Shown: positions 1-64,000 of the stretch, piece by piece
How positions within the stretch are numbered: position 1 is the first letter of the stretch
Layout of the letters: each line of letters opens with the position of its first letter
Assembly (NCBI GenBank): GCA_965197475.1
Contig: CBDANF010000002.1
Coordinates: 512,001-576,000 of the forward strand
Source of the DNA: Candidatus Poribacteria bacterium
GTDB taxonomy: Bacteria > Poribacteria > WGA-4E > WGA-3G
DNA: 64,000 nucleotides
Direction of reading: 5' to 3'
The notes under the pieces: generated by a model
What the model was told of the DNA's origin: nothing
Database searches by the model: none
Seen by the model: the letters and a program-made list of their open reading frames with translations, nothing else
Position numbers and translations under genes: made by a program

Positions 1-691
1 GAACTTCTTCTTCCTTGAGCGTGCGGATAAGTCTTTCAGCATATCCGTTCTCCCAAGGACACCCTCTCCGGGCGACTGAAATCTCAATCCCATGATGCCT
101 AAGCAGTGAGATGGACGCATTTGAAAGATATTGAACGCCTTGATCAGAATGATGGATCTCTGGGACACTTTGACATAATGCTGTCTCCAAGGGTTTCAAC
201 GTCAGAGATTGCGTCAAGTGTTGACTGATATGCCACCCTCTGATCATGCGAGTGAAGACATCCATGAGCAGACAAACATAGATAAAGTGTCCTTTGAGGC
301 GGACGTAGGTAATATCGCCCACCCAGGCCTGATTACATCGGGAGACATCAAGGTTTTCAAGGCGATTGCTCCAGGGACGCACACCCGCAACGGATGTCGT
401 GGTTTGACAGACACGCTTGACAGAAACCGAGAGGTTGGCGGACTTCATCAATCGGGCAACACGTTTATACCCGATGGTGTATCCGCTACGCACCAACAAC
501 TGTGTGGGACGCCTATATCCGTATGTTGGATATAGCAAAGATAACGTCTCTATTTCATCCTGGAGGCCCGCTTCACACGGGGCCTGCTTGGGGTGATAAT
601 AGAGGTTGCTTCGGTTGAAACCGAGTGTCTCACATATCTGCCGAACCGAAAAGTCTGTCCGTAATGCCGTAACCATTTCTCGCTGCTCCAT
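1..691 (-). CDS. IS3 transposase OrfB (DDE integrase core), partial
   Basis: Manual translation: YGYRR...WVGDITY...MDVFTR...IHHSDQGVQY...WENGYAERLIRTLKEE. Confidence 0.88.
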   Translation of the reverse strand, partial: MEQREMVTALRTDFSVRQICETLGFNRSNLYYHPKQAPCEAGLQDEIETLSLLYPTYGYRRPTQLLVRSGYTIGYKRVARLMKSANLSVSVKRVCQTTTSVAGVRPWSNRLENLDVSRCNQAWVGDITYVRLKGHFIYVCLLMDVFTRMIRGWHISQHLTQSLTLKPLETALCQSVPEIHHSDQGVQYLSNASISLLRHHGIEISVARRGCPWENGYAERLIRTLKEEEV

Positions 692-696
692 CGAGG

Positions 697-987
697 CTAA
701 CTCAAGTAAGTTGAGGCTTTTTTTTGGATGTCAAGTGCCAAGGTCAACCGCCCAACGAGTTGCTCAAGTTGGGCGATCCGCTCCGCAGAGGCATCAGACT
801 GTTTATCAGCGGGTTCAAAGAGGGTCGCCGCTTTTTCAAGAAGCTGTCGCTTCCACTTTGAAAGTTGTTCATCGATGAGGTTATGTCGCCGACACACTTC
901 TGCTTGGGAACTTTCAACGCTGAGAACCTCAAGAACAACTTCGGCTTTAAACTCGGGGGTGAAGTTTCTTCGTTTTCGTTTCGCCAT
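697..987 (-). CDS. IS3 transposase OrfA (HTH)
   Basis: RRNFTPEFKAEVV...QLSKWKRQ...RIAQLEQLVGRL, typical of HTH_Tnp_1. Confidence 0.9.
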   Translation of the reverse strand: MAKRKRRNFTPEFKAEVVLEVLSVESSQAEVCRRHNLIDEQLSKWKRQLLEKAATLFEPADKQSDASAERIAQLEQLVGRLTLALDIQKKASTYLS

Positions 988-1080
988 CGGATACTCCTTT
1001 CAAGGAGATGGATATTATACCATAATCTTGTCTTAGAGAGCGGCCCGAATTTCCGGTGGCAGTACAAATTGTCGTTTATA

Positions 1081-1089
1081 TGTTATAAT
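1081..1089 (+). promoter_or_regulatory. Extended -10 promoter of the 1172-2994 operon
   Basis: TGTTATAAT consensus about 80 bp upstream of the ATG at 1172. Confidence 0.55.
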
Positions 1090-1171
1090 TAAAAGTGAAA
1101 TTCATAAAAAATAACGTTAATTAAAATTTCTTTCTCAGTGGACAAAGGCACAAAGTGCATTTGAATTCCTT

Positions 1172-1963
1172 ATGAATACAACACCACAATCAACCCTAAA
1201 ATATGAGAATCCGCCTATTAATGAGATCGTTTGCGGTGTCCGAGTCGGACCAATTAAGCAGTTACAATCGGCACATTTCGGCATTCTGTGGCAAAAATTC
1301 AGGCATGATTTTCCCAAAACTGAAGACCATGATCTAATAGGTCCTATGTCCCAAGAGGATCTTGGGAGTATTAACAAGTTGCCATTGCCAAGGGTTTGGT
1401 TTATACACAGAAACGAAAACGAACTCGTTCAAGTACAACGAAATCGATTTCATTACAATTGGCGAGAAAGAGAAGAGGGTGATGAATATCCAGGGTACGA
1501 AAAAATTATTAATAACTTTGAAAGATATCTAACTCTTTTCCAAGAATTTCTGGTAGAGGAAAACTTAGGAAATCTCGTAACTAAAGAATATGAATTGACA
1601 TATATTGACCTCATTCCTAAAGGGCAAGGATGGGAAAATCTTAATGATTTGGAAAAAGTTTTCCCAAATTTATTATCTCTAACAAAACAAGACATACTTT
1701 CAACTAATGTGAGAGTTATTAATTGGCAAACTATTTTAGATTTACCAAATGGGTTAGGGCAATTAAGTGTAGCGATTCGTAGTGGTCAGAGGAAAACTAA
1801 CAGCCAACCACTTCTCCACATTGAAACCAAAGCATTAGGCAAGGGACATTCTGAATCTATGCAAGCATGGTTTGATGCCGCGCACACTACTATAACTGAA
1901 CTTTTTTTGAACCTCGTAAGCAGTGAGATTCAAAAGAAATTTTGGGGAAGAGAATCAAATTAG
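1172..1963 (+). CDS. TIGR04255 family protein
   Basis: YENPPINEIVCGVR, PRVWF...LVQVQRNRFHYNWR...YPGY, ELTYID, WFDAAH motifs. Confidence 0.8.
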   Translation: MNTTPQSTLKYENPPINEIVCGVRVGPIKQLQSAHFGILWQKFRHDFPKTEDHDLIGPMSQEDLGSINKLPLPRVWFIHRNENELVQVQRNRFHYNWREREEGDEYPGYEKIINNFERYLTLFQEFLVEENLGNLVTKEYELTYIDLIPKGQGWENLNDLEKVFPNLLSLTKQDILSTNVRVINWQTILDLPNGLGQLSVAIRSGQRKTNSQPLLHIETKALGKGHSESMQAWFDAAHTTITELFLNLVSSEIQKKFWGRESN

Positions 1964-1971
1964 GTGAACAT

Positions 1972-2415
1972 ATGCTAACTACAGCAACAATAGGCCAGGA
2001 CATAAATATCCCTCCTCTTTTTGACGAGGTAGAAAAACCGGGTGCTCTAAAGTTTTTCTGGGAAAATAAAAGGACACTATCGGAAGTAGGTTTTACTGCA
2101 GGAACGATTCTTAAAGGTTCAAATTTTCTCTTAGGTAGAAGGAAAAATTATCAGATGCCAGAATTTTCTAAGCGAAACACGATTGCATTGCTTGAATTAA
2201 GTTTTGAGGAAGAAGTTGCCCCTGGAATAACGCAAGAGTTTGCTGATATACAACAAGAACGCCTTGGATCTGCCTTCTACGATGATGAAGACCTACTTGA
2301 TTGGGACGCTGCTATAATTACCCCTCCACCTCGACCATCAGGTACAATACGGGTTAAGTTAAAACACAAAGAACGGAGAAAACCATCTCCTTTTGATGAT
2401 TATTGGGAAGAGTAG
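1972..2415 (+). CDS. Hypothetical protein with acidic/Pro-rich C-terminus (candidate antitoxin)
   Basis: AGGTG RBS before ATG 1972, 8 bp after the upstream stop. Confidence 0.65.
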   Translation: MLTTATIGQDINIPPLFDEVEKPGALKFFWENKRTLSEVGFTAGTILKGSNFLLGRRKNYQMPEFSKRNTIALLELSFEEEVAPGITQEFADIQQERLGSAFYDDEDLLDWDAAIITPPPRPSGTIRVKLKHKERRKPSPFDDYWEE

Positions 2416-2442
2416 GATTTTAACACTCAGGAATGTTTTAGC

Positions 2443-2994
2443 ATGACTTATCCTTGGTATTGTTTAGTTGATGGTGACAAATTGGAGCAAGGAGATATCC
2501 TTGAAGAATGTCCGGTATTTTCTCCACCCTCCAATTTAACACTAAATTCCTCAAAAGATCCCGAAGGCGAAGCATTATTTGAATGGGAAAGAAAAGATGT
2601 TATTATCATGTCTCAGAGCTGCGATTTAGTTAAGGGTAGAGAAAAAGTTGAGGATGTGTTACTTTGTATTATATGGAACATTTCAGAATTTGTTGCCGAA
2701 TTCGTAAGAGACGATTTATCCGAAAGACAAATTAAGGAACAACTTCGGAAGGGACAACGACCTGCTTTTCAAGTGCTTAATGAATGCGATTTACCGAATG
2801 TAAAAAGGGAATTCAGAGTTGTTGACTTGCGTCGTACTTACACGCTTCCACTAAGTTTTTGCAGAGAGTTTGCAGCAAAAGCTGAAAACCGTATTCGGTT
2901 GCTTCCACCATATCGAGAACATCTTTCTCAGGCTTTTGCTCGCTTTTTCATGCAAGTTGGTTTACCCACCGACATTCCTCCATTTAAAAAATAA
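2443..2994 (+). CDS. Conserved hypothetical protein, SQSCDL motif; MazF/PemK-like topology suspected
   Basis: LEQGDIL...VIIMSQSCDL...VVDLRRTYTLP...RIRLLPPYREHLSQAFARFFMQVGLP. Confidence 0.7.
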   Translation: MTYPWYCLVDGDKLEQGDILEECPVFSPPSNLTLNSSKDPEGEALFEWERKDVIIMSQSCDLVKGREKVEDVLLCIIWNISEFVAEFVRDDLSERQIKEQLRKGQRPAFQVLNECDLPNVKREFRVVDLRRTYTLPLSFCREFAAKAENRIRLLPPYREHLSQAFARFFMQVGLPTDIPPFKK

Positions 2995-3231
2995 TTTCAC
3001 CTATCTGATAATCGTGAATTGAACAAATTTCCCTATATGAGGAGGAACCCGGCGAATGCTATACGTGCATGAGGCGTTGATTCCACCCTACAGATGATTT
3101 GTTAGATAGACTGTAGTATTTTTACAATGGATAGACCAGACGGTTCACAAGGGTTCGCTGTCGTTTCCATCATTCTTTAACGGCATTTATGCAAAAGAAA
3201 ACCCCAACTTCCTGCCAAGGAGAGATTTACA

Positions 3232-5826
3232 ATGAAAACTAAGTTATTTTTTATTTTTTTGACGCAATTACTAATTTCAACACTATTTTTATACAACAGC
3301 GTTGCCCAAGACTACACAACGTGGAATTTACCCGAGGGAGCCAAAGCACGCCTGGGTAAAGGGACTGTGAACGATATTGCATATTCCCCGGATGGCATGT
3401 ATTTCGCAGCTGTCAGTGATATAGGTATTTGGCTGTATGATGCCAAGACCTATCAAGAGGTGTCATTACTTACAGGGCATACGGGAGTTGTCCTGAGAGT
3501 CGCGTTCAGTCCTGATGGAAATACCTTCGCCAGTGGGGGTAATGACGGAACTATCCGTTTGTGGGATGCGGGGACAGGTGAACACAAACAGACACTTGAA
3601 CTCAAACAGACACCGCGTGTAGGGGAGCCTCCGTCTCTCTATAGTATTGCGTTTGCCCCGGATGGGAAAACACTTGCTATTAGTGGAGATTGGCACAACG
3701 GAATAGAGTTATGGGATGCAGTAGCAGGTGAACACAAACAGACACTCAGAGGGCATACGGATCTTATCCTTAGTGTGGTGTTTAGCCCGGACGGGAAGAT
3801 ACTCACCAGCGCAAGCTTTGATAAAACTATCAGATTGTGGGATGCGGGGACAGGTGAACACAAACGGACACTCGTACATCCGAATCGTGTCCGTGTCGTA
3901 GCGTTCAGTCCTGATGGACACACACTCGCCAGTGGAGGTTGGGACCGACCTATCCGATTATGGGATGTGGAAACAGGTGAGCTTAAGCAGAGACTTACAG
4001 GACATACCTATGGTACCGATAGCATTGCGTTCAGTCCTGATGGACATACACTTGCCAGTGGGAGTTTCAACGAAATCCGTTTGTGGAATACGATAACAAG
4101 TGGACTTAAACAGACACTCGTACATCCGGCGACTGTCTTTAGGGTAGCGTTCAGTCTTGATGGCAAGACACTCGCCAGCGCAAGTTTTGAGCAAACTATA
4201 CGTTTGTGGAATGCGGGGACAGGTGAACATAAACAGACACTCACATATACAGATCATGTCTCAAGCATTGCTTTTAGTCCTGATGGACAAATTCTCGCTA
4301 GTGGGGACCAAAGGATATGGTTGTGGAATGTTGGCACAAGTGAACACAAGCAGATATTTGCAGAGCATACGTGGGGTGTCAATAGCGTTGCATTCAGTCC
4401 TGATGGACAAATCCTTGCCAGTGGAGGCGGGGGCGGACTCGTCAAGTTGTGGGATACGGACACAGGTGAACTCAAGCGAACACTCATAACAGGTGAGGAA
4501 GTCGATAGTGTTAGTGTAGCATTTAGTCCCGATGGGCAGACGCTTGCCTGTGGAAGTGGGCGCGATATCCGTTTGTTGGATGTGGAAACAGGAGAACTCA
4601 AGCAGACACTCAAAGGGGTAGCGGATATCTATAGCATAGCATTCAGTCCCGATGGAAAAACACTTGCATGTGGAAGTGAAGACCGAACTGTTCGGTTATG
4701 GGATGTGGGAAAAGGTGAACAAAAGCAAATACTCAGAGGGCATACGCTGAGGGTCAATAGCGTGACATTCAGTCCTGATGGACACACACTCGCTAGTACG
4801 GGAAGACGCGAAGTTCGGTTGTGGGATGTGGAAACAGGTGAACAAAAGCAAACACTTGCGCATACCGATTTTTCTGGTGGCATTGCGTTCAGTCCTGATG
4901 GACATACACTCGCCAGTGGTGAATTGTTCAAAGTTCGGTTATGGGATGTGGAAACAGGTGAACAAAAGCAGGTACTCAGAGGGCATACGCGAGGTGTCTT
5001 TAACGTTGCGTTCAGTCCCGATGGACACACACTCGCCAGTGGTAGTAGTGATGGCACAGTGCTGCTGTGGAACACCACACCTACGCCAATCATAGAAACA
5101 ACCTTGCGATTTGAGGCACCCCCAGTACAATCCTATACTATTGGAGACCATCTAATGATACTGCTAAAAATCGTAGATGGAAAAAACGTCGCAGGCTATC
5201 GGGCGACTGTGTCCTATGACACCGATGCGCTCCGCTACGTTAAAAGTGCTAAAGGGGATTATTTACCAGATGCTATCTTCAGGCGACGCGTCGTTGATGG
5301 GAATAAGGTGATGCTTTCCGCAACATCTCCTGCGGGTGAGAACCATGGGGATGGTACACTTGCCACACTCACGTTTGAAATCTTGGCTTTCAAAACATCA
5401 ACATTGAAACTATCCGCAGTACGGCTCATTGATTCAGATGGCGTGAGTTCTTTGCCACAGATTATTGAAAATATGGATGTTGAAATAATTGAGGATGCCC
5501 GCGCTGTTGAACCGAATGGGAAGCATTACACGAAATGGGGACAGATTAAAACTGCAGCCGTTTTTCAAAACTATCCGAACCCCTTCAACCCTGAAACATG
5601 GATACCTTATACCCTTTTTGAATTGAGTGATGTTCAACTCTTAATCTTTGCCCCGAGTGGAGAATTGGTGCGAGAATTTAAACTTAGGCAGCAGTCCCGT
5701 GGCGATAAAGAGTTATATTGGGATGGAAAAAACACTGATGGTGAAACTGTTGCCAGTGGCATCTATTTCTATCAGTTTGAGGCAGGTAATACTCGAAGTG
5801 TGCGAAAAATGTGGCTATTAAAGTAG
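3232..5826 (+). CDS. Secreted WD40 beta-propeller protein with cohesin-like and FlgD/T9SS-CTD-like C-terminal domains
   Basis: Signal peptide, about 14 repeats of AFSPDG.TLASG...IRLWD, GDGTLATLTFE, QNYPNPFNPETWIPY...WDGKN..GE.VASGIYFY. Confidence 0.9.
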   Translation: MKTKLFFIFLTQLLISTLFLYNSVAQDYTTWNLPEGAKARLGKGTVNDIAYSPDGMYFAAVSDIGIWLYDAKTYQEVSLLTGHTGVVLRVAFSPDGNTFASGGNDGTIRLWDAGTGEHKQTLELKQTPRVGEPPSLYSIAFAPDGKTLAISGDWHNGIELWDAVAGEHKQTLRGHTDLILSVVFSPDGKILTSASFDKTIRLWDAGTGEHKRTLVHPNRVRVVAFSPDGHTLASGGWDRPIRLWDVETGELKQRLTGHTYGTDSIAFSPDGHTLASGSFNEIRLWNTITSGLKQTLVHPATVFRVAFSLDGKTLASASFEQTIRLWNAGTGEHKQTLTYTDHVSSIAFSPDGQILASGDQRIWLWNVGTSEHKQIFAEHTWGVNSVAFSPDGQILASGGGGGLVKLWDTDTGELKRTLITGEEVDSVSVAFSPDGQTLACGSGRDIRLLDVETGELKQTLKGVADIYSIAFSPDGKTLACGSEDRTVRLWDVGKGEQKQILRGHTLRVNSVTFSPDGHTLASTGRREVRLWDVETGEQKQTLAHTDFSGGIAFSPDGHTLASGELFKVRLWDVETGEQKQVLRGHTRGVFNVAFSPDGHTLASGSSDGTVLLWNTTPTPIIETTLRFEAPPVQSYTIGDHLMILLKIVDGKNVAGYRATVSYDTDALRYVKSAKGDYLPDAIFRRRVVDGNKVMLSATSPAGENHGDGTLATLTFEILAFKTSTLKLSAVRLIDSDGVSSLPQIIENMDVEIIEDARAVEPNGKHYTKWGQIKTAAVFQNYPNPFNPETWIPYTLFELSDVQLLIFAPSGELVREFKLRQQSRGDKELYWDGKNTDGETVASGIYFYQFEAGNTRSVRKMWLLK

Positions 5827-5853
5827 AGCACATCTCATAAATAGTCAAATAAT

Positions 5854-6441
5854 CTAAAAAAGTCTTTTTAATAAGTAATACCATTTCTCAATAATTATAT
5901 TCCATTTGCGACTTCGTGAAATATTTAAAATTGTGATTTGGGCAATAGCTGCCTTCGTATACTTTCTCAAGATTTGTGTGATTTTGTCCTGCATTTCCTC
6001 TATTGACCCCAATGTGTGCTGAAACAATTTGGCTTTGATGTCTTGCCAGAGTCTTTCGATCGGGTTCAACTCTGGACTATAAGGGGGTAGAAAAATCAAG
6101 GCGATATTGTCAGGAAGTTGTAGCGATTTCGCCTGATGAAAACGACCATTATTAAGCACAAGGATATTTAGCGTCTCTGGAAAAGTCTTTGCTAACTCAT
6201 CAATGAATACTTGGAAACAGACACCATTGAGCCAGGGCATTTCAAGGAAGAAACTTTCTCCTGTTATCGGTTCCACAGCACCGTATAGATAAAGGTTCTG
6301 GAAAGTGTAATTGATGTTGGCAATCGGTTTGACACCGGACACAGTAATACGCCGAGACGACACAGGCAAAAGACCACATCTTGACTCATCTTGGCAAAAA
6401 AGTCGGGCGTTTTGAAAAGAAGATGCCTTCTCCGAAATCAC
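5854..6441 (-). CDS. IS630 transposase DDE half
   Basis: QDESR, LNNGRFH (second catalytic Asp appears as Asn), LPPYSPELNPIERLW; aberrant C-terminus. Confidence 0.8.
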   Translation of the reverse strand: MISEKASSFQNARLFCQDESRCGLLPVSSRRITVSGVKPIANINYTFQNLYLYGAVEPITGESFFLEMPWLNGVCFQVFIDELAKTFPETLNILVLNNGRFHQAKSLQLPDNIALIFLPPYSPELNPIERLWQDIKAKLFQHTLGSIEEMQDKITQILRKYTKAAIAQITILNISRSRKWNIIIEKWYYLLKRLF

Positions 6442-7035
6442 CTCCTCAACTTTGGTAGCGAAGTTAGCAACGAACGCATCACACGCTACATCGTTTTTTT
6501 TTTATGACTTTTGCGAGGCACTTTGAGTTTGGCTTTCCATTTATACCGAACTAACGCATGAACTGTTTTATAGTGCATTTGGACACCGAAGGTTTCGGCA
6601 ATATAGTCTGTTATCTGTTGATAACTTGAAAAACCCTCCGGTTTTTCAAGTTCCGCCCGCAACAGATCTTGTTGTTCTTTAGATAGCCGAGGGGGACACC
6701 CCGGGGAATAATCACGATCCAAAAGCGCATCCAGTCCTTCGGACTCATAAGTCGATATCCAGTGTCCAATCGTTTTTCGGTTAACACCTATCAGCGCGGC
6801 TGCTTGTTTGCGAGTTGTCGCGTGACCACTGCGAAATAGGTAAAGGGCTGTCAATCTTTGCTTTTGATAACCTACGGGTGTCTTTCTCAACAGGCTTTTC
6901 AACTCTGAAACACTTTCTGTAATCTCTGGAGGCTTTATGTGCATTGGTGTCAATCCTATGATTTGTATAATTGGAAAAAGTATAGCAGAAATTGAAAACT
7001 TTTAAAAGGATAAATATATACAAGAAATGGTATTA
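5876..7035 (-). mobile_element. IS630-family element, probably inactive
   Basis: Inverted ends TAATACCATTTCT / AGAAATGGTATTA; two ORFs joined by an A10 run at 6494-6503. Confidence 0.85.
6486..6953 (-). CDS. IS630 transposase N-terminal HTH half
   Basis: HTH, winged-HTH, ends KLKVPRKSHKKK at the slippery A-run. Confidence 0.85.
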   Translation of the reverse strand: MTPMHIKPPEITESVSELKSLLRKTPVGYQKQRLTALYLFRSGHATTRKQAAALIGVNRKTIGHWISTYESEGLDALLDRDYSPGCPPRLSKEQQDLLRAELEKPEGFSSYQQITDYIAETFGVQMHYKTVHALVRYKWKAKLKVPRKSHKKKTM

Positions 7036-7156
7036 GATGGACTCTGGCACGAAGTGATTGCATGTCCCACTCGCGAAGGTAACAGTGGACAATGTCCAAC
7101 GTCTTGGGATGCATGGCATGCGCAATGGGAAACGAGTCCTCACAAGACAAATTTGT

Positions 7157-8087
7157 TTAATTTCCTGAATACTTTGTCAGAGTTGCTTTGCGATGCAATG
7201 CTTCAATAGCGGCTTTTCTCAATTCTTGCTGGCGTTGTAACGGTCCTTCGGCTCCTTCAGGTGCTGCACCGATTGGCATAAAAAGGTGAATTAGCGTGAC
7301 CTTGGAATCAGCATTGAAATCCAGTGAAATCCCTTTTTTCCAATACCAATGTGTGTTCTCATCAGCGATATCTTGTCTAATTTCTTCGGCAGGCCCAAAT
7401 TCCTCTTCCACACGTTTGAGAGTACTTCCAATACCGTTGCCGCCTGCCGTTTTTGCTTTATTGGGGCGTCTTAAAAATAGGGTTCTAACGAGATCTATGT
7501 CGTCAACAAAACCCGATAACCCGATGTTCGGTTCCCAATATGAAAAATGTTGGTCCCCGCCGATTGGGTTGTCCGGTTCTCCATAAAGGTCTTTAACTTT
7601 TGCAAACGGATCCCCAAACTTGATTCCAGCGGCACTCCTACCTGGAACAATAAGATTTTTTTTGGGGAGGGTCGGGATCTATTGTGATTTCCACTGATGG
7701 CTCAGGTGGAATAAATTTCTGGTTGGTGATCCGTTTGACTCTCTTTGTGGATTTACCCACTCCATCACTTACGTAGACAGTGACTTTAACGGATTCGACA
7801 TCCTCAGGGGCTGTCCATTTTACATTTGTCCCCGTTGTTGCGCTCAGTTTTCCGCCATCCACTTCCCATATATAATTCAATGGGTCGCCATCTTTGTCAT
7901 AAGCAATAACCCGGAATTCAATAATTTCTCCAGGACTGAATTCGGTGGGTACAATAAAACTGTCAACGATAGGTGAACTGTTGGCCGGTTCATCGTCACT
8001 ATCGTCCGAACCGCAACCACCAATATAAAAGATACACAAGTTCACAATAACAAAACTTAAAAAACGAAAAATGTTTTTCATAAACAT
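7157..8087 (-). pseudogene. Lipoprotein (PKD/Ig-like domain plus C-terminal domain) frameshifted at an A8 tract
   Basis: Lipobox IGGC; DKDGDPLNYIW; removing one A at 7656-7663 fuses 7638-8087 with the frame ending at 7157 (QKNLIVPGRSAAGIKFGD...). Confidence 0.75.
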
Positions 8088-8091
8088 ATCC

Positions 8092-9048
8092 TTAAATTTC
8101 TGCAGTGTCTCCCGTTTTTAAAACAACATAGCTCCGATAACGTTCTGGATGTATATCCCCAGATTCAACTGCGTTCTGGATTGCGCAATCGGATTCTTTG
8201 ACGTGTGCACAATCGTTGTATTTGCATGTACCGAGAAAAGGCTCCATCTCTGGAAAATAGTGTTCAATATTTTCTTTATCAACTCCCCATAAACCGACTT
8301 CGCGAATGCCAGGTGTGTCTGCGACTTCACCACCAACATCAAGTGTAAACAACTCTACGAGTGTTGTTGTGTGTCTACCTTTCCGTGTTTTTTCACCAAC
8401 TTCCGCAGTTCGCAATTTGAGGTTCGGTTGAATAGCATTCAAGAGGCTTGATTTTCCGACACCAGAGGGTCCGACAATTACACTGAATTTATCTTTTAGC
8501 ACGTTTTGAAGGGATTCAATGCTGGTCGGCATTTTGATGCTCGTGTACACTACTTGATAGCCGAGTTCCTCATAGATTGTGAAGGTAGAGGTAAGTTGAT
8601 CACGCTGGTCTGAATCTACCAAATCCATTTTATTCAAGCAGATAATAGCTGCCATATCCCCTGCCTCTGCTAAAATGAGAAATCGATCCAATGTCCGAAA
8701 GTTAAGATTGGGCATCCGCGTTGAAGCAACGGCTACAACTTGATGTGCGTTGGCAACAATTATCTGCTCAATATCTTCATGTCTCCCTGCGTATTGCCGT
8801 GAGAACTTGGTTTGGCGCGGAAGTATTTCCTCAACAACCCCTTCTTCTAAATCAAGTTGTGTAAAAATTACTTGATCGCCAGCAGCAACAGGGTCGGCGT
8901 AAAGTCTGCGTCCGGTTTCGGAACGTCGTTTTCGTTTTAAAGTGCCGCGTAATGTGCATCGCAAAACAAGTTCACCGTGCTGAACATCGTAAAATCCGGT
9001 TCGCGCTCGGATGACTCTGCCTTGTTCACGTGTAAGGATAAACGCCAC
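8092..9048 (-). CDS. rsgA: Ribosome small subunit-dependent GTPase A
   Basis: NKMDL, GPSGVGKSS, GRHTTT, DTPG, CKYNDCAH..E..C. Confidence 0.97.
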   Translation of the reverse strand: MAFILTREQGRVIRARTGFYDVQHGELVLRCTLRGTLKRKRRSETGRRLYADPVAAGDQVIFTQLDLEEGVVEEILPRQTKFSRQYAGRHEDIEQIIVANAHQVVAVASTRMPNLNFRTLDRFLILAEAGDMAAIICLNKMDLVDSDQRDQLTSTFTIYEELGYQVVYTSIKMPTSIESLQNVLKDKFSVIVGPSGVGKSSLLNAIQPNLKLRTAEVGEKTRKGRHTTTLVELFTLDVGGEVADTPGIREVGLWGVDKENIEHYFPEMEPFLGTCKYNDCAHVKESDCAIQNAVESGDIHPERYRSYVVLKTGDTAEI

Positions 9049-9092
9049 CTCCCATAGTGTTGGAGATAAAAAGAACTTCCTGAGGAAGCTAA

Positions 9093-9101
9093 ATTATACC
9101 A
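9093..9101 (-). promoter_or_regulatory. Extended -10 promoter for rsgA
   Basis: TGGTATAAT on the minus strand about 45 bp upstream of the start. Confidence 0.5.
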
Positions 9102-9134
9102 TATCTAATTGACAAAATATCATAAGAACTTGTT

Positions 9135-9325
9135 TTATACCATATACCTTTCGCACCGCTGGTGCTTGGTTTCTTGTGGTATACTTTTTTCTATACACCT
9201 TCCGCACCGTTGGTGCTGAGATACAATTGACTATAGCCTCGGAGAGGCGATAGGTGTATATTTTTTCCGCCGCATAACACTAAAATTGACGCATAAGGGT
9301 ATCCGCAAGCTCTACCCGACCTACG
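9135..9325. repeat. REP-like cluster (GCACCGCTGGTGCT-type x2, a degenerate inverted unit, one GTAG-REP)
   Basis: tatacctttcgcaccgctggtgct / tatacaccttccgcaccgttggtgct, inverted ...ggtgtata, ctctacccgacctac. Confidence 0.6.
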
Positions 9326-9401
9326 AAATAATGCAATACAATCTCTTTAAAATGGTATTACATAATTCTCATAATATTTTCTGTGTACTACATCGTTGAC
9401 T

Positions 9402-10169
9402 TCAAATATAGTCCTTCATTGTTTTCAAGGCTGTTTCAATATTGTCGTGAAAGTTATCAAATTTGCACTCACAAGAGATGCGTCCGTCGTACCCTGCTTT
9501 TTGAAGTGCAGTAAAGAAATCCGTGAAATCAAAGTCATCATTTCCGGGATAGGAGCGTTTGACAGGTTCCGCGATATGAACATGTGCTAACCAATCTGCG
9601 GCATCAACGATGTTTTGCATCGGTTCGTTTTCCTGCCAGACGTGGTATAGGTCCACCAACGCCTTAATTCCTTTTCGGTTGACCCGTTTTGCCATTTCAA
9701 GCCCTTCAGCAACAGTGCGTAGTATATTCCCTTCTTTCATGCAGATCGGTTCAATAACAATTATGATGCCGTGTGCCTCTGCATGGTCGGCGGCCATATC
9801 AAGGAATTCTGCAATCTGTGCCAATGCCCGTTCTTCTGAATAACCTTTCTCAAGGTTCCGAGAACCGCTGCTGCCGTAAACGATAATTTCACCGCCAATT
9901 TCGTTGGCTCTGCGGCATGCTGTCTCTACATAACGAGACAAACGTTCAAAATCCACCGTGTCGCCGACAACGCGCAAGTTTCTGGGGATAAATCCCGCAT
10001 AAGCTTCCGGTTTTAAGGGAGCTTCTGCCACTTGCTCTTGAATTTCCTGAAATTCGGCTTCATCCGCTTCAGGCATTAGTGCGCTTTGCACCCCTAATTC
10101 AATATAGTCGTACCCAACTTCTGTGAGTCGGTTGACGTTTTCTAAACTGGTACAAATCCCAAACCGCAT
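9402..10169 (-). CDS. Sugar phosphate isomerase/epimerase (xylose isomerase-like TIM barrel)
   Basis: GYDYIEL, IEP, DLYH, HVHIA, GYDGRISCE. Confidence 0.9.
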   Translation of the reverse strand: MRFGICTSLENVNRLTEVGYDYIELGVQSALMPEADEAEFQEIQEQVAEAPLKPEAYAGFIPRNLRVVGDTVDFERLSRYVETACRRANEIGGEIIVYGSSGSRNLEKGYSEERALAQIAEFLDMAADHAEAHGIIIVIEPICMKEGNILRTVAEGLEMAKRVNRKGIKALVDLYHVWQENEPMQNIVDAADWLAHVHIAEPVKRSYPGNDDFDFTDFFTALQKAGYDGRISCECKFDNFHDNIETALKTMKDYI

Positions 10170-10190
10170 GAGTTTGCTCCTTTGAATGAT

Positions 10191-11333
10191 TTAAGCCCCT
10201 GCCAAAAGCAGATGTAGTAAAATTTCGCCCGAAACAATCAGTAGTGCGACAAAGAAAGTACTGAAAAAACCATTTAGTTCAAATTTACGAACCGCTATAT
10301 TGGTAATTCCAAGAAGAAAGGCTATTAAAACAAGATAAGCAGGAAACTTAACTGTGTAAGATATTAGATCCAAAATGCATTCCTCACAACCTAAGGCGTG
10401 GCCGATGTCTTTAGGTGGCGCAGATGCCAGAAAAGATTTTATACCAGCAGGAAACGAATCGGATCTCACAATTCCTGTGAGTATCGTTTTAATAGCACCG
10501 AATCCGAGTGCAACCCCTACTGCTATTGGCCACTGATCAATGCTCACCGTTGGTAAAAACCAGATTACAACAAAAACAGCTATACTCATGATGAGTAGAA
10601 TGAAAGGGTATGCTAATTGTTTTTTCATTCCACGTGATGATACTTTGGGTGGAAAGGGTTCTACAGGACCTATTTGATTAAACAGCGATTTCAAAGTGTT
10701 TACAGGGATAGCGAAATTGAGATTTTGCCCATCGTCACGGGTTTCAGAAACGATCCCTATAACTTCTCCCCATCGATTTACAACTGCGCCGCCACTACTA
10801 CCGCGAGAAATAGCTGCTGTAAACTGAAGTACTTTGTCTTGTATTCGAGGTGTGCCTTGCGGCTGAATGTTACTGATCTCACCTGATGAGAATGTTCCTT
10901 CAAATCCGCGGGGATTGCCTACAGCATAAACAATTTCACCAACTCTAACAGTATCGCTGTTTCCAAGAGGAAGTGGGGGTGCATTAAGGGTAGTGACTTT
11001 TACTATTGCAAGGTCATGCTTCTCATCAGTTGCAACAACGCCTTCAATTTCAAACCGTTTCTGCTTACCGACTAACTTTGCAGTGCCTGTTTTGGCACCG
11101 CTGATAACATGATAATTTGTTGCCACGAGTCTATTAGCAACAAAGAAGCCGCTGCCTTGCGAAGATTGACCGTTCGCATCTTTCATTTCTAATAGGATTG
11201 TGGATGCGATCGTTTTTTCGGCAATAATTTCACGTGACTGGGCATTTACGACATTTATCCCATCATATAAAAGTACCAACAAGAGCATAAAACTAAGCGT
11301 TAGTTTTGCTTTACATGTTATAACGTTACTCAT
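10191..11333 (-). CDS. Trypsin-like serine protease with C-terminal holin-like (YvlD/Phage_holin_4_2-like) membrane domain
   Basis: GSGF, TNYHV, DLA, GSSGG triad; C-terminal 4-TM segment. Confidence 0.8.
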   Translation of the reverse strand: MSNVITCKAKLTLSFMLLLVLLYDGINVVNAQSREIIAEKTIASTILLEMKDANGQSSQGSGFFVANRLVATNYHVISGAKTGTAKLVGKQKRFEIEGVVATDEKHDLAIVKVTTLNAPPLPLGNSDTVRVGEIVYAVGNPRGFEGTFSSGEISNIQPQGTPRIQDKVLQFTAAISRGSSGGAVVNRWGEVIGIVSETRDDGQNLNFAIPVNTLKSLFNQIGPVEPFPPKVSSRGMKKQLAYPFILLIMSIAVFVVIWFLPTVSIDQWPIAVGVALGFGAIKTILTGIVRSDSFPAGIKSFLASAPPKDIGHALGCEECILDLISYTVKFPAYLVLIAFLLGITNIAVRKFELNGFFSTFFVALLIVSGEILLHLLLAGA

Positions 11334-11350
11334 AATGTATCATCCTCTTT

Positions 11351-12154
11351 TTATTTTCCGAATCTTCGTTTGCGTTGGCTATAGTCGCGCAAAGCACGTA
11401 GAAAGTCAATCTTCCGAAACGATGGCCAATATGTATCACAAAAATAGAACTCTGAATAGACACTCTGCCAGAGCAAAAACCCGGACAATCGGACTTCTCC
11501 GCTGGTGCGAATAATTAACTCTGGGTCAGGAAGGTTTGAAGTATATAGATACGGTGCGATTTTATCAACGCTCAATTCTTCAGCGATTTGATTCGCGTCT
11601 TTTCCATCCTGAATTTCAGCTTTTAGATGTCCTCTGAATGCTTCAATTATTTCTTCGCGTCCGCCGTAAGCGACAGCCACATTCAGAATAAACTTGTCAT
11701 AATTCTTAGTTGCTTCTTCTGCTTGCCGAATTGCTTCTTGAAGACTTGGTGGAAGACGTTCAATCTGCCCCATCGCACGCACCTTAATCTGATTTGCGTG
11801 TAATCCCTTAATAGTGACCAGTTCACGCATTTTCCTTTCGATTAACCCCAAAATACCTTCAACTTCATCATCGGCACGTTTGAAATTATCAAGTGAAAAA
11901 ATCCAAATTGAGAATATTTCAACACCGAGTTCATCACACCAATGTAGAACTTCTTCCAGTTTGTCTGCGCCTTCGTAGTGTCCCTTAATTATATTCTCCA
12001 ATCCACTTGCTTTAGCATAGCGGCGGTTTCCATCAAGAATAACACCAATGTGACGTGGTATATTCCAAGTCCCCGCTTCTGCTTCCAACCGTTTTTGGTA
12101 CGCTTTGTAGAACCTTTTTTCAATTCGATTCTTAAGGAATTTGAATGGATTCAT
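11351..12154 (-). CDS. uppS: cis-prenyltransferase (isoprenyl transferase, UppS family)
   Basis: HIGVILDGNRR, FSLDNFKR, AYGGREE, IRTSGEVRLSGFLLWQ. Confidence 0.93.
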   Translation of the reverse strand: MNPFKFLKNRIEKRFYKAYQKRLEAEAGTWNIPRHIGVILDGNRRYAKASGLENIIKGHYEGADKLEEVLHWCDELGVEIFSIWIFSLDNFKRADDEVEGILGLIERKMRELVTIKGLHANQIKVRAMGQIERLPPSLQEAIRQAEEATKNYDKFILNVAVAYGGREEIIEAFRGHLKAEIQDGKDANQIAEELSVDKIAPYLYTSNLPDPELIIRTSGEVRLSGFLLWQSVYSEFYFCDTYWPSFRKIDFLRALRDYSQRKRRFGK

Positions 12155-12208
12155 GAGATTCTCTTTATAAGATGGCTTCAATTGGTCAATCTAAGGTTTT
12201 TGACTTCG

Positions 12209-12242
12209 GCTTCCAGAATGGTATAGCTTCCAGAATGGTATA
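12209..12242. repeat. Perfect 17-bp tandem duplication
   Basis: GCTTCCAGAATGGTATA x2. Confidence 0.9.
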
Positions 12243-12288
12243 TCCAATAGAATCAGTGAAGATGTAATACGAAATTCAGTGTTTCTCA

Positions 12289-12297
12289 ATTATACCA
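12289..12297 (-). promoter_or_regulatory. Extended -10 promoter for uppS
   Basis: TGGTATAAT on the minus strand. Confidence 0.45.
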
Positions 12298-12336
12298 TAA
12301 AACTTTGTTAAGAAAAAGAGAAACTAAAAGCCCAGA

Positions 12337-12456
12337 CAGAGGCATTCAGTTTTCGGTTTTGAATGCAGGAATCGGGATTCTGTACGCCTCTATCTACATA
12401 AATCGGGCTTAGAAAGCCCTCCCACAAGAGTCTTTTGTGACAATTGAATGGCTCTG
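12337..12456. mobile_element. MITE copy 1 (CAGAG(G/C)CATTCA TIR family)
   Basis: TIRs CAGAGGCATTCA / TGAATGGCTCTG; flanks AAAGCCCAGA / AAAGTCCAGA (9 of 10). Confidence 0.8.
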
Positions 12457-12462
12457 AAAGTC

Positions 12463-12531
12463 CAGAGCCATTCAGTTTTCGGTATTTTGTCCGTTTTAGT
12501 CGTAAAGTCGCGATTCGGAGATCGCTCCTAC
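12463..12531. mobile_element. One-ended MITE copy 2; its REP supplies the terL stop codon
   Basis: CAGAGCCATTCAGTTTTCGG followed by REP GTAGGAGCGATCTCCGAATCGCGAC (minus strand). Confidence 0.65.
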
Positions 12532-14453
12532 CGCAACTGTACACTGGCATGGTAGACGCGGCCGCTGCCGAGCCGTTGCCCGCCTTGTAGACTCAATATA
12601 AAATATGCGGTGCTGTCGATGCCGTGATTGTCACCTTTGATTGCCTCGTCATCCCTGTTCGTGCCCCGCATGTTCTCGTCATAAGTACAACTGAGAAACT
12701 CATCTGTGACTTCAAGTGGACGATATGTATCCTTCAAATCTTCATCTGGCGGATGGACAAGCCTATCCCGTAGGAAAAAGATTGCCGGTGCGCCGGTTGC
12801 GTCTACCTTTAGCCGTTCCTTGATAGCGTCAATTTGTGTGGCACGCGACTTTTTAGGTTGTTTGACAAGGAAACCTGCGCGCTGTAGCTGCTCAACTGCG
12901 TCCTGATCTGCACTGTCTACCGCTGCGTATTGTATGCGGTCTGAATTATCACAATTTGCTTGTATCATCCGTATGAAATCGGGCTTTGTGAGTTTTGTCT
13001 TGTATATCTCCTTGTATGCGTAGATGCGATCATCGTGGGACCGCGCCCACCATATACAGCTGGATGGGTTGCGGTATCCCCAGTCGATGCTGATATAGCG
13101 CGCCCATTTTGAGGAAATGGTGAAGTTGTCGATGACATGCACTTCTGGCAGAAATGTATCAAATACGAGTCCTTCCCCTGATGCCCATTTTCCTTCGTAT
13201 CCGCGTTTATAGCGCAATCCTTCAAGGTTTTGTAACCGTTCGACGCGTCGCTTGCCTTTTTCGGTTAACTCGCCAGTCTGTTGATTGTATATTTCGGGAT
13301 TGTCTCGGAATGTCATCTCGAAATATGCAAGTTTTCCAGCTTTTGTCTGCTGTCGAATCCAGTGGTTCGGTGTGCTAGGATTACAATCTCCGAGTAGGAA
13401 AGCGATGGGCATTGTGCCTGCGCGCTCGGAGACTCGTGCGGTGAGTTCGTCCCATGTATCGAATGAAACGAGTTCTGCTTGGTTGACGAACGCTGCATCA
13501 AAGAAGTCGGATAGTAGGTTCTGCGGTTTGTCTAATCCGTTCATGTAGATGCGCGATCCGTTCCAGTATTCAAAGAAGTCGGGATGTTCGCCGCCGTATC
13601 GTGTGATGGGTGTTGAATTCGGGTCGGCGCGACTTTTGGGTCGAAATCCGAGATATTTTTCATAAGTTGGGATGATGTTTCGGTATACTCTGTTGAGACT
13701 GCGGTGAATGAAGGTGAGTCGTGCGCCGGGGTATGTCCTCGCTAACTGGTCTATGTATGCGACGCAGCTAAAGGTTTTGCCTGCATCATAGGTGCCGCCC
13801 GCAATTTTTATGCTTGCGTGTGATTTGAATAGGTCGCGCATTTGTCCGTGAGGACAGAATCCGTTGGGGTTGTATTGGATGATGGGTGGTCTTTGTTTGG
13901 GGGCAGGTATGATGGTATATGTTTGCTGGTTTTGGCACTTGGTTTGCCCATTGTTTGCTATGTGCTTTTTGTCTTCCACCTCGGGTAGAGCGGATTGATA
14001 CTGCTCCATATCGGGATGCAGATGTGTTAGTAGTTGTGGTTCTTCGTCAGGCTGTTGGACTTCGTCGGTTTGTTCTGGATGGTCGGATTGCTCTGCTTGA
14101 TCGTTGGGTGTTGGATTGTGCAGCGATCTGTTGGTCTTTTGATTTTTTGCGTTATGTTTCGCTGCTTGTTTTTCCTTATATTTCCATTCGGAGATGCGTG
14201 CGTTGGTATCGTATCCTTGTTGGTCGATGTTTTCGCGTTTCCTCTGTGTGTCTTTTGTTCGAATAAGTTTGCCGTAGTCGTCTATACATTTGGATAGCTT
14301 TTTGGCTCTATCAGGATCGTTAACGTTCTTCTTGACTTTCTGAAATTCCTCATTAAGCACGTTCAACATCTCATCATACATGATATACGCCAGTTCTTTC
14401 GGATGGTTGTCTCGGCTGTTTTTACGGTTGGGGTGTCGTTTTTGTTTTTTCAT
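12528..14453 (-). CDS. Solo phage terminase large subunit-like protein (PBSX/Terminase_3 type) with N-terminal extension
   Basis: GGTYDAGKT Walker A, FVNQAE at Walker B position, GDCNP, HWI, DNP, G.W...EGLVF, IDWGYRNP, VDSA, DNHGIDSTAY. Confidence 0.85.
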   Translation of the reverse strand: MKKQKRHPNRKNSRDNHPKELAYIMYDEMLNVLNEEFQKVKKNVNDPDRAKKLSKCIDDYGKLIRTKDTQRKRENIDQQGYDTNARISEWKYKEKQAAKHNAKNQKTNRSLHNPTPNDQAEQSDHPEQTDEVQQPDEEPQLLTHLHPDMEQYQSALPEVEDKKHIANNGQTKCQNQQTYTIIPAPKQRPPIIQYNPNGFCPHGQMRDLFKSHASIKIAGGTYDAGKTFSCVAYIDQLARTYPGARLTFIHRSLNRVYRNIIPTYEKYLGFRPKSRADPNSTPITRYGGEHPDFFEYWNGSRIYMNGLDKPQNLLSDFFDAAFVNQAELVSFDTWDELTARVSERAGTMPIAFLLGDCNPSTPNHWIRQQTKAGKLAYFEMTFRDNPEIYNQQTGELTEKGKRRVERLQNLEGLRYKRGYEGKWASGEGLVFDTFLPEVHVIDNFTISSKWARYISIDWGYRNPSSCIWWARSHDDRIYAYKEIYKTKLTKPDFIRMIQANCDNSDRIQYAAVDSADQDAVEQLQRAGFLVKQPKKSRATQIDAIKERLKVDATGAPAIFFLRDRLVHPPDEDLKDTYRPLEVTDEFLSCTYDENMRGTNRDDEAIKGDNHGIDSTAYFILSLQGGQRLGSGRVYHASVQLR

Positions 14454-14508
14454 ACTGATATTATAACTGATGGTGGGTGGTGATCAGAAGTTTTTGTGGT
14501 GCGCGGAA

Positions 14509-14535
14509 CAATAGATATCCAATAGATATCCAATA
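14509..14535. repeat. 11-bp tandem repeat upstream of terL
   Basis: CAATAGATATC x2 plus a partial CAATAG. Confidence 0.7.
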
Positions 14536-14647
14536 GGTTTGTGGGAAAGGTGGGTTTGGAGGCGTTTTTTGTCTGAATCGCGGATTTGCGCGGAAGACGC
14601 GGATTTTAAGAGGTCTCTTTTGGACATGTATACTGCTAAGTGTTTAC

Positions 14648-14814
14648 CAGAGGCATTCAGTTTTCGGTTTTGAATGTAAATCCGTGCGATTTCCGGGTTC
14701 GGAAATAATGGGCGGGCACAGGGACCCGCCCCTACAATAGCAGTGTCTCTCTGAAGAAAATCGGGGTTACAAACCCCTCCTACAAGAGTATTTCGCGACA
14801 ATTGAATGGCTCTG
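14648..14814. mobile_element. MITE copy 3 carrying two REP hairpins
   Basis: Same TIRs; perfect 10-bp target duplication AAGTGTTTAC; REPs GTAGGGGCGGGTCCCTGTGCCCGCCC and GTAGGAGGGGTTTGTAACCCCGA. Confidence 0.88.
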
Positions 14815-14832
14815 AAGTGTTTACAGAATTGA

Positions 14833-14862
14833 TTGACTTTTTTAACTTAATTATAGTATACT
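14833..14862 (+). promoter_or_regulatory. Sigma70-like promoter for the MTase-HNH gene
   Basis: TTGACT-N18-TATACT. Confidence 0.55.
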
Positions 14863-14938
14863 GTTCATGTTAAGACAATTTATATATAAGATAAAAGTAT
14901 ATCAAAATCCTGAATAATAAATTTGGGGAGATGCTTTG

Positions 14939-16573
14939 ATGGTACAGGACATAGATAATACACTTTACGAGATGGACAATTTGGAGGTACTGCGTGGAAT
15001 CAATAGTAACAGCATAGACCTCATCGCAACAGACCCGCCATTTAATACTAAGCGCAACCGAAGCGGTACCGCTGGATTCTATGTCGATAAATGGAAATAT
15101 GGGGATACGGACAAACTTCCGGATCAATGGAAGTGGAATGAAGTCCATCCGAAATGGCTTGAAACTATCCAAGATGGACACCCTGCACTCTACCAAGTCA
15201 TTGAAGCCACAAAGGTTGTTCAAGACGAGGATACAGCTGCGTTTCTCTGTTTTCTCGGTGTCCGGCTCCTTGAAATGCACCGTATCCTAAAAGATACAGG
15301 TAGCATCTATTTGCATTGCGATCCAACCGCAAGCCACTACATCAAAATGTGTATGGATGCTATCTTTGGCAAAAAGAACTTCAGGTCTGAGATTACATGG
15401 AAGCGTGCAACATCTACACAAAAAGGCTCTCAACATCAGAGTAAAAGATGGGGAAATAACGCAGATATACTCTTGTATTATGCAGCATCTTCAGTCACAT
15501 CATTGTCTCCAGAGAGAGAATTGACAGAAACCGAAATCTTGGAGAAATTCAAACACGTAGACGAGAATGGACAACGCTATTACGACGACTCCGCCCATAT
15601 TTGGAGGACTCCAAATATGGGCGCGCGTCCGAACCTTTGTTATGAGTGGCGTGGTTTCGTCAATCCGCACCCATCTGGGTGGCGGTTAAGCAAAGAACGT
15701 TTGGAGGAGGAATATCAAAAAGGAAACATCGTTATTCGCTCTGATGGAAAACTGGAACGGCGGAAGTATCTAAAAGATTATAAAGGTGCATCCTATGGTA
15801 ATATTTGGGATGACGTGCCTCCACCCAGAGGTGAAGAACGCACAGGATCGCCCGACCAAAAACCGGTCACTCTCTATGAACGCATTATCAAAGCCAGTAG
15901 CAACGAGGGTGACATTGTGTTAGACCCGTTTTGTGGGTGTGCGACAACGATTATCGCCGCCAATAACCTTAAACGTCGGTGGATAGGTATTGATAGACGT
16001 AAAGACGCACGTTACCACATTATCACACGCCTTATGGGAATTGACCCAAAAGAGCGAAAGCGGATTGAGAAATACGCAACAGATAAAACATGGCTCGACA
16101 AACAGATGCAAAAAAATGAAATGCACTACCAAACTGAACCGCCTACCCGCACTGATAATCAGGAAACCGCAGCAGCCGAGTTACCACCTGTTCTTCCAAT
16201 TACTGAAGAATTTCAAATGACGCGCGCAGAAATACATAGGACGCTCGTAGAGCAGTTTGGACCTTACTGTTGGGGCTGTAATTTTGAGGCACCTGATCCG
16301 CGCTACCTTGAACTTGACCATATCAACCCAAAAAGTGGAAAGGATGACTATGGGCAGCATCATATTAATAACCGTGCGCTCTTATGTAAACCTTGTAACC
16401 TCGAAAAAAGCAACCGTATGACACTCCCTCAGCTGCGTAAAATCAACGAACAAAAAGGATATATGAAGGAAGGTACGCTCATTGACTTAAGCAGAGCAAG
16501 CGAATGGACGTGGCAATATCTTGTGCAACGGATTCGAGAAACGCCACATCAATATAACTTAAGGGGAATGTAA
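14939..16573 (+). CDS. Beta-class N4/N6 DNA methyltransferase fused to a C-terminal HNH endonuclease
   Basis: DPPF precedes DPFCGCATT; CWGC...LDHINPK...NRALLCKPCNLEKSN. Confidence 0.9.
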   Translation: MVQDIDNTLYEMDNLEVLRGINSNSIDLIATDPPFNTKRNRSGTAGFYVDKWKYGDTDKLPDQWKWNEVHPKWLETIQDGHPALYQVIEATKVVQDEDTAAFLCFLGVRLLEMHRILKDTGSIYLHCDPTASHYIKMCMDAIFGKKNFRSEITWKRATSTQKGSQHQSKRWGNNADILLYYAASSVTSLSPERELTETEILEKFKHVDENGQRYYDDSAHIWRTPNMGARPNLCYEWRGFVNPHPSGWRLSKERLEEEYQKGNIVIRSDGKLERRKYLKDYKGASYGNIWDDVPPPRGEERTGSPDQKPVTLYERIIKASSNEGDIVLDPFCGCATTIIAANNLKRRWIGIDRRKDARYHIITRLMGIDPKERKRIEKYATDKTWLDKQMQKNEMHYQTEPPTRTDNQETAAAELPPVLPITEEFQMTRAEIHRTLVEQFGPYCWGCNFEAPDPRYLELDHINPKSGKDDYGQHHINNRALLCKPCNLEKSNRMTLPQLRKINEQKGYMKEGTLIDLSRASEWTWQYLVQRIRETPHQYNLRGM

Positions 16574-16729
16574 ACTGTTTTACGTTTTCATTGAGTGCCT
16601 TGTAGTTATAGGTTAGGTAGCGCGTAAGCGAAACCCAACATTAATGTGTTAGCATTATCCACAAGAAATCAGCATTTGGTGGAGTACCAGTTAAGCAAAA
16701 AATACTGTTGATAACAAACTGGAGATAAA

Positions 16730-18190
16730 ATGGTAGAATTCTATAGATTTAGAAGCATAGATGCTCTATTAGATAAATACCAAGAACTTGAGAAACGGAC
16801 TATCTATTTTGCTGATCCAGAAGAATTGAATGATCCAATGGAAGGTTTTCGAGATATTGTGTGGAATGGTGATAAAATTGTCTGGACCAAATTTATCAAG
16901 CATTATGTTTTTTGTCTACATCGGAGTTATTTGCTTCTTGCAATGGTCAGAAACTCTACTAAATTAGATGTGGACAGTATTCCAATATTAGACCGTTGGG
17001 ATCAACTTACAATTCCTTTAGAGAAGGATTTGTTTGATGGTATCTGGAATAATTTCCACAATTTACTTAACATAAAAGAAATCATTGAGGCATTAGCGCG
17101 CCCGGAGCGCAAAATCAGATATAGAGAGATCGGATATTATCTTCAAGGTATACACTTTGTTCTTTTAGGTGAAATCCAAAAATCACATATTGAACATGGA
17201 CTCATGTCCGAACTCCAAATTCCCAAACTATCTTACGAATTGTCTACCGCAGCATCAATGGAAAACCTCCTCAACCTCATAGAACTAACCGAGGCAGTCG
17301 AAGACGAAGAGCAACTCAACGCTATATTTCATGTATGTGGAGACCGATACGATGATATAAGGCTTGAGCTGCTGTACAATAGTCGAACAATACACACAGG
17401 AATATTAGCGAAGAATACTCAATTAGTGACAGTTGATTTTCCCAAGGTATACGTTGAACAACTTGAAAGGTTACTTTGGTCCAAGTGGTACACGGCTTGT
17501 TTTACGAAAAGTTACCACAACTCATCTGTATGGGGACATTATGGGGATAACCATAAAGGAGCCTGTTTGATTTTTGAAGCTATAGAAACAGATAACTCAA
17601 ATCAATTAGGTTTGAATCTAACAACCGATAGCGGAACCAGAACATTGTTTTTCCATGAGGTTAATTATGCAGAAAAACCATGTGAGATTGATTTCTTTCG
17701 AACCATTTGCAGAGAGATGACAGTGGATATGCTCATGAAACAGTGGTACACTGATCATGAAGGGAACACCTCTAAATGTGCCGCGCATATTGAATCACAG
17801 GGAGGCGATGAAGATGTGTGGAAAAAAAGATATTGGGAGGATGTATTTCGCGACATTACTACCAAAACCACAGATTGGGCGTATGAGCAAGAATGTCGTC
17901 TAATTTTAGAAGACGGCTTAAGTCAATTCAATGAAAAAAAAGAACGCACACTAATTTATGACTTTAATTCGTTGAAAGGTATTATTTTTGGGATCAAAAC
18001 ATCAACTGAAGATCAAATGAAAATCATTAATATTATAGAAAAAAAGTGGGGTAAAAACAAACGGACTGACTTTAAGTATTATCAGGCTTACTACTGTCCT
18101 ATAAAGAGGAAGATTCGCAAGAGGCAGATATATTTGCCATTTTCTAATGTTAAAGATACTGACCAAGCCGTCTCAACGTCCAACCAATAA
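16730..18190 (+). CDS. DUF2971 domain protein
   Basis: FYRFR, LNDPMEG, ACF...WGHYGDNHKGACLIF, KTTDWAYEQECR, GIIFG. Confidence 0.85.
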   Translation: MVEFYRFRSIDALLDKYQELEKRTIYFADPEELNDPMEGFRDIVWNGDKIVWTKFIKHYVFCLHRSYLLLAMVRNSTKLDVDSIPILDRWDQLTIPLEKDLFDGIWNNFHNLLNIKEIIEALARPERKIRYREIGYYLQGIHFVLLGEIQKSHIEHGLMSELQIPKLSYELSTAASMENLLNLIELTEAVEDEEQLNAIFHVCGDRYDDIRLELLYNSRTIHTGILAKNTQLVTVDFPKVYVEQLERLLWSKWYTACFTKSYHNSSVWGHYGDNHKGACLIFEAIETDNSNQLGLNLTTDSGTRTLFFHEVNYAEKPCEIDFFRTICREMTVDMLMKQWYTDHEGNTSKCAAHIESQGGDEDVWKKRYWEDVFRDITTKTTDWAYEQECRLILEDGLSQFNEKKERTLIYDFNSLKGIIFGIKTSTEDQMKIINIIEKKWGKNKRTDFKYYQAYYCPIKRKIRKRQIYLPFSNVKDTDQAVSTSNQ

Positions 18191-18289
18191 TGAAGTTCTC
18201 ATGGGAACACCTCTCTGTCACAACATTTAATAAAATAATTATACACTCCATCATTATAGTGGATTTTACAATTACTTAGATATTGCCAA

Positions 18290-18515
18290 TCGGCGAGGTT
18301 AGGAAACCTCGCCTACCGGGAAGTGTATATTTACTGAAACATCGCAACAGCGCGCTTACAAAAGCGCGCCTACTTTGTTTTAGACGTTGTGAGTATGACA
18401 ACCGTAGGTTGGATAGAGCGCAGTGAACCTAACAATTTAAGTCCTGTGCTATTCTACTAATTAGCGGACGGAGGACCCACGGCGTGTGCCTGCTACCATG
18501 TTGGATTTCGCGCGA
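18290..18515. repeat. Cluster of several different GTAG-REP hairpins
   Basis: GGCGAGGTTAGGAAACCTCGCCTAC, GCGCGCTTACAAAAGCGCGCCTAC, GTAGGTTGGATAGAGCG... Confidence 0.75.
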
Positions 18516-18566
18516 ACAAGAGCGCAATGAGCAGAAGCGGACACACTTATCCCTGAAAGTGGGTTT

Positions 18567-18866
18567 ATGGGTTTCGGCATTTTGATGACAACGGTGCTGA
18601 TGCTATTTCGAATGCGGTTTGTATGGTGGCCGTTTCATCCTGCCGGTTTTGCTATTTCTACTAGTTGGGGCATGAACGTTACATGGGGTTGTCTTTTTAT
18701 GAGTTGGTTATTAAAATGGCTCATTCTCCAGCATGGTGGTCCTATAAGATATCGTAAGATAGCACCGTTCTTTTTAGGTTTAATTCTTGGTGAGTTCACG
18801 GTTGGGAGTGTGTGGACAATTCTTGGAATTGTTCTGGGCATACCTACTTACGGCTTCTGGGTCTAA
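18567..18866 (+). pseudogene. C-terminal fragment of a DUF6784/DUF6785-type membrane protein
   Basis: WWPFHPAGF...WLLKWLILQHGG..YRK.APFFLGLILGE; the upstream part is replaced by the REP cluster. Confidence 0.65.
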
Positions 18867-21589
18867 TTCCTATCTTGGCGTGGATTGATTGCCAGATTTA
18901 ACGGTAACAGCAGTAAGATAAGACTGCATAAAGACGTTACAATCCATTCCTGCTGAAGCGGTACGATTTCCAATAAATTCTGCATAGGAACGATGTACAT
19001 TGCTGACACGTGAAATCCAATGACAATTATCAAAATTATGAATAGACGTATGTTGGTGAACATCCTTTTGAAAAGAGACTCCCACGGATATCGTGTGCAT
19101 TGGAAATAAGATACCACCTGTGTAAAAATGAGCGTAGTACAGGCTGCAGAACGTGCTTCTTGAAGATTAGACTCGGTTGCAAAAGAAATCAACACCAAAA
19201 AATGGATAATTGCCATTAAACTGATGACAAGACTCCGGCAGACAATATCAAACACAGCAGTTTTCGGTAGAAGCATAGTTGCCCTATTGGGGCGATGTTG
19301 CTTTTCATTGACAGAAATTTTTTCGTAACCTAACCCGAATGCTGGGAGCATAGTAGTTAAAAATTGAACCCAAACCACCTGTGTTAGTGTCAATGGCATC
19401 TCAAACTTGAACGATGCGTGCAAGATTAATCCAAAGACGACAGTCAAAAACTGTGCCAGTGTGCACGAAAGACACCATCGAAGTGAACCCGAAAGGTTTT
19501 GATACGCTTCTCGCGCATAGAGCAAGCAGTCTTTGACTGCTTTGAATCCTTTTTCTACTATCAGACAATCTGCATGTTCTTGGGCGAAATGTGCAGCGTA
19601 TCTCGTATCTGTAAATGCGAGGTCTGCAGTAATCATAGCGCGTTGATCATTAGCATTTTGACCTAAAAAACCCACAGAATGATTGTGACGTTTCAAGCTA
19701 AGAACAATATTCCGACGTTGTTCTTGTGTAGGTTGAGAATAAGCATTCCAATTTGGAACCTCTTTGTCAAACTCTTGCGTAGAGAGTTTTATTATTTCTT
19801 TTCTTGTTCCCACTGCATTGCGTGTATGAACAAGACCCAACTCTTTGGCTAAATCAGTTGTTGTTTGTTCATCACTATCACTGATTAGGATGACCTTTAA
19901 ACCAGTGTCCATGAATGATTTTATGACCTCTTTTGTTTCTTCGTTATCAGTGGAAGAAAAACTGATAAAACCTAAAAAGGTTGATATTCCCTGGACCTCT
20001 TGTGGTGTTAGAGGCACCTCGGAATGTAGGGTTGCAACACCGTAAACGGTATCTCTTGAGTTTTGCATGTAATTGAGGATTTCACTACACATCTCGTACT
20101 GCTCATAGTAGAATTCATTTACCTCTCCATTTACGAGCATAGAATCAGAAGCCTCAAGCACATTGCGTGCATCGCCAAAAATAATGTTCAGATATTCGTT
20201 TTCACCTGATTCAAACACATGAAGTTCATAACCGAAATTAGGGGTCCATGGGTATTCTGAAACAAGCTCCATATTAGATTTCAGCCCTGCCAGCTTATAT
20301 CCGAGTTGTTCCATTGTTTCTTGGATGACGTGTTGATGTGCATGTTCAATATCGGTTCTATCATAGTACCGTTCACCACAAGTCCCTAATCCTGCAGCCA
20401 ACACAAGGCCGGGTGCCCCTTTCGGAATTTGAAGCCGTGGCGGAATATTGTTGACTCGTGTACTTTTTTCTTCTGGCGACAAGGATTCAAGCGTATTTAA
20501 CCAATTTTCCCACACTGAACGATTTATCATCTGTTCATCAACAAAGATGTTGGAAATAGTAAGAGATTTTGTGCTTGCGATGCCTTTTTCATCTGAACAA
20601 AAAGCAGTGAGACGGTTTAACTTCTCAAGGAATTGTCTATTCCGGAGTGCTATTCCTTTTTTAAGCAAGCCAATGGCTTTCTGATCAAGAATGGTGTGTA
20701 GTAGCAAAAGTAAGTCATGGGGCGTTGCGACGATTGCAAAAATTAAACCAAATTGAAGGTATTCTTTCCAATTCGTTGGAACACTCTGTTGGGATTTTTG
20801 CCACCAGAAGATAGCAATTGCTATTCCGCCGACAATCAGACCTGCAACTTTTAGTATATCTGAAAAGAATTTTATCTGATTTTCAGCGACAGTCATCTCA
20901 TTTGGTAGCGGGCGTGTGTCCCCACGGTTCTGACACATTTCAAGTTCGTCACCTGTTCTGACTACGATCGCGTGGCCCATTCCTGTATCAACGTACGTTC
21001 CACCAAAAATCATATTTGTCTGCTTTTCCGGGGAAAGTCCTACCTCGTTTATCTCTTGGGTGGTTTTTATTGCTGAACCACTGCTCCCAAATAGAGCAGA
21101 TTCGTTAACTGTTAACCCATCTGCTTGAACAATTCGTGCATCGGCAGGTATGTAGTTACCAGGTCTAAGAAGAAGAAGGTCGCCAGGTACAATATCGGAA
21201 GGTGCACATTTTTCTTGCTTGCCTTGGCGAATTACCGACACAGTGACATCAAATTGTGCTTTAAGCTGCTGCTGTTTACGGTGAAAACCCATTGAAACTA
21301 TAATCGCCCAGCAGATGGAAAGAATCAAAATCCCGCCGATAAGTGCAATTGTCGGAATATCAATAGGAAAAACGAAAACTACTATGGCAAGTACTAAAAG
21401 CAGTAATTTCCAGTTAAGGACATGTTCCAGTAAGGTCCTAATCTGCCAAGTGTCCATCTTGGAATTTGGTACATTTGTACCATAACTTTCCTTTAACCTT
21501 TCTACATCAGCGTGGCTCAAACCGTATTCAAGGTCAGTATTGAATTGGTTTAGCAAAAAAGAGATACTTTCTGCATAAAAATTAGACAT
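18863..21589 (-). CDS. P-type (P2-like) cation ATPase homolog with degenerate catalytic motifs
   Basis: GLS...YGTN, IVPGD, IPADAR, full TM layout; DKTGT appears as DEKGI, TGES as FGSS, GDGxND as GQNAND. Confidence 0.85.
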   Translation of the reverse strand: MSNFYAESISFLLNQFNTDLEYGLSHADVERLKESYGTNVPNSKMDTWQIRTLLEHVLNWKLLLLVLAIVVFVFPIDIPTIALIGGILILSICWAIIVSMGFHRKQQQLKAQFDVTVSVIRQGKQEKCAPSDIVPGDLLLLRPGNYIPADARIVQADGLTVNESALFGSSGSAIKTTQEINEVGLSPEKQTNMIFGGTYVDTGMGHAIVVRTGDELEMCQNRGDTRPLPNEMTVAENQIKFFSDILKVAGLIVGGIAIAIFWWQKSQQSVPTNWKEYLQFGLIFAIVATPHDLLLLLHTILDQKAIGLLKKGIALRNRQFLEKLNRLTAFCSDEKGIASTKSLTISNIFVDEQMINRSVWENWLNTLESLSPEEKSTRVNNIPPRLQIPKGAPGLVLAAGLGTCGERYYDRTDIEHAHQHVIQETMEQLGYKLAGLKSNMELVSEYPWTPNFGYELHVFESGENEYLNIIFGDARNVLEASDSMLVNGEVNEFYYEQYEMCSEILNYMQNSRDTVYGVATLHSEVPLTPQEVQGISTFLGFISFSSTDNEETKEVIKSFMDTGLKVILISDSDEQTTTDLAKELGLVHTRNAVGTRKEIIKLSTQEFDKEVPNWNAYSQPTQEQRRNIVLSLKRHNHSVGFLGQNANDQRAMITADLAFTDTRYAAHFAQEHADCLIVEKGFKAVKDCLLYAREAYQNLSGSLRWCLSCTLAQFLTVVFGLILHASFKFEMPLTLTQVVWVQFLTTMLPAFGLGYEKISVNEKQHRPNRATMLLPKTAVFDIVCRSLVISLMAIIHFLVLISFATESNLQEARSAACTTLIFTQVVSYFQCTRYPWESLFKRMFTNIRLFIILIIVIGFHVSAMYIVPMQNLLEIVPLQQEWIVTSLCSLILLLLPLNLAINPRQDRN

Positions 21590-21636
21590 CGTTTTTCCTA
21601 ACGTCTCACGTTTCTGACAAAAGTTGCTATAGATAT

Positions 21637-22569
21637 TTATAGTGAGGAATTTTCGTCCTCGTTAGTCCAAACCTTTGCGCCATCCAGATCAGTACCGAGT
21701 ACCTTAATTTCGCATGGGATATCATGTAGTTTAAAGACATCTCGCATGCAATTCCCAACTTGGTCCATATTATTCAAACAATATGCTGCGATTGTTGGTC
21801 CCGCGCCACTCAATGCGATACTAAGTGCTCCTGCAGATGTCGCGGCTTCAACGACATCATCAAATCCAGGAATTAGGGTGCTGCGATAAGGTTGATGCAG
21901 CTTATCCTTCATTGCCAGCGGTAACATATCCAATTTTCCGGTAGCGATGCTTGCGACAAGTAAGGAACTTCTACTTATATTATAGATAGCGTCAGCAAAA
22001 TCAACATTTTTTGGCAATATGTTTCGTGCTTTCTTTGTGGACAATGTAAATTCAGGAATAGCGAGTACTAAATAAAGCGCGGAGTCACATTCTAACTGGA
22101 TTGTATGGATATGTTCTCCGTCTTGCACAGAAATGACCATACCGCCATACAGAGAAGCAGCAACATTATCGGGATGTCCCTCTATGGCTGTTGCAAAATT
22201 GAGGAGTTCTGACCAAGAGAACGGATTGCCACACAAAACATTTGCTGTCAGTAGCCCCCCAAGAATAGCTGTGCCGCTTCCCCCTAAGCCGCGAATTGCC
22301 GGAATTCCGTTCACAATGCTCAATTTCAAACCTTTGGGCTGTTGCATGCCACTCCTTTGAAAAATGGACTCTACTGCTTGAAACGCAATATGGTCAGTGG
22401 TACTTGGTATCTTATCAACATCAACTCCACTGACAACAACTTCTGTCCTGTTTTCAGTGGTTTCTAACGTTACTGTGCTGTAAAGTTGTAATGCAAGACC
22501 CAGCACATCAAATCCGGGGCCAAGGTTTGTGGTACTTGCAGGAATACGCGCGGTTACTTTTCTATACAT
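21637..22569 (-). CDS. thrB: Homoserine kinase
   Basis: PASTTNLGPGFDVLG, RGLGGSG, EGHPDNV, DKLHQPYR, LSGAGP. Confidence 0.96.
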   Translation of the reverse strand: MYRKVTARIPASTTNLGPGFDVLGLALQLYSTVTLETTENRTEVVVSGVDVDKIPSTTDHIAFQAVESIFQRSGMQQPKGLKLSIVNGIPAIRGLGGSGTAILGGLLTANVLCGNPFSWSELLNFATAIEGHPDNVAASLYGGMVISVQDGEHIHTIQLECDSALYLVLAIPEFTLSTKKARNILPKNVDFADAIYNISRSSLLVASIATGKLDMLPLAMKDKLHQPYRSTLIPGFDDVVEAATSAGALSIALSGAGPTIAAYCLNNMDQVGNCMRDVFKLHDIPCEIKVLGTDLDGAKVWTNEDENSSL

Positions 22570-22682
22570 ACGAGTATTTTTCCTACTTTTCCTATAACTT
22601 TCTATAGTTTGGGCAATTTAGGAACTGTCGCTTGTTGACTGATTGAATGGAAACATTGTATTTATCTATCTGCATTGTTTGA

Positions 22683-22913
22683 TCCACCTGTCGCCCCGCT
22701 GGGGCTTTAGAAGGTGATAACCATGTGTCCTATCCACCTGTCGCCCCGCTGGGGCTAAGGTTTAATCTTGTAATACTTATCTTTTGATGCGATTTTACTT
22801 AACTGACAGAAGTCGTTGAAAAATACTTTGGACAGCCCCAACCAGCGGGGCGGAATGTGTATAGCAAACAGGAACCTTAGCATAGTAAGCCCCAGCGGGG
22901 CGACAGGTGTATA
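22683..22913. repeat. REPIN/BIME-like array of GCCCCGCTGGGGCT palindromes (2 direct, 2 inverted)
   Basis: TCCACCTGTCGCCCCGCTGGGGCT x2 and inverse AGCCCCAGCGGGGCGACAGGTGTATA. Confidence 0.8.
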
Positions 22914-22995
22914 ATAGCATATAATCCAGTTAATACCTAAGGTGTTCCATCAACCTAAGTTATGACACAAGAACTCTAAAATTGTCCAAATTTCC

Positions 22996-24168
22996 CTATA
23001 ATTTTGCAATTGCGGTTTTTATCCGGTGCAACGCATCTTCAATATTTTCCAACGAATTTGCGTACGAAAGCCTGAGGTAACCATCGCCAAATTTTCCGAA
23101 AGCTGTGCCCGATAATAAAGCGACTCCGACTTCATCCATCAAATAATCAGCGAGTGCTTCGCATGAAAGAGGGAGTTGTGTGACATTCGGGAAAACATAG
23201 AATGAACCGAGGGGTTTAATACAACTGATACCTTCAATAGCATTTAGACCATCCACAATGGCATCGCGTCGTTTTCGGAATTCTGTAACCATTTGCGTGA
23301 CAAATGTTTGAGGTCCCGTCAGTGCTTCTATTCCAGCAATCTGTGTAAAGGTTGCAGTGCAGGAATTTGAGTTGATTGTCAACTGGGTGATCTTGTCTGC
23401 GATTGCGCGTGGTGCGACACCGTACCCGAGCCTCCAGCCGGTCATAGCGTACGTTTTAGAATGTCCGTCAATCAGAATTGTCCGTTCTTTCATACCGGGG
23501 AGACTCAGTATACTCTGATGAGTTCCCTCGTAAAGGAGGCGAGAATAGACTTCGTCCGTGAGGATATAAAAATTATGTTTTTGTGCAAGTTCGGCTATTG
23601 CAGCGAGGTCTGTATCTGTGAGGATGCCGCCAGTTGGGTTCTGTGGGGAATTGAGTATCAATAGTTTAGTGCGTTCACTAATGGCATTGATGAGATCATC
23701 AATTCGAAAACGAAAGTCAACCTCCTCACGAAGGGGGAGAGGCACTGCTTTTCCACCGATAAAATCAATAACCGATTCGTAGACGGGGAAGCCGGGTTCT
23801 GGATAGATAACCTCATCACCTTCATCAACTAATGCTAAAATTGTGAAAAAGATTATCGGTTTTGCACCAGGTGTAACGGTTACTTCATTTGGATGGATGT
23901 CAATACCGCGCGTCTCGGATATGTGTTGGGCAACGACCTCTCGAAATTCAGGTAGTCCCGCAGATGGGCAATAACCTGTATGACCTTCTTTCATTGCCTT
24001 GAATGCAGCTTCACATACATTCATTGGGGTCGAAAAATCTGGCTGACCTATTTCTAAATGAATAATATCTTTACCTTGTGCTTCTAAGTTTTTGGCTTTA
24101 GCTAACACCTCAAATGCAGATTCTGTTCCCAAGCGACTCATTCGCTTGGCGAATGTAGGGCTTCCCAA
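22996..24168 (-). CDS. PLP-dependent class I/II aminotransferase (aspartate aminotransferase-like)
   Basis: IGQPDF, NSPQNPTG, DEVY, SKTYAMTGWRLGY. Confidence 0.93.
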   Translation of the reverse strand: MGSPTFAKRMSRLGTESAFEVLAKAKNLEAQGKDIIHLEIGQPDFSTPMNVCEAAFKAMKEGHTGYCPSAGLPEFREVVAQHISETRGIDIHPNEVTVTPGAKPIIFFTILALVDEGDEVIYPEPGFPVYESVIDFIGGKAVPLPLREEVDFRFRIDDLINAISERTKLLILNSPQNPTGGILTDTDLAAIAELAQKHNFYILTDEVYSRLLYEGTHQSILSLPGMKERTILIDGHSKTYAMTGWRLGYGVAPRAIADKITQLTINSNSCTATFTQIAGIEALTGPQTFVTQMVTEFRKRRDAIVDGLNAIEGISCIKPLGSFYVFPNVTQLPLSCEALADYLMDEVGVALLSGTAFGKFGDGYLRLSYANSLENIEDALHRIKTAIAKL

Positions 24169-24288
24169 AATATCACTCCTTTATTTTATAACTTTTAACC
24201 GCGATCCCATGGTCGCGAGTATGCCCTAATATATTTCTTTACAACAAACATCTTTTAGATAATTGCATATACCTGTCTTGCTCAGCGG

Positions 24289-25302
24289 CTATTCTGATTT
24301 TAAGATAGTCCCTATTGCCCCTGCTACCCAAGTATTTTGTTTATCAAGGACAAAAACTTTGACTATTTTTTCCTTGGATTCTTCAACTTCCCAAGTCATG
24401 CCACCATCGGTGGTACTGAGGATGACACCGGCACCGAAGTCACCTCCAACAGCCCATCCCACATTTTTGTCTGCGAATCTGATACTGTTTAGTTTCTCTT
24501 CGGTTCCGCTTGTCTGCGGTGTCCATTCATCTCCACCGTTTTTCGTATGGAGAATCAAACCGTTTTCTCCAACTACCCATCCCGTTGAAGCATCAATGAA
24601 GAAGATATCTTCAAGGATATCATCTCTCCCGATTTCCTGGTGAACCCAAGTTCTCGCTCCATCCTTAGTTTTCTGAATAACACTTTTCTGCGTCTTTGTA
24701 TCGGGAAAAACGCGTATTCCGGCAACCCATCCAGTTTTTTCGTCAATAAACTGAATCGCACTGAACATACTTGCCTCGTCCTCGCCGACACCACCACCGA
24801 GTTGTCCACCTTCTAGGACTTTCCATGACCGTCCGCCATTTCTTGTTGAGATAATAGTGTCATTTTCTCCTGCTGCATATCCTATATTTTTATCAACAAA
24901 ATAAATACTCTTTAGCGCGGTACCAGCCTTACTGATTTGTAACTCCCAATCTTTTCCGTTAGTTGTATTGGCAATTATGCCTTTTTGTCCAACAACCCAA
25001 CCCCGATTAGCATCTAAGAAGTAGATTCCAGTGAGGTCTGCACTGAGTTTAATTTTCGATTTTTGCCACGTTTTTCCCCCATCATTGGTATATCCGATGA
25101 ATCCCGGGTTGTCAAAATCCTCAGCCAGTGCGGACCCAGCAACCCATCCAGTTTTTTTATCTGTAAATGCAATAGACATATAATCTCGAGCTTCTGGATC
25201 GTTTTTTTGCAATACGACCCACCCTGCCATGGCTGGAAAAGCAATTACTACTGTCAAAATGATTGCGAATCTAATGATTTTTGCTAAGTTTAATCTGTTC
25301 AT
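24289..25302 (-). CDS. Secreted YCF48/BNR-repeat beta-propeller protein
   Basis: Signal peptide; repeated F.D...GW.VG..G.I..T.DGG.TW. Confidence 0.88.
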   Translation of the reverse strand: MNRLNLAKIIRFAIILTVVIAFPAMAGWVVLQKNDPEARDYMSIAFTDKKTGWVAGSALAEDFDNPGFIGYTNDGGKTWQKSKIKLSADLTGIYFLDANRGWVVGQKGIIANTTNGKDWELQISKAGTALKSIYFVDKNIGYAAGENDTIISTRNGGRSWKVLEGGQLGGGVGEDEASMFSAIQFIDEKTGWVAGIRVFPDTKTQKSVIQKTKDGARTWVHQEIGRDDILEDIFFIDASTGWVVGENGLILHTKNGGDEWTPQTSGTEEKLNSIRFADKNVGWAVGGDFGAGVILSTTDGGMTWEVEESKEKIVKVFVLDKQNTWVAGAIGTILKSE

Positions 25303-25453
25303 TGTAACTCCTTTACTTTTAAAATTCCTTCTGATTAAGAGGGTTATTTATAGTATAACTGTGTATCTCACATTAAGTCAAATATTTCTAAAATCTATTT
25401 CAGTAAAACATTGATAAACGCGCATAGCAAAGTAACTCATCCGTAATGACATA

Positions 25454-26854
25454 CTATTTAGCAACGATAATTGTTCCGGTTTTGAAACTGTCCCCAACTT
25501 GTAATTGATAGATATAAACCCCGCTTTCGACAATTTCTCCGTTTTCATTTTTACCATTCCACCTCAGTTCGGTTTCACCAAGTTGAGCGGTTAGCGTTCT
25601 AACGAGAACACCATTCAGATTAAAAAGAAGCACACTGAATTCACCCTCGCCATCTTCAATACTCCGTGCTGGAAAGACAACGGTGTTAAAATCTGGATCC
25701 TGTGAAAGCGGTGTAAATGGATTCGGATAAGGTTTATCAAATATTCGGTGCCTTTTCTTAGTAGGCGCGGATTCGTTATCAGCCTCGTCAATCGCAATTA
25801 TGGCATAAGTGAAACTGCCCGTTGATAATGGTCGACTATCAACGAATTTGTATTCAGTAGCTCCATTTGCTGCTTTTTCAGCGTGTATCTCTCCATTCGG
25901 AAGCGGCTCAAGCGTATCTGACTCAGAGGATCCGAACAAAATTCGGTACACTGATACGTCACGACTAACACTCGGCATCCACAAAACTTCAATACCTTCG
26001 CTTGAGGGAACAATACGGAGTGCAGTTGGAGGCTGAGGTGCAGCGGTGTCTTCTAATACTTTCGCGGTTTGTATCGGTGAGCGTTCTGATTGCAATAAAA
26101 TTGTTTTATATGCGGTTACCTGATACGTATGAAGTCCTGCTGGAACGTTCACATCAAGGAATGTAGTTGACGAGCGATTTTCAACCTTAATTGGAATTTC
26201 CTTATCTCCTCTATAGATGAGGTAACCGTTTACATCTATGTCCGTTGATTTTTGCCATCGGAGTGTCACATCGTTTTCACCGGTTTTGTCGGCTTCAGCA
26301 GTGAAATCAGAAACTGGGGCAGGTGGTACATTTGGGATTACTTGCAAAGTGAAATCATCGTTATTGAGTTTTCCATCTGCTTGTTCTGGTCGGATAAATT
26401 CACCGATTGGTACGTCATCACGATTACGTAACTGTACGCTGAACACTGCTTCAAAAACAGTATTTGGTGTTCGAGAATCAAATGCGATATCGTATATAGA
26501 ATTCCGAAAATCTATGATCGGTTCTGCAAGTTCTACACGCAGGACATTCCCTCCAGAAATTATCGCCCTTGCTATTAGTTCTTGGCCATCACGCGAAATA
26601 CCTTTGAAATCTGCCAATTGGGTTACAAATCCTTTAGGCATTGTAATTTCAATAGTCTTAATTTCTTCACCTGGTTCTGCCAATGACCTGTCAATTACAA
26701 GTGTCACAAGTAGTGGCACCGTTGAACTGGCGGGGACAATGCCTTTGGTTTCACCCACGACGTTGATTTCGCCGACTGATGTGACTGCACCGTAACTTTG
26801 CGGAACGATAAGGATACTAACGAGAAAGATTAAAATAAGGATTGAGTTTTTCAT
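25454..26854 (-). CDS. Secreted FN3-repeat protein with FlgD/T9SS type B-like C-terminal domain
   Basis: LRW...GYLIYR, YAIIAIDEADNES, PNPFTP, WNGKNENGEIVESGVYIYQ. Confidence 0.8.
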   Translation of the reverse strand: MKNSILILIFLVSILIVPQSYGAVTSVGEINVVGETKGIVPASSTVPLLVTLVIDRSLAEPGEEIKTIEITMPKGFVTQLADFKGISRDGQELIARAIISGGNVLRVELAEPIIDFRNSIYDIAFDSRTPNTVFEAVFSVQLRNRDDVPIGEFIRPEQADGKLNNDDFTLQVIPNVPPAPVSDFTAEADKTGENDVTLRWQKSTDIDVNGYLIYRGDKEIPIKVENRSSTTFLDVNVPAGLHTYQVTAYKTILLQSERSPIQTAKVLEDTAAPQPPTALRIVPSSEGIEVLWMPSVSRDVSVYRILFGSSESDTLEPLPNGEIHAEKAANGATEYKFVDSRPLSTGSFTYAIIAIDEADNESAPTKKRHRIFDKPYPNPFTPLSQDPDFNTVVFPARSIEDGEGEFSVLLFNLNGVLVRTLTAQLGETELRWNGKNENGEIVESGVYIYQLQVGDSFKTGTIIVAK

Positions 26855-26871
26855 AAGGCATAATCCCTTCT

Positions 26872-27828
26872 TTAGAATAGTAGATTTACGGAGAATCGTT
26901 GTGTTGTGTTGTCCTGTAAATCTCCGGTGAGTAGCTGGAATCCGTAATCAAGTTGAAGTGATGTTCCACTGATCGGTATCTTGGCACTTCCGCCGAGACT
27001 TAGGGTTGTAGTCGAATTTCCGCCATTTTTCATTCCGTAGCCTCCTCGGACACCGATGGCTTTATTCACCCAGATTTCTACACCAACGCGTGTATAAACA
27101 TCACCGTTTCGCGCCGCAACTTCAATAGTACCTAACGTTGCTTTCAACAAGTTACTGATTGTCTCGCCCTGCGCGCTCATCTCAGCGATAGATTCAAGAT
27201 TATAAGCCAAACCTGCCCGAATGTTCCGTGGCACCGAATCCGTCTGATTATCGGAAATGCTTATGTCTGCAGGCAGTAAATTCTCCACTGATACGCCAAT
27301 GCTCAGGCTATTGAACGGCTTTGCAATTACACCCAGATCAAAGGAAAAAGCTGAACTTGAAGTATGGGCAAAATACGGATTCTCAATGACGGATTCATTT
27401 CCTTCATCATAAGCTATGCCAAAGAATTTTAGATTTACACCAAATCCCAATTGTTTGAAAATAGTGTTCGCATAAGAGAGGCGTAACGTTTGTTCTCTAT
27501 AAATATCAGAATCTTCTGCCAAGATACCGATATTGGCACCGATTGTTCCCATTCGTCCGAAGGGAATAATGCCTCCAATTGTGTTGTAGTTAACAAGACC
27601 GTTGAATCGCTGTGCATAAGTCGCGCCGATCTGAATTTCCTTAATATAGGCTAAGCCAGCAGCGTTGTAGTTAGCGGCGTTACTATCATCAGCGAGTGCG
27701 ACAAACGCTCCACCCAGCCCGAGAGGACGAGCACCTATGCCGATGTCATTAAAGGCAGCAAACGTAGATGTGGTGAAGAATAGGGACATTAACAGGATAT
27801 AATAGCATTTCAATCTAATTTTTGTCAT
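26872..27828 (-). CDS. PorV/PorQ-family outer-membrane beta-barrel
   Basis: GIGARPLGLGGAFVALADD...YNAAGL, FDLG, RAGLAY, C-terminal F. Confidence 0.82.
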   Translation of the reverse strand: MTKIRLKCYYILLMSLFFTTSTFAAFNDIGIGARPLGLGGAFVALADDSNAANYNAAGLAYIKEIQIGATYAQRFNGLVNYNTIGGIIPFGRMGTIGANIGILAEDSDIYREQTLRLSYANTIFKQLGFGVNLKFFGIAYDEGNESVIENPYFAHTSSSAFSFDLGVIAKPFNSLSIGVSVENLLPADISISDNQTDSVPRNIRAGLAYNLESIAEMSAQGETISNLLKATLGTIEVAARNGDVYTRVGVEIWVNKAIGVRGGYGMKNGGNSTTTLSLGGSAKIPISGTSLQLDYGFQLLTGDLQDNTTQRFSVNLLF

Positions 27829-27836
27829 GGTTTCTC

Positions 27837-28535
27837 CTACGGTGTTCCTGTCATCGGAACAAAACTAACGCCTGTGACCCTTGTCGTTTCAACTTTACCA
27901 GAACATTTCTGTATCACGAACAGTTCCTGTGTATCAGAACCGACAGGAATTACCATGCGTCCATCTTCAGCGAGTTGTTGTGTAAGTTGATGTGGAATCT
28001 TTTTTGGGGCAGCTGTTACAAGCACGCCATCATACGGCGCGTGCTCAATCCAACCGTAATAGCCGTTCCCTTGTTTAAGATAGATGTTCCGATAATTTAG
28101 TGCTTTTAGTCTTGAATTGGCACTTTCTGCAAGTTCTGGTAGAATTTCAACGGAATACACTTCCTGGGCGAGTTCTGCTAACACAGCAGTTTGGTATCCA
28201 CACCCAGTTCCAATCTCCAGGACTTTTGAATAAGGGTTTAATTCTAATAATTCTGTCATCAATGCGACCATATAAGGTTGTGAAATTGTTTGTCCTTTGT
28301 CTATAGGAAGGGGCCTGTCGTGATATGCCCACTTATGAAATTCAGGTGTTACGAAGAGGTGTCTTTGGATTTTTTCCATCGCTGCCAGTATTTTAGGATT
28401 CCGAATATCGCGGTTTTCAATTTGGTATTTAACCATTTTCTGTCTGACGCTCATAAATTTATCGGCATGTACCATTGAATGTTTCCCTTGAATTTCGTTG
28501 TTTACGTCGATTCCCAAAATATAACCAAACATCAA
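27837..28535 (-). CDS. pcm: Protein-L-isoaspartate O-methyltransferase (true start may be slightly downstream)
   Basis: GQTISQPYMVA, VLEIGTGCGYQTA, APYDGVLVTAA. Confidence 0.95.
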   Translation of the reverse strand: MMFGYILGIDVNNEIQGKHSMVHADKFMSVRQKMVKYQIENRDIRNPKILAAMEKIQRHLFVTPEFHKWAYHDRPLPIDKGQTISQPYMVALMTELLELNPYSKVLEIGTGCGYQTAVLAELAQEVYSVEILPELAESANSRLKALNYRNIYLKQGNGYYGWIEHAPYDGVLVTAAPKKIPHQLTQQLAEDGRMVIPVGSDTQELFVIQKCSGKVETTRVTGVSFVPMTGTP

Positions 28536-28537
28536 TT

Positions 28538-30922
28538 TTATGAACTGATGTTTATTTCATAAGGCATCAATAGAAAGATTCGATGCTTCTTAATGATATT
28601 GATCAATTTTAAGCTGGGTGTTTGCCCAAACAATTGATGTCCAAGGGATCGGTAGAAATCTGACAGCAGTGATGTTCTTTCAGTAGATATGAGCCGTACG
28701 TTCCCCAATAAATGTGCTATCCAAGGTAGTTGAGGAAACCGGACAATCTCAACAGCCTTTTTTTCTAAACCTGCACGTTTTTGCGCTATTGATAGTGCTA
28801 CACTCAGTCCACCAAGTTCATCAACCAGTCCTTTCTCTTTCGCTTGTCTTCCTGTCCAGATGCGTCCGCGGGCGACTTTATCCACATCTTCTCTCGTTAA
28901 TTGCATTCTTCCGTGTGCGACTTTAGAGATAAAATCTTCATAAATCTCGTTGATTTGTTTCTGAACGATCTTCTGTTTGTCCGGAGGATAATCGCTATAA
29001 TCGCTGTAAAAGTCGGCATGTGCGCCCCGTGTGATAATTTCTTTCTTGATACCGAGTTTTTCGTACAATCCTTTGAAACTGTACTTTCCACCAATAACAC
29101 CAATTGAACCAGTAATGGTGCCGGGTTCAGCAACAATGACATCGGCAGGCGCGGCGATATAATATCCGCCAGATGCGGCGATGTCTGCCATAGAGACAAC
29201 AAGCGGCTTTACCTCTTTGAGCTGCATAAGTTGATGCCATATTATATCAGCCGCGATGACTAACCCACCACCGCTATCAATTCGTAAAACGACAGCTTTT
29301 ATTGATTCATCTTCGCGTGTTCTCTGTATTGCGCGAGCAATCGTAACTGCTCCCATGACTGCCGTGCCGGTGAATGGGTCAATAAAACTTTCTCCGGTTA
29401 ACATCATCCCTTTTGCTTCAATAATGGCGATTTTGGGTTTTGGAACTGACCAATTGTACGGGTACAATCCACTTTTTAGGTAATCATTGATGTTAACAAG
29501 AGAAACATCACTTTCTGCAAGTTTGCTTGCTCTATGCTCCAGTCCATCCACATAAACAAGTTCGTCTACAATTTTAGATCTAAGTGCTCCAATAGCAGTA
29601 TAGGGTCCATGATCAATTAGTTGCTTAACGTATTCAGGTGTCCACCCGCGTCCTTTTGCAATATCTGCCGTGAGTTGGTCGTACAGGTCATCAAGGATTG
29701 CGTTTTGATTTTCGCGATGTCGTTCTGACATATCGTTCCGAGTGAAAGATTCTGATGCAGATTTATATTCGCCAATATGTTCAAGATGTGCTTGAATACC
29801 GATTTTGTCCAATGCACCTTTGTAGAAGGAGCGTTCAGCCCGTAAACCGATGAGGCGCACCTCAGAACTTGGATGCATTAAGATGGCATCACATGCCGAA
29901 GCTACGATGTAATCGCCAGTGGAGCAATTGGTGATATAGCACATAACAACTCTGCCTGATTCCTTGAATTCCATAATAGCATCGCGTATCTCTTGAAATT
30001 GTCCTATTCCGTAACTGCTCCCGTTAATTCGGATTAAGACACCAGCGACATCTTCGTCCCATTTAGCGATTCGGAGTGTTGTGTTAAGTTGGCGCATTTC
30101 CAAGTCAAGAAAAAGGCGTTTACGAGGGATTGGTTTAGTTATGGAGGCAGTTGAAAAGTGAAAGTAACCGACACCAGCCCTTGTTTTCCTGTTTTCATCA
30201 AAATAGTTTGCCGTGCCGATGCCGAAATTCCCGATGTTGATGCCGAAACGGATATCAAAACTGCTATCGCTGTTGTATGTGCCGCGGAGCATAAGTTCAC
30301 GGATTGGGCGAATTTCAATAGCGTAACTAAGGTCAATTTCACTCACATCTTGTGTTTTCCGCATATCCACTGAAAAAGTAGCGCGCCATGTTCCTGGCCT
30401 CAGTGCGGCACCTAAATCATAGGTTCGTCCTAATTTTTGATTCATAAATTTCGGTCGATTGAGGTCACGTCCAATTGCGCCTATTGAGATATAACGTCGC
30501 TGATACATCAACCCAACAGAGATCGATTTAAATCGGTCATAAAACCTGTTATCCGAGTTAATCCAACTATAGTTTGATCCCCAATACAGTGCACTACCAA
30601 AATAGTGTCCAACAGAAAGACTGTAACGCGTAAAGTTAATGTCGTTTGCAGCGTTTACAAATTCCATGCTGAATCCAGTACCTGGTGCCGAGATAAAGAG
30701 CGCATCGTCACCTGGCCAATCACTGTGATATGTTCGTAGATAGTATAAATTCAACGCGCGGTTGGTACCTAAACCCGCAGGATTAAAAAAAGTCGCCAAT
30801 GCATCATCGCTCATAGCAACGGAATTTGGGGGGAGATGGCTGCGTATCTTCGGTGAATCCGCTGTAGCAAGAATTGGGAACAAACTACAGATCAAGAGGA
30901 TATTAACTAATTTTTTCCGCAT
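28538..30922 (-). CDS. sppA: Signal peptide peptidase SppA (67K type) with N-terminal beta-barrel-like domain
   Basis: GEYKSA, LRIDSGGG, SMADIAASGGYY, TGSIGV, GRIWTG; N-terminal FFNPAGLG. Confidence 0.9.
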   Translation of the reverse strand: MRKKLVNILLICSLFPILATADSPKIRSHLPPNSVAMSDDALATFFNPAGLGTNRALNLYYLRTYHSDWPGDDALFISAPGTGFSMEFVNAANDINFTRYSLSVGHYFGSALYWGSNYSWINSDNRFYDRFKSISVGLMYQRRYISIGAIGRDLNRPKFMNQKLGRTYDLGAALRPGTWRATFSVDMRKTQDVSEIDLSYAIEIRPIRELMLRGTYNSDSSFDIRFGINIGNFGIGTANYFDENRKTRAGVGYFHFSTASITKPIPRKRLFLDLEMRQLNTTLRIAKWDEDVAGVLIRINGSSYGIGQFQEIRDAIMEFKESGRVVMCYITNCSTGDYIVASACDAILMHPSSEVRLIGLRAERSFYKGALDKIGIQAHLEHIGEYKSASESFTRNDMSERHRENQNAILDDLYDQLTADIAKGRGWTPEYVKQLIDHGPYTAIGALRSKIVDELVYVDGLEHRASKLAESDVSLVNINDYLKSGLYPYNWSVPKPKIAIIEAKGMMLTGESFIDPFTGTAVMGAVTIARAIQRTREDESIKAVVLRIDSGGGLVIAADIIWHQLMQLKEVKPLVVSMADIAASGGYYIAAPADVIVAEPGTITGSIGVIGGKYSFKGLYEKLGIKKEIITRGAHADFYSDYSDYPPDKQKIVQKQINEIYEDFISKVAHGRMQLTREDVDKVARGRIWTGRQAKEKGLVDELGGLSVALSIAQKRAGLEKKAVEIVRFPQLPWIAHLLGNVRLISTERTSLLSDFYRSLGHQLFGQTPSLKLINIIKKHRIFLLMPYEINISS

Positions 30923-31303
30923 ACTCAAAGAATTGTCCTCTTTGGGGTGGTCGAAATTTATTTTTATACAATACCATATTTCTAAAAAAATGGCAAGAGA
31001 AAAGTTGTATAGGCAAAACGTAACATTGTACTTATTCTAATCCAAAACAGGTGGCGATAGATTGCTTTTAACTATTGTGTGAGGTATACATTAGCACATA
31101 TTCTGCTAATTGTCAAAATTAATTAACTGCCATTTAGGACTATTTAGTTTTAAGCTTTTTGTCCATTTTAGCCGAAAAGTCGCGATCGGGAGGTCGCTCA
31201 CGCCAATGCCATAAGCGCATTTGACGTTGATTCACGGCGGAGAATCTTAAACCGAAATCTAACTGAATCTTATCCTGTAGGCATAAGCCAGGAGCATCAA
31301 ACT

Positions 31304-31510
31304 GTGTCAAATTTTTCCATTGATGTAAAAGCTGGCGGTACCTACCTTTTGAAAGGTGAATTTGCCAATGATGCCGGAGACGAATTTTGCTTTGAATTAA
31401 TCGATACAGATGAAGTCGTTAGCGAACCCAAGACATCTGGCAAATCTACATTCAATTTTCAAGATTCCGGCAATTATTCATTTCAGACGGAAGGTGAATT
31501 TCATTTCTAA
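31304..31510 (+). CDS. Small acidic hypothetical protein
   Basis: AGGAG RBS, GTG start, beta-rich composition. Confidence 0.35.
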   Translation: MSNFSIDVKAGGTYLLKGEFANDAGDEFCFELIDTDEVVSEPKTSGKSTFNFQDSGNYSFQTEGEFHF

Positions 31511-31552
31511 CAGAAGGTAAAATAAAATGGTGAATTTTGCCTATTGTTGATG

Positions 31553-32176
31553 TTAGTTGAACACAGGTTCACTACCAGAAACTTCAGTTGTCGCTTTGAA
31601 GATAGAATTAACAGCACCGAATAAAATAGGCAAATTAGCCAAAGTAAAGTTTGTTCTGTTTCGCGTAAAGGTGTCGTCAACAAGTCGTCCAAATTCCCAT
31701 AATGTTCCGTCGGTGACAATACCGTAGACAGGAAAAGACGGATCGTCATTTATCTTTTGGGCAGCAACCAACTCAGATAAACATTGCCCCCATCCTTGTT
31801 CAAAGTCGTTCTTTTTTGCCTCAACTAACATTATCAAAGGTGTGCCAACAACGGTTAAACCTAATTCGGATTTCGTAGAGATAAGGTAATCCGGGGTGCC
31901 GTTTAGGGTTTCATCATAAGTGATGGGTTCCTTTATCCATAAGGCATAACTATCAGCATATCTTTTGTAGACCTCTCTTAAGATAGGAAAGATTACAGCC
32001 TCACATCTTGATGCCTCAGACGAAAAAACATTGATGTGTTGCAAACTAAACTCAAAATCCTGCAGAAATTGTTCAGAAGGTTTTGCTTCCTCGACTTCGA
32101 AAAAGTCATTTGCCGAGTATCTGATTCTAAATTTTTCTTGAACTTCAGAAATCTTTTTGAAATCGCTAAATGCCAT
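31553..32176 (-). CDS. PD-(D/E)xK nuclease-fold protein (HsdR-N-like), paralog 1
   Basis: GTPDYL...VEAKKNDFEQGWGQCLSEL...YGIVTDG. Confidence 0.8.
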   Translation of the reverse strand: MAFSDFKKISEVQEKFRIRYSANDFFEVEEAKPSEQFLQDFEFSLQHINVFSSEASRCEAVIFPILREVYKRYADSYALWIKEPITYDETLNGTPDYLISTKSELGLTVVGTPLIMLVEAKKNDFEQGWGQCLSELVAAQKINDDPSFPVYGIVTDGTLWEFGRLVDDTFTRNRTNFTLANLPILFGAVNSIFKATTEVSGSEPVFN

Positions 32177-32217
32177 AAGTTTTTTCTCCCTTAAATTCTG
32201 AAGTTGCTATAGATTGG

Positions 32218-33732
32218 TTAAGCATACGATAGTCGTTCAACTCGGTTCTCCAATGTTTCCATTTGCTCAAGGATTGCACCGATGAGTTGTGCTTTATCAG
32301 CTGCATAAGCAGGATTGTCCCACTGATTGACTCGTTCTGTTGGGTCATCTGCCAGATCGTAAAGTTCACCATACGGATGTCCACAATACCATGTCAACTT
32401 CCGTGTGTCAGTTACAATAGTCTTGAGGCGTAAGCCTTGCGGGTCGTCTATACATTCAATTAATACTGAATCTCGCACGTTATCTTGTTCTCCAGTGAGC
32501 ATCGGCATCGCATCAACACCATCTGTATCTGATGGGATTGGCAATCCAGCAGCTGCGAGCATGGTTGGGACAATATCAACGTGGCTGAATAGTGCTTGTG
32601 TACGCTGTCCAGATGGAATAACTGCAGGATACCGCATCAATGTCGGCACTCTGACAAGCTGCTCATAATGGAAAGGTCCCTTCATCCAGAGTCCGTGGTC
32701 ACCCAGAAGTTCACCGTGATCGGTAGTAAACAGGACCAATGTCCTTTCGGTCAATCCGCGCGCATCAAGACATTCCAAAATACGTCCCATCTGCTGATCA
32801 ATAATCTTCACCATATTGTAATAGTATGCTCTGCCTAACCGCGCATCGTCTTCGGAAACTTTGCGAAAATCTGCACCACCGCCTTGCCCAGCGATTGCAA
32901 ACCTTCCACGAATCTTTGATTTACCAAGTTGTCCACAACGTGCTTCCATAAAATGGGGTGGCTTGTCGTCCAATTCACCCTCAATGAAGTCTGGGAGTGA
33001 CACCTCTGCAGGATCAACACGTTCCTGAAATTCTGTTGGCACGCAATGTGGATGGTGTGGATCTTGAAAGCCAACTGCTAACAAAAACGGTTGTTCGGCA
33101 GAATGGTTTGTCAGAAAATCTATTGTCCGATCAGCAGTCCAAACACTATTGTGGTATTTTAAGGATATGTCCCAATCGTGGGCACCGCCGCCAAATCCTA
33201 CTTTTGAGAGATGTGTTGCTTTGCTGTAACTCGCAAATGTCTCTTGGGAAACTTGAGACTTTACCCATTCACCGTAATGACCAGCGAGTCCATAGGTTGC
33301 ATGTCCGAGTGCCAATTCTATTGTCTCAAATCCGTAGTAGGGACCGCGAAATTCGGGATAACGATCTGTATTGCCTCGCGTTTCAATCGATTGTTCGGGA
33401 GATGCACCGAAGGGTTGAAAATGCGCTTTACCGATATAGTGCGTGCGATACCCGACATCTGAAAGTCGATGTGAGATCATCGGTTCGTCTTCAGGGACGT
33501 TCATGCCGACGTTCCACGCACCGTGTCGACTGACATATTTTCCTGAAAAGATTGAGGCACGGGCAGGCGTACATACCGGATTTGCACAATACGCACGTTC
33601 AAGACAAACCCCTTCAGAGGCGAGTTTATCCAGATGGGGTGTATCTGTAAATGTTGAACCGTAGCAGCTGAGGCTATCTGTTCGTTGTTGATCTGTTGTG
33701 ATAATAAGGATATTGGGGCGTTGTGTATTCAT
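32218..33732 (-). CDS. Sulfatase (Cys-type formylglycine)
   Basis: PNILIITTDQQR, CTPARAS, GKAH, PHHPH, TDHG..LGDHG. Confidence 0.93.
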   Translation of the reverse strand: MNTQRPNILIITTDQQRTDSLSCYGSTFTDTPHLDKLASEGVCLERAYCANPVCTPARASIFSGKYVSRHGAWNVGMNVPEDEPMISHRLSDVGYRTHYIGKAHFQPFGASPEQSIETRGNTDRYPEFRGPYYGFETIELALGHATYGLAGHYGEWVKSQVSQETFASYSKATHLSKVGFGGGAHDWDISLKYHNSVWTADRTIDFLTNHSAEQPFLLAVGFQDPHHPHCVPTEFQERVDPAEVSLPDFIEGELDDKPPHFMEARCGQLGKSKIRGRFAIAGQGGGADFRKVSEDDARLGRAYYYNMVKIIDQQMGRILECLDARGLTERTLVLFTTDHGELLGDHGLWMKGPFHYEQLVRVPTLMRYPAVIPSGQRTQALFSHVDIVPTMLAAAGLPIPSDTDGVDAMPMLTGEQDNVRDSVLIECIDDPQGLRLKTIVTDTRKLTWYCGHPYGELYDLADDPTERVNQWDNPAYAADKAQLIGAILEQMETLENRVERLSYA

Positions 33733-33763
33733 TAGGTATTTTATTTTCTCAATATTGACAAAC

Positions 33764-34363
33764 TTAATTTTCTTGTATTGCTTTGAAGACAGAGTCCACA
33801 GCACCAAATAGAACAGGTAAATCAGCTAAAGTAAAGTTAGTTCGATTTCGTGTAAAAACATCTCCAACAAGTTTTCCAAATTCCCATACCGTTCCATCGG
33901 TAACAATACCATAAACGGGAAAATCAGGGTCGTCATTTATTTTTTGCGCGGCAACCAACTCAGCCAAACATTGTCCCCACCCCTGTTCAAAGTCGTTCTT
34001 TTTCGCCTCAACCATCATTATCAAAGGCATTCCGACAACAGTAATGCCCAATTCAGATTTGGTAGCGACAAGATAATCTGGCGTGCCATTCAAAGTCTCA
34101 TCATAAGTAATGGATTTCTTTACCCAAAGTCCATAGTTTTCAGCATAATCTTTGTAGATCTCTCTTAAAATAGGGAATATAACCACTTCACATCTTGATC
34201 CCTCTGATGTAAAAAAATCAATATGTTGCTTACTAAACTCAAGTTCTTTCAGAAATTGTTCTGAAGGATCTTTTGCCTCAACTCCAAAAAAATCGTTATA
34301 CGAGTATTTGATGTTAAATTTTTCTTGAACCTCAGAAATTGTCTTAAAATCGCTAAATGCCAT
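33764..34363 (-). CDS. PD-(D/E)xK nuclease-fold protein, paralog 2
   Basis: Highly similar to 31553-32176 (MAFSDFK...VEAKKNDFEQGWGQCLAEL); GGAGG RBS. Confidence 0.8.
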   Translation of the reverse strand: MAFSDFKTISEVQEKFNIKYSYNDFFGVEAKDPSEQFLKELEFSKQHIDFFTSEGSRCEVVIFPILREIYKDYAENYGLWVKKSITYDETLNGTPDYLVATKSELGITVVGMPLIMMVEAKKNDFEQGWGQCLAELVAAQKINDDPDFPVYGIVTDGTVWEFGKLVGDVFTRNRTNFTLADLPVLFGAVDSVFKAIQEN

Positions 34364-34415
34364 GAGTGCTACCTCCCATAATTTCAATTTAAGATTATTT
34401 GAAGTGAGTTATAGA

Positions 34416-35237
34416 CTACGAACAAAAAGGTTTTAAATAAGCATAACTCTGTTCCGCAGCGTCTTCAGGTTCCATTATCTCCCGGAACGCTTGATGTACC
34501 GTTACATAACCATTGTAACCGATTGCTTTTAAACTGCTAAACACTAATGGGAAATCAATTCCACCTTCATCTTGTAAGCGGATCGGATCGTGTGGCACCT
34601 CGCCTTGAATCCACGTCAAAAGACGTGTCTTTCCTTCTGGTCTGCGGACGTGGTTCTGAAGATAGACGTTGAACAGATATGGCGAAAACTTCTTTAGGGT
34701 TTCAATACCGTAATCCTGCGCGCACAAGTCAAGATTTGCTGGTTCATAAATAATGCCGAAATTCTTTCTGTTGACACGTTTTAGCACATCAATCGAACCT
34801 TCTACTGTTTCAAATAGACTTTGTGTATGGGATTGGTGTGCAAGACGGATACCGCGTTCTGCGGCTTCGTCGGATGCGCGTTGTGCCCAAAGAATATCCT
34901 CCTCAACCTTCATAGCAATGCGAATGAGGTCTGATTCGAGAAGTTCAGTCAGATCAAGATACGGTGTTATATTGCGAAGTCCATTAGGTCCTTCATCGTT
35001 GTTAAGTGGCACGGGAAAGTCGCCGGTAATCATAGAGACTTTTAGGTTCAGCGAGTCTGCTTGTTTGCGTGCGGTGGTAATCTGCTCCAGAGGTGAATGG
35101 ATACCGATTTGGGAGGCGCGCATACACATTGCCTTGTAGCCGAGGTTTGCTGCCAGTTCTGTTAGTTGCACAAAGGTGTGGGTGGCATCCCTTTTTGAGG
35201 CGTTTTCTGCGACGCGAACGGAGAGCGATAGTTTCAT
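34416..35237 (-). CDS. Sugar phosphate isomerase/epimerase TIM barrel
   Basis: NFGIIYEPAN, GYNGYVTVH. Confidence 0.75.
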   Translation of the reverse strand: MKLSLSVRVAENASKRDATHTFVQLTELAANLGYKAMCMRASQIGIHSPLEQITTARKQADSLNLKVSMITGDFPVPLNNDEGPNGLRNITPYLDLTELLESDLIRIAMKVEEDILWAQRASDEAAERGIRLAHQSHTQSLFETVEGSIDVLKRVNRKNFGIIYEPANLDLCAQDYGIETLKKFSPYLFNVYLQNHVRRPEGKTRLLTWIQGEVPHDPIRLQDEGGIDFPLVFSSLKAIGYNGYVTVHQAFREIMEPEDAAEQSYAYLKPFCS

Positions 35238-35273
35238 ATTTAACGTGTCTCCAAGACCAATGGATAGGTTCTG

Positions 35274-36122
35274 CTACAGTAGAATATCGGCGATTGAAAG
35301 TGCCATCAACACCAGACTAATCATGCCGTTCAGTGTGAAAAATGCAAGATTGACGCGGGATAGGTCATCCGGTTTGACGATGGCATGTTCATAGATAAAG
35401 ATAAACACAACGATCCAGACACCAACGAAGTAGAAATGTCCCATTTCTGCGAAACGAGGAATACAAAACAGGAGAAAAACAGCAACAACATGCAGCGCAG
35501 ATGAAACCCATAATGCCCAACGATTACCGATCCGCGCTGGGATAGAATGAAGCCCATGTTTTCTGTCGAAATTAACGTCTTGGCATGCATAAATGATGTC
35601 AAAACCTGCTGTCCAAAGCAACACAACACAGCAGAGAATTATCGGTGTCCAATCAAATTGCCCCTTAATTGCAATCCACGCACCTACGGGTGAAATGGAG
35701 AGCGCAAGTCCTAACCACAAATGCGAAAGTGCAGTGAACCGTTTGGTATATGAATATCCCATAATTACGGCAAGGGCAACCGGGGATAACGCAAACGCAA
35801 GCGGGTTCAATCGCCATGCTGCACATACCAACAAACCTGCCGAAACGAGTGTAAAAAACCATACTGCCCCTTTTGTGATTAATCCTGCTGGAATTGCGCG
35901 CGTTGCTGTCCGTGGGTTTTCGCTATCAATTTCAGCATCGGCAAGGCGATTGAATGCCATGGCGCAGCTGCGCGCACCAACCATCGCCACGAGGATCCAT
36001 CCTAGTTTCGTCAGCGATGGAAGCCCTTCCGCAGCAATAAACGCGCTCATAATGGCGAACGGGAGCGCGAACACGGTATGTTCAAATTTTATCATTTCAA
36101 GGATAATTTTGAGTTTTCGCAT
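35274..36122 (-). CDS. ubiA: UbiA-family polyprenyltransferase (MqnP-like)
   Basis: IKFEHTVFALPF, NRLADAEIDSENPRT, YSYTKRF, GFDIIYACQD. Confidence 0.9.
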   Translation of the reverse strand: MRKLKIILEMIKFEHTVFALPFAIMSAFIAAEGLPSLTKLGWILVAMVGARSCAMAFNRLADAEIDSENPRTATRAIPAGLITKGAVWFFTLVSAGLLVCAAWRLNPLAFALSPVALAVIMGYSYTKRFTALSHLWLGLALSISPVGAWIAIKGQFDWTPIILCCVVLLWTAGFDIIYACQDVNFDRKHGLHSIPARIGNRWALWVSSALHVVAVFLLFCIPRFAEMGHFYFVGVWIVVFIFIYEHAIVKPDDLSRVNLAFFTLNGMISLVLMALSIADILL

Positions 36123-36129
36123 CAACGTC

Positions 36130-36720
36130 CTATTCTTTCCAACGTTGGGTCAGTCCCGAATCTATACCGAACTGATCTAAGATTTTCGTTACAACAAAGT
36201 TGATCTGGTCATCAACCGTTTTGGGAAAGTGGTAAAACCCCGGCATCGCAGGCAATATACACACCCCAATGCGTGACAATTTGAGCATGTTTTCAAGATG
36301 GATGGAACTGAGCGGCGTTTCACGCGGTACAATGACAAGTTTACGGCGTTCCTTGATACAGACGTCTGCTGCACGTTGGATAAGATTACGCGAAATACCC
36401 GCTGCAATAGAGGCGACAGAGCCCATACTACACGGCACCACAATCATCCCCTCCGTGCGGAAAGAACCGCTTGCGATGGATGCGCCAATATTAGATTCAT
36501 GATGATAAATGACCTGCTCCGTATCAACACCAATTAGCGATTCCAACCGAAATTTATCAATGTCTACTTCAATCTGTAGTTCTTCCCACAACGCTCGCGC
36601 GCCAGATTTAGAGATCGTCAAATGCACTTCTATATCTTCACGTTTTGTGAGGACTTCAAGAAGACGTACCCCGTAAACGACTGCACTTGCACCTGTGATA
36701 CCGACAATTAATCGCTTCAC
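36130..36720 (-). CDS. ubiX: Flavin prenyltransferase UbiX
   Basis: GITGAS, IASGS, PCSMG, RAADV.IKERR, RETP, PAMPGFY. Confidence 0.95.
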   Translation of the reverse strand: MKRLIVGITGASAVVYGVRLLEVLTKREDIEVHLTISKSGARALWEELQIEVDIDKFRLESLIGVDTEQVIYHHESNIGASIASGSFRTEGMIVVPCSMGSVASIAAGISRNLIQRAADVCIKERRKLVIVPRETPLSSIHLENMLKLSRIGVCILPAMPGFYHFPKTVDDQINFVVTKILDQFGIDSGLTQRWKE

Positions 36721-38001
36721 TTAGTGCGTCTCCGATGTAAACGGCAGTAGGTTGCCTGTTGCGTCAAATTCGAAAGGAAGTGTTTCACCCGTAACTTCAA
36801 GGTTTGAGTGTAGTTGCACATCTTCAAGGAGTGCTTCAGAGATGTCAAGTTCTGTTAATCTTAACGTGCTCTCAATCCGAATAACGCGTGCGTTCTCGGG
36901 TTTTGTCAAACCGATAGTGTCAAGTGCTACTTCAATCGCTTCTCTGTCTGTATCGTAGTAGAACGGAATCTTTGATTTCTGCGGTCCGAGTGCGGTGATA
37001 CCGTTCATATAGGTTGCGTGTCGGTCAATCTGGTCGATAAGCCGCGTTGTAGTAAAATCTGCAAGACCGATACCAGTTGCATTGCCATCACTCTCTTCGG
37101 TAAGATCACGGACAAATATGCGTAGGATGGCGGGTTTGAGGGGTTCAGGCTCAAAATTCTGCATCATCCTGCCGATAACGTTTGAATCCATCCCTGTCCC
37201 GCTGATATTTTTTCCTGCCCAATCTACAATCAATAAGTCAAGTTCATCAACAGGGAGTCTCCCCATCAACGATTTTGCTTCAACAAGGAGTTCGCGTTCA
37301 GTTTGTAGTAGGCGTGCGGCAGGGATTGCAACAGTTTTAGCGGTATCTTCATGCGCATTTTCAAGGAGTCCCAACCCAAAAGCGATCTTCCCTGTGTCAA
37401 GAATGAAACCACCAACCGCTGTGATAACGTGTTCAAAACCGTATTGAAAGAAAGCGCGGTGATAGAAGTTTGCCCCTTGCTGTTTACCAAGACCAATAAC
37501 CATCATTTTCATGAGACCGCTTTCAATAGAGCCGTTGAAATCTGTATGTGCTTTAATGCGATTCAGTGGCACAATGTGGTCTGCTTCTGCAGCGTAGCGA
37601 TCCATGAAAACAGGTAGGTCGTCAGCACCTGCATGTTGTAGACTACCGAGCTTCACAACCTCCATTGTTGCTTTTACTGGTGCACCCATGGTCGCTTCAG
37701 TGATGCCGTAATGTTCCAGTACGCTTCGCTGTCCTTCCGCGGTTGCGCCTCCGTGGCTTCCCATTGCCGGAACAACAAAAGGTTTCGCATCGAGACCTTT
37801 GAGATAATCAACAGTTGCCTTGACTGCGGTTGCAATATTGGCAACGCCACGACTACCGGCGGTTATTGCTACGGTTTCACCTGAGTGGATAATAGATGCA
37901 GCGTTAATCCGCTCTAATTCCTCATGGATTGCTGCGGGTAGAGAAGTGAGAACTGGTGCTTCAAAATGTTGTCGTACCCGTGCCATTTTTGGAAGTGCCA
38001 T
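36721..38001 (-). CDS. LarA/DUF2088-DUF362-like protein
   Basis: AITAGSRG, PAMGSHGGATAEGQ, NRIKAHTDF, GKNISGTGMD. Confidence 0.8.
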   Translation of the reverse strand: MALPKMARVRQHFEAPVLTSLPAAIHEELERINAASIIHSGETVAITAGSRGVANIATAVKATVDYLKGLDAKPFVVPAMGSHGGATAEGQRSVLEHYGITEATMGAPVKATMEVVKLGSLQHAGADDLPVFMDRYAAEADHIVPLNRIKAHTDFNGSIESGLMKMMVIGLGKQQGANFYHRAFFQYGFEHVITAVGGFILDTGKIAFGLGLLENAHEDTAKTVAIPAARLLQTERELLVEAKSLMGRLPVDELDLLIVDWAGKNISGTGMDSNVIGRMMQNFEPEPLKPAILRIFVRDLTEESDGNATGIGLADFTTTRLIDQIDRHATYMNGITALGPQKSKIPFYYDTDREAIEVALDTIGLTKPENARVIRIESTLRLTELDISEALLEDVQLHSNLEVTGETLPFEFDATGNLLPFTSETH

Positions 38002-38282
38002 TTGTTTACGTCCTTTGTATAATAAAGTACTGTCTTTACCAAAATCAACTTTTATGGGCAATTTTATCAGAAATAGGACAGAAATGCAAGAAAATTCAAA
38101 GTCAGTCTCAGATTTATCTGTTTCAACCTGATTCTGTAGTAAAATTGATTGATACTTTTTACGAATCCTATTACAATATATACAGCACGCGCTTTAGTAC
38201 GACTAAACTTTGGACATTTTAGAGTACTTGTGTGGTAGCAGGGGTAATAGAAACACCTTGTACATCAATATAAGATTTTGTT

Positions 38283-38358
38283 TATACACATTTCGCCCCG
38301 CTGGGGCTTACTGCGTTAAGGTTATCGTTTTCTATACACATTTCGCCCGCTGGGGCTG
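38283..38358. repeat. Two GCCCCGCTGGGGCT repeat units
   Basis: TATACACATTTCGCCCCGCTGGGGCT x2, same family as 22683-22913. Confidence 0.75.
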
Positions 38359-38514
38359 CTCTTTGCTGCACACGAAATACATTTTTCTGTGAGTTACGAA
38401 CCTGAACAAACTTGCAGAAAATAGAAAAATACTTGAAAACCCAACATGAAACTAACTAAAATTGTCCAAACTTTAGTTTAGTACGAATAAATTTAAAACA
38501 AAGAGAATGACACT

Positions 38515-38883
38515 ATGAATTCTGAACAACACGAAGCAGAAATTGCCGCTGAACAGGATGCTAAAACTGATGTCAACAAACTGGTTTGGATTTGTGTGGG
38601 ACTCTTTGGAAATATTATAGGAGTTCTAATTGCATACATCTATCAACCCACACCCCCAGCATCACGGCTTTTTGAGAAGTCGGAGGCGTATAAGGTGTTT
38701 TACACGGATACTTACAAAGTAAAAGCCCGGAACGTTCAACTCATCTATGCTGCCATCGGTTTAGCAATAATTGTTGGGATTTATATCATTATCCAAATAG
38801 TTGCGATAAGTATGATTGTGAACATTTCCAAGAAGGCTAGGCAGTTAGTTGGATTTTGTGGAGGTTCACTGCGTTCAATTTAA
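38515..38883 (+). CDS. Hypothetical 2-TM membrane protein
   Basis: AEQDAKTDVNKLVW...AYIYQPTPPASRL...YTDTY. Confidence 0.7.
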   Translation: MNSEQHEAEIAAEQDAKTDVNKLVWICVGLFGNIIGVLIAYIYQPTPPASRLFEKSEAYKVFYTDTYKVKARNVQLIYAAIGLAIIVGIYIIIQIVAISMIVNISKKARQLVGFCGGSLRSI

Positions 38884-39068
38884 ACCTATACCTCTGGACG
38901 AGTTGCATTTTAAAAACTTGTTACGTTATAATAAAATATAGGATAATAAAATATAGGAACGAACTCGCGGGCACCCACATTGCAAAGTCCAAAACGGAAA
39001 GGATAACCAAGAAAATGGTGAAATCTAATTTTTTTATAGCAAATTTTGGCTTGCACATTAAGACAAAT

Positions 39069-39845
39069 ATGGCACATAAGGCAGCGCGAAGGTTGATAAT
39101 TTACCTTTTTCTCGTGTTTACTATGACTGTCAGTGTGTTCGCAGCAGACCATGCACCTACTCCCAAAGTTGAAGATATTATTAGACATATCGATCAGCTT
39201 TATCGCAGCAAAACAAGTCATGCCGACATGGAGATGCAAATCGTCACGCCTCATTACGAACGAACGTTAAAGATGTTGGTTTGGACAAAGGGTATGGATA
39301 AAACTTTTATTCGGATTACCGCACCAAAGAAGGATAAGGATGTCGCGACACTACGGATCGGTAATCAGATGTGGAATTATCTGCCCAAAATTAACAAGAC
39401 GATGAAGATTCCACCGTCAATGATGATGGGTTCATGGATGGGTTCTGATTTCACGAATGACGACCTCGTTAGAGAGTCGTCAATGCTCAACGATTACACC
39501 TACCGACTGATTACTCCAGAAGACGCAACCCCAGATCATCTATATGTTGAGCTTATACCGAATGAAGAATCGCCAATTGTTTGGGGTAAAGTTATTGCTG
39601 CAGTGCGATCCGCTGATTATATTCCTGTTTGGCAGCATTTCTATGACGAAAAAGGAAAATTGATGCGTGTTCTGAACTTCAAAGAGGTTAAAAAATTTGG
39701 TAGTAAAACGCTTCCTTCTGTGATGGAAATGATTCCGCAAAACAAAGAGGGACACAAAACAGTGGTTCGGTTTTTGAAGGCGGAGTATGATTCTGATATT
39801 GATGAAAAAATCTTCACGCGCCGAAATCTTCAGAAAAGAAAATAG
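39069..39845 (+). CDS. Outer-membrane lipoprotein-sorting protein (LolA-like)
   Basis: Signal peptide; MWNYLPK...SWMGSDFTNDDL...FTRRNL. Confidence 0.85.
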   Translation: MAHKAARRLIIYLFLVFTMTVSVFAADHAPTPKVEDIIRHIDQLYRSKTSHADMEMQIVTPHYERTLKMLVWTKGMDKTFIRITAPKKDKDVATLRIGNQMWNYLPKINKTMKIPPSMMMGSWMGSDFTNDDLVRESSMLNDYTYRLITPEDATPDHLYVELIPNEESPIVWGKVIAAVRSADYIPVWQHFYDEKGKLMRVLNFKEVKKFGSKTLPSVMEMIPQNKEGHKTVVRFLKAEYDSDIDEKIFTRRNLQKRK

Positions 39846-39881
39846 TTTGTTTTCTACTGGAAAAACAGTAGAGATTTCAAA

Positions 39882-40466
39882 ATGGGAGTTATAATGAAGA
39901 GGTATTCAGTGAGAAAAATAGTGAGATGCATAATTCCTGTCCTAATCTTTCTCTTATTGAGTTTAACTTTTTGTTTTTCGATTCAGGCACAAGAGACTAA
40001 CCTTACTAAAAATTTCGGTATTGGTGCTCATGGGGCTACACCCGCATTTGGTGGCGTTAGTCTGCGTTATAACGGATTAGCACCTGTATACCTTCAAACC
40101 GTTGGACGTTTTATTCTCAGCGATGAAATTGCGGACCACATGGTAGGTGCTGGTGTATCGTATGCCATATTTGAGCATCAAGGTAAGTGGAGCCAAGCAC
40201 GGCTCTATTTCACTTTAGAAGGTGGCTGGCGGTATAACAAAGAGACAGATATCCAAGATGAGACATCAGAAACCACGACATTAGAAGAAACCACGACATT
40301 GGCAGCTGGAATCGCTTTTGGTGGTGAGCTTGTGTTTTCATTTGGTGGGATACCACTCGGATTGAACATCGGAATTGGTCAAGGGATTGGCAGAGAAAAC
40401 GCCAATTCTCAATCTAAAGGTCTTGCTGGTGTCTACGTAGCAGCGGGTATACATGCCTATTTTTAA
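39882..40466 (+). CDS. Small outer-membrane beta-barrel protein
   Basis: Signal peptide, amphipathic strands, C-terminal GIHAYF. Confidence 0.7.
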   Translation: MGVIMKRYSVRKIVRCIIPVLIFLLLSLTFCFSIQAQETNLTKNFGIGAHGATPAFGGVSLRYNGLAPVYLQTVGRFILSDEIADHMVGAGVSYAIFEHQGKWSQARLYFTLEGGWRYNKETDIQDETSETTTLEETTTLAAGIAFGGELVFSFGGIPLGLNIGIGQGIGRENANSQSKGLAGVYVAAGIHAYF

Positions 40467-42081
40467 ATCTGTTCTTCTACATCTTTTTCTCATATTTGTC
40501 TGTAGTATATCTATATCCGGATGCTCAAAAGAACTTGGTGGAGAAGTAAAACAGACAGTGCCAATTCCCCCTGCAGCGTTCTCTTTTAAACAACACGAGA
40601 TTGTCACCGGTTCCGCGAAACACCAGACCGTTTTGACAGGGTTCCTTATGGGAGGGACTATTGCGGAACTTGCTATGGTGGATATTGACGAAAACAATAC
40701 CCGACGGCTGCGTATCTATGCATTCAATGATGGAACTTGGGGACAGAGCCTTGACGCAACGTTGCACCCACAAGTGTTGTTTGTTGACATAACACATATT
40801 GATGGACGCGACAGACTCATCAGTTACGAACCTGGTCGTCTGAACTGGTTTGATCCGGACTCTGCAATAGAACGGACACTGGTAGAAATTACTACGAACT
40901 ACAACACGATTGACAAAGGTAAAATCCCACATGTTGACATTACCCAAGACCTAAACGGTGACAGCCTTGACGACCTGGTAGTTCCAGATGTTGATGGTTT
41001 CTGGATAGCCACGCAATTGGAAAATGGAGGGTTCACCGACCCGATAAAAATTGGACCACCCGACCCCTTCCTTGATGATATAGCATTGGATGAGAAAAGT
41101 AACTACCGCGATGTGGGAATAAACGCCTTGACGGTTTTATGGTACCTGAGTCGTGTCCATCAGATGGACTACAATGCGGACGGACGCAACGATCTTGTGT
41201 TTTGGAACGTAGATCATTTCAACGTTTATCTGCAGAACACACAAGGGATGTTTTCCCCGATGGCTGAAACCTTTACTATTGATGTGCCGTTTGACACTGA
41301 CGGTGCCTATTCAATTGCTTTCGGATACAGCGGCGAGAACATGTTGGCACTTATCTATGGATTTAGAAAGAACACCAAACGGAAAGTGCTGCACACGTTC
41401 CGTGATATGAACGGGGACGGTGTAGCGGATCTGATAATCCACGCATTGGCGGGAAGGAGTCTTGGAAAACAGCGAAGTCTGTACGAAGTCCATTTGGGCA
41501 TGCTAACCCCTAATGGGACAGTGTTCGCAAAAGATATTAGTATGATGATCAGACCGCGTGGGACTGCTGGTGCACTGCAGCCTTGGGGCTATTCGTCTCA
41601 GTGGTTGCAGGACTTTGATGGAGATGGTGATATCGACATTCTGTTCAGAGATGTGAATACTGCTATCGGCGGAATGACCCGTGCACTTGTCGGCAATTCT
41701 ATCGCGATAGATCTTGAGTTCTATCGTATGGAAAATGGCACTTACGCGGACAAACCTACTGCCACACGTAAAATCAGACCGACATTAGACCTGTTCAAGG
41801 CACACGGGGTTTTCTTTCCAGCAGTATTGTTGGGTGATGTAAACGGCGATGGACACTCGGACCTGTTAGTGGGAAAGAACTGGAAAGAATTGCACATTTT
41901 TCTCGGTGTATCGGGACCTGAGTTGTTAGCAAAGAAGCCTCAAAAAGTGAAAGTTGCCATGCCTAATGACGAGCGAAATATATGGTTAGTAAACCTCAAC
42001 AAGGACAACAAACAAGACATCCTTATCTATCATCGGTCTACCACCGAGCAATATCGAGTAACCATGCTTATGACCCGATAA
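40453..42081 (+). CDS. FG-GAP/VCBS-repeat lipoprotein
   Basis: Lipobox ISGC; repeated D.NGDG..DL. Confidence 0.85.
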   Translation: MPIFKSVLLHLFLIFVCSISISGCSKELGGEVKQTVPIPPAAFSFKQHEIVTGSAKHQTVLTGFLMGGTIAELAMVDIDENNTRRLRIYAFNDGTWGQSLDATLHPQVLFVDITHIDGRDRLISYEPGRLNWFDPDSAIERTLVEITTNYNTIDKGKIPHVDITQDLNGDSLDDLVVPDVDGFWIATQLENGGFTDPIKIGPPDPFLDDIALDEKSNYRDVGINALTVLWYLSRVHQMDYNADGRNDLVFWNVDHFNVYLQNTQGMFSPMAETFTIDVPFDTDGAYSIAFGYSGENMLALIYGFRKNTKRKVLHTFRDMNGDGVADLIIHALAGRSLGKQRSLYEVHLGMLTPNGTVFAKDISMMIRPRGTAGALQPWGYSSQWLQDFDGDGDIDILFRDVNTAIGGMTRALVGNSIAIDLEFYRMENGTYADKPTATRKIRPTLDLFKAHGVFFPAVLLGDVNGDGHSDLLVGKNWKELHIFLGVSGPELLAKKPQKVKVAMPNDERNIWLVNLNKDNKQDILIYHRSTTEQYRVTMLMTR

Positions 42082-42105
42082 ACAAAATCATCGATTTTTT
42101 TCTAC

Positions 42106-42641
42106 GAACTCATAGCGAGTAAGAGCTAAGCATCGTTGAAAGTTCTCCGAAAGTTTATCATTGAATATGCTAAATTAACGTGAGTTTGATAATTAAAAAC
42201 TGGTAAATAGAGAACCCCTTTGTTATTATGAAGTATATCAAATGCCTCAAAAAGTTTCTGATACGAGCCATCTTTTGACCACCGATTATGCCATTTATAG
42301 ATATTAGACCAATGGAGTTCAGGATGCCGGGTTCGGAGTTGATCCCATTGAATACCCGTATGTAAAACATAGAGGATATAGTTGAATATCTTGTCCAAGG
42401 AGAGTTTCGGTTTCGGGCTTTTGACTCGTTTCGCTAAATGTGGTAAGATATAACGATTGAAATCTTTACGGGAAACCTGTTTGGGAATACAGTTGTATTT
42501 TGGTGATTTTTGAGCCTCGTTTGCCATAATAACACCTTTCATAAAGTAAATCGGTATCTGAAGTGGAAAGAATGGGACATAAATTATACCCTTTTCTTTC
42601 CCTATTTTACCACATCCTTATGTTTTACTCAATATGACTTC
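42106..42641 (-). mobile_element. Internally deleted IS5-family element (same family as 58146-59142)
   Basis: Ends GAAGTCATATTGAGTAA / TTACTCGCTATGAGTTC shared with the full copy; ORF 42126-42542 joins the N- and C-termini. Confidence 0.88.
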
Positions 42642-42651
42642 CATATAAACC

Positions 42652-42773
42652 CAGAGCCATTCAATTCTCCAATTATTTCCACCTTCTCCTTAACACCTCT
42701 TCCTGTAGGAGCAAATTCCAGCTCACGACCATGTCCAAAATATTAAGAGAAACACGAAAACTGAATGGCTCTG
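42652..42773. mobile_element. MITE copy 4 (CAGAGCCATTCA family)
   Basis: Perfect TIRs, 9-bp duplication ATATAAACC, internal GTAGGAGC-type REP. Confidence 0.85.
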
Positions 42774-42895
42774 ATATAAACCTCTTTTTCCTTTACATTT
42801 TTCCGAAAATTGAATATACTGTTAGTATAGTCCGCCCGAAATGTTTATTATCAAACACTATCTAAATTTTACCACTTTTTCAAGGGAGAAAATCA

Positions 42896-43069
42896 TTGAA
42901 CTACTTTGATTTGCGCGAAGATGCAATTGATCTGCAAGGCATATTAGAAGATGATAGGGTCTTGGTTACATTTAATCTAGATAATATCGTCGCTGTCATT
43001 GAGTTTGATAGAGTACCCGGAGGCGAGACTTTGGATATGGCACTTTGGGCTTTTTCAAAATATAAATGA
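42896..43069 (+). CDS. Small hypothetical protein or remnant (57 aa)
   Basis: AAGGGAG RBS, TTG start, MNYFDLREDAIDLQG... Confidence 0.35.
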   Translation: MNYFDLREDAIDLQGILEDDRVLVTFNLDNIVAVIEFDRVPGGETLDMALWAFSKYK

Positions 43070-43279
43070 TTTCAAACTGTCCGCTTACAATACCTTCGTA
43101 TGATTGGGACAACTCGCTATCGATTATAGGAGTATCCTTTGCAAGTTGAAACTTCAATCGTTTTGTGGTATTATAAAGTCAAGGAACGCAGCAGTTATCG
43201 GACATTTTTTCAGAGAAATGATGTAACGTCACAACAAAAGAAAGGCGCGGCTGTAAAATTCTCCGCCACGAAAGAAACG

Positions 43280-43498
43280 ATGAAACCAGAGCAAGTGATA
43301 AACCAAGACCCCGACATTCACGGAGGAGTGCCAGTGTTTACCGGCACCCGTGTTCCTATACAGTCCCTGATTGATCATCTGAAAGCAGGGGAGAGCCTTG
43401 ACTACTTTCTTGAAGGATTCCCTTCTGTTTCTCAAGAGCAGGCAATCGCCTTTTTAGAATTCGCATTGACGACGGCAATTGGATCATACTCCAGATAA
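43280..43498 (+). CDS. DUF433 antitoxin
   Basis: DPDIHGGVPVFTGTRVP...GESLDYFLEGFPSV. Confidence 0.9.
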   Translation: MKPEQVINQDPDIHGGVPVFTGTRVPIQSLIDHLKAGESLDYFLEGFPSVSQEQAIAFLEFALTTAIGSYSR

Positions 43499-43517
43499 GA
43501 TCGGAAATCAAAGCAAC

Positions 43518-43850
43518 ATGCGCGTACTACTTGACGAAAACTTAGACTGGCGATTGGTAAGATATTTTGATGCCGATTTCCAAGTGACAACTGTTTCTCG
43601 GCAAGGTTGGAAAGGAAAGCGAAATAGCGAGCTCCTTGGGCAAGCCGCGGCAACGTTTGATGCGCTGGTGACAATGGACAAAGGAATTGAATATCAACAG
43701 AACATCAGCAAATACGCTATCGGTGTCATTCTAATCTCTGCCAGAAGCAATCGACTTGAGGACATTCAGTCTGCTATGCTGAGAGTGAATCAAGTGCTCA
43801 GAGACGTTCAACCCGGACAAGTCATCCACGTGACTGCCAATGTGCCATAA
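43518..43850 (+). CDS. DUF5615 PIN-like toxin
   Basis: MRVLLDENL, GWKG..N.ELL, LVTMDKGIEYQQN. Confidence 0.9.
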   Translation: MRVLLDENLDWRLVRYFDADFQVTTVSRQGWKGKRNSELLGQAAATFDALVTMDKGIEYQQNISKYAIGVILISARSNRLEDIQSAMLRVNQVLRDVQPGQVIHVTANVP

Positions 43851-44042
43851 CTTTTGTATAAAATATATACCATTAGTGACCAATTCCGAACGCTTTTGGT
43901 TATTGCAAGTGATAAAAATCTTCCAACCGAATGTGATAGCAAAATAAGACTGTCTGATCTCGTTGTCTTTACGCGAATTGCTGCGGTTTATTGACAGTAA
44001 TCCAACAATGAAAAACAAAACATCTTCAATAGGAGGTTCATT

Positions 44043-45887
44043 GTGCAAACTCCAACTTCTGCTTTTGAGGAAACCGGTATCGGTTCCATCCACGTTGAAC
44101 CATTACCACCAACAGTAATAGAAGAAACTAAACTTGACTACCACCAACTCTGCCCCGCTGACGATTTTGAGGAACTGGAAGGCAAACCCTTTCATGTCAA
44201 CGGCACACATCTGGCTGTTTTCAAATCCAACGACAAATTTTACGCCGTTGACAATCGCTGCCCACACATGGGTTATCCGATGTCCAAAGGGAGTATCCGT
44301 GATGGGGTACTGATCTGCCATTGGCACCACTGGGAATTTGACCTCAATTCGGGTGCATGCTTCTTGGCATCTGGCGATGACCTGAAAGCGTTTCCTGTTG
44401 AATTACGGGAGGACGGTTATTTATACGTAGGGTTAGCGAAAGGCGAGCGGGAGGCAGCAAAACAACGTGTCATCGCAAACGGAAAACGTGCACTTGAGCG
44501 TGGTCTCAAGGACCGCAGCACCTTCTTTATCGCCAAAGCCGTTACAGCACTTCGTGATGCAGGCGCACCACCAGCGGAGATTATTCAACAAGGACTCCAC
44601 TACGGGTCACATAAAAGTAGTGATGGATGGTCGTCAGGTGTAGCAATCCTCACACTGGCAGCGAACCTGTGGGATGACGTTGATCCAAAAGACCATAACC
44701 TTTTCCTCGTACACGGATTAAGCCAGATTAGCCGTAGAACATCGGGAAGTGCACGCCCCTATCGCGCCCCCTTTCCGCGAGTTAATGAGGATCACGATCT
44801 GGAAACATTGCAGCGATGGTTCCGATATTTTGTAGATAAACGCCACAGAGGCGCAGCGGAACGCATCTTGCTAACGCTTAATGATCGAGACTACGATAAA
44901 TCGGTCATCGCAGACTTCGTATACACGGCAGCGACAGACTATTACTTCACTGGAGACGGACACGCGCTTGATTTTGCGAATAAAATGTTTGAAGCGTTGG
45001 ATTACGTCAACTGGGAAGGATCACACGAGATTTTGCGACCGATCGTCGTTGACTTGGTCAGTAGAACACGCCATGAGGAAACCTCTCGATGGGCAGACTC
45101 TGTACCTGTCTTACAACCCATCTTTAAGAGACTCAATAGTGTGTGGGAAGACAATCAAGCGAACGAAGCCGAACTTGATATTTCAGCGTTTACACAGACG
45201 CTGCTCGGTGACGACTTTGAACCTACTGTCGTAGCGGTTGAGCAGAACCTTCGCAAAGGGGTTAAGCCAACTGACATCTGCCGCGCGATGACTTATGCAT
45301 CGGCAATACGAACTGCTCGGTTCCATCTCAAAAACGAAGGAGACTGGCACGATGTCGCGAACATTTACTCCTATTCTCACGCTCTTTATCACGCTTTTCA
45401 GTATTCACCAAGTGCTAACCTACTGCGTGGTATATTTCACGGTGTAGTTTATTTGGCATATTTACGCTGGTTGAACATGCCTGCCGCCCGCATTCCCAAA
45501 CCCGGGCAGCGGATACCTGATGAAACTTACGCCTCTGCTGGCAAAATGTTAGAACGGCTTCAAGAATTCGCTGACTTCCAAAAAGTCTATGAAGCAGAGA
45601 TTCTGGTAAATCAATATCTTGAAGAAGGGCATGATGTCTCTGCACTAAAACGAACGCTCTCACACATCCTGCTACGTGAAGACGCAGAACTCCACATGTT
45701 CCAGGTCCTTGAAGTCGCCTTCCGGCATTACGACTTGTCAGACGACTTTGAAGAACAACGGATGCATCTATTGGCAGCGACACGTTATATCACGGCACAG
45801 AAACTGATGAAGAACATTTTGTGGTCCACCGAGAATGCAGAACGTCTCGCGCGAGGTGAGTTGCTTAGCGAACGCGACGATGATTAA
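44043..45887 (+). CDS. Rieske [2Fe-2S] domain protein with long helical C-terminal region
   Basis: CPHMG...CHWHHW; GGAGG RBS with GTG start. Confidence 0.85.
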   Translation: MQTPTSAFEETGIGSIHVEPLPPTVIEETKLDYHQLCPADDFEELEGKPFHVNGTHLAVFKSNDKFYAVDNRCPHMGYPMSKGSIRDGVLICHWHHWEFDLNSGACFLASGDDLKAFPVELREDGYLYVGLAKGEREAAKQRVIANGKRALERGLKDRSTFFIAKAVTALRDAGAPPAEIIQQGLHYGSHKSSDGWSSGVAILTLAANLWDDVDPKDHNLFLVHGLSQISRRTSGSARPYRAPFPRVNEDHDLETLQRWFRYFVDKRHRGAAERILLTLNDRDYDKSVIADFVYTAATDYYFTGDGHALDFANKMFEALDYVNWEGSHEILRPIVVDLVSRTRHEETSRWADSVPVLQPIFKRLNSVWEDNQANEAELDISAFTQTLLGDDFEPTVVAVEQNLRKGVKPTDICRAMTYASAIRTARFHLKNEGDWHDVANIYSYSHALYHAFQYSPSANLLRGIFHGVVYLAYLRWLNMPAARIPKPGQRIPDETYASAGKMLERLQEFADFQKVYEAEILVNQYLEEGHDVSALKRTLSHILLREDAELHMFQVLEVAFRHYDLSDDFEEQRMHLLAATRYITAQKLMKNILWSTENAERLARGELLSERDDD

Positions 45888-46097
45888 CACTTATCAAAGG
45901 GATTTAGCGATTTCTAACGCTTTGGGCTGGAGTCCTACTGCTTTCGAGGTTGGAGGAAAGCCCGTCACTTTCTCAGAAAAGTATCAAACAGGACGAAGTC
46001 TTGAACTTACAGTGCCGCATTGTCCTTTACCACAGATAACCCGACACGGTGTAATTTGAGCAAAGTGTTGACTCCCAAATAATTCGGTTCAGAAACT

Positions 46098-49000
46098 ATG
46101 CCAAACAGTGAAAACACAATCACCAGTGCCTTTGTAAACGTGCTACGCCCCATGAGAGATGCATGGCGTGTTGATGAACAAATTACGAAGCCGTTCCTTA
46201 ACGCTACACAGAAACCTGATGTAATTGTCACCGAAACAGGACGAAACCCAATCGTCATTGAAGTAAAAATTGACGGTAAGACACCAAATCTTTCCGGTAT
46301 GACACAGGCTGAAGCACATTTTGGAATGCTGCTTGATCCCAACGTTTTCTCAGGTCTTACTTACGATACCGTTGAAAACGTCCTACGCGTCCGTATGCCT
46401 GCCCGATTCAAAACGATGCCACAAGGGAACATTGACCCCGAAATGCGGAAAGCAGAAGACATCGCTTACATGCTTATCAACAGACCAGAAATAGAAAACA
46501 AACCAAAATCTGATTCAGACCTATTCATCTATGAAGCAGAAGAAACAGAACAAGATAACGAAGCAGAACCTGAACGTTTTCCTCAAAACGGTTGGTTAAA
46601 AGGAAGCGTAACCGACATTGCAACCGCTATTCGCGTCGGAGCAACTCCCATCTCCAAAATCAACGCCGCAGCTGACTTATTAGAGGCGCGGATAGAAATT
46701 GCCGCGAAGCAGCTTGAGGCAGCAATTTCAGAACGCCCCGGCATCGACGAGGAAATTGAAGGGATTCTTTTTCAAAAATCTGGTCAACAAACTTCGCGGA
46801 TGGCAATGCTTATCATTACCAACGCCTTTGTGTTTCAGAGTGCACTTGCCGGTAAATCCGAAATGGAAGATGTCCTATCTCTCAAACGGATGTTAGCCGA
46901 TAACGCGAGACGACTCCGCTACGATCAAGTAATTGCTGGATGGAACATTATTCTCAACGTAAATTACCGTCCGATTTTCTATGTCGCAAAACGACTCATA
47001 GAGGCTATCGCAACTGACGACGAACTGATTGATAGAGTGTTGGCAATTCTTTGTAGGGCAGCAAGGGAACTGGTTGACCAACGACTCACGCAGGTACACG
47101 AACTCGCTGGAACTGTTTTTCAACGGCTCATTGTTGACAGAAAGTATGTTAAAGCAAACTACACACGTCTTGAATCCGCTTCCTTGTTGTCTGCTTTGTT
47201 ACTGCCGAAAACCCAAGAAGATGTCCGAGAATTGAAGATCGCTGATTTTGCCTGCGGGACAGGTTCACTTCTCAACGGCACATACCAACGAATCCTTGAA
47301 CTTCATGAACAAGCTGGCGGTAAAGGCAGCCACATTCACACACAGATGATAGAGAAAAACATCGTTGGATGCGACATTATGCCAAACGCAAGCCACTTAA
47401 CCGCGTCACTCCTTACAAGCACTCACCCGGATTTGAAAATCGGTAACACCCGAATCCATACAATGCCCTACGGCAGTCAAGAAGATCGCAGTTATGCCCT
47501 CGGGGCACTTGATCTGTTTGATATCCCTGGAACACTTCCGCTCCCAATGATGGGTACAGAAGTTCAACAGGTCGGTGGGGAGGACGACACGACAGTGATT
47601 ACACAAACGGAATTTCGCCATAACGAATTTGATATTGTCGTCCTAAATCCACCGTTTACCAGACCTGATTCTGATCCAAAAAGCAGTGTGCCAAAAGCCG
47701 TATTCAAAGGAAGCAACAGAACCAAAGAAGAAGAAAAGGCAATGCGCAAGGCACGTAAGCGAAAAAAATGGCGAGTCGGCGATGGCAATGCAGGACTCGC
47801 TTCCGACTTTGTTGACCTTGCAGACAAAATGCTAAAGGAAAATGGAAAGAGTAGAATGGGATTCATTTTGCCTATTACGTCTCTATCTGCCTCTGACTGG
47901 CGGAAAGTACGGAATATGTGGGCGACTGAATACCACGATGTGGTTGTAATTACCATCGCGGATGCCAAGGGTGAAGGCTGCGCATTTTCTGCAGATACAA
48001 CCATGGCAGAGTGCATAGTAGTAGCAACCAAGGGAGAGAAAAATGACAATACAGGACGCGGTACGTTTATATCCCTAAACCATCGTCCTCGGAGTGTGTT
48101 AGAAGCAAGTGTAGTAGCAAATACTATCCATAGGCATCATAGCATTCGTCGGTTAGAAGATGAACCGAGCGGTGGTGATCCGCTTAAAGTCGGGGACGAT
48201 TCACTCGCACATGTCCTCAACTGTCCGTTATGGATAGACAAAGCGTGGGAGGCTGTCCGTATCAAGGAGATGGCTTTAATCCAATCCGTATATCGTTTAG
48301 CAAACGGAGAGATGTGGCTGCCAACACAAGTGGACCCGGTAAAGATTCCAATATGCAGTGTAGTCGATATCGCTGAGATTGGTGCAACGCATCGGGATAT
48401 TTATGAAAAAAGTGAGCGTGGCGCGTTTGACGTCGAAAAAGGCTACAACGATACTGATCTCTATTCAGGCTTATGGCATGTTAATGCCCCAGCACAAAGG
48501 GCAATGGTTGTTGACCCCGATTGCCACCTCATCACGCGTGCTAACTGCCATGACAAAGCACAAAAGATACTCACACGCAATGGACGTGTGCATTTCAACC
48601 TGAACATGGGATTTAACGCCAACTCCCTCGGTGTCCTATTCACTACAAAACCTACAATCGGTGTTGCTTTGATGCCTAACATTGCCTTTAAGGATAAAAG
48701 TCGTGAGTATGATTATGCCTGGACGCTCTGGGGCAATTCAATATTAGGGCTTATGCTACACTGGGCACATAGCGGGAAACAACAACCGGGTAGAGGCATG
48801 AGTGCGCGCAGGATGTTACTCCAAATGCCAACATTAGATGTGCGGTGTCTGTCAGATAATGCATTAGCAAACGCAGAACATGTCTTCCACGACTTGAAAC
48901 ATAAGCGGATGTTACCTTTCAATGAGGCAAATCACGACACGGTGCGTCACGAACTGGATCGTCGTTTGTTGAATGAAGTGCTGGACATCACGAGTGAAGA

Positions 49001-49124
49001 TGCACACAACGCTGTTCACCGCCTCCGCGAACTGTTGGCTGCCGAACCGAGTATCCACGGCGGAAAGAAATCACGGTGCGATCTTGAAAAGGAATGGGAA
49101 CAACTTAAAAAGCAGGATATGTAA
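46098..49124 (+). CDS. Type IIG-like restriction-modification fusion (REase-N6 MTase-TRD)
   Basis: KPDV...IEVK, DFACGTG, LNPPF, GFILP. Confidence 0.88.
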   Translation: MPNSENTITSAFVNVLRPMRDAWRVDEQITKPFLNATQKPDVIVTETGRNPIVIEVKIDGKTPNLSGMTQAEAHFGMLLDPNVFSGLTYDTVENVLRVRMPARFKTMPQGNIDPEMRKAEDIAYMLINRPEIENKPKSDSDLFIYEAEETEQDNEAEPERFPQNGWLKGSVTDIATAIRVGATPISKINAAADLLEARIEIAAKQLEAAISERPGIDEEIEGILFQKSGQQTSRMAMLIITNAFVFQSALAGKSEMEDVLSLKRMLADNARRLRYDQVIAGWNIILNVNYRPIFYVAKRLIEAIATDDELIDRVLAILCRAARELVDQRLTQVHELAGTVFQRLIVDRKYVKANYTRLESASLLSALLLPKTQEDVRELKIADFACGTGSLLNGTYQRILELHEQAGGKGSHIHTQMIEKNIVGCDIMPNASHLTASLLTSTHPDLKIGNTRIHTMPYGSQEDRSYALGALDLFDIPGTLPLPMMGTEVQQVGGEDDTTVITQTEFRHNEFDIVVLNPPFTRPDSDPKSSVPKAVFKGSNRTKEEEKAMRKARKRKKWRVGDGNAGLASDFVDLADKMLKENGKSRMGFILPITSLSASDWRKVRNMWATEYHDVVVITIADAKGEGCAFSADTTMAECIVVATKGEKNDNTGRGTFISLNHRPRSVLEASVVANTIHRHHSIRRLEDEPSGGDPLKVGDDSLAHVLNCPLWIDKAWEAVRIKEMALIQSVYRLANGEMWLPTQVDPVKIPICSVVDIAEIGATHRDIYEKSERGAFDVEKGYNDTDLYSGLWHVNAPAQRAMVVDPDCHLITRANCHDKAQKILTRNGRVHFNLNMGFNANSLGVLFTTKPTIGVALMPNIAFKDKSREYDYAWTLWGNSILGLMLHWAHSGKQQPGRGMSARRMLLQMPTLDVRCLSDNALANAEHVFHDLKHKRMLPFNEANHDTVRHELDRRLLNEVLDITSEDAHNAVHRLRELLAAEPSIHGGKKSRCDLEKEWEQLKKQDM

Positions 49125-49126
49125 AA

Positions 49127-50785
49127 ATGAGAATAAATAGTATTCAATTAAAATATTTTAAAGGTTTTGAAGATTCTGGTAAAGTCCCAATAGGCAGTGT
49201 AACTAGCATTATTGGCAGAAATGGACATGGCAAGTCAACTCTTTTTGAAGCTATTAGGAACACGTTTAACTATGAGAATATTAATCTAAATTCGGAACAA
49301 AGAAACGGTACTGACAAAAACCCAACGGTTTGTTTAGAGTGTGATATTACATCAAAAGATAGTATTTCAGGGATAACGAGTAATACCACTCTTAAGATTG
49401 AAAGAACAGTAAATGGGATAAAGGGTGCTAATAATGATATAATAAGACAAATATTTAATATGACTAATATTGTAACTCAACCAGAGATAATTCAGATTCC
49501 GTTAACTATTAATTTATCCAAGGGTCAAAACAATGCTGCTATCAATGTCCTTGTAAAGGATAACCCTGGATGGAAAAATATATTTGGGACATTATCCATT
49601 ACACCTGATTATATCAAAAATCAATTGCGTGATGCAAACACAAAAGAACAATTTCATGCAAATACTATAGATGATTTGGTAAGAGATTTTACTGAAAACT
49701 TTAATAAATGGACGATACATATTACAAATCGAACTTATGATTTTAAGATTTTTTTTGGAGAAAACAACGAATCAAAACTTGAATTATACATGCATGTTCG
49801 GCATAAACTTGCAAAGTCACAAGAATGGTCAAATTGGTCAAGATTAGAACAAAAATCAGTAAGTTTCAGAATTTTACTCACATTAACAATCCACAGGTTT
49901 AAAAATGACGGCCATAGTGAAAATCATATTTTTCTTTTTGATGAACCATTTGTTCATATGCATCCAAAAATGCAAGTAGAAGTTAAGAACATAATGAAAG
50001 AATTTAGTGAACACAATCAAATAATTTATACAACACATTCTCCATATTTAAAACAAGAAAATAACAGTCTCTTTTGTGTAGAAAAATCTCCAGACGCTTT
50101 TGTAATAAAAACTGAAGATCAATTGGATCCAGAAGAACAAGCACAGTATATTGATGATTTCAGCATGATTACGCCTTATGATTTACAACGTTATTTTGAC
50201 TTACAACACCAAACATCAGAATCCGATAAAGACCTCTTATGTTATGTTGAAGGGAAAACGGATGTAGAATATATAAACCACGTATTGAATATACATGATA
50301 AAAAGTGTATTTTGAATTCTGTTGATATATTTGATTTGGAAGGAAAGGGGAACTTAGATGCAGTTTTTGCTGGTGAGAAAATGCAAAGAGAAAAAAATAG
50401 TAGAATTGCACCAAATATCTTATTTATTTATGATTGTGATGCAAAAATGAAGAAAAAATCTGACGAAAAAATTGGTCTTTTTGTAGAACAGATTCCATCT
50501 AATAATGGTAAAATTAAGAAAGGTATTGAAAATTTATTATCCAATACTTCAATTGAAAAAGCATACGAAGAGGCAATAATAACACAGTATAATACAGAAA
50601 AGTTTGAAGACGACTCCGGGAATTATCATGAAGAAAAGTCTTACGTAGTCAAAGATAACGAAAAATGTAGTTTACAAAAATGGGTATGCAAACAGCCGGA
50701 AAACGTTGAAGATTTTAGAGCATTTGATGTTATTATATCAATTGTCGAATCTACATTGGAAAAATTAGGTAAGGACGGTTCATAA
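49127..50785 (+). CDS. OLD-like ABC ATPase-TOPRIM nuclease
   Basis: GRNGHGKS, LFDEP..HMHP, TTHSPY, YVEGKTD, YDCD, GIENL. Confidence 0.85.
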   Translation: MRINSIQLKYFKGFEDSGKVPIGSVTSIIGRNGHGKSTLFEAIRNTFNYENINLNSEQRNGTDKNPTVCLECDITSKDSISGITSNTTLKIERTVNGIKGANNDIIRQIFNMTNIVTQPEIIQIPLTINLSKGQNNAAINVLVKDNPGWKNIFGTLSITPDYIKNQLRDANTKEQFHANTIDDLVRDFTENFNKWTIHITNRTYDFKIFFGENNESKLELYMHVRHKLAKSQEWSNWSRLEQKSVSFRILLTLTIHRFKNDGHSENHIFLFDEPFVHMHPKMQVEVKNIMKEFSEHNQIIYTTHSPYLKQENNSLFCVEKSPDAFVIKTEDQLDPEEQAQYIDDFSMITPYDLQRYFDLQHQTSESDKDLLCYVEGKTDVEYINHVLNIHDKKCILNSVDIFDLEGKGNLDAVFAGEKMQREKNSRIAPNILFIYDCDAKMKKKSDEKIGLFVEQIPSNNGKIKKGIENLLSNTSIEKAYEEAIITQYNTEKFEDDSGNYHEEKSYVVKDNEKCSLQKWVCKQPENVEDFRAFDVIISIVESTLEKLGKDGS

Positions 50786-50929
50786 ATAATTGTGACTGCA
50801 AGCAAGACAGTCATGGACTTGAAACTGTTCCTAACTTAAGATGGTCTTTTCTTGCAAAGGTAGGCAAAGAGGCGTTACTCACGAGTATGGACATGTTTTT
50901 GTGCAGGATATGAAGTTGTTAACCGTGGC

Positions 50930-52057
50930 TTGTTAGATAGAGGACTCATGCCTGTTATCTTGGAAGACCCGCAAGCAGCGGGACTCCCAAAACCGGATAT
51001 GCTTGTCCATTCCGAAAATCCATTTAACGGCGAGTTGCCGCCGCACCTCCTCAACGATGATGTTACGCCCACGGCACGACATTTCGTCCGCAATAACGGC
51101 AGTGTTCCAGAACGAGCAATAAAAAAAGAATTAAACGGGTGGAAACTGATAATTGATGGTGAAGTGCATAAAGAACTGGCATTGTCAATGGAGGATTTGC
51201 TTCGTTTTCCGCAGCTCACTATGCAGGTAGTATTGGAATATGCGGGGAATGGTAGAAGCTTATTTTCGCCAGAAGTTGATGGTAATCCGTGGCGACGCGG
51301 TGCCGTTGCCTGTAGTGAATGGACTGGAGTTCGCTTACGCGATGTCCTGCAAGCAGCGGGTTTAAAACCGAGTGCTGTCTATACTGGAAACTATGGTGAA
51401 GACCTTCCCGCTGATGGCAGTGAGCAATTTTCGCGAGGCATTCCAATTGAGAAAGCGATGGATGAACACACACTCATTGCACTTAAGATGAATGGAGATG
51501 CTTTACCCGCAGCACACGGATTCCCCGCAAGATTAATTGTCCCAGGATGGATCGGTAGTTCCATGCAAAAGTGGCTCAACCGTATCTGGGTGAGGGGTAA
51601 GGTTCACGACTCAGAAAAAATGAGTGGATACTCCTATCGCATTCCTGCGTATCCTGTGGAACCGGGAGATAAACCGGCAGTAGAAGATATGCAAATTGCG
51701 ACTTCATTGCGGGTTAAGTCGCTCATTACGCAGCCAGAACCACTTCAGAAATTCAGCAAAGGAATTCCTATAAAGGTCCGGGGGCATGCATGGGCAGGTG
51801 AAAACTATATCAATAGCGTCCTTGTTTCAACAGATTTCGGTATTCAATGGCAAGAAACCATGTTGTTCCTATCATCAAATAGATATGCTTGGTCCCATTG
51901 GGAAACCGAACTGACCTTTGCGAACAGAGGCTATTATGAAATCTGGGCACGTGCTTTTGACGATACAGGCAAAGCACAACCTTTTAGCCAACCGTGGAAC
52001 CCCAAGGGTTACCTCGGAAATGTCATTCACAGAGTGCCTGTTTCAATAACCGCATAA
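50930..52057 (+). pseudogene. Sulfite oxidase-family molybdoenzyme, probably inactivated
   Basis: HFVRNNG, HGFPARL.VPGW, WARAFD; the Mo-ligand Cys in ECAGNGR appears as Tyr; broken 5' leader. Confidence 0.7.
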
Positions 52058-52074
52058 ATAGAAAGGATTTAGCA

Positions 52075-52557
52075 ATGAAACTTGGTGTTATGTCCGACAG
52101 CCACGACAACATTCCGAATGTTAAACGCGCTGTCGCACTTTTCAACGAAATTGGTGTGGATCTCGTCGTCCACGCAGGCGATTTTATCGCACCGTTTGCA
52201 ATTGACCCATTAGCCGATTTAAACTGTCGCGTCGTCGGTGTTTTTGGAAACAATGATGGCGAACGTGTTGTCCTTGCGAAAAAGTTTGAAGCCATCGGTG
52301 AGGTGCATCCGAACCTTGCCAGTACATCACTTGGTGACAAAACCATCGCTGTAATGCACTATCCTGAACTCGCTATCCCTATTGCCAATAGTGGCGATTA
52401 CGATATTGTCGTCTATGGACACACGCACAAGATAGACATTCGCAAGGAAAAATCTCTATTGCTTAATCCTGGTGAAACAGGCGGTTGGACGACGGGCAAA
52501 GCTACGGTTGCTGTTGTAGATATAGAAACACTTGAGGCAACAATTCATGAACTCTGA
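52075..52557 (+). CDS. YfcE/MJ0936-type metallophosphoesterase
   Basis: SDSHDN, HAGD, GNND, GHTH, NPGE. Confidence 0.92.
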   Translation: MKLGVMSDSHDNIPNVKRAVALFNEIGVDLVVHAGDFIAPFAIDPLADLNCRVVGVFGNNDGERVVLAKKFEAIGEVHPNLASTSLGDKTIAVMHYPELAIPIANSGDYDIVVYGHTHKIDIRKEKSLLLNPGETGGWTTGKATVAVVDIETLEATIHEL

Positions 52558-52614
52558 ACGAGTTGTCGGATAACAACATCCGGAAAACGGAAACCTGCTT
52601 CGGATCAGGATATA

Positions 52615-53423
52615 ATGCCATATTAACGTAATTATTCTTGTATATATTTTTAGATATGTTATTGTGAACACATGAAAAACACTAAGCAACGGGTTTTCCC
52701 TCATTTTACGACAGAAGTTCTTAAACAAAGGTATCTTGAATGTCAATGTCCTCGGGAACGGACGCACGGCATATCATTTGGCTTCTTGCTGACACGGCAC
52801 ATCTTAGAACACCCCGTGAAGTCGCTGATATTGTGGTTGCACTGTGGACTGGGTTCGCAAACTACTCAAACGCTATAACGCTGTGGGTGAAGAGGCACTA
52901 CGAGACAAACGCAAAAACAATGGAAGGCATCGTTTTCTGGATGAAACACAGCAAGCAGCACTTGAGGCTGTACTTTCTGAGCGACCTACTGATGGCGGAC
53001 TTTGGACAGGTCCCAAAGTTGCTGCTTGGATATCAGAGAGACTTCAGCGTCCTGTGAGTGCTGTGTGATGAACCTTGCGTTAGCAGAGTTTACTTGGGAT
53101 GTTAATCCGGAAGTGAAGAAACAAATAGTGCTATTGTTGGATTGTGCGGGTTTTCACATGGGTACGGATTTGGAAGTGCCTGAGAGGATTGAGTTATTTT
53201 ATTTACCGCCGTATACGCCGGAGCTACAGCCTGCGGAATGACTATGGCCTTTGTTACGGGAAGTGGTTGCGAATAAAGTTTTTAGAACGCTGACAGCACT
53301 TGAAGAAGTGATTGTGAATCGGTGTCAAGGGTTCTCCGAAAACCAAAAGATTGTGCAGCCACATGTCGGTTTTCAGTGGATTTGCGAAATGGAAAAACAA
53401 TACCAATCACGTTAATTTGGTAT
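52615..53423 (+). mobile_element. Degenerate IS630 remnant (frameshifts, internal deletion)
   Basis: Ends ATGCCATATTAACGT / ACGTTAATTTGGTAT; fragments GLWTGPKVA, LDCAGFH, LPPYTPELQPAE. Confidence 0.85.
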
Positions 53424-53468
53424 CAAACGTAATGTCCCAAACATGACCGATTTGCAGCAGAAGAGAAT

Positions 53469-54770
53469 TTATTCAGTACGCAACGCCTCAATAGGCGAAA
53501 GTGCAGACGCTTTTATTGCCGGATACAACCCAAAAGAGATACCAATTAACGCTGAAAACGATATCGAAACCAAGACCCACTGCGTTGAAATGACTGAGGG
53601 CCATTCTGGAACAATTTTGGCAATTTTTACAGCGAGAAGTGCCATACCTTGTCCAGCGAAGACACCCAAACCTATGCCTATCAATCCTCCCAAACCACAC
53701 ATCACAACAGCCTCCATTAAAAATTGAATTAGGATGTCAAAACGTGTTGCACCGAGAGCCTTCCGAAGCTCTATCTCGCGCGTCCGCTCAGTGACAGCGA
53801 CAAGCATCATATTCATTATCCCGATGCCACCAACAAGTAACGAGAAACCTGCAATACTCCCCAACGCAATCTTAATTACCTTGCTGATTTTTTCCAGCTG
53901 TGCCATGCCTTGACGCATATCAAAAATTCCGATGAAGTCATCCTGGTTTTTGTGTCGCTTGCGTATGACGGCTTTTACCTCTTCGATCGCCTTCGGGACA
54001 TCCTCAACGGTATTTGCATAAACAACAATATCTTGAATCTTATCATCCCCAGTGAATCGTTCTTGTGTTGTGGATAGCGGCATAAAGACAAGGCTATCGT
54101 AACTCCACCCAAATCGAAGGCTTCTCCCTCTTGGCACGAGTGTGCCAACAACCGTAAAACGTTCGGTTGATCGTTTGCTATCCCTACGTCCGTATCGGTC
54201 ATAACGTCCATCACCTTTTGCGATTTTTATCTCTTGTCCAATAGGAGATTTATCACCGAACAGTGTAGTCGCTACCTCATCACCAAGTACGCAGACCCTC
54301 GCTGCATTTTCTACATCCTCATCTGAAATAAAACGTCCCTCTTGTAGATCCCAATCCATCGCTGTTCGATAAGTAGCATCCACGCCATTATACCCGGATC
54401 GAGATTGTACACCGCCTGCAGCTTCAATTAAAGCCCCTCTCCATTCCGGAATTCTTGGTGTGACAGCTATCACTGACGGACATTCCGCCTCAATTGCCAA
54501 CACATCTTCGTATTTCATGTACTCATTGCTACGGATTCTCACCCATTGCGATCCTACACGTTTATACCTATTGCGGTAGATTGTAAATTGGTTTGCCCCG
54601 CCAAGTTTTTGAGCGTCGCGCAGCACGATTTCTTTTGCGCCATCACCGATAGATACCATTGCTAATACAGAAGCAACACCGATGATAATCCCAAGCATTG
54701 TCAACAACGAGCGCATCTTGTTTGAACGAATAGCGGTGATCCCAATTGATAACCCTTCAATAAAACTCAT
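53469..54770 (-). CDS. MacB/FtsX-family ABC transporter permease
   Basis: RSLLTMLGIIIGV, VGGIGIMNMML.VTERTREI, PIEALR. Confidence 0.93.
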   Translation of the reverse strand: MSFIEGLSIGITAIRSNKMRSLLTMLGIIIGVASVLAMVSIGDGAKEIVLRDAQKLGGANQFTIYRNRYKRVGSQWVRIRSNEYMKYEDVLAIEAECPSVIAVTPRIPEWRGALIEAAGGVQSRSGYNGVDATYRTAMDWDLQEGRFISDEDVENAARVCVLGDEVATTLFGDKSPIGQEIKIAKGDGRYDRYGRRDSKRSTERFTVVGTLVPRGRSLRFGWSYDSLVFMPLSTTQERFTGDDKIQDIVVYANTVEDVPKAIEEVKAVIRKRHKNQDDFIGIFDMRQGMAQLEKISKVIKIALGSIAGFSLLVGGIGIMNMMLVAVTERTREIELRKALGATRFDILIQFLMEAVVMCGLGGLIGIGLGVFAGQGMALLAVKIAKIVPEWPSVISTQWVLVSISFSALIGISFGLYPAIKASALSPIEALRTE

Positions 54771-54900
54771 ATAATCTTCTCAACTTTCGCATATCATTAC
54801 ACAAAAAATACGTGTTAAACGTCATTGAGAAGAATAAGTTTAATTTATTGTAAAATCCGAGAATATCTGAAAAGGCGCGCATGTGCATGCAAAAGAGAAT

Positions 54901-54928
54901 AGGCAGGTAACCAAAAGATTACCTGCCT
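54901..54928 (-). terminator. Intrinsic terminator after 54957-55787
   Basis: AGGCAGGTAA / TTACCTGCCT stem with a T-rich tail on the minus strand. Confidence 0.6.
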
Positions 54929-54956
54929 GTTTGAATAGATAGAAAGTTGCAGTAGA

Positions 54957-55787
54957 TTACTCTGAGTCTGACACAGTCACAGTCACGGTATAACTTTCTT
55001 CATACTCAGACATATCCGACCATCGGTAAATGACCGCTGTTATCAGAAAATCTCCGGTATGCATGGCTCCGCTTGGGAACGTGTAAGAGAGGCTCGCTGT
55101 CGTTGTCGTGCCGTCACCGGAGACACCTTCTATATATGTTCCACGTTCACTCGTTTCCCAGGGTGCCTTCACGTACCAATCAATGTAATAATATGGCTCC
55201 TCCGTGATAAGCTGAACTTCGTGCATGTCACCTGGAGAAGTCTCCTGATCTTGATTGTTTGCAAATATACCCGGGTTCTGGTCGCTTCCATCTTGGGAAT
55301 TGAGTCGATGATAATATCTCCACTGGCGATCAATGGGAGATTCCGGTGTGGGTGGAGGCGGCGGTGGTGGTTGACACGTGCTGCAGCCGGAACCGTCGCA
55401 GTTTGGGCAGTTATCGTCATCTGGTGGATTGCATGTGTCGCAACCTGAACCATCACAGTCATAACAATCGTCATCATTTGCACCCCACATTGAGAATCCA
55501 AGTGCTCCAGCAGCACATACTGTGCCGCTTATTGTGAGTCCAAGAACCCATCCAGGGGGGCCGCTAAAATAACAGACAATTGCGGCAGCTCCGCCGAAAC
55601 CTATACCGGCGGCGCCGCAGCACCATGAGGCAACGTCTTGCCATTCTATATCTGCAGAGCTGTTTTGTTCAAGGATAGGTATCACACATATACTTAACAC
55701 AATTAATATCAATGAGATTGAATTAATGATGGGAGCGTATTTTTTTATGTTTAACGTTTCCCAGTTCCAGTTTGAAGTTATAACCAC
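54957..55787 (-). CDS. Secreted protein: Gly/Ala/Cys-rich hydrophobic segment, CxxCDGSGCxxC repeats, poly-Pro, Ig-like C-terminus
   Basis: Direct translation; GGAGG RBS. Confidence 0.75.
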   Translation of the reverse strand: MVITSNWNWETLNIKKYAPIINSISLILIVLSICVIPILEQNSSADIEWQDVASWCCGAAGIGFGGAAAIVCYFSGPPGWVLGLTISGTVCAAGALGFSMWGANDDDCYDCDGSGCDTCNPPDDDNCPNCDGSGCSTCQPPPPPPPTPESPIDRQWRYYHRLNSQDGSDQNPGIFANNQDQETSPGDMHEVQLITEEPYYYIDWYVKAPWETSERGTYIEGVSGDGTTTTASLSYTFPSGAMHTGDFLITAVIYRWSDMSEYEESYTVTVTVSDSE

Positions 55788-55801
55788 AATATTAACCTCC
55801 G

Positions 55802-56492
55802 TTATCTGATTCGTGCGCGCATGGCTGCGAGCATTTTAGCTGTAGGTTCTGGTAGAATTCCTTGATTATGTTGTCTGTGGTGTTCTTCTATATGATCGAT
55901 CATAGTTTCTGCGGTTTCGCGAGGGTATCTTGATATTGCCACTTCATAATAATCAAGTAATTCGTTTATCATCGCTTTTGAGTGCTGCCGTAGCATTGTA
56001 ATCCCTTCCCGGGTTTTGGCAGCTTCGTTAAGTTTTTGGGAGTTAAATAGTATAGAATACTTACTCATAATGTTAATCAAGTCACTGTTCCATTCTTGTA
56101 GAAGAACTTCAGCTTCTTCTTCTGTTATACCGTATTTTCTGATTGATTCATTATCAGTTGTTGGTTCTTCTATAAAGGAATTTGTGGTTATATCTACTTG
56201 AGAAATTATCTCAGCGTTAGGCGTAACTTTTGTGAATTTCTCGGTATTTTCTGGTCGCGCGGTTTTATGCCAATACCCCGTCTCGTGAGTTTCACTAAAA
56301 ACGCCGTAGACGGCGTTTTTAGTGAAATAGCTGCCTGTTCCATCTTATTTTGGCGCGCTATTTTAGTGGATTCATCTGCTGCTTGTTTGTAAAGTGCTGT
56401 ATCATATCTATACCACAATACACACCCTACGCCGATTATTATTAGGAGGACTATACCTCCTAATATCCATTGGTAAAGATGCCTTGAGTCAT
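55802..56492 (-). pseudogene. Membrane-anchored hypothetical protein broken by about 2 frameshifts
   Basis: GAGGTG RBS with ATG 56492; TM segment WILGGIVLLIIIGVGCVLWY in a different frame; later joins ORF 55802-56080. Confidence 0.6.
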
Positions 56493-56780
56493 TTTACACC
56501 TCTTGTCATGGTTTGATAAACCTACACGTGGCGTATCAATTACTTCTGGGTGCCCTGTTCCTGGGTGGTCCTTCCACCTATTTAAAAAGACAAGGGCACC
56601 CTGGCATCTAAACCAATGTTCCAAAATATAATTTTAGAAAGGGTACCCATATTATGAACATTGTTTTAGACGTAATTGGTATTATTACACGAAATAAAGC
56701 AGAATGCAAATTTTTTTCAAAAAAGTGCATTTTTGCTTTTCTGGTTTTAAATCTTCATATAAAAATGGGATTGGTGGGAA

Positions 56781-56807
56781 TAAAAAAGGCGGATATGGGA
56801 ATCCGCC
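56781..56807 (-). terminator. Intrinsic terminator after the prenyltransferase-repeat gene
   Basis: GGCGGATTCCCATATCCGCC followed by TTTTTT. Confidence 0.7.
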
Positions 56808-56827
56808 TTACGAAGAAAAGTCGATTC

Positions 56828-57961
56828 TTATTTTTGCTTCGGATATGCAGTATCAAGTGAGAGAATTGCGTAACTGGTTGCCAACACGGGGAGTGCTTCC
56901 ATCCAGCGGCTGTTCTCATTCACCCAGAATCCTTCAGGTTTCTGAACCTCAATTAATTTTTCAGCTAACTCTTGGTACCAATTGTGTGAGACACCTTTTG
57001 CATCAATAAGGGTTTCTTTTCCGTATAGACGCAATGCTTTTGCCATAGTGTGGTAGTTGTAGTAGAGTCCTTGGCCACCCACGCCATAATTCTCTTCCAA
57101 CGTGAAATGCTTCTCTATCCACTTAACAGCGGCTTGAACACGATCGTCATCTTTTTTAACATTTGCGTAGATAAAACTCAACAATCCTGCATACGTCATG
57201 CTAGCATAGGATCGCGGGCTGCCCGCTTCGTCTATGCCTGCTTTGCTTTCACCGTCAGGGGAATAGATAAATCCGCCATCGTTTCCTGCCCATGGCTGAT
57301 CGTTGCTCTCACTACGGTTCTGGGTACGTTCAAGGAATTTAATCGCTTTGTTCCAGACTTCATCATCATCTGAACCGCTCTCTTTTAATGCTTGGATAGC
57401 AAAGTTCAGGTTGGATAGATCATGCACGGTCTCACGACTACCGTAACCGATTCCGCCGTAATAGACGCTTTCTTCATCTTGAATTTGCAGGCTCTTCAGG
57501 AAACCTTGTGCTTTTTTAATAACATCGGTATACTTCGGGTTTCCTGTTGAGATAAGTGCCATTACTGCTATAGAGGTATTATAATTGGGCAGAGCCGGTT
57601 GCTTTTCCACATCATAAATAGCACCGTTCTGCTGCTGCATTTCAACTAATCGCTGAATTGCCTTCTTGATAAAAGGATGTTTTTCTTCAGAGTATTTTTG
57701 CTGTGGATGACGTAAAAACGCTGTGATTGCAAGTGCTGTTATACCAGGATGTCCCACTCCAGGACTGATCTCAAAGAGCCCATCTTCTCCTTGTTGTCCC
57801 TTCAACCATTCTAATCCTTTGTCAATACTGGCAACAACGCGTTTGTTAATTTCTTCATATTTAGATGCATTTTTCACGGAGTGCGAGTCTGCGCCGATGT
57901 TCACGCTGGTAATGACCATAATCAACATCAACACTAACCCGATAATGTTTTTCATTTTCAT
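56828..57961 (-). CDS. Secreted prenyltransferase/squalene oxidase repeat protein
   Basis: Signal peptide; QW-like repeats (WL.GQQ..DG, QQQNG, Q.PEGFW), DGGFIYSP, YASMTYAGL. Confidence 0.85.
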   Translation of the reverse strand: MKMKNIIGLVLMLIMVITSVNIGADSHSVKNASKYEEINKRVVASIDKGLEWLKGQQGEDGLFEISPGVGHPGITALAITAFLRHPQQKYSEEKHPFIKKAIQRLVEMQQQNGAIYDVEKQPALPNYNTSIAVMALISTGNPKYTDVIKKAQGFLKSLQIQDEESVYYGGIGYGSRETVHDLSNLNFAIQALKESGSDDDEVWNKAIKFLERTQNRSESNDQPWAGNDGGFIYSPDGESKAGIDEAGSPRSYASMTYAGLLSFIYANVKKDDDRVQAAVKWIEKHFTLEENYGVGGQGLYYNYHTMAKALRLYGKETLIDAKGVSHNWYQELAEKLIEVQKPEGFWVNENSRWMEALPVLATSYAILSLDTAYPKQK

Positions 57962-58145
57962 TTGTCGATCCTCTTTAAATTTGTTAATATTAATAATTAT
58001 ATTCGTGCAAATATTGTGCCAATTCAATTTCGTTGCGCGAGTGTGATATTACTGGGTTCTATACATCCGATAGTTGGTAATTTGGTCACAATTTGAACAG
58101 TACTGACCAGAATCTGGTCAATTTGTTGGTTAAATCATTATCTAC

Positions 58146-59142
58146 GAAGTCATATTGAGTAAAACATAAAGATGTGGTAAAATAGGGAAAGAAAAGGGGA
58201 ACTTTACGTCCCTTTCTACCTCATATATCCATTTACATTATGAAAGATGTTATTATGACAGACAAGACTCAAAAGCCCCCAAAATACAAATGTATTCCGA
58301 AGCAGGTTTCCCGTAAGGATTTCAATCATTATATCTTACCACATTTAGCGAAACGAGTCAAAGGCCCAAAGCCGAAACTTTCCTTCTATAAGATATTCAA
58401 CTATATCCTCTATGTTTTACATACGGGTATTCAATGGGATCAACTCCGAACCCGGTGCCTGAACTCCATTGGTCTAATATCTATAAATGGCATAATCGGT
58501 GGTCAAAAGATGGCTCGTATCAGAAACTTTTTGAGGCATCAGTGATACACCTGCTTGACACCGACCAACTTGACACCTCTCAACTTCATGGAGATGGGTC
58601 AAATACCGTCGTGAAAAAAGGGGTGACAACATCGGTTATTCAGGCCACAAACATCAAAAAGGTGAAAAAGAGTTGACCATCACTGACAATCAGGGGTTCA
58701 TCATCAGCCCGATAACCATCAAACCTGTCAACCAACATGGGACAAAGATTTTGCCCGAAACATTCACCGATCTTATCGCCTTTGCTAATCGTATTGGAAT
58801 GGACCTCAATGCTTCCGCTCTAACACTGGACTCCGGTTTTGATTCCAAAAAGAATCATAAGATTATCAAACAACACGGGCTGCTCCCAGTGATATATCCG
58901 AACCGGCGGAATGCCAAAGAACCTATTGTAATTGCCCGTCCGTTCCGGTGGTTTAACAAAGAAATGGACAAAGACCGATATAAAGTGGAGCGAACCTTGG
59001 GTTGGCAAGGGACTTATCGGAAACTCGCCCTTAGTTATGATAAACTGAAAGAAACACGCTTAGGTTTTCGTAATTTAGCATATTCAATGATAAACTTTCG
59101 GAGAACTTTCAACGATGCTTAGCTCTTACTCGCTATGAGTTC
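58146..59142 (+). mobile_element. IS5-family element with transposase split over 58240-59122
   Basis: 17-bp imperfect TIRs; LHTGIQW, HGDGS, LDSGFD, RYKVER; 1-bp deletion near 58456 and an AAAAAAGGGG junction. Confidence 0.88.
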
Positions 59143-59237
59143 AAGTTCAAAATGGTGGGTGTGTAAATATATTGTTACCTGAATCACAGATTATGCGGAT
59201 TTTGAGGTCTGCTGTGTGTTAAGCAAATTGGTCGGAT

Positions 59238-59264
59238 TGTTGGGTTTCGCTCTACCCAACCTAC
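59238..59264 (-). repeat. GTAG-REP
   Basis: GTAGGTTGGGTAGAGCGAAACCCAACA; relatives near 9300, 16610 and 18403. Confidence 0.7.
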
Positions 59265-59305
59265 AGTCCTATTGATAAAACTATACATACCCACAAAATA
59301 TATTT

Positions 59306-59399
59306 TATACCAAATTAACGGGATTAGTCTTATTTTTCTGGGCAGACTGCGCGCTTACAAAGCGCGCCTACCGAGTGGGATCAAGTTAATTTGGTATTA
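59306..59399. mobile_element. IS630-derived MITE carrying a REP
   Basis: ATACCAAATTAAC...GTTAATTTGGTAT ends (as at 53409-53423) around GCGCGCTTACAAAGCGCGCCTAC. Confidence 0.75.
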
Positions 59400-59640
59400 T
59401 ATGACATTTTTCCGCGGAATTACGACCATAGTCCGGTTCAAATGTTGCCCAATGTGAACCGCTTTGCTACATTTCACCCGGGTATGTCTTGACCGCTATC
59501 GCTCCGATTTAAAAAGAGAAGGACAAGCGAAGTGGCCTGTCCCTAATTTGCAGGAAAGAACTCTTAAGGTAATTAGATATTCCATCTTCCGCAATAGTTT
59601 GACAAGTTATGGAATCCACAGTCAAAGAAAATGCGAAAGA

Positions 59641-62634
59641 CTACTTGGCGGAATTTTCTAAATCGTTTATTCCATTTTTTTGCCAATCATCGGTTTTCTG
59701 ATTCAACTTATCCATATCACCTGGTTGCTGAATATCCACGATAGTAGGCGTAATAATGAAGACAATCTCCGTATTTTCGACTTCGGTTTCGGTGCTTTTG
59801 AAAAGTCTTCCGAGCAAAGGAATATCGCCGAGAATGGGAACTTTGTTTTCCACCTGCTTATGTTTCTTTCGGATGATACCACCAACGATAAGCTGCTGCC
59901 CGTCCTCAATATCAATATAGACACTGAGAGAGTTATCCTCAGTTATCGGTGCGTTGAATTCCGTGAATTCAATAAAGTTGCTGGCACTGATATTCGTAAT
60001 ATCTAAGCCGATTGTCCGTTTTCCATTTTCTCCCGCTTGTGATCTTGCGATGTAAGGCGTGAGTGCGATGTTAATCCCGACTGGAGGATCAATAAAATCG
60101 TAGTTGAAGAGCGGCTGCGTAGCAGTTTCGCCAAGGATACTATTGGTATCAACACTCTGTAGGTATGGAATGCGCCGTCCACTACTCCATGTAGCGGGTC
60201 GGCTATCACGCGTAATGAGAGTTGGTCTTGAAAGCGTTTCGACTTTATTTTCACGAATTAGAGTGTGCAGGAGTGCCATGTATTCTTTGGTTGCCAAGCT
60301 GTAGTTAAAACCAGAGAATTCCTGACCGAGTCCGAGTTGTGCATTTGTATCCCCGATCAGCGGGTTGCCTGGACCGAGTTCAATACCACCGAGTCTCTTT
60401 TCATTGGCAGCCATTTCTATACCGAGTTTTGTAGTTTCATCAAGTGTAACTTCAAGAATTTTAATATCAATCCATACCTGTCCGCGAACAAAATCAAGTT
60501 GTTTGATAAGTGCTCTAACCTGTTCAAGATAGCGTCGTCGGGTTGTGACGACAAGCGAGTTGGTATCTGGATCGGCAAAGATAGTAACCTTGCCGTGTAA
60601 TGAATTGATGTCTGTCGGTTCGTCGCTGAAGGTTGATCGGAAAAATCGACTAAAACTAAACCCATCATCTTCTGATTGTGCATCTTGCCAAACTTGCGCG
60701 AGTACTTGCGCGATAGCATCGGCGGTTGCGTATTCAAGGCGAATTGTCTGCGTAACCTCTACCTGTTCTTCCGGTGTAGGTACGTCAATCTGTTTGATAA
60801 ATTCCCCAATTTTTTCAAAGTTGCGTTTTGTACCTGTAGATACGATAACAGCATTCAAGTTGACAAAGGGTTCGGCAGAAACCATGCCAGCAAGTGAACC
60901 TTGTGTCTGTGCAGATGTTGATCCACCTCTCTGTCGGAGATAAGAGAAGGGTGAGTAATAGTCATAGCGGCTTCTGCCACTGTCTGATGTTTCCCCTTTG
61001 TAATGTGTATTAAGCAGATTCGCGACATTTTCAGCGTCGGCGTATTTAAGGTAAAAGATCTGTGTGCCCCATTCCTGGTCGGGCATATTCACATCAAGTT
61101 TCTTGATTAAATCATCAATCAAGGGAAAATTCTGGGAAGCTGTGGATACGATCAAGGTATTGAGACGAGGTACAAAAACAATATGTACATTTCCCTGTAC
61201 CCCAAAACTACCGTCTTGAGTAGGTTCACGATCTCTCCGTTCCCACCAAGGACGATCTCTATCTTGTCCAGCACTACCACCTTCAAAGAGGTCTTGTAGA
61301 TTTGCTGCGAGGGCTTCAGCGTTTGCAAACTCAAGGAAATACATCTTGATCTCTTCTTGTGTCTGCTCTTGATCAAGTTCGTTAATGACCTTTTCAATGA
61401 TTGAGAAATTGCGTGGGTCTGAAGATACAACAACAATGTTTAACCTATCATTCCGTGAAACATTCACTGTTCCGACAATACCTTGATACATGCTACTTGA
61501 GTCGCCTCGTTCGCGCCGAAATGCGCGAATTTTCTCCATGTCCCATCTGTCATAGCGTCCCCCGCTACTCTGTGTGCTTTGTCCGGTAATGACCTCTTCA
61601 AGGGTTGTTGCGACATCTTCTGCTGGGGCATAGTTGAGGTGATATGTCCGAATTTCTGTCTGAAGAGTCGGAGCGATGTCAAGGTGGCGGACAATTTCTT
61701 TAAGAATAACAAGGTTGTCCTCGGTGGCTTTTAGAATGATGGAGTTTGAGTTTGAATCGCCCTCGACCTCGACCATTCCCTCAACCAATGGCACACTTAA
61801 GCCTTGTTCGAGTGCCTGCTTGATTTGATCTGGATCCATATCGACTTGCCCTTTAGGGGGTTTGTCATCTTCTTCGTTATTTTCAAATACTCTTTCGAGT
61901 GTTTCTTCCATAGCTTCAGCGTCTGCATAAGTTAATGGGATAATAGCGATCTGCAGTGGGAAACGCTCAGCTTCATCAGCAACTTGTAAAATCGAGACGA
62001 TTCTCCACACATTGGATGACACACCGGTAATGACGAGCGAATTCGTCATAGCGTCGGCAAAGATGTTTGCATGTCTGTTTAATAGAGGTTTTAGGGCATT
62101 AACTTGCTCTGATGCAGAAGCATTTTCTAGCTGGATAATGTAAGTCTGAATTTCATCGGTCATTTCAACCTGTTCCGGATCTGCTTGAATATGCTTCACA
62201 GGAACATTCATCACAGTAGCATTCTCAAAGGTTGTTACGATGAAAACACTATCGCTTTTAACCAAGGTTAAGTTGTACCGTGCAAGCACTGTCTTGATAT
62301 TCTCAATGACTTCATCAAGTGTGACATCATTGAGGTTAATCAATGCAAATTTTTTGCCTTGAATATCGTTTTCGCTTGCGAGAATGGCAAGGTCTGCTTC
62401 GCGAGAGAGCCACACCAATACGTTTTTGATTTCATCACTGGTAAAGTTGAAACTAAACCGTATTGCTTGTCCGGTTTCTTCATCCCGTTCAGTGACTTCC
62501 ATCTGTCCTCGCTGTTGTGCATATAACTGATCTTGTATCCCTACCAACAAACCGAGACATACCAGAACAATCAAGCAAATTTTATATTTTTGTGCCCACA
62601 TCAGGCAAACTGTATTCCTACATATTTTTATCAT
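59641..62634 (-). CDS. gspD: Type II secretion secretin GspD-like, with six Secretin_N-type repeats
   Basis: Repeated L.YA.A..., QVWIDIKILEV, GINIALTP, KVPILGDIPLLGRLFK...FIITPTI. Confidence 0.88.
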   Translation of the reverse strand: MIKICRNTVCLMWAQKYKICLIVLVCLGLLVGIQDQLYAQQRGQMEVTERDEETGQAIRFSFNFTSDEIKNVLVWLSREADLAILASENDIQGKKFALINLNDVTLDEVIENIKTVLARYNLTLVKSDSVFIVTTFENATVMNVPVKHIQADPEQVEMTDEIQTYIIQLENASASEQVNALKPLLNRHANIFADAMTNSLVITGVSSNVWRIVSILQVADEAERFPLQIAIIPLTYADAEAMEETLERVFENNEEDDKPPKGQVDMDPDQIKQALEQGLSVPLVEGMVEVEGDSNSNSIILKATEDNLVILKEIVRHLDIAPTLQTEIRTYHLNYAPAEDVATTLEEVITGQSTQSSGGRYDRWDMEKIRAFRRERGDSSSMYQGIVGTVNVSRNDRLNIVVVSSDPRNFSIIEKVINELDQEQTQEEIKMYFLEFANAEALAANLQDLFEGGSAGQDRDRPWWERRDREPTQDGSFGVQGNVHIVFVPRLNTLIVSTASQNFPLIDDLIKKLDVNMPDQEWGTQIFYLKYADAENVANLLNTHYKGETSDSGRSRYDYYSPFSYLRQRGGSTSAQTQGSLAGMVSAEPFVNLNAVIVSTGTKRNFEKIGEFIKQIDVPTPEEQVEVTQTIRLEYATADAIAQVLAQVWQDAQSEDDGFSFSRFFRSTFSDEPTDINSLHGKVTIFADPDTNSLVVTTRRRYLEQVRALIKQLDFVRGQVWIDIKILEVTLDETTKLGIEMAANEKRLGGIELGPGNPLIGDTNAQLGLGQEFSGFNYSLATKEYMALLHTLIRENKVETLSRPTLITRDSRPATWSSGRRIPYLQSVDTNSILGETATQPLFNYDFIDPPVGINIALTPYIARSQAGENGKRTIGLDITNISASNFIEFTEFNAPITEDNSLSVYIDIEDGQQLIVGGIIRKKHKQVENKVPILGDIPLLGRLFKSTETEVENTEIVFIITPTIVDIQQPGDMDKLNQKTDDWQKNGINDLENSAK

Positions 62635-63893
62635 TGATAAGCCCTCGCAATCATAAGAACATCCACATTTATTTTATTCTGTTTGTTATCAACGGAAATT
62701 TGGAGGTCTCTGACCATCAACCATTTAGTTTTGGTTTCAATTAATCGATTTAACTTAACGAGTTTATCAATTTCCGCTTTAAACTTTATTTTTACGGTAT
62801 AACTTTCAGGTGAATAGGTAGTGGGAGCCAATTGTAACTTCTTGGAAAGCTCTGCGATTTGGGATTGAATCAGTTCAAGGTATTCAAGGAGCTCTGTTGT
62901 GAGTTTTTCCTTGTTAAGTTCTCCCCCATCAACATCAATGAGATTTGTGAATTTGGCTAAAATCTGGCTATTTGGATGAAAGTTAATTTCAGTCGTCGGT
63001 TTTTTAGCACCGATGCCAAAAAACCCGGAGGTTGCCTCCTTTTGTGTTTTATAGAATTGGTTTTCAAACAGTGTTTTTTCAGCACCTACCAGGTGTTGTC
63101 CTATCATTGAAACAATAAGTTCAATGAGTTCAATTCGCATAGAACTTGGTATGGCTTCTGGAAGCGATGCGAATTCCCATTGGGATGCAGTATCTACCGA
63201 TTTCTCTGAATCTGTTTGATTTTTTTCGGACTCTTGAGGTTTTTCCGGTTCTTCAGCATCCTCTTTTTCTGTTAATTCCAAAAGATCACCAGAATCCGTA
63301 TGATTTTCATCAGACTTTTCTGATTTTTTCAGTTTTTCAGTATCTTCGTCTGTTTCGTCCAGCCAAGCGTCCATCAACATATCTATAGATGGTTCTTCGG
63401 CTTCCATTTCAGCTTGAATCGCAGCCTCAATTTCGGCATTGAGGGTATCACGCTCAGTTTCCAATTTTTTTTGATAGAGAAGAACAACCAAGTTTCGCCG
63501 TGCCTGCGGGGAGATTTTCTCCGATTTTTTGCCAGGCACAGGTTCCAAATTCAATTGGTAGTTCCGTGGGATACCGGCTTCTTTGACAATGGCATCAATT
63601 TTTTCACGGATAATCGTCTCAGGAAAATTTCCGTCAAAAATGGAGTCCGTTTTCTCTTTGTCGGCGAGTCCGGTTTTTTGATATAAACCTGGTTCAACGG
63701 GTTTCAGAATTTTGGATGCTGTTACCAAATCTTTAGATGTTTCTAAGGTTTGTCGCTTAGCCTCCATGGCGGGGTTAGAAATCAAGCCGTAAAGCCCTGG
63801 TCCCCATTGCGTCGCTATGGCAATGATAAGGACAATTGCCAGAATCCCAATCAAAATTTTGGTTTGTCTTGTAAGTTGAAGATTTAATTCCAC
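62631..63893 (-). CDS. Single-pass membrane protein, possible GspM/PilO-like partner with acidic insertion
   Basis: N-terminal TM; C-terminal VKIKF...L..IE...LMVRDLQI; ATGA overlap with the secretin. Confidence 0.65.
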   Translation of the reverse strand: MELNLQLTRQTKILIGILAIVLIIAIATQWGPGLYGLISNPAMEAKRQTLETSKDLVTASKILKPVEPGLYQKTGLADKEKTDSIFDGNFPETIIREKIDAIVKEAGIPRNYQLNLEPVPGKKSEKISPQARRNLVVLLYQKKLETERDTLNAEIEAAIQAEMEAEEPSIDMLMDAWLDETDEDTEKLKKSEKSDENHTDSGDLLELTEKEDAEEPEKPQESEKNQTDSEKSVDTASQWEFASLPEAIPSSMRIELIELIVSMIGQHLVGAEKTLFENQFYKTQKEATSGFFGIGAKKPTTEINFHPNSQILAKFTNLIDVDGGELNKEKLTTELLEYLELIQSQIAELSKKLQLAPTTYSPESYTVKIKFKAEIDKLVKLNRLIETKTKWLMVRDLQISVDNKQNKINVDVLMIARAYQ

Positions 63894-63959
63894 TTTTGTT
63901 TCCTTGCCTACTTTTGTAGGTTTACCTGCGCGACTGATTACAGTCTTAAGTAAGTTTGT

Positions 63960-64000
63960 TTATTTTTTCTGTTCTTCGTTTTCTTCAGTATCCTCTATTG
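63960..64000 (-). CDS. 3' end of an upstream gene (partial)
   Basis: ...IEDTEENEEQKK* read on the minus strand. Confidence 0.4.
   Translation of the reverse strand, partial: IEDTEENEEQKK

What the first reader, a model, noticed from the sequence alone, without database searches (positions are those of the whole stretch)
1172..2994. TIGR04255 + small acidic protein + MazF/PemK-topology protein: candidate undescribed tripartite toxin-antitoxin(-chaperone) or anti-phage module
Seen: three tightly spaced, co-oriented, visibly AT-rich genes behind a consensus TGnTATAAT, next to an IS3. Known: TIGR04255 is a sporadically distributed family of unknown function. Inference: gene 3 follows the MazF/PemK motif order (QGDI, then IIMSQ, VLL, VVDLRRTYTL, R.RL and a C-terminal helix) with a distinctive SQSCDL motif. 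Gene 2 looks largely disordered with an acidic/aromatic tail (DWDAAIITPPP...DDYWEE), as in antitoxins or chaperone-addiction tags. Gene 1 would be the sensor or chaperone, giving a TAC-like layout with non-canonical parts.
Basis: partly seen in the sequence, partly recalled or inferred. Interest (0 to 1): 0.8.

Follow-up and report, generated by a model that had tools for sequence, protein, structure and literature searches.

The report
MazF-fold toxin-like three-gene cassette
A small three-gene operon in a sponge-symbiont genome looks like an undescribed toxin-antitoxin-type module: its third protein has the fold of the MazF/CcdB toxins, and its first gene also heads other, unrelated gene pairs.

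Summary
Three tightly spaced, co-oriented, AT-rich genes (1172-1963, 1972-2415, 2443-2994) lie behind a TGTTATAAT box, next to an IS3 copy.

- **Gene 1** is a TIGR04255 protein (78 bits, cut-off 30).
- **Gene 3** matches no Pfam, NCBIfam or PADLOC family. Its model (pLDDT 87) matches only MazF, CcdB and Kid toxins (Z 10.8-7.4); the next unrelated fold scores Z 4.2. It carries its own invariant QSCD and PYREH motifs.
- **Gene 3's family** is large (2710 clusters at 50% identity) and spans bacteria and archaea.
- **The conserved core is the gene 2-gene 3 pair.** A gene 2 C-terminal motif lies directly upstream of gene 3 in 73 of 79 loci.
- **The third gene varies.** TIGR04255 precedes the pair in 29 of 71 loci, an unrelated 219-aa family in 10, and neither in 32.
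- **Gene 2 is longer when a first gene is present.**
- **TIGR04255 also heads other cassettes.** In 38 of 42 other loci it starts a three-gene chain, with at least four unrelated cargo pairs.

Best reading: a type II-like toxin-antitoxin pair plus a modular accessory protein, analogous to toxin-antitoxin-chaperone systems. Toxicity, binding and any anti-phage role are untested.

The parts
1081..1089 (+). Extended -10 promoter-like box TGTTATAAT, 83 nt upstream of gene 1
   Evidence: Exact match. The TG-TA-AAT positions are invariant in 6 of 6 related upstream regions. Function is inferred, not shown.
1172..1963 (+). Gene 1: TIGR04255 family protein, 263 aa. An optional, modular first gene of the cassette.
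   Evidence: NCBIfam TIGR04255 at 78.4 bits, cut-off 30. Model pLDDT 84.9 with two beta-sheet/helix halves and no clear structural relative; best Z 8.3 to the McsB kinase domain.
1972..2415 (+). Gene 2: small acidic protein, 147 aa from the ATG (an alternative TTG start lies at 1942). Candidate neutraliser/adaptor.
   Evidence: ORF. No family in Pfam, NCBIfam, PADLOC or PHROGs. pI 4.95. Always directly upstream of gene 3 relatives.
2269..2412 (+). Conserved C-terminal module of gene 2 (about residues 100-147: acidic stretch, LLDWD, PPPRPSGTIRVKLK, basic stretch, P, acidic/aromatic end)
   Evidence: The only conserved part of the 43-sequence alignment A2. An HMM of it finds an ORF directly upstream of gene 3 in 73 of 79 loci.
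2443..2994 (+). Gene 3: 183-aa protein with the MazF/CcdB/Kid fold plus insertions. Invariant Q16-G17-D18, C23, Q58-x-C60-D61, R102, G104 and P156-Y-R-E-H-L161. Candidate toxin/effector.
   Evidence: Model pLDDT 87.2, pTM 0.82. Fold matches. Conservation. Family size: 3325 proteins and 2710 clusters at 50% identity.

Best explanation
The locus is a horizontally mobile, type II-like toxin-antitoxin-type module with an optional third component.

- Gene 3 is the effector. It belongs to a new, very conserved branch of the MazF/CcdB/Kid fold. It lacks sequence similarity to those families and has its own candidate active or metal site (QSCD after strand 2, VVDxR in the strand before the last helices, PYREH at the start of the C-terminal helix).
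- Gene 2, translated just upstream, is its cognate neutraliser. Its conserved C-terminal ~45 residues would bind gene 3.
- The variable N-terminal extension of gene 2 is present when a first gene is present. It would couple the pair to gene 1.
- Gene 1 (TIGR04255) is a modular accessory protein. It would either stabilise gene 2 or sense a trigger and release the effector, as SecB-like chaperones do in toxin-antitoxin-chaperone systems.

Shown here: the fold of gene 3, the conservation patterns, the gene-order statistics and the modular use of TIGR04255.

Inferred: toxicity, neutralisation by gene 2, the gene 2-gene 1 contact, the target (RNA as for MazF, or a protein as for CcdB) and the biological role.
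For: 1. Fold. Gene 3's model (pLDDT 87.2) matches MazF-mt3 at Z 10.8, rmsd 2.6 A, over 104 of 105 residues. CcdB scores Z 9.3-10.1 and Kid 8.3-8.5. The type III toxins CptN, AbiQ and ToxN score 6.8-4.7. Unrelated folds start at Z 4.2.
2. Pairing. The gene 2 C-terminal motif lies directly upstream, on the same strand, in 73 of 79 gene 3 loci with at least 500 nt of flank. The order is small acidic protein first, toxin-fold protein second, with short gaps or overlaps.
3. Third gene. Of 71 loci with at least 1400 nt upstream, 29 have TIGR04255, 10 the 219-aa family and 32 neither. NCBIfam's own model confirmed TIGR04255 in 25 of the 53 upstream ORFs I scanned.
4. Gene 2 length tracks the first gene. 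The median is 138 aa with TIGR04255, 159 aa with the 219-aa family and 99 aa with neither.
5. Modularity. 38 of 42 other TIGR04255 loci show the same three-gene chain, with cargo pairs in at least four clusters that are unrelated by BLASTP and hhalign. Two loci combine the window's gene 1 clade with cargo type A.
6. Mobility and patchiness. The cassette is AT-rich and sits beside an IS3. The gene 3 family occurs in 29 of 176 genomes of the phylum and in both bacteria and archaea.
7. Decay. Gene 3 is disrupted in 5 of 80 loci, including the nearest relative, and in further phylum copies.
8. Neighbours. 14 of 147 flanking ORFs, in 9 of 32 loci, match restriction-modification, Lamassu, pAgo, AriA-type ATPase or other PADLOC families at E <= 1e-20. 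There was no matched control.
9. RNA libraries. Contigs from two sponge metatranscriptome runs of one study cover 2320-2978 at 90-99% identity and bridge the gene 2-gene 3 junction. This is weak, because DNA carry-over is not excluded.
Against: - No experiment supports toxicity or neutralisation.
- Gene 3 fails every sequence test for MazF/PemK/CcdB. No Pfam hit at E <= 1. The PemK model finds 7 other places in this genome, none at gene 3. hhalign against 28 MazF homologues of related genomes gives 1.4-2.5% probability.
- In the topological alignment, no conserved Arg sits where MazF has its catalytic Arg (the MazF residues are recalled, not taken from a call).
- Gene 3 is far more conserved than is usual for toxin-antitoxin toxins: mean column identity is 56% across bacteria and archaea. 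It is not basic, with a family median pI of 6.07.
- There is no copy in 72,556 plasmid records or 50,697 phage records, and only 7 loci in IMG/VR.
- Gene 2 has no recognisable DNA-binding domain.
- TIGR04255 is absent from most gene 3 loci.
- The length contrast and the neighbour counts come from related genomes and lack matched controls.
Confidence: 0.55

Rival explanations
1. Dedicated anti-phage (abortive infection) system. TIGR04255 is the sensor of a phage product. Gene 2 is the adaptor or inhibitor and gene 3 the effector released on infection. The other TIGR04255 cassettes are the same system with different warheads. This sharpens the best explanation rather than contradicting it.
For: A constant first gene with interchangeable cargo pairs. 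Neighbours include type I restriction-modification plus Lamassu in L014, pAgo and a type IIG enzyme in L004, and AriA/NsnB-type ATPases in L002, L041 and L042. Type B cassettes are followed by a protein that clusters with an HsdM-type methylase in 7 loci, 5 of them full length. The window itself holds a methyltransferase, two PD-DExK genes and an OLD/AriA-like ATPase. Toxin-antitoxin-chaperone systems are reported to defend against phage by such sensing (abstract of 10.1101/2024.02.24.581848).
Against: None of the three proteins matches a PADLOC model convincingly. No matched control for defence-gene density was run. Many of the loci come from related genomes. Most gene 3 loci lack TIGR04255. 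There are no phage data.
Confidence: 0.35
2. Gene 1 is the transcriptional regulator of a three-component toxin-antitoxin operon, as in paaR-paaA-parE, rather than a chaperone or sensor. It would supply the DNA binding that gene 2 lacks.
For: Gene 2 has no DNA-binding domain. The halves of the gene 1 model resemble TBP-like domains at low scores: TBP chains at Z 6.1-6.3, Foldseek E ~3e-4 with TM 0.27-0.44. Three-component systems with a separate regulator exist (passage in PMC7167474).
Against: The fold matches are weak and not specific to DNA binders. Gene 1 is acidic, pI 5.8. Two-gene forms manage without it. Only AT-rich near-palindromes were seen upstream, which is not distinctive.
Confidence: 0.12
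3. Not a toxin system. Gene 3 is a conserved enzyme or binding protein that merely shares the small barrel fold, for example a Cys/His-dependent or metal-binding enzyme. Gene 2 would be its substrate, regulator or assembly partner.
For: Unusually strong conservation, with a nearly invariant 30-residue C-terminus and invariant C23, C60 and H160. No sequence similarity to known toxins. Absent from plasmid and phage collections.
Against: All strong structural matches are toxins. The distribution is patchy, in 29 of 176 genomes of the phylum, with several decayed copies. The cassette is single-copy, AT-rich and beside an IS. The partner architecture is variable. This is the profile of an accessory, mobile gene.
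Confidence: 0.2

Closest known systems
MazEF / Kis-Kid (PemIK) / CcdAB type II toxin-antitoxin pairs
   Same: Gene 3 has their toxin fold over the whole length of the solved chains (Z 10.8-8.3). A small acidic protein is encoded directly upstream. The pair is a two-gene core, mobile and patchy.
   Different: No sequence or profile similarity. About 70 extra residues: a long loop at 28-46 and two helices at 80-102. Different invariant residues (QSCD, PYREH). Gene 2 has no recognisable DNA-binding domain of any family. Conservation is much higher. Target unknown.
Toxin-antitoxin-chaperone (TAC) systems: HigBA, HicAB, MqsRA or CmdTA pairs plus a SecB-like chaperone
   Same: A constant third protein is combined with unrelated two-gene pairs in one operon. 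The neutraliser carries an extra segment when the third protein is present. Passages of PMC5105189; abstracts of PMC6377645 and 10.1101/2024.02.24.581848.
   Different: The third protein is TIGR04255, not SecB. It is encoded first, not last. The extra segment of gene 2 is N-terminal, not a C-terminal chaperone-addiction extension. No cargo pair belongs to a known toxin-antitoxin family.
Three-component toxin-antitoxin operons with a separate regulator (paaR-paaA-parE)
   Same: Three small co-transcribed genes, with the extra gene first (passage of PMC7167474).
   Different: Gene 1 has no recognisable DNA-binding domain and is shared among unrelated cargo pairs.
Type III toxins ToxN / AbiQ / CptN
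   Same: Distantly related fold (Z 6.8-4.7).
   Different: Those are inhibited by repeat RNAs. Here a protein gene lies directly upstream. I did not scan the cassette itself for tandem repeats.

Membership tests
TIGR04255 (NCBIfam) - gene 1 | Score above the curated cut-off of the family model over its full length | tested here: met
   78.4 bits against cut-off 30, profile positions 1-251 of 252.
PemK/MazF toxin family (Pfam PF02452) - gene 3 | Match to the family profile | tested here: not met
   No Pfam family at E <= 1. The six-frame PF02452 search of the genome finds 7 matches, none at gene 3. hhalign against 28 MazF homologues gives 1.4% (global) and 2.5% (local) probability.
PemK/MazF toxin family - gene 3 | MazF/Kid/CcdB barrel fold with C-terminal helix | tested here: met
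   Z 10.8, rmsd 2.6 A, 104 of 105 residues (8zws_A). The 11 best of 48,161 chains are all MazF, CcdB or Kid.
PemK/MazF toxin family - gene 3 | Catalytic Arg at the start of strand 2 and Thr/Ser at the end of strand 3 (residue roles recalled, not from a call) | tested here: inconclusive
   In the forced profile alignment, the MazF 'RP' position faces non-conserved residues and 'PIT' faces 'C-x-x-W'. That alignment is not statistically supported, and no model coordinates were available.
CcdB gyrase poisons - gene 3 | Family profile match; binding to GyrA | tested here: inconclusive
   No Pfam match. Fold match at Z 9.3-10.1. Target binding cannot be tested with these tools.
Type II toxin-antitoxin system | Adjacent co-oriented small genes with conserved pairing | tested here: met
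   The gene 2 C-terminal motif lies directly upstream of gene 3 in 73 of 79 loci.
Type II toxin-antitoxin system | The toxin arrests growth, and the antitoxin binds and neutralises it | not testable with these tools
   Needs expression, rescue and binding experiments.
Toxin-antitoxin-chaperone (TAC) | The third gene is a SecB homologue | tested here: not met
   Gene 1 matches no Pfam family at E <= 1 and is TIGR04255 in NCBIfam. At fold level this stays inconclusive: SecB is simply not among the rows listed.
Toxin-antitoxin-chaperone (TAC) | The antitoxin carries an extra segment that makes it depend on the third protein | tested here: inconclusive
   Gene 2 is longer when a first gene is present: medians 138 and 159 aa against 99 aa. 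Dependence itself is untested.
Known anti-phage systems (PADLOC-DB 2.0) | Match of any component to a system model | tested here: not met
   Only gene 1 gives a chance-level hit (Specificity_I, E 0.0022). Genes 2 and 3 give none.

The most novel reading that the evidence does not exclude
TIGR04255 marks a large, undescribed class of modular three-gene conflict systems of bacteria and archaea. A constant 'head' protein of a so far unmatched two-lobed fold acts as sensor or chaperone. It is coupled, through the variable N-terminus of a middle adaptor protein, to interchangeable effectors. At least five unrelated cargo pairs were seen here. One effector is a new Cys/His-bearing branch of the MazF/CcdB fold, with more than 2,700 clusters at 50% identity, whose near-invariant C-terminus points to a universally conserved cellular target. 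It would be a SecB-independent counterpart of toxin-antitoxin-chaperone immunity.
Probability: 0.3. Interest if true: 0.8.

Novelty: new variant of a known kind. Interest (0 to 1): 0.62.

Why it matters
- If gene 3 is a toxin, it adds a large, cross-domain branch to the MazF/CcdB fold. Its different invariant residues may mean a new chemistry or a new target.
- If TIGR04255 is the common sensor or chaperone of several unrelated effector pairs, a family that has stood as 'sporadically distributed, function unknown' gets a testable role.
- The chaperone-addiction logic of TAC systems would then have arisen a second time with an unrelated protein.
- The cassettes are small (1.8 kb), so they can be tested directly in laboratory strains.
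- No paper in the searched library mentions TIGR04255.

Tried and rejected
- **Complex prediction of gene 3 with gene 2 residues 88-147.** The verdict was 'no answer' (scores 0.29 and 0.19, mark 0.32). This says nothing for or against binding. The job was queued four times before it was accepted.
- **Sequence searches of the PDB.** Nothing for gene 1, and only chance-level ribosomal S10/S20 hits (E >= 0.47) for gene 3.
- **Gene 1 fold.** No convincing relative. Foldseek gives TBP, AdoMetDC and McsB at TM 0.25-0.44. The wide search gives Z 8.3 to the McsB kinase domain and 8.1 to arginine kinase, which is in the range the tool calls middling. I rejected a kinase reading because the invariant residues of the family (G37, F77, Q87, N96, Y144, W233, F245) include none of the charged residues I would expect in a phosphotransfer site. 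That expectation is my own.
- **The 219-aa alternative first gene as a divergent TIGR04255.** hhalign probability is 0.4%.
- **ESM Atlas.** Only unnamed clusters for gene 3. Nothing above 0.77 for gene 1.
- **PHROGs.** Only a weak hit of gene 3 to phrog_4575, of unknown function (E 1.3e-4).
- **Fused forms.** The 'longer' search found 4 singleton proteins with unrelated domains, probably gene-calling run-ons.
- **Operator search upstream of gene 1.** Only AT-rich near-palindromes.
- **Earlier findings of this scan.** Nothing held.
- **RNA runs.** These are contigs only, so no transcript start, strand or level can be read. No cover was seen over most of gene 1 and the 5' part of gene 2 in the RNA libraries, which proves nothing.
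- **Defence-gene density control.** I used the window itself as a control, but it is itself rich in such genes (8 of 44 ORFs at E <= 1e-10), so it does not serve as one.
Full report
**1. What is in the sequence**

The window is part of contig 2 of a 5.7-Mb genome. Its nearest public relatives are Candidatus Poribacteria metagenome-assembled genomes.

Three ORFs lie on the + strand:
- Gene 1, 1172-1963, 263 aa.
- Gene 2, 1972-2415, 147 aa from the ATG. A TTG at 1942 would give 157 aa.
- Gene 3, 2443-2994, 183 aa.

The gaps are 8 and 27 nt. The cassette has 38.2% GC against 42.8% (sd 2.8) for the window.

TGTTATAAT lies at 1081-1089. Its key positions are invariant in 6 of 6 aligned upstream regions of related loci.

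An IS3-type element (HTH_Tnp_1 and rve ORFs) occupies 2-987 on the minus strand. Read depth and loose ends in public runs place its end near 1066, about 15 nt from the -10 box. Downstream lie an 864-aa WD40 protein and a DDE_3 transposase.

**2. Family assignments**

Gene 1 is TIGR04255 (78.4 bits, cut-off 30). Genes 2 and 3 match nothing in Pfam, NCBIfam or PADLOC at useful levels. In PHROGs, gene 3 has one weak hit to a family of unknown function. No paper in the searched library contains 'TIGR04255', 'CHP04255' or 'IPR026349'.

**3. Gene 3**

Size and range of the family:
- 3325 proteins at E <= 0.001 in the 90%-clustered collection, none with a name other than 'hypothetical'.
- 2710 clusters at 50% identity, 585 of them at E <= 1e-30.
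- 422 confirmed stretches in one-genome-per-species contigs. They come from Planctomycetota, Verrucomicrobiota, Chloroflexota, Methanosarcinales, Asgard and other archaea.

A 43-sequence alignment has 56% mean column identity. The invariant positions are W5, Q16-G17-D18, C23, Q58, C60, D61, R102, G104, and a nearly invariant C-terminus with P156-Y-R-E-H-L161 and FARFFM-VGLP.

The AlphaFold model (pLDDT 87.2, pTM 0.82) gives only toxin matches:
- Foldseek returns only MazF chains at the top, E 3e-4.
- The second look gives Z 10.8 and rmsd 2.6 A over 104 of 105 residues of MazF-mt3. CcdB scores up to 10.1 and Kid 8.5.
- The search over 48,161 chains that does not use Foldseek puts MazF, CcdB and Kid in the first 11 rows (Z 10.8-7.4). 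Next come CptN at 6.8 and AbiQ and ToxN at 4.7. Unrelated Tudor-like barrels start at 4.2.

The fold is therefore settled as far as a model can settle it. The extra ~70 residues are a long loop (28-46) and two helices (80-102).

By sequence, gene 3 is not a member of the PemK/MazF family:
- No Pfam hit at E <= 1.
- PF02452 finds 7 other places in this genome, none at gene 3.
- hhalign against 28 MazF homologues from related genomes gives 1.4% (global) and 2.5% (local) probability.

Its invariant residues are not those I recall as catalytic in MazF or Kid. Y-R-E-H together with C60/D61 and D128/R130 would suit a nuclease site. C23, C60 and H160 would suit a metal site. I could not measure distances in the model, so both readings are inference.

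The protein is near neutral: pI 5.25 here, family median 6.07. That is closer to what I recall for CcdB than for RNA-binding MazF.

It stands alone. The 'longer' search found only 4 singletons with unrelated domains.

**4. Gene 2**

Only the last ~45 residues are conserved. They run: acidic stretch, LLDWD in bacteria, PPPRxSGTIxVxF, a basic stretch, a conserved Pro, then an acidic/aromatic end. The N-terminal part varies in length and sequence.

An HMM of the C-terminal module finds an ORF ending within -80 to +200 nt of gene 3, on the same strand, in 73 of 79 loci with at least 500 nt upstream. 42 of these loci contributed to the HMM, so only the other 31 hits are independent.

**5. The third gene is optional and modular**

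Of the 71 loci with at least 1400 nt upstream:
- 29 have TIGR04255 before gene 2.
- 10 have a 219-aa family with no profile similarity to TIGR04255 (hhalign 0.4%).
- 32 have neither, and 27 of these still have the gene 2 module.

NCBIfam's own model confirmed TIGR04255 in 25 of 53 upstream ORFs that I picked.

Gene 2 ORFs have a median of 138 aa (112-167) with TIGR04255, 159 aa with the 219-aa family and 99 aa with neither. The loci are related, so the Mann-Whitney p of 2e-4 overstates the contrast.

Three Poribacteria loci have a 540-aa protein of no family in place of TIGR04255.

In two loci the ORF holding the gene 2 module is long. It is 471 aa with Peptidase_C1 and GNAT matches in L018, and 324 aa with TPR-family matches in L044.

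**6. TIGR04255 beyond this cassette**

The genome has three TIGR04255 genes.

In the phylum, 83 of 176 genomes have a match, 115 matches in all. The gene 3 family is in 29 of 176 genomes. By coordinates, 20 of 25 roughly full-length gene 3 loci have TIGR04255 about 0.5 kb upstream on the same strand. Five do not: G135, G142, G113, G029 and G152. So about one TIGR04255 gene in six is linked to gene 3.

I fetched 42 other TIGR04255 loci: the genome's two, the 20 best-scoring ones not next to gene 3, and 20 lower-scoring ones on long contigs. Of these, 38 show a co-oriented chain of TIGR04255, then a middle gene of 163-430 aa, then a third gene of 77-191 aa.

By BLASTP at 1e-5 the cargo falls into the following groups:
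- Type A, 21 loci.
- Type B, 14 loci.
- Type D, 2 loci.
- Type E, 3 loci.
- One locus with a gene 2-like ORF and no gene 3.
- One locus with nothing.

hhalign between the cargo types, and between them and gene 2, gene 3 or MazF, stays below 9%. None has a Pfam family.

Two loci combine the window's gene 1 clade with type A cargo.

In an archaeal order, 10 of 68 genomes have TIGR04255. Among the 10 archaeal loci I read, 3 have the canonical TIGR04255-gene 2-gene 3 layout (L162, L165, L166), 2 have a divergent gene 3 and the other 5 have other downstream genes. L163, from the bacterial genome that holds L062 (named Firmicutes), is canonical too.

**7. Context and state**

- **Mobile records.** There is no gene 3 relative in PLSDB plasmids or in GenBank phage records. 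IMG/VR holds 7 loci.
- **Flanking genes.** I scanned 147 ORFs from 32 loci. These were the first 150 of 308 selected, out of 354 in all, minus three that were too long. Of them, 14 in 9 loci match PADLOC models at E <= 1e-20, not counting three Ser/Thr-kinase-type hits. Examples are type I restriction-modification plus LmuA/LmuB around L014, and pAgo in L004. No matched control was run, and the window is itself rich in such genes.
- **Decayed copies.** Gene 3 is disrupted in 5 of 80 loci. One is the nearest relative, L002 (90% identity), where the frame is open for only 157 aa. More decayed copies are in the phylum (G070, G097, G023, G152).
- **RNA libraries.** Contigs of two sponge metatranscriptome runs of one study, and one run guessed to be RNA, cover 2320-2978 at 90-99% identity and bridge the gene 2-gene 3 junction. 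They come from related strains, and DNA carry-over cannot be excluded.

**8. Interpretation**

The data fit a two-gene toxin-antitoxin-type core, with the neutraliser first and a toxin-fold protein second. The neutraliser has a portable C-terminal binding module. In about half of the loci its N-terminal extension goes together with an extra first gene.

The same first gene, TIGR04255, serves several unrelated cargo pairs. This is the logic described for toxin-antitoxin-chaperone systems. There, a SecB-like chaperone is combined with HigBA, HicAB or MqsRA pairs through an extension of the antitoxin (passages of PMC5105189; abstract of PMC6377645). The chaperone can also act as the phage sensor (abstract of 10.1101/2024.02.24.581848).

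Here the third protein is unrelated to SecB by sequence, comes first in the operon, and the extension is N-terminal.

I put 0.55 on the toxin-antitoxin-type reading as a whole. I put about 0.35 on a primary anti-phage role, 0.12 on gene 1 being a regulator, and 0.2 on gene 3 not being a toxin at all.

**9. Novelty**

The kind is known: a toxin-antitoxin module with an accessory protein and a MazF/CcdB-fold toxin. The three families, their combination and the modular use of TIGR04255 are not described in the library I could search. The papers returned by the toxin-antitoxin and TAC searches were seen only as listings and abstracts, plus the passages cited above. Supplements were not consulted, and a description under another name in a subscription journal cannot be excluded.

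Noticed in passing
L083 (G000 contig 2, 937590-941303) and L082 (G000 contig 3, 3456729-3460472): The same genome has two more TIGR04255 cassettes with type A cargo: a middle gene of 201-303 aa and a third gene of 167 aa, truncated to 77 aa in L082. L083 lies next to a DUF3696 ATPase fragment and a PIN-like ORF.
   Followed up: partly
L105-L118 (Poribacteria genomes): Type B TIGR04255 cassettes. In 7 of 14 loci the next gene clusters with a protein that Pfam calls N6_Mtase/HsdM_N. Five of these are full length (481-488 aa) and two are short pieces. The genomes are related, so these may be one orthologous locus.
   Followed up: partly
window 1000-1073: The IS3 copy ends near 1066, about 15 nt upstream of the cassette's -10 box. 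It replaces the upstream sequence conserved in related loci. Its depth in a DNA run is about 2658 against about 11 for the cassette, so the IS is highly repeated in that sample.
   Followed up: partly
window 2310-2318: A second TGnTATAAT (TGCTATAAT) lies inside gene 2, about 125 nt before the gene 3 start. It could be an internal promoter for gene 3 or chance.
   Followed up: no
window 2320-2384: This 65-nt piece encodes the PPPRPSGTIRVKLK part of gene 2. It has about 20 times the depth of its flanks in a DNA run, with contigs that diverge on both sides. Related gene 2 copies in more abundant organisms share it at 90% identity or more.
   Followed up: partly
L018 3570-4985; L044 4000-4974: The ORF that holds the gene 2 C-terminal module is long here. 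It is 471 aa with Peptidase_C1 and GNAT matches, and 324 aa with TPR-family matches. These may be fusions of the module to other domains or run-on ORF calls.
   Followed up: no
L004, L008, L011 (Poribacteria): A 540-544-aa protein with no Pfam or NCBIfam family sits where TIGR04255 would be, upstream of gene 2 and gene 3.
   Followed up: no
L002 5001-5546: The nearest relative's gene 3 (90% identity) carries one in-frame TGA. The open frame ends after 157 aa, before the PYREH helix.
   Followed up: partly
window 10194-11333, 14936-18187, 31556-34387, 49127-50782: Further defence- or mobile-type genes in the window: a trypsin-like domain matching RT-Protease_XI, a type II/III-like DNA methyltransferase followed by a PDC-S31-like ORF, two PD-DExK genes flanking a 529-aa ORF, and an OLD/AriA/PtuA-like ATPase.
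   Followed up: no
L167, L168 (archaeal loci): A TIGR04255-like gene is followed, after about 150 nt with no ORF of 50 aa or more, by a divergent gene 3 relative (E 1e-13 to 1e-14). A very short gene 2 may lie there, or none.
   Followed up: no

Follow-up and report, generated by a model that had tools for sequence, protein, structure and literature searches.

A solo, chromosomal large terminase fused to a putative TerS-position-protein remnant in Candidatus Poribacteria, a candidate exapted phage gene

The P0001 locus and its repeats

The window analysed here, a stretch of 64,000 nucleotides, belongs to a sponge-symbiont bacterium, Candidatus Poribacteria (genome G000), and carries the gene P0001 (Table 1). 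A first-pass annotation of this stretch had described an intact 641-aa ORF with TerL motifs, an FVNQAE site and a leader of about 190 aa, lying between MITEs, divergent from an MTase-HNH and a DUF2971 gene, and away from any phage gene. Our checks of the ORF and its motifs, an AlphaFold2 model and inspection of the window bore out this description. Downstream of P0001 and on the same strand follow genes for UppS, a trypsin-like protease, a TIM-barrel protein and RsgA. Near P0001 the window shows no terS, portal, capsid or integrase gene, which places the gene outside any head-packaging module.

Table 1. Features at and around P0001, with positions counted in the window
Feature	Position	Strand	Remarks
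CDS P0001, 641 aa, putative TerS-position-protein remnant fused to TerL	12528..14453	-	ATG start, intact ORF
Helical part of leader, residues 1-103	14145..14453	-	alignments A3 and A6, tblastn, AlphaFold2
Q/P/E-rich low-confidence linker (105-135), then ordered motif HLHPDMEQYQSALPE	13974..14141 (residues 105-160)	-	AlphaFold2, alignment
TerL ATPase domain, ~residues 199-410	13224..13859	-	motifs, alignments
Walker A	13773-13799	-	GGTYDAGKT, residues 219-227
Walker B equivalent FVNQAE	13470-13496	-	profile alignment
TerL RNase H-like nuclease domain, ~residues 420-641	12531..13196	-	D457, D513, D608, D613
Conserved upstream region travelling with the ORF	14454..14548	-	homology to other species' copies ends at 14541-14548
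TATAAT	14460-14465	-	6 nt before ATG
Three direct repeats CTATTGGATAT / CTATTGGATAT / CTATTG	14509-14536	-
(AATCCGNG)n-ATTCAGACAA repeat module	14569..14607	-	just upstream of the unit
REP-like repeat, GTAGGAG + hairpin	12463..12530	-	starts within the stop codon, runs into MITE end
MITE copy downstream of P0001	12337..12456	.	terminal repeat CAGAGGCATTCAG
MITE copy upstream of P0001	14648..14814	.	terminal repeat CAGAGGCATTCAG; independent insertion
10-bp target duplication of upstream MITE, AAGTGTTTAC	14638-14647 and 14815-14824
IS630-like HTH + DDE_3 pair	5854-6953		5.6 kb from P0001
MTase-HNH fusion	14936-16573	divergent from P0001	upstream
DUF2971 protein	16730-18190	divergent from P0001	upstream

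The ORF and its upstream region form a unit whose limits, as drawn by homology to relatives that are 80% identical, lie at 12529 and at 14541-14548. Inverted ends and a target duplication were looked for at the ends of this unit and none were seen, and a recombinase of its own is likewise absent; among the repeats at the locus, ends and a duplication belong only to the independent MITEs. Two other repeats bracket the unit. The REP-like GTAGGAG-hairpin repeat occurs in 40-48 copies in G000, and a GTAG-hairpin repeat lies downstream of nearly all copies of the fused gene. The (AATCCGNG)n-ATTCAGACAA module is found upstream of nearly all fused copies, has 59 other pattern matches in G000, and is present in G017 at the orthologous site without the gene. 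The iteron-like repeats of the promoter region recur at one other site in G000, with no gene attached. Some copies in G005 and G021 have extra upstream sequences in common, which consist of non-coding mosaics of repeats. A TATAAT element stands 6 nt from the start codon and no Shine-Dalgarno sequence is visible before the ATG, which suggests that the P0001 mRNA is probably leaderless or nearly so; the promoter was read from the sequence only, and a simple promoter scan did not list the site.

The terminase core, its leader and their phage relatives

Judged by its motifs, alignments and predicted fold, P0001 is a large terminase with an ATPase and nuclease core. GTYDAGKT conforms to the ASCE Walker A pattern GxxxxGK[T/S], and its lysine, K226, is invariant in alignments A1 and A4; N324 and E327 are likewise invariant in A1. 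The nuclease motifs SIDWG (455-459), AVDSA (511-515) and GDNHGIDS (607-614) supply the acidic residues expected of a TerL nuclease, with D457 and D513 invariant in A1 and A4 and D608 and D613 nearly so. PHROG TerL families matched P0001 at E values of 1.7e-19, 3.5e-13 and 1.3e-4, the nuclease region included; the curated model TIGR01547 scored 69.5 bits, under its cut-off of 105.05, and a Pfam search matched no TerL family. The TerL of phage Dagobah is 29.8% identical (E 4e-54), and a profile of the family matched the D6E TerL among PDB sequences (E 1.4e-13). The D6E TerL was also the best fold match (5oea_A, E 2.4e-24) of the AlphaFold2 model (mean pLDDT 85.6), followed by the TerLs of Sf6, T4 and HK97. 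Like these tailed-phage enzymes (D6E 5oe8/5oea, Sf6 gp2, T4 gp17 and HK97), P0001 combines an ASCE ATPase with an RNase H-like fold and has the Walker A lysine and acidic nuclease residues in common with them, whereas it is solo, fused and chromosomal.

A canonical Walker B motif (hhhhD, then the catalytic Glu) is absent from P0001. Profile alignment places FVNQAE, within AAFVNQAELV (residues 320-329), over FFDEVA of D6E, with N324 and Q325 in place of the Asp and the catalytic Glu. The latter is named E143 in the D6E paper, and D223 of P0001 falls at the position of the D6E P-loop Arg, R44. The first-pass annotation had offered, among other readings, a dominant-negative decoy, with the caveat that NQAE-type variants might also occur in genuine phage terminases. 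The caveat proved apt, and the premise that the exchange of DE for NQ marks a crippled ATPase failed. NQ is carried by 116 of the 120 family proteins listed and by members at all 21 portal-encoding loci, 19 of which also encode a major capsid protein, and it recurs in 57 of 150 representatives of the nearest TerL clusters; it was found in none of the five isolated-phage TerLs that we aligned. The site is fixed family-wide, phage-head-module members included, and FVNQAE is not a product of decay. Among the 131 alignable representatives, E327 accompanies Q325 in 74 of 74 cases and D or E occupies P-loop position 223 in 56 of these 74, while 56 of the 57 E325 types have a shorter P-loop. By these comparisons P0001 holds the full active-site set of its TerL clade (the Walker A lysine, an acidic P-loop residue, NQxE and the nuclease acidics), and the pattern suggests a working alternative layout of catalytic carboxylates in a TerL clade that is large and as yet uncultured. 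If it holds, the pattern is relevant to the mechanism of ATP hydrolysis by these motors, and it cautions against equating a missing DE with inactivity.

Ahead of the TerL core lies a leader of 190 aa, for which AlphaFold2 predicts helices at residues 13-42, 49-79 and 85-103 and an ordered piece at 141-160. The leader aligns with the C-terminal two thirds of the ORF that directly precedes TerL in phage contigs of related Candidatus Poribacteria phages. Specifically, residues 1-103 correspond by homology to the middle, helical portion of the phage ORF and to its KRW..GYDTNxR motif, HLHPDMEQYQSALPE aligns with the C-terminal tail of this ORF, and the ORF's winged helix of about 70 aa is missing from P0001. 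In a tblastn search, residues 26-641 of P0001 spanned two adjacent ORFs in each of four phage loci (L009-L012).

TerS proteins usually have a winged helix at the N-terminus, followed by long helices and, at the C-terminus, a tail that touches TerL. The phage upstream ORF matches TerS in position and layout, a winged helix is recognised in it, and contact between its C-terminal tail and TerL is predicted; P0001, by comparison, retains the helical part and tail only and lacks the N-terminal DNA-binding domain. Searches of the phage ORF against Pfam, PDB sequences and BFVD folds revealed no TerS family or fold apart from the winged helix: the BFVD search with the TerS-like protein returned winged-helix proteins only, and the ESM Atlas gave no usable match. 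A predicted complex of the ORF tail (residues 182-203) with the phage TerL scored 0.67, against 0.00 for the best of three controls. A score this high was obtained for 58 of 80 solved complexes and for 2 of 110 mismatched pairs (rough counts, obtained with our own alignments), and the tail-TerL runs had at least 33% of contacts in common and a partner pLDDT of at least 55. This favours binding of the tail to TerL in the phage pair but falls short of demonstrating it. As far as homology can tell, the leader is a remnant of the phage TerS-position protein fused in frame to TerL. The initial suggestion of a TerS-TerL fusion is thus sustained in part: the leader is homologous to part of the TerS-position ORF, but that ORF matches no TerS family and its winged helix has been lost.

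In the Poribacteria phages, TerL is a separate gene that follows a winged-helix ORF of 191-240 aa and precedes portal, protease and capsid genes. These short-form TerLs (477-485 aa; L004-L014, L072, L075-L086) are 62-64% identical to P0001 over its residues 187-641, have the same FVNQxE site and nuclease motifs, and carry a 24-aa insert after DNPEI that P0001 and the outgroups lack. The short-form loci with this insert encode the TerS-position ORF and a portal protein in 21 of 21 cases, and a capsid protein as well in 19. The cognate phage type was seen in genera other than g1, the genus of the fused form, namely in 14 of 65 genomes of g13 and 2 of 20 of g6. In G000 (92.7% complete), tblastn with the portal, capsid and TerS-like proteins of the related phages gave no match; for these three kinds of protein, the earlier proposal of a dispersed GTA component is not borne out. 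PHROG portal and capsid family scans of G000 were also empty, but their controls were silent and we give them no weight. P0001 is solo at its locus and the head genes of the related phage type were not found in G000, in keeping with the stand-alone, host-resident terminase gene envisaged in the first-pass annotation.

Distribution, selection and concerted evolution

We scanned 31 genera, of which six gave any match, and saw the fused form only in the Poribacteria genus g1, where it is present in 16 of 39 genomes and in G000; the other 23 gave no match. Copy number ranges from 1 to 7 per genome, with one copy in G000. Family matches stop at contig ends in G010, G041, G045 and G046. Internal stops interrupt three g1 matches, the remaining listed g1 matches being free of them; a few copies with stop codons lie in G106 and G107. 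The nearest homologs of P0001 (75-82% identity) are solo copies, and the phage-module members are more distant at 62-64%; the rooting of the family tree depends on an outgroup joined by a very long branch.

One locus is common to six species, and several are common to G005, G021 and G107. In G000 the unit stands alone at a new locus, the site of which is empty in G043, whereas on contig C3 a long distance separates the two flanks of the shared locus. Contigs from four sequencing runs contained joints with short sides in repeats, and none of these contigs cleanly bridged an empty site. Other copies also lie at rearranged positions: L087 combines the upstream flank of one G005 locus with the downstream flank of a second, L063 and L068 have flanks inverted relative to the gene, and in the L046/L047 duplicate 1.5 kb of flank was copied too, resembling an ordinary segmental duplication. 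Among the neighbours of 15 distinct solo loci and in the window we found no integrase, repressor or att-like ends, and no conserved partner genes lie beside the solo copies.

Strong purifying selection acts on the core of each intact copy that we examined. Across the 20 copies compared, all of them intact, core dN/dS was 0.034-0.079 between species and 0.011-0.107 between paralogs (dS 0.15-0.68), and that of the leader was mostly 0.13-0.54. The first-pass annotation had named neutral evolution and closest homologs within prophages as the signs of a one-off relic; neither was observed, as the gene is constrained and its 75-82% identical homologs are solo. Copies inside one genome are more alike than same-locus copies of different species, with dS of 0.17-0.36 within a genome versus 0.72-1.14 between G005 and G021 copies at any locus, and in G005 two of 21 pairs have identical tracts exceeding those in all of 300 shuffles. 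The greater likeness within genomes indicates that the copies evolve in concert through gene conversion.

Origin and possible roles

We propose that an ancestor of one Candidatus Poribacteria genus acquired terminase genes from a Poribacteria phage lineage, that the TerS-position gene then lost its winged-helix DNA-binding domain, and that the remainder was joined to TerL in frame. The promoter-plus-ORF unit formed in this way, about 2 kb long, would then have been retained as a small family of 1-7 copies. The product would be an ATP-driven DNA translocase-nuclease whose own TerS winged-helix DNA recognition is gone; the retained helical part may serve oligomerisation, and the putative TerL-binding tail would also be kept. 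That a phage terminase was taken over by the host is quite probable, and P0001 appears to be a long-resident, functional exapted terminase, neither relic nor dead decoy. In its most likely role, the fusion would act on related phages, at their packaging machinery or their replicated DNA, and disrupt packaging as a catalytically active enzyme, with the faster-evolving leader determining which phage is matched. Taken by itself this anti-phage mechanism is doubtful: interference or decoy action presents no obvious need for two catalytic centres this strongly conserved, and the cognate phage type was seen in genera other than g1. The statement as a whole, an exapted terminase kept by the host that interferes with the packaging of related phages, is therefore put forward tentatively, as falling a little short of probable.

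The discrete limits of the unit, its solitary position at the new G000 locus (with the empty site in G043 and the flanks split on C3), and the patchy distribution of up to seven copies, including matches at contig ends and three with internal stops, would also fit a selfish 'homing terminase'. Here the enzyme's own nuclease would break DNA at or near copies or repeat-marked empty slots, and repair from another copy would spread and homogenise the promoter-to-stop cassette, which would persist by propagation and not by service to the host. The likeness of copies within genomes, the long identical G005 tracts beyond the shuffles, and the upstream module and downstream GTAG-hairpin, as possible homology arms, point in the same direction. 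We nevertheless regard such homing as unlikely. The unit ends show neither terminal inverted repeats nor a target duplication, the paralog dS of 0.17-0.36 implies no recent burst, copies are syntenic across species, and at least one duplicate (L046, L047) carries 1.5 kb of flank. Furthermore, repeats of both flanking types abound in other parts of the genome, and ordinary RecA-driven gene conversion accounts for the concerted evolution without self-cleavage. It is distinctly unlikely that the fusion represents a new kind of selfish element that cuts the bracketing repeat modules or empty slots, with repair copying the unit; such an element would account for the concerted evolution, the relocation in G000 and the breakpoints at copies. 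Those breakpoints (L087; L063 and L068; the split G000 flanks), together with long retention under strong selection, could reflect a host enzyme that processes DNA and has no link to phages, such as a self-assembling translocase-nuclease for recombination, repair or genome rearrangement. Passive homologous recombination already predicts breakpoints at dispersed repeats, however, and the 23 of 39 g1 genomes with no match mark the gene as dispensable; with no conserved partner genes either, an enzyme of this kind is decidedly improbable.

A minimal parasite of phages, that is, a satellite or GTA-like transfer device cut to one gene, would dock the fusion on the procapsids of a related phage and package host DNA, the gene itself included. 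This would suit an ATPase, nuclease and C-terminal region as conserved as in working phage TerLs, the 62-64% identity to TerLs of same-phylum phage contigs, and a specific repeat module upstream of nearly all copies as a possible packaging start site. Yet the part that was lost is the winged-helix DNA-recognition domain, integrase, repressor and att-like ends were not found, the copies sit at the same loci across species and are not moving between them, and the upstream module stands at many sites without the gene, making such a parasite very unlikely. GTAs and phage satellites (PICI/SaPI and capsid-forming PICIs) also have host-resident, phage-derived terminase genes, and satellites re-aim or disturb helper packaging. 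Those terminase genes are clustered with head genes or with an integrase and regulators, whereas the P0001 family consists of a lone gene in 1-7 dispersed copies, and the head genes of that phage type were not found in G000. A prophage remnant in decay, possibly with a dead ATPase that serves as a passive decoy, would agree with the phage origin, the lack of phage neighbours and the stop codons in a few G106 and G107 copies. The data on selection and conservation already contradict such a remnant, which is exceedingly unlikely: internal stops affect three of the listed g1 matches and most have none, 20 of 20 compared copies are intact, core dN/dS is 0.011-0.107 at dS 0.15-0.68, and NQ is the normal site of the clade.

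If exaptation is the true explanation, a terminase outside any virus-like cluster, maintained as a constrained, multi-copy host family, would represent a novel fate for the gene best conserved among tailed phages, and P0001 would be open to testing as an agent of packaging interference or as a terminase-driven selfish element. A full-text literature search returned no paper describing a host-kept, multi-copy large-terminase family outside virus-like clusters.

P0001, P0018 and P0044 each matched none of the PADLOC defence model families. An enrichment of defence genes beside the solo copies, considered from a handful of matches among 105 neighbour ORFs at 15 solo loci, was ruled out, as the number of matches per ORF was equal or higher in a control set of 32 ORFs from another part of the window. 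The DUF2971 protein by P0001 matches the candidate system PDC-S31, and in G008 and G003, neither of which has the gene, a PDC-M24B-like cassette occupies the slot at the shared locus.

Fold and active site of the terminase

The 641-aa protein of the window (P0001) is a phage-derived terminase whose active site is intact and typical of its clade. Its TerL homology spans residues 199-619, where PHROG terminase families match (E 1.7e-19, 3.5e-13 and 1.3e-4); TIGR01547 scores 69.5 bits, under its cut-off of 105, and a Pfam scan returned no TerL match. The top match in an isolated phage is the TerL of Streptomyces phage Dagobah (29.8% identity, E 4e-54), and of 541 phage records with a match, none reaches 80% query coverage. 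An AlphaFold2 model computed from 107 aligned sequences has a mean pLDDT of 85.6, and a PDB fold search with it ranks D6E TerL (5oea, E 2.4e-24) first, followed by the Sf6, T4 and HK97 terminases. The Walker A, nuclease motifs and FVNQAE string read as the first-pass annotation gave them. Cellular genes lie on one side of the gene, the MTase-HNH and DUF2971 genes on the other, and MITE copies on both.

In a profile alignment, N324 and Q325 occupy the position of the Asp-Glu pair in D6E TerL; the D6E TerL paper describes this Glu, E143, as a catalytic residue, together with R44, the Arg of the P-loop. The variant Walker B does not reflect decay: [FV/FI]NQxEL occurs in 116 of the 120 best relatives (NE in one, pattern unmatched in three). 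Searching 1.84 billion cluster representatives yielded 4319 relatives; of the query plus the best 149 of these, 57 carry NQ at positions 324-325, about 26 carry a different xQ and about 60 carry xE. Across the family alignment (A1), N324 and E327 never vary. In 131 sequences both sites could be aligned: every one of the 74 Q325 types carries Glu at 327, 56 of these 74 have an acidic residue (Asp or Glu) at position 223 in the P-loop, and the P-loop is one residue shorter in 56 of the 57 E325 types. In a large TerL subclade the NQ-type site thus forms an alternative active site whose residues co-vary, which contradicts the suggestion of a dead decoy. Because all five aligned isolated-phage TerLs (Dagobah, P1312, Asis, HCTV-16 and LE1) keep Glu at 325, and an NQAEE-type representative, used as query, retrieved no close phage isolate (top match 39% identical), the NQ type is known here from uncultured sequences only.

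Origin of the leader

The family has two forms: the fused form, and a short form of 477-485 aa that is 62-64% identical to P0001 but carries a 24-aa insert. At 21 loci, on viral and genome contigs, the short form is preceded by an ORF of 191-240 aa and followed by a portal gene, with a major capsid gene downstream in 19 of the 21 within the DNA examined. The upstream ORF has an N-terminal winged helix (PDB profile matches at E 1e-4; several members match Pfam HTH families) followed by long helices and a conserved tail. It matched no TerS family by sequence or fold, and hence is TerS-like by position and layout only.

By tblastn, residues 26-641 of P0001 run across both adjacent ORFs of phage-type loci L009-L012, where the first ORF stops a few bases or less from where TerL begins. 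The leader can be aligned to the upstream ORF's helical part, KRW..GYDTNxR motif and tail (HLHPDMEQYQSALPE), and lacks the ~70-aa winged helix; the gene is therefore a TerS-position protein without its DNA-binding domain fused to TerL. The TerS-TerL fusion proposed from the first reading stands insofar as the leader is part of a TerS-position ORF, but the winged helix is missing and the partner matched no TerS family.

Structure prediction supports a putative contact between the tail of the phage upstream ORF (residues 182-203) and the N-terminal region of the ATPase domain in TerL. The pair scored 0.67 against 0.00 for the best of three controls, with at least 33% of contacts in common between runs and a partner pLDDT of at least 55. 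Of 80 solved complexes 58 scored this high, as did 2 of 110 mismatched pairs; both counts are rough, since custom alignments were used. A tblastn search of the window's genome (G000) with the portal, capsid and TerS-like proteins of related phages found no homolog. One phage-type module (L076) is part of a 144,777-bp record deposited as the whole chromosome of a Poribacteria MAG; this record may be a complete large phage or an episome.

Distribution, constraint and concerted evolution

All 48 loci (one genome per species) are filed under Candidatus Poribacteria. In a survey of 176 genomes from this phylum, the fused form turned up only in the window's genus (g1), in 16 of 39 genomes plus G000, at 1-7 copies per genome (one in G000, seven in G005, six in G021). 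Matches are cut at contig ends in G010, G041, G045 and G046, and three g1 matches have internal stops (two in G106, one in G107). The phage-type form occurs in g13 (14/65) and g6 (2/20), and a 456-aa solo form without the leader is also present (P0016-P0022; L025, L052, L056).

The gene has long been kept in this genus under strong constraint. Comparing species of the window's clade gives a core dN/dS of 0.034-0.079 (dS 0.30-0.68), and comparing paralogs within G005, G021 and G024 gives 0.011-0.107 (dS 0.15-0.36), contradicting a neutral relic. The leader evolves faster than the core (dN/dS mostly 0.13-0.54), and in G021 similar cores carry leaders of two types.

Copies are dispersed and evolve in concert. 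Six species share flanks on one or both sides (L045, L046, L048, L049, L050, L077), and copies of G005, G021 and G107 likewise pair by flanks; yet G005 and G021 copies differ by dS 0.72-1.14 at shared and unshared loci alike, and copies from one genome group together in the tree. The family is therefore older than these species. Identical tracts in 2 of 21 G005 pairs are longer than in any of 300 shuffles, which is only suggestive, as the test ignores rate variation along the gene. Rearrangement breakpoints fall at copies: L087 joins flanks from two G005 loci, and at L063 and L068 the gene and its flanks have opposite orientations compared with other copies. With distant outgroups, fused forms split off before the insert-bearing phage clade, but that tree is rooted on a very long branch.

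Insertion sites, repeats and possible roles

In G000 the unit adjoins uppS; the same site is empty in G043 and holds the upstream repeat module alone in G017. The locus common to six sister species has its flanks 4 Mb apart on contig C3 of G000; in three species that lack the gene, it carries a DUF1828/PDC-M24B-like pair (G008, G003) or other ORFs (G020). One gene of the pair encodes 149 aa with a weak match to DUF6978, the other 261 aa (DUF1828; PADLOC PDC-M24B, E 1.3e-20). Such cargo and empty sites indicate that copies occupy variable slots. In the region of the methylase-HNH and DUF2971 genes, G043 keeps the methylase without the terminase unit, and G017 has a different 5.5-kb insert.

Homology to 80%-identical relatives is confined to positions 12529 to 14541-14548, and no inverted ends or target duplication were seen at the unit's ends. 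Paralogs in G005 and G021 share the ORF and ~90-150 nt upstream, sometimes with extra non-coding repeat mosaics; the conserved upstream piece has direct CTATTGGATAT repeats and, 6 nt ahead of the ATG, a TATAAT. A (AATCCGNG)n-ATTCAGACAA module lies close upstream of nearly all fused copies (60 pattern matches in G000, the gene's own included, allowing 2 mismatches), and a GTAG-plus-hairpin repeat directly follows their stop codon (40-48 copies in G000), the hairpin variant there differing between species. One MITE copy has a 10-bp target duplication (AAGTGTTTAC), and summed contig depth over MITE repeats, which in two runs exceeds that of adjacent genes by a factor of ~20 to several hundred, implies a very abundant family.

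As a putative active translocase-nuclease that no longer carries a DNA-recognition domain of its own, the product most plausibly acts on or with the packaging machinery of related phages. Solo copies have no conserved partner gene beside them and no enrichment of defence-type neighbours over control. Alternatively, the dispersed unit may be a terminase-driven selfish cassette, the gene may be a one-gene phage parasite, or it may have a DNA-processing role unrelated to phages. A full-text literature search found no published description of such a gene.

Features of the window gene, its surroundings and related loci
Feature	Position	Strand	Remarks
Intact ORF, 641 aa	12528-14453	minus	ORF reading
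Leader helical hairpin	residues 13-103		AlphaFold2 model
Leader low-confidence linker	residues 105-135		AlphaFold2 model
Leader ordered piece	residues 141-160		AlphaFold2 model
WD40 protein, 864 aa	3232-5826	+	
IS630-like transposase, split	5854-6953	minus	HTH ORF 6486-6953; DDE_3 ORF 5854-6441
MITE family	12337-12456, 12463-12491, 14648-14814		ends CAGAGGCATTCAGTTTTCGG...
REP-like repeat	12503-12530		GTAG(GAG), then short GC-rich hairpin
(AATCCGNG)n-ATTCAGACAA module	14569-14607		tandem 8-mers
N6/N4 DNA methylase-HNH nuclease fusion	14936-16573	+	adjoins DUF2971 gene
DUF2971 protein	16730-18190	+	PADLOC candidate defence system PDC-S31, E 4.8e-21
Two-gene cassette in terminase slot	L098 (G008) 6253-7491		same slot in L099 (G003)
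TnpB/Cas12f-like gene	L045 7976-9157	minus	

Many copies of the AATCCGNG/ATTCAGACAA module are followed by a TTGACA...ACTTTACACACCC stretch resembling an outward-facing promoter, and the module may be a promoter-like intergenic element that is mobile in g1. The uppS site of G020 (L040 1525-1950) holds three tandem 141-nt MITE-like copies with the same ..AAAGTCGCGATTCGGAGATCGCTC.. module. A second iteron-like set (TTATTGGATATATATTG...), like the terminase promoter repeats, lies inside a repeat mosaic with no gene attached (C3 of G000, ~3474440-3474481, minus strand). The split transposase is probably a frameshifted or programmed-frameshift IS. TnpB/Cas12f-like (OrfB_IS605) genes occur at varying positions near solo loci L045, L070 and L085 and phage-type L079, and WD40 and PQQ beta-propeller paralogs, near many loci, are simply abundant in these genomes.

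Follow-up and report, generated by a model that had tools for sequence, protein, structure and literature searches.

A gene in the 64-kb stretch of Poribacteria DNA analyzed here (the window) very probably encodes a conserved, phylum-wide, non-pumping member of the P2-type (Ca-pump-like) lineage of P-type ATPases, a reading that we base on sequence comparison. The best overall explanation, which we consider likely, is that the protein would be a catalytically dead P2-type ATPase serving as a static scaffold or adaptor with a repurposed headpiece; the scaffold or adaptor mechanism in particular is put forward tentatively. The gene is one open-reading frame at 18863..21589 on the minus strand, which starts with ATG, is preceded by a Shine-Dalgarno-like AGGA box 8 nt 5′ of the start codon, and encodes a protein of 908 amino acids (P0001). 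An intact 908-codon frame at 18863-21589 had been reported in a preliminary description of this DNA, and the frame is indeed single and uninterrupted. The strand was absent from that description.

The closest solved relatives of P0001 are LMCA1, SPCA1, and SERCA, matched with an E value of 2.5e-42 by HMMER from the single sequence and 6.8e-76 with a family profile, in alignments that span M1-M10 and cover the whole length minus part of the N domain. Like the P2A Ca2+-ATPases (LMCA1 of Listeria, SPCA1/PMR1, and SERCA), the protein shares their domain order, length, and ten-helix layout by alignment. It passed the NCBIfam subfamily model for P-type ATPases, TIGR01494, (84.1 bits; cut-off 62.3), while equivalog models scored far under their cut-offs (207.2 vs 798.3 for TIGR01522, PMR1-type, and 148.7 vs 703.4 for TIGR01116). 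Pfam placed Cation_ATPase_N (PF00690) at residues 5-71, E1-E2_ATPase (PF00122) at 115-301, and Cation_ATPase_C (PF00689) at 731-894 of P0001, and found neither the HAD hydrolase (PF00702) nor the Cation_ATPase (PF13246) domain in it. Among 44 members of the pseudo-ATPase family, PF00702 was found in 7 and PF13246 in 5, compared to 30/30 canonical controls for each. The N domain of P0001 was unrecognizable from the single sequence and was matched to the canonical N domain by profile-profile comparison at 11% identity (probability 99.5%, E 3e-23). The layout assigned by alignment was as follows:

Residues about 1-55 and 106-240, minus strand, N-terminal part and A domain
Residues 56-105, minus strand, M1-M2
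Residues 241-320, minus strand, M3-M4
Residues 321-355 and 536-690, minus strand, P domain
Residues 356-535 (window 19985..20524), minus strand, N domain
Residues 691-908, minus strand, M5-M10

A Kyte-Doolittle scan detected M1/2, M3, M4, M5, M7, M9, and M10 and left M6 and M8 under its threshold, so that the earlier statement that all transmembrane segments are present is true by homology, the LMCA1 alignment covering M1-M10, rather than by hydropathy alone. On these alignments, P0001 is a member of the P-type ATPase superfamily by descent, with the A/P/N and ten-helix M architecture, and the comparisons show that the predicted four-domain, ten-helix fold and its fold-defining residues are retained.

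The catalytic and ion-binding motifs, in contrast, are gone. Their positions were confirmed by HMMER alignment to LMCA1/SPCA1, by MAFFT alignment with canonical relatives, and by coordinates, and each of the eight substitutions listed in the preliminary description was found at the homologous position, as given here from alignment:

21080-21091, minus strand, residues 167-170, FGSS for TGES, A-domain dephosphorylation loop
20711-20722, minus strand, residues 290-293, PHDL for PEGL, M4 ion-site motif
20579-20593, minus strand, residues 333-337, DEKGI for DKTGT, phosphorylation motif
20165-20179, minus strand, residues 471-475, FGDAR for KGAPE (Lys to Phe), N-domain ATP-site motif
19943-19954, minus strand, residues 546-549, STDN for DPPR, P domain
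19874-19882, minus strand, residues 570-572, SDS for TGD, P domain
19646-19663, minus strand, residues 643-648, GQNAND for GDGxND (first Asp to Gln), P domain
19352-19366, minus strand, residues 742-746, QFLTT for NLVTD (ion-binding Asn and Asp lost), M6

The Asp of DKTGT is still present in this copy as D333, as are N647 and D648 of GDGxND, and R625 occupies the conserved P-domain Lys position. In the N domain, the F, K, M, K, and R of canonical relatives are replaced by W448, G453, E455, F471, and T514; among them, F471, W448, and T514 stand at the ATP-site positions where 97-100% of 38 canonical sequences have K, F, and R. The ion-site positions read PHDL in M4, T710 and Q713 in M5, and Q742, T745, and T746 in M6. 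Altogether, 38 of the 69 positions that are invariant (at least 95%) in the 38 canonical relatives are replaced in P0001 and 31 are retained, indicating that the motif losses are not due to chance. Judged by DKTGT, TGES, the HAD P-domain motifs, and the N-domain ATP residues, the protein would not qualify as a functional pump, nor, by its M4/M5/M6 cation-site residues and curated equivalog score, as a P2A Ca2+-ATPase. Unlike the P2A enzymes, it is without DKTGT, TGES, TGD, DPPR, GDGxND, KGAPE, and the acidic or amide residues of M4, M5, and M6, and the replacements vary by lineage.

The preliminary description had allowed that orthologs might carry canonical motifs, leaving this copy as one in decay; instead, the motifs were degenerate in each of the 118 close family proteins that reach 850 aa or more and in 26/26 of the more distant orthologs read (families f2-f9). 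The DKTGT position reads NENGL, DEIGT, NEIGN, QQATN, or EREWG, among others, and the TGES position FGTE, FGAE, FDGA, FGRS, or TGRA, among others. At the nucleophile position, 63 family sequences have D (28), N (26), E (5), Q (3), or S (1), with at least 8 changes between D and non-D along the tree, and the non-D residues (N, E, Q, or S) occur in orthologs at the same syntenic position. Other catalytic and ATP-site residues are likewise replaced and lineage-variable: both Thr residues and the Lys in DKTGT, the Glu in TGES, the TGD motif, the first Asp in GDGxND, and Lys, Phe, and Arg at the ATP site. Clade-wide, the most frequent residue reaches 0.2-0.64 at the positions equivalent to the M4 Glu, M5 Asn/Glu, and M6 Asn/Thr/Asp, and no charge is constant there. 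The 38 lost positions as a group are conserved no better than background (0.71 vs 0.69 in family f1 and 0.42 vs 0.445 in the deep set), while the 31 retained invariant positions score 0.91 and 0.83, respectively. The helix-breaking M4 proline (Pro290) is found in 25/25 deep representatives and the equivalent of D648, the last Asp of GDGxND, in 96% of them; also retained are the A-domain core (PGD, PAD.R, E..L.G, K175, and N192) and the M6 residues W740 and P749. Mean top-residue frequency over M5-M10 is 0.47 in the pseudo-ATPase clade and 0.49 in canonical pumps. Family f1 has (near-)invariant polar residues in M5/M6 (S708, C709, T710, and Q742) together with an Arg-rich P-domain patch (R625, R626, and R650), possibly marking an f1-specific site for a ligand or solute. 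The sister genus, at 45% identity and with N at the nucleophile position, has insertions in the outer loops between M1 and M2 and between M7 and M8.

A homolog was present in 175/176 Poribacteria genomes, including 133/133 of high quality, the one missing genome being 81% complete; all sequences compared come from metagenome-assembled genomes. Orthologous reading frames were intact in every case inspected, at 899-985 codons. Omega against same-genus orthologs was 0.05-0.13, with a median of 0.113 for the pseudo-ATPase compared to 0.097 for thrB, 0.05 for the aminotransferase, and 0.195 for the Ycf48-like gene of its neighborhood, and dN/dS was about 0.11 at a dS of 0.8-1.0; the canonical P1B ATPase, compared over the same 12 pairs of genomes, gave 0.086. 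By domain, omega within the genus was 0.078 for N, 0.067-0.074 for P, 0.118 for A, 0.117 for M5-M10, and 0.42 for M1-M2. The earlier suggestion of a selected homolog is thus upheld by the omega of about 0.11 and the occurrence in 175/176 genomes; purifying selection acts on the gene, and the 38 lost positions stand at background conservation. Missing catalytic residues, intact orthologs, and purifying selection together would place the protein among the pseudoenzymes. In trees, the fully degenerate representatives fell on one side of a branch supported at 100 by FastTree (16 representatives) and by an SH-aLRT of 98 in IQ-TREE under both LG+G4 and LG+C20 (12 representatives), and by these sequence trees the family is one ancient clade found in Poribacteria. 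These data show that the pseudo-ATPase gene belongs to the syntenic core genes of the phylum, being near-universal and apparently present in single copy. A GTDB scan with a distant-member alignment used a generic pattern and kept 80 loci, all canonical pumps of other phyla, making it uninformative on pseudo-ATPases outside Poribacteria. A metagenome scan with the orphan representative P0127 gave one irrelevant weak match, and the ESM Atlas, from which P0001 is absent, returned only Bacillota Ca-ATPase clusters for the homolog P0011.

One role proposed in the preliminary description, that of a regulatory subunit of a canonical P2 paralog, is unlikely because there is essentially no such paralog in families f1-f9, where the search found none save one weak candidate match in genome G063. 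The own genome contains only the pseudo-ATPase and one P1B pump with canonical DKTGT, TGE, GDGxND, and CPC motifs. The canonical-type N domain (PF13246) was found in none of the 111 other f1 genomes, nor in genome G000, and matches at E < 1e-15 were confined to the outlying families f10 and f11. These results suggest that a P2-type cation pump is missing from most Poribacteria, a point of relevance for models of ion homeostasis in the sponge symbionts of this phylum.

The pseudo-ATPase gene lies in a conserved same-strand cluster, the other members of which are, in the window:

21637..22569, minus strand, thrB (homoserine kinase), directly upstream of the pseudo-ATPase with a 47-nt gap
22996..24168, minus strand, class I/II (aspartate-type) aminotransferase
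24289..25302, minus strand, Ycf48-like BNR beta-propeller with an N-terminal hydrophobic segment

This cluster was present in 78-79/80 close and 10/14 deep loci. Adjacency of thrB and the ATPase gene is conserved across the phylum, and the thrB synteny (79/80 close and 10/14 deep loci) provides independent support for orthology. In genome G045, the Ycf48-like gene is directly upstream of the ATPase homolog, without thrB or the aminotransferase between them. The gap between thrB and the ATPase gene has a median of 96 nt and reaches 416 nt, and is 3-7 nt in some genomes. After control for species distance, distance covariation of the ATPase with the Ycf48-like protein was nil (partial r 0.05-0.10), and there was no such signal with the FlgD-like gene or the DUF6784 tail; the partial r of 0.48 with thrB still contains relatedness and so is not interpretable. 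A DUF6785/6784 protein, considered as an obligate partner, was rejected as convergent, f1-specific, and one of at least 12 paralogs in this genome; this neighbor of the relatives is truncated here, and the ATPase gene is kept all the same.

Four alternatives to a dead pump with a scaffolding role were weighed against these observations. A pseudogene, or a lineage-specific decaying copy with its frame kept by chance, would account for the eroded motifs and for nothing beyond them, and we give it practically no credence given the intact frames of 899-985 codons in all orthologs inspected, the homolog in 175/176 genomes, the 31 fold-defining invariant positions retained, and a dN/dS equal to that of housekeeping neighbors and near that of a working P1B pump. 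An ATP-driven pump, or another phosphotransfer enzyme, might work with unorthodox residues, as the Asp at the nucleophile position here and in some lineages (28/63), the near-constant D648, and the passing TIGR01494 score would allow. This is nevertheless highly improbable, as syntenic orthologs have N, E, Q, or S as the nucleophile, the remaining catalytic and ATP-site residues are replaced in a lineage-variable manner, the HAD Pfam model misses 37/44 members of the family, and every equivalog model is far under its cut-off (207 vs 798 for TIGR01522).

A passive carrier or channel, also named in the preliminary description, would conduct an ion or small solute downhill through the M domain without ATP, the headpiece acting as a gate or plug; the invariant M4 proline, the M6 residues W740 and P749, the pump-like conservation of M5-M10, and the polar, partly invariant pocket of family f1 (S708, C709, and Q742) agree with it. 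The pocket residues are, however, unconserved clade-wide and without constant charge, so that the variable ion site lends the idea no support; in addition, M1-M2, the cytoplasmic entry lining in pumps, is the most relaxed segment and constraint is strongest on the cytoplasmic P and N domains rather than on the membrane part, which makes a carrier improbable. A complex with the cluster products, in which the protein might form a membrane platform for the secreted Ycf48-like propeller, by analogy with the beta/Cdc50 subunits that bind extracytoplasmic loops, or a tether for homoserine kinase, would suit the conserved same-strand cluster, the G045 arrangement, the shortest thrB gaps, and the sister-genus insertions in the outer loops. 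Gene order by itself is weak evidence, however, and the Ycf48-like protein shows no excess covariation, the thrB gap has a median of 96 nt and reaches 416 nt, and neither thrB nor the aminotransferase is more than an ordinary housekeeping enzyme; we consider such a complex unlikely.

For the preferred reading, a dead pump retained as a scaffold or adaptor, the residues for phosphorylation, dephosphorylation, Mg/phosphate, ATP, and cation binding are all lost, and the protein would therefore be unable to run the Post-Albers cycle and so to pump. The non-pumping state claimed in the preliminary description is in this way strongly supported, the nucleophile being N, E, Q, or S in many orthologs and the Mg/phosphate, ATP, and ion-site residues gone. 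The selected function would need the folded architecture and not the former active sites. Most likely, the protein would be conformationally static and anchored in the membrane. Its P/N headpiece, which within the genus evolves more slowly than the rest, would have taken on a new use as the surface to which a protein or small ligand binds, and its M1-M2 gating hairpin may no longer be needed and would have relaxed. Among the roles named earlier, scaffold and sensor are the remaining candidates. A fuller history is speculative and, as a whole, rather doubtful: early in Poribacteria, a Ca-pump-like P2 ATPase may have become a non-catalytic 'frozen pump' that needs its whole A/P/N/M architecture, with a headpiece rebuilt for a new ligand or partner (perhaps homoserine kinase or the Ycf48-like propeller), and may have taken the place of the canonical P2 pump in nearly all of the phylum.

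The animal protein TMEM94 (ERMA) has a P-type ATPase-like fold and is disputed as a pump. One study describes it with ten helices, A-, P-, and N-like cytoplasmic domains, an M4 proline, and no TGES, and detected neither ATPase activity nor Mg2+ binding, nor any nucleotide at the site proposed for phosphorylation (PMC12134183). Another group is said to credit it with Mg2+-ATPase activity (PMC13322241). Compared by description rather than by sequence, TMEM94 differs from the Poribacteria protein in being eukaryotic and much larger and in keeping a proposed phosphorylation Asp. In the alveolate guanylate cyclases (P4GC), one report describes the DKTGT Asp and the A-domain Glu as lost or altered in Cryptosporidium, P4GC-beta, gregarines, and Tetrahymena, and the P4-ATPase module as conserved in its predicted domain structures and essential (PMC13466520). 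P4GC belongs to the eukaryotic P4 lipid flippase lineage and has a cyclase fused to it for output, whereas the Poribacteria protein is P2-type, stands alone, and has no fused domain. Transceptors and pseudoenzymes are homologs of active machines kept by selection after loss of catalysis or transport. Known transceptors usually retain their substrate site, whereas the ion site of the Poribacteria pseudo-ATPase is unconserved.

Surveys of the P-type ATPase superfamily define 'functionally uncharacterized' families. A literature search, short of most subscription journals, met no description of a dead P-type ATPase in bacteria, in agreement with the earlier remark that none was known for bacterial P2 ATPases. 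If the 'frozen pump' reading is true, the family would be the first of stand-alone pseudo-P-type ATPases in bacteria and would amount to a natural experiment with the P-type ATPase scaffold stripped of its chemistry. P-type ATPases are defined by aspartyl-phosphate chemistry, and a sole P2-type homolog of the phylum without it would imply that a selected function can reside in the fold as such. The family would also offer a simple prokaryotic system for the question behind the TMEM94 debate, namely whether a P-type ATPase-like protein can work without the Post-Albers cycle. Public records name these proteins 'Ca2+-transporting ATPase' or 'cation-transporting P-type ATPase', and this naming of pseudo-ATPases as transporters would be a systematic annotation error.

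Consensus scans of 18000-25600 gave promoter and terminator matches at the counts expected from shuffled sequence (17 vs 16.8 and 7 vs 6.5), and Rfam found neither a riboswitch nor a leader in 18000-31500. The single Rfam match in that interval was a sub-threshold, sRNA-like one in a phage-remnant spacer. Two sponge metatranscriptome runs yielded four short contigs that matched the window at 99-100% identity and low depth, although contigs of RNA libraries may be carried-over DNA and the parts of the frame without contig cover mean nothing. Two of these four contigs, both identical to the window, lie at 20354-20530 inside the pseudo-ATPase frame and at 21516-21678 across the junction of thrB and the ATPase gene, and are a weak hint that the gene is transcribed.

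The pseudo-ATPase P0001 is encoded by a single long open-reading frame on the minus strand (18863..21589 of the window; ATG start, 908 codons) with an AGGA box 8 nt 5′ of the ATG, which confirms the intact, full-length frame of the preliminary description and adds its strand. Pfam analysis of P0001 identified E1-E2_ATPase (A/M), Cation_ATPase_C, and Cation_ATPase_N domains; the HAD hydrolase (P) and Cation_ATPase (N) domains, always present in canonical pumps, were not recognized. The closest solved structures by sequence were the Listeria Ca2+-ATPase LMCA1, human SPCA1, and SERCA, with an E value of 2.5e-42 for the single sequence and 6.8e-76 for the family profile against solved relatives. 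The CTDKTGT of the solved relatives aligns with CSDEKGI of P0001, the DKTGT aspartate itself being kept despite the change in motif, and alignments placed all eight of the motif substitutions first described at homologous positions with verified coordinates. Of the uninterrupted transmembrane segments claimed at the same time, ten helices can be assigned by alignment, but not from hydrophobicity alone. The canonical motifs serve phosphorylation, dephosphorylation, Mg/phosphate, ATP, and ion binding, as established for SERCA-type pumps. By descent, as judged from its sequence, P0001 belongs to the P2A-like branch of the P-type ATPases, and on every functional criterion tested it fails to qualify as a pump.

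Related loci were labelled Candidatus Poribacteria in 78 of 80 cases and "uncultured bacterium" in the other two, and the source names of close homologues were also Candidatus Poribacteria. Within the phylum, a homologue was present in 175 of 176 genomes, including all 133 high-quality genomes, the sole miss being a genome that is 81% complete; all sequences are from metagenome-assembled genomes, and that of the window (G000) has a completeness of 92.7% and a contamination of 7%. Identity to P0001 was 66–83% in the same genus, ~45% in the sister genus, 29–39% in other families of the order, and 23–27% in other orders, with an open frame in every inspected orthologue. If this copy were simply decaying, its orthologues should be canonical, and no canonical motifs were found in any sequence read from families f1–f9 (118 close family proteins, 16 orthologues of f2–f4, and 10 loci of f5–f9). 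Exceptions to motif loss were confined to the two outlying families: in f10, canonical copies occur alongside a form that is partly degenerate (CSNKKG.., GDSANDV, KG..E), and f11 has a canonical pump. The intermediate form, seen at two f10 loci (L201 and L202, in genomes G041 and G042) and in protein P0214, has Asn at the nucleophile position and has lost TGES, with KG..E, a DPPR-like motif, and GD.xND partly retained; L201 and L202 share their genomes with canonical P2 pumps.

Residues were compared between 25 deep representatives of the clade and 38 canonical relatives; in the most distant lineages, the motif columns are alignment-dependent, those of DKTGT, GDGxND, and M6 being anchored by conserved flanks. 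The canonical-invariant residues still present are those of the fold, including an A-domain core (V119, R121, PGD, PAD.R, E163, K175, N192, G203, and TG) and, beyond the A domain, the M4 proline, E322, G472, G540, G563, G643, D648, R693, W740, P749, and N846. The 31 retained canonical-invariant positions have conservation of 0.91 in f1, the window's own family, and 0.83 in the deep set, while the 38 replaced positions have drifted to background (0.71 vs 0.69 in f1; 0.42 vs 0.445 in the deep set). Residues conserved specifically in the family include F349, D351, L395, A399, Y617, F641, A692, W705, D781, R785, and R833. The N-domain sequence on its own had no PDB match up to an E value of 1 and no Pfam match; its family profile matched the canonical N-domain profile with 99.5% probability at 11% identity, the ATP-contacting residues being replaced. 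Of 44 family members, 7 gave a PF00702 match and 5 a PF13246 match, vs 30 of 30 canonical controls for both. In the family alignment with P0001, many of the more distant f1 homologues (42–49% identity) carry insertions of up to ~13, 15, and 34 residues after P0001 residues 77, 410, and 805; the first and last of these sites are in outer loops (M1-M2 and M7-M8, respectively) and the second is in the N domain.

Nei-Gojobori dN/dS against same-genus orthologues was 0.05–0.13. Over pairs with dS < 1.2, the median was 0.113, and the medians of the syntenic genes were 0.097 (thrB), 0.05 (aminotransferase), 0.195 (Ycf48-like), and 0.135 (FlgD-like). The other P-type ATPase of G000, a P1B pump with DKTGT, TGE, GDGxND, and CPC all intact, served as a control within the superfamily and gave 0.086 vs 0.113 for the pseudo-ATPase over the same 12 genome pairs. 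Identity of the P1B pump was 79–90% in the genus and 41–48% in other families of the order, except in two g6 genomes that match as two segments (58–61%); the pseudo-ATPase on the same comparison gave 66–83% and 29–37%. The dead copy is therefore evolving somewhat faster than the working pump, under comparable constraint. By domain, dN/dS was 0.078 (N), 0.067–0.074 (P), 0.118 (A), 0.117 (M5-M10), 0.15 (M3-M4), and 0.42 (M1-M2).

Searching a profile exhaustively against 1.84 billion representatives returned 38,571 matches, with scores of 1464 to 429 bits for the family's own representatives and then a drop to 351 bits or less; DKTGT, TGES, and GDGxND occur together in 120 of the 148 newly listed proteins. 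Nine full-length representatives were fully degenerate, eight of which map to Poribacteria families at 41–100% identity. The ninth, P0127 (916 aa, JGI/IMG), has at most 30% identity to anything sampled, and its contig was not recovered by a metagenome scan. The fully degenerate sequences fell on one side of a branch with FastTree support of 100 (16 representatives), and the same split was obtained with IQ-TREE (SH-aLRT 98, 12 representatives) under both LG+G4 and LG+C20 PMSF, the f10 form being placed between them and the canonical pumps. This apparent single-clade placement is less than certain because the branches are long. Five partly eroded proteins (P0183, P0199, P0224, P0239, and P0163) arise separately inside canonical groups, and because of this branching, partial erosion of P2-type ATPases has apparently occurred on several independent occasions. 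These are metagenomic P2-type sequences that keep D-K-T-G and have lost TGES and/or GDGxND along with ion-site residues.

The genes upstream of the pseudo-ATPase are as follows.

Genes upstream of the pseudo-ATPase, all on its strand
within 24289-27828, PorP/SprF-like gene
within 24289-27828, FlgD-Ig-like gene (C-terminal FlgD-Ig-like domain)
within 24289-27828, Ycf48-like BNR propeller
class I/II aminotransferase
thrB, bona fide homoserine kinase (282 bits vs cut-off 168)

thrB directly preceded the ATPase gene in 79 of the 80 close loci and in 10 of the 14 deep ones, with a gap of -44 to 416 nt (median 96), and the Ycf48-like propeller lay within the cluster in 78 of 80 and 10 of 14, respectively; in genome G045, it is the immediate neighbor of the ATPase homologue. 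This conserved gene order provides a separate line of support for orthology throughout the phylum. The combination of Ycf48-like, FlgD-Ig-like, and PorP/SprF-like genes is conserved in f1 and f2. Around the locus, no riboswitch was found and no consensus promoter or terminator signals rose above chance. Two sponge metatranscriptome runs yielded short contigs that match the window with full identity, one spanning the thrB-ATPase junction (21516-21678) and another inside the frame (20354-20530), a weak hint of transcription. The search for a canonical P2 partner, suggested in the preliminary description, found none in G000 and none in 40 relatives. Canonical-type N domains occurred in 12 of 176 genomes (0 of 111 other f1 genomes, and none in G000), with strong matches only in f10 and f11 and five of the weak matches inside located pseudo-ATPase frames. 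A further weak PF13246 match (G063:C108:15858-15992) lies within an open frame of 861 aa, on a contig other than that of the G063 pseudo-ATPase, and may represent a canonical P-type ATPase in one f3 genome (9.1 Mb, 5% contamination).

With every catalytic and ion-site motif lost and drifting, the pseudo-ATPase would be expected neither to form nor to hydrolyse an aspartyl phosphate, and would therefore not pump. Its function would rest on the folded architecture, with the headpiece, the most constrained part, perhaps holding a new binding role, and relaxation of the M1-M2 hairpin could reflect lost A-domain-driven gating. We tentatively favor a static membrane scaffold or adaptor. Membership in a complex with the cluster products is unlikely, synteny offering little guidance to function at best. 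A passive conduit is slightly less likely; the M4, M5, and M6 ion-site equivalents are variable, with no constant charge. Across 63 family sequences, the nucleophile position is occupied by D (28 sequences), N (26), E (5), Q (3), or S (1), requiring at least 8 D/non-D changes on the FastTree topology, and residual, unorthodox catalysis is very improbable. That the gene is a pseudogene is scarcely credible, as the degenerate copy is under purifying selection (dN/dS ~0.11), is nearly universal, and keeps its frames open.

The nearest described parallels of this pseudo-ATPase are eukaryotic. One is TMEM94, which has a P-type ATPase-like fold without TGES (PMC12134183) and an activity that is reportedly disputed between studies (PMC12134183 and PMC13322241). 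The other is found in alveolate guanylate cyclases, which carry a degenerate flippase module (PMC13466520). No bacterial counterpart was found in full-text literature, the coverage of which was incomplete and did not include older superfamily surveys.

The downstream flank of the pseudo-ATPase holds a phage-derived insertion (12528-18190).

Genes of the phage-derived insertion
12528-14453, minus strand, terminase-large-subunit-like frame
14936-16573, plus strand, DNA methyltransferase fused to HNH
16730-18190, plus strand, DUF2971/phrog_1762 frame

No tRNA lies near the insertion. Relatives have at this position a convergent ~650-aa gene (DUF6785+DUF6784), of which the window retains only the last ~110 codons (18531-18866) as a 99-aa frame, its stop overlapping the ATPase stop by 4 nt. 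DUF6785 membrane proteins are a large paralogous family expanded in Poribacteria, with 14 matches in G000 (a minimum of 12 being full-length, ~650-aa genes) and a match in 0 of 14 control genomes. A sub-threshold match to Rfam ncS025 (Burkholderia sRNA 25; 34.2 bits vs a gathering score of 46) at 18284-18368 on the minus strand overlaps a GC-rich hairpin in the spacer beside the phage remnant.
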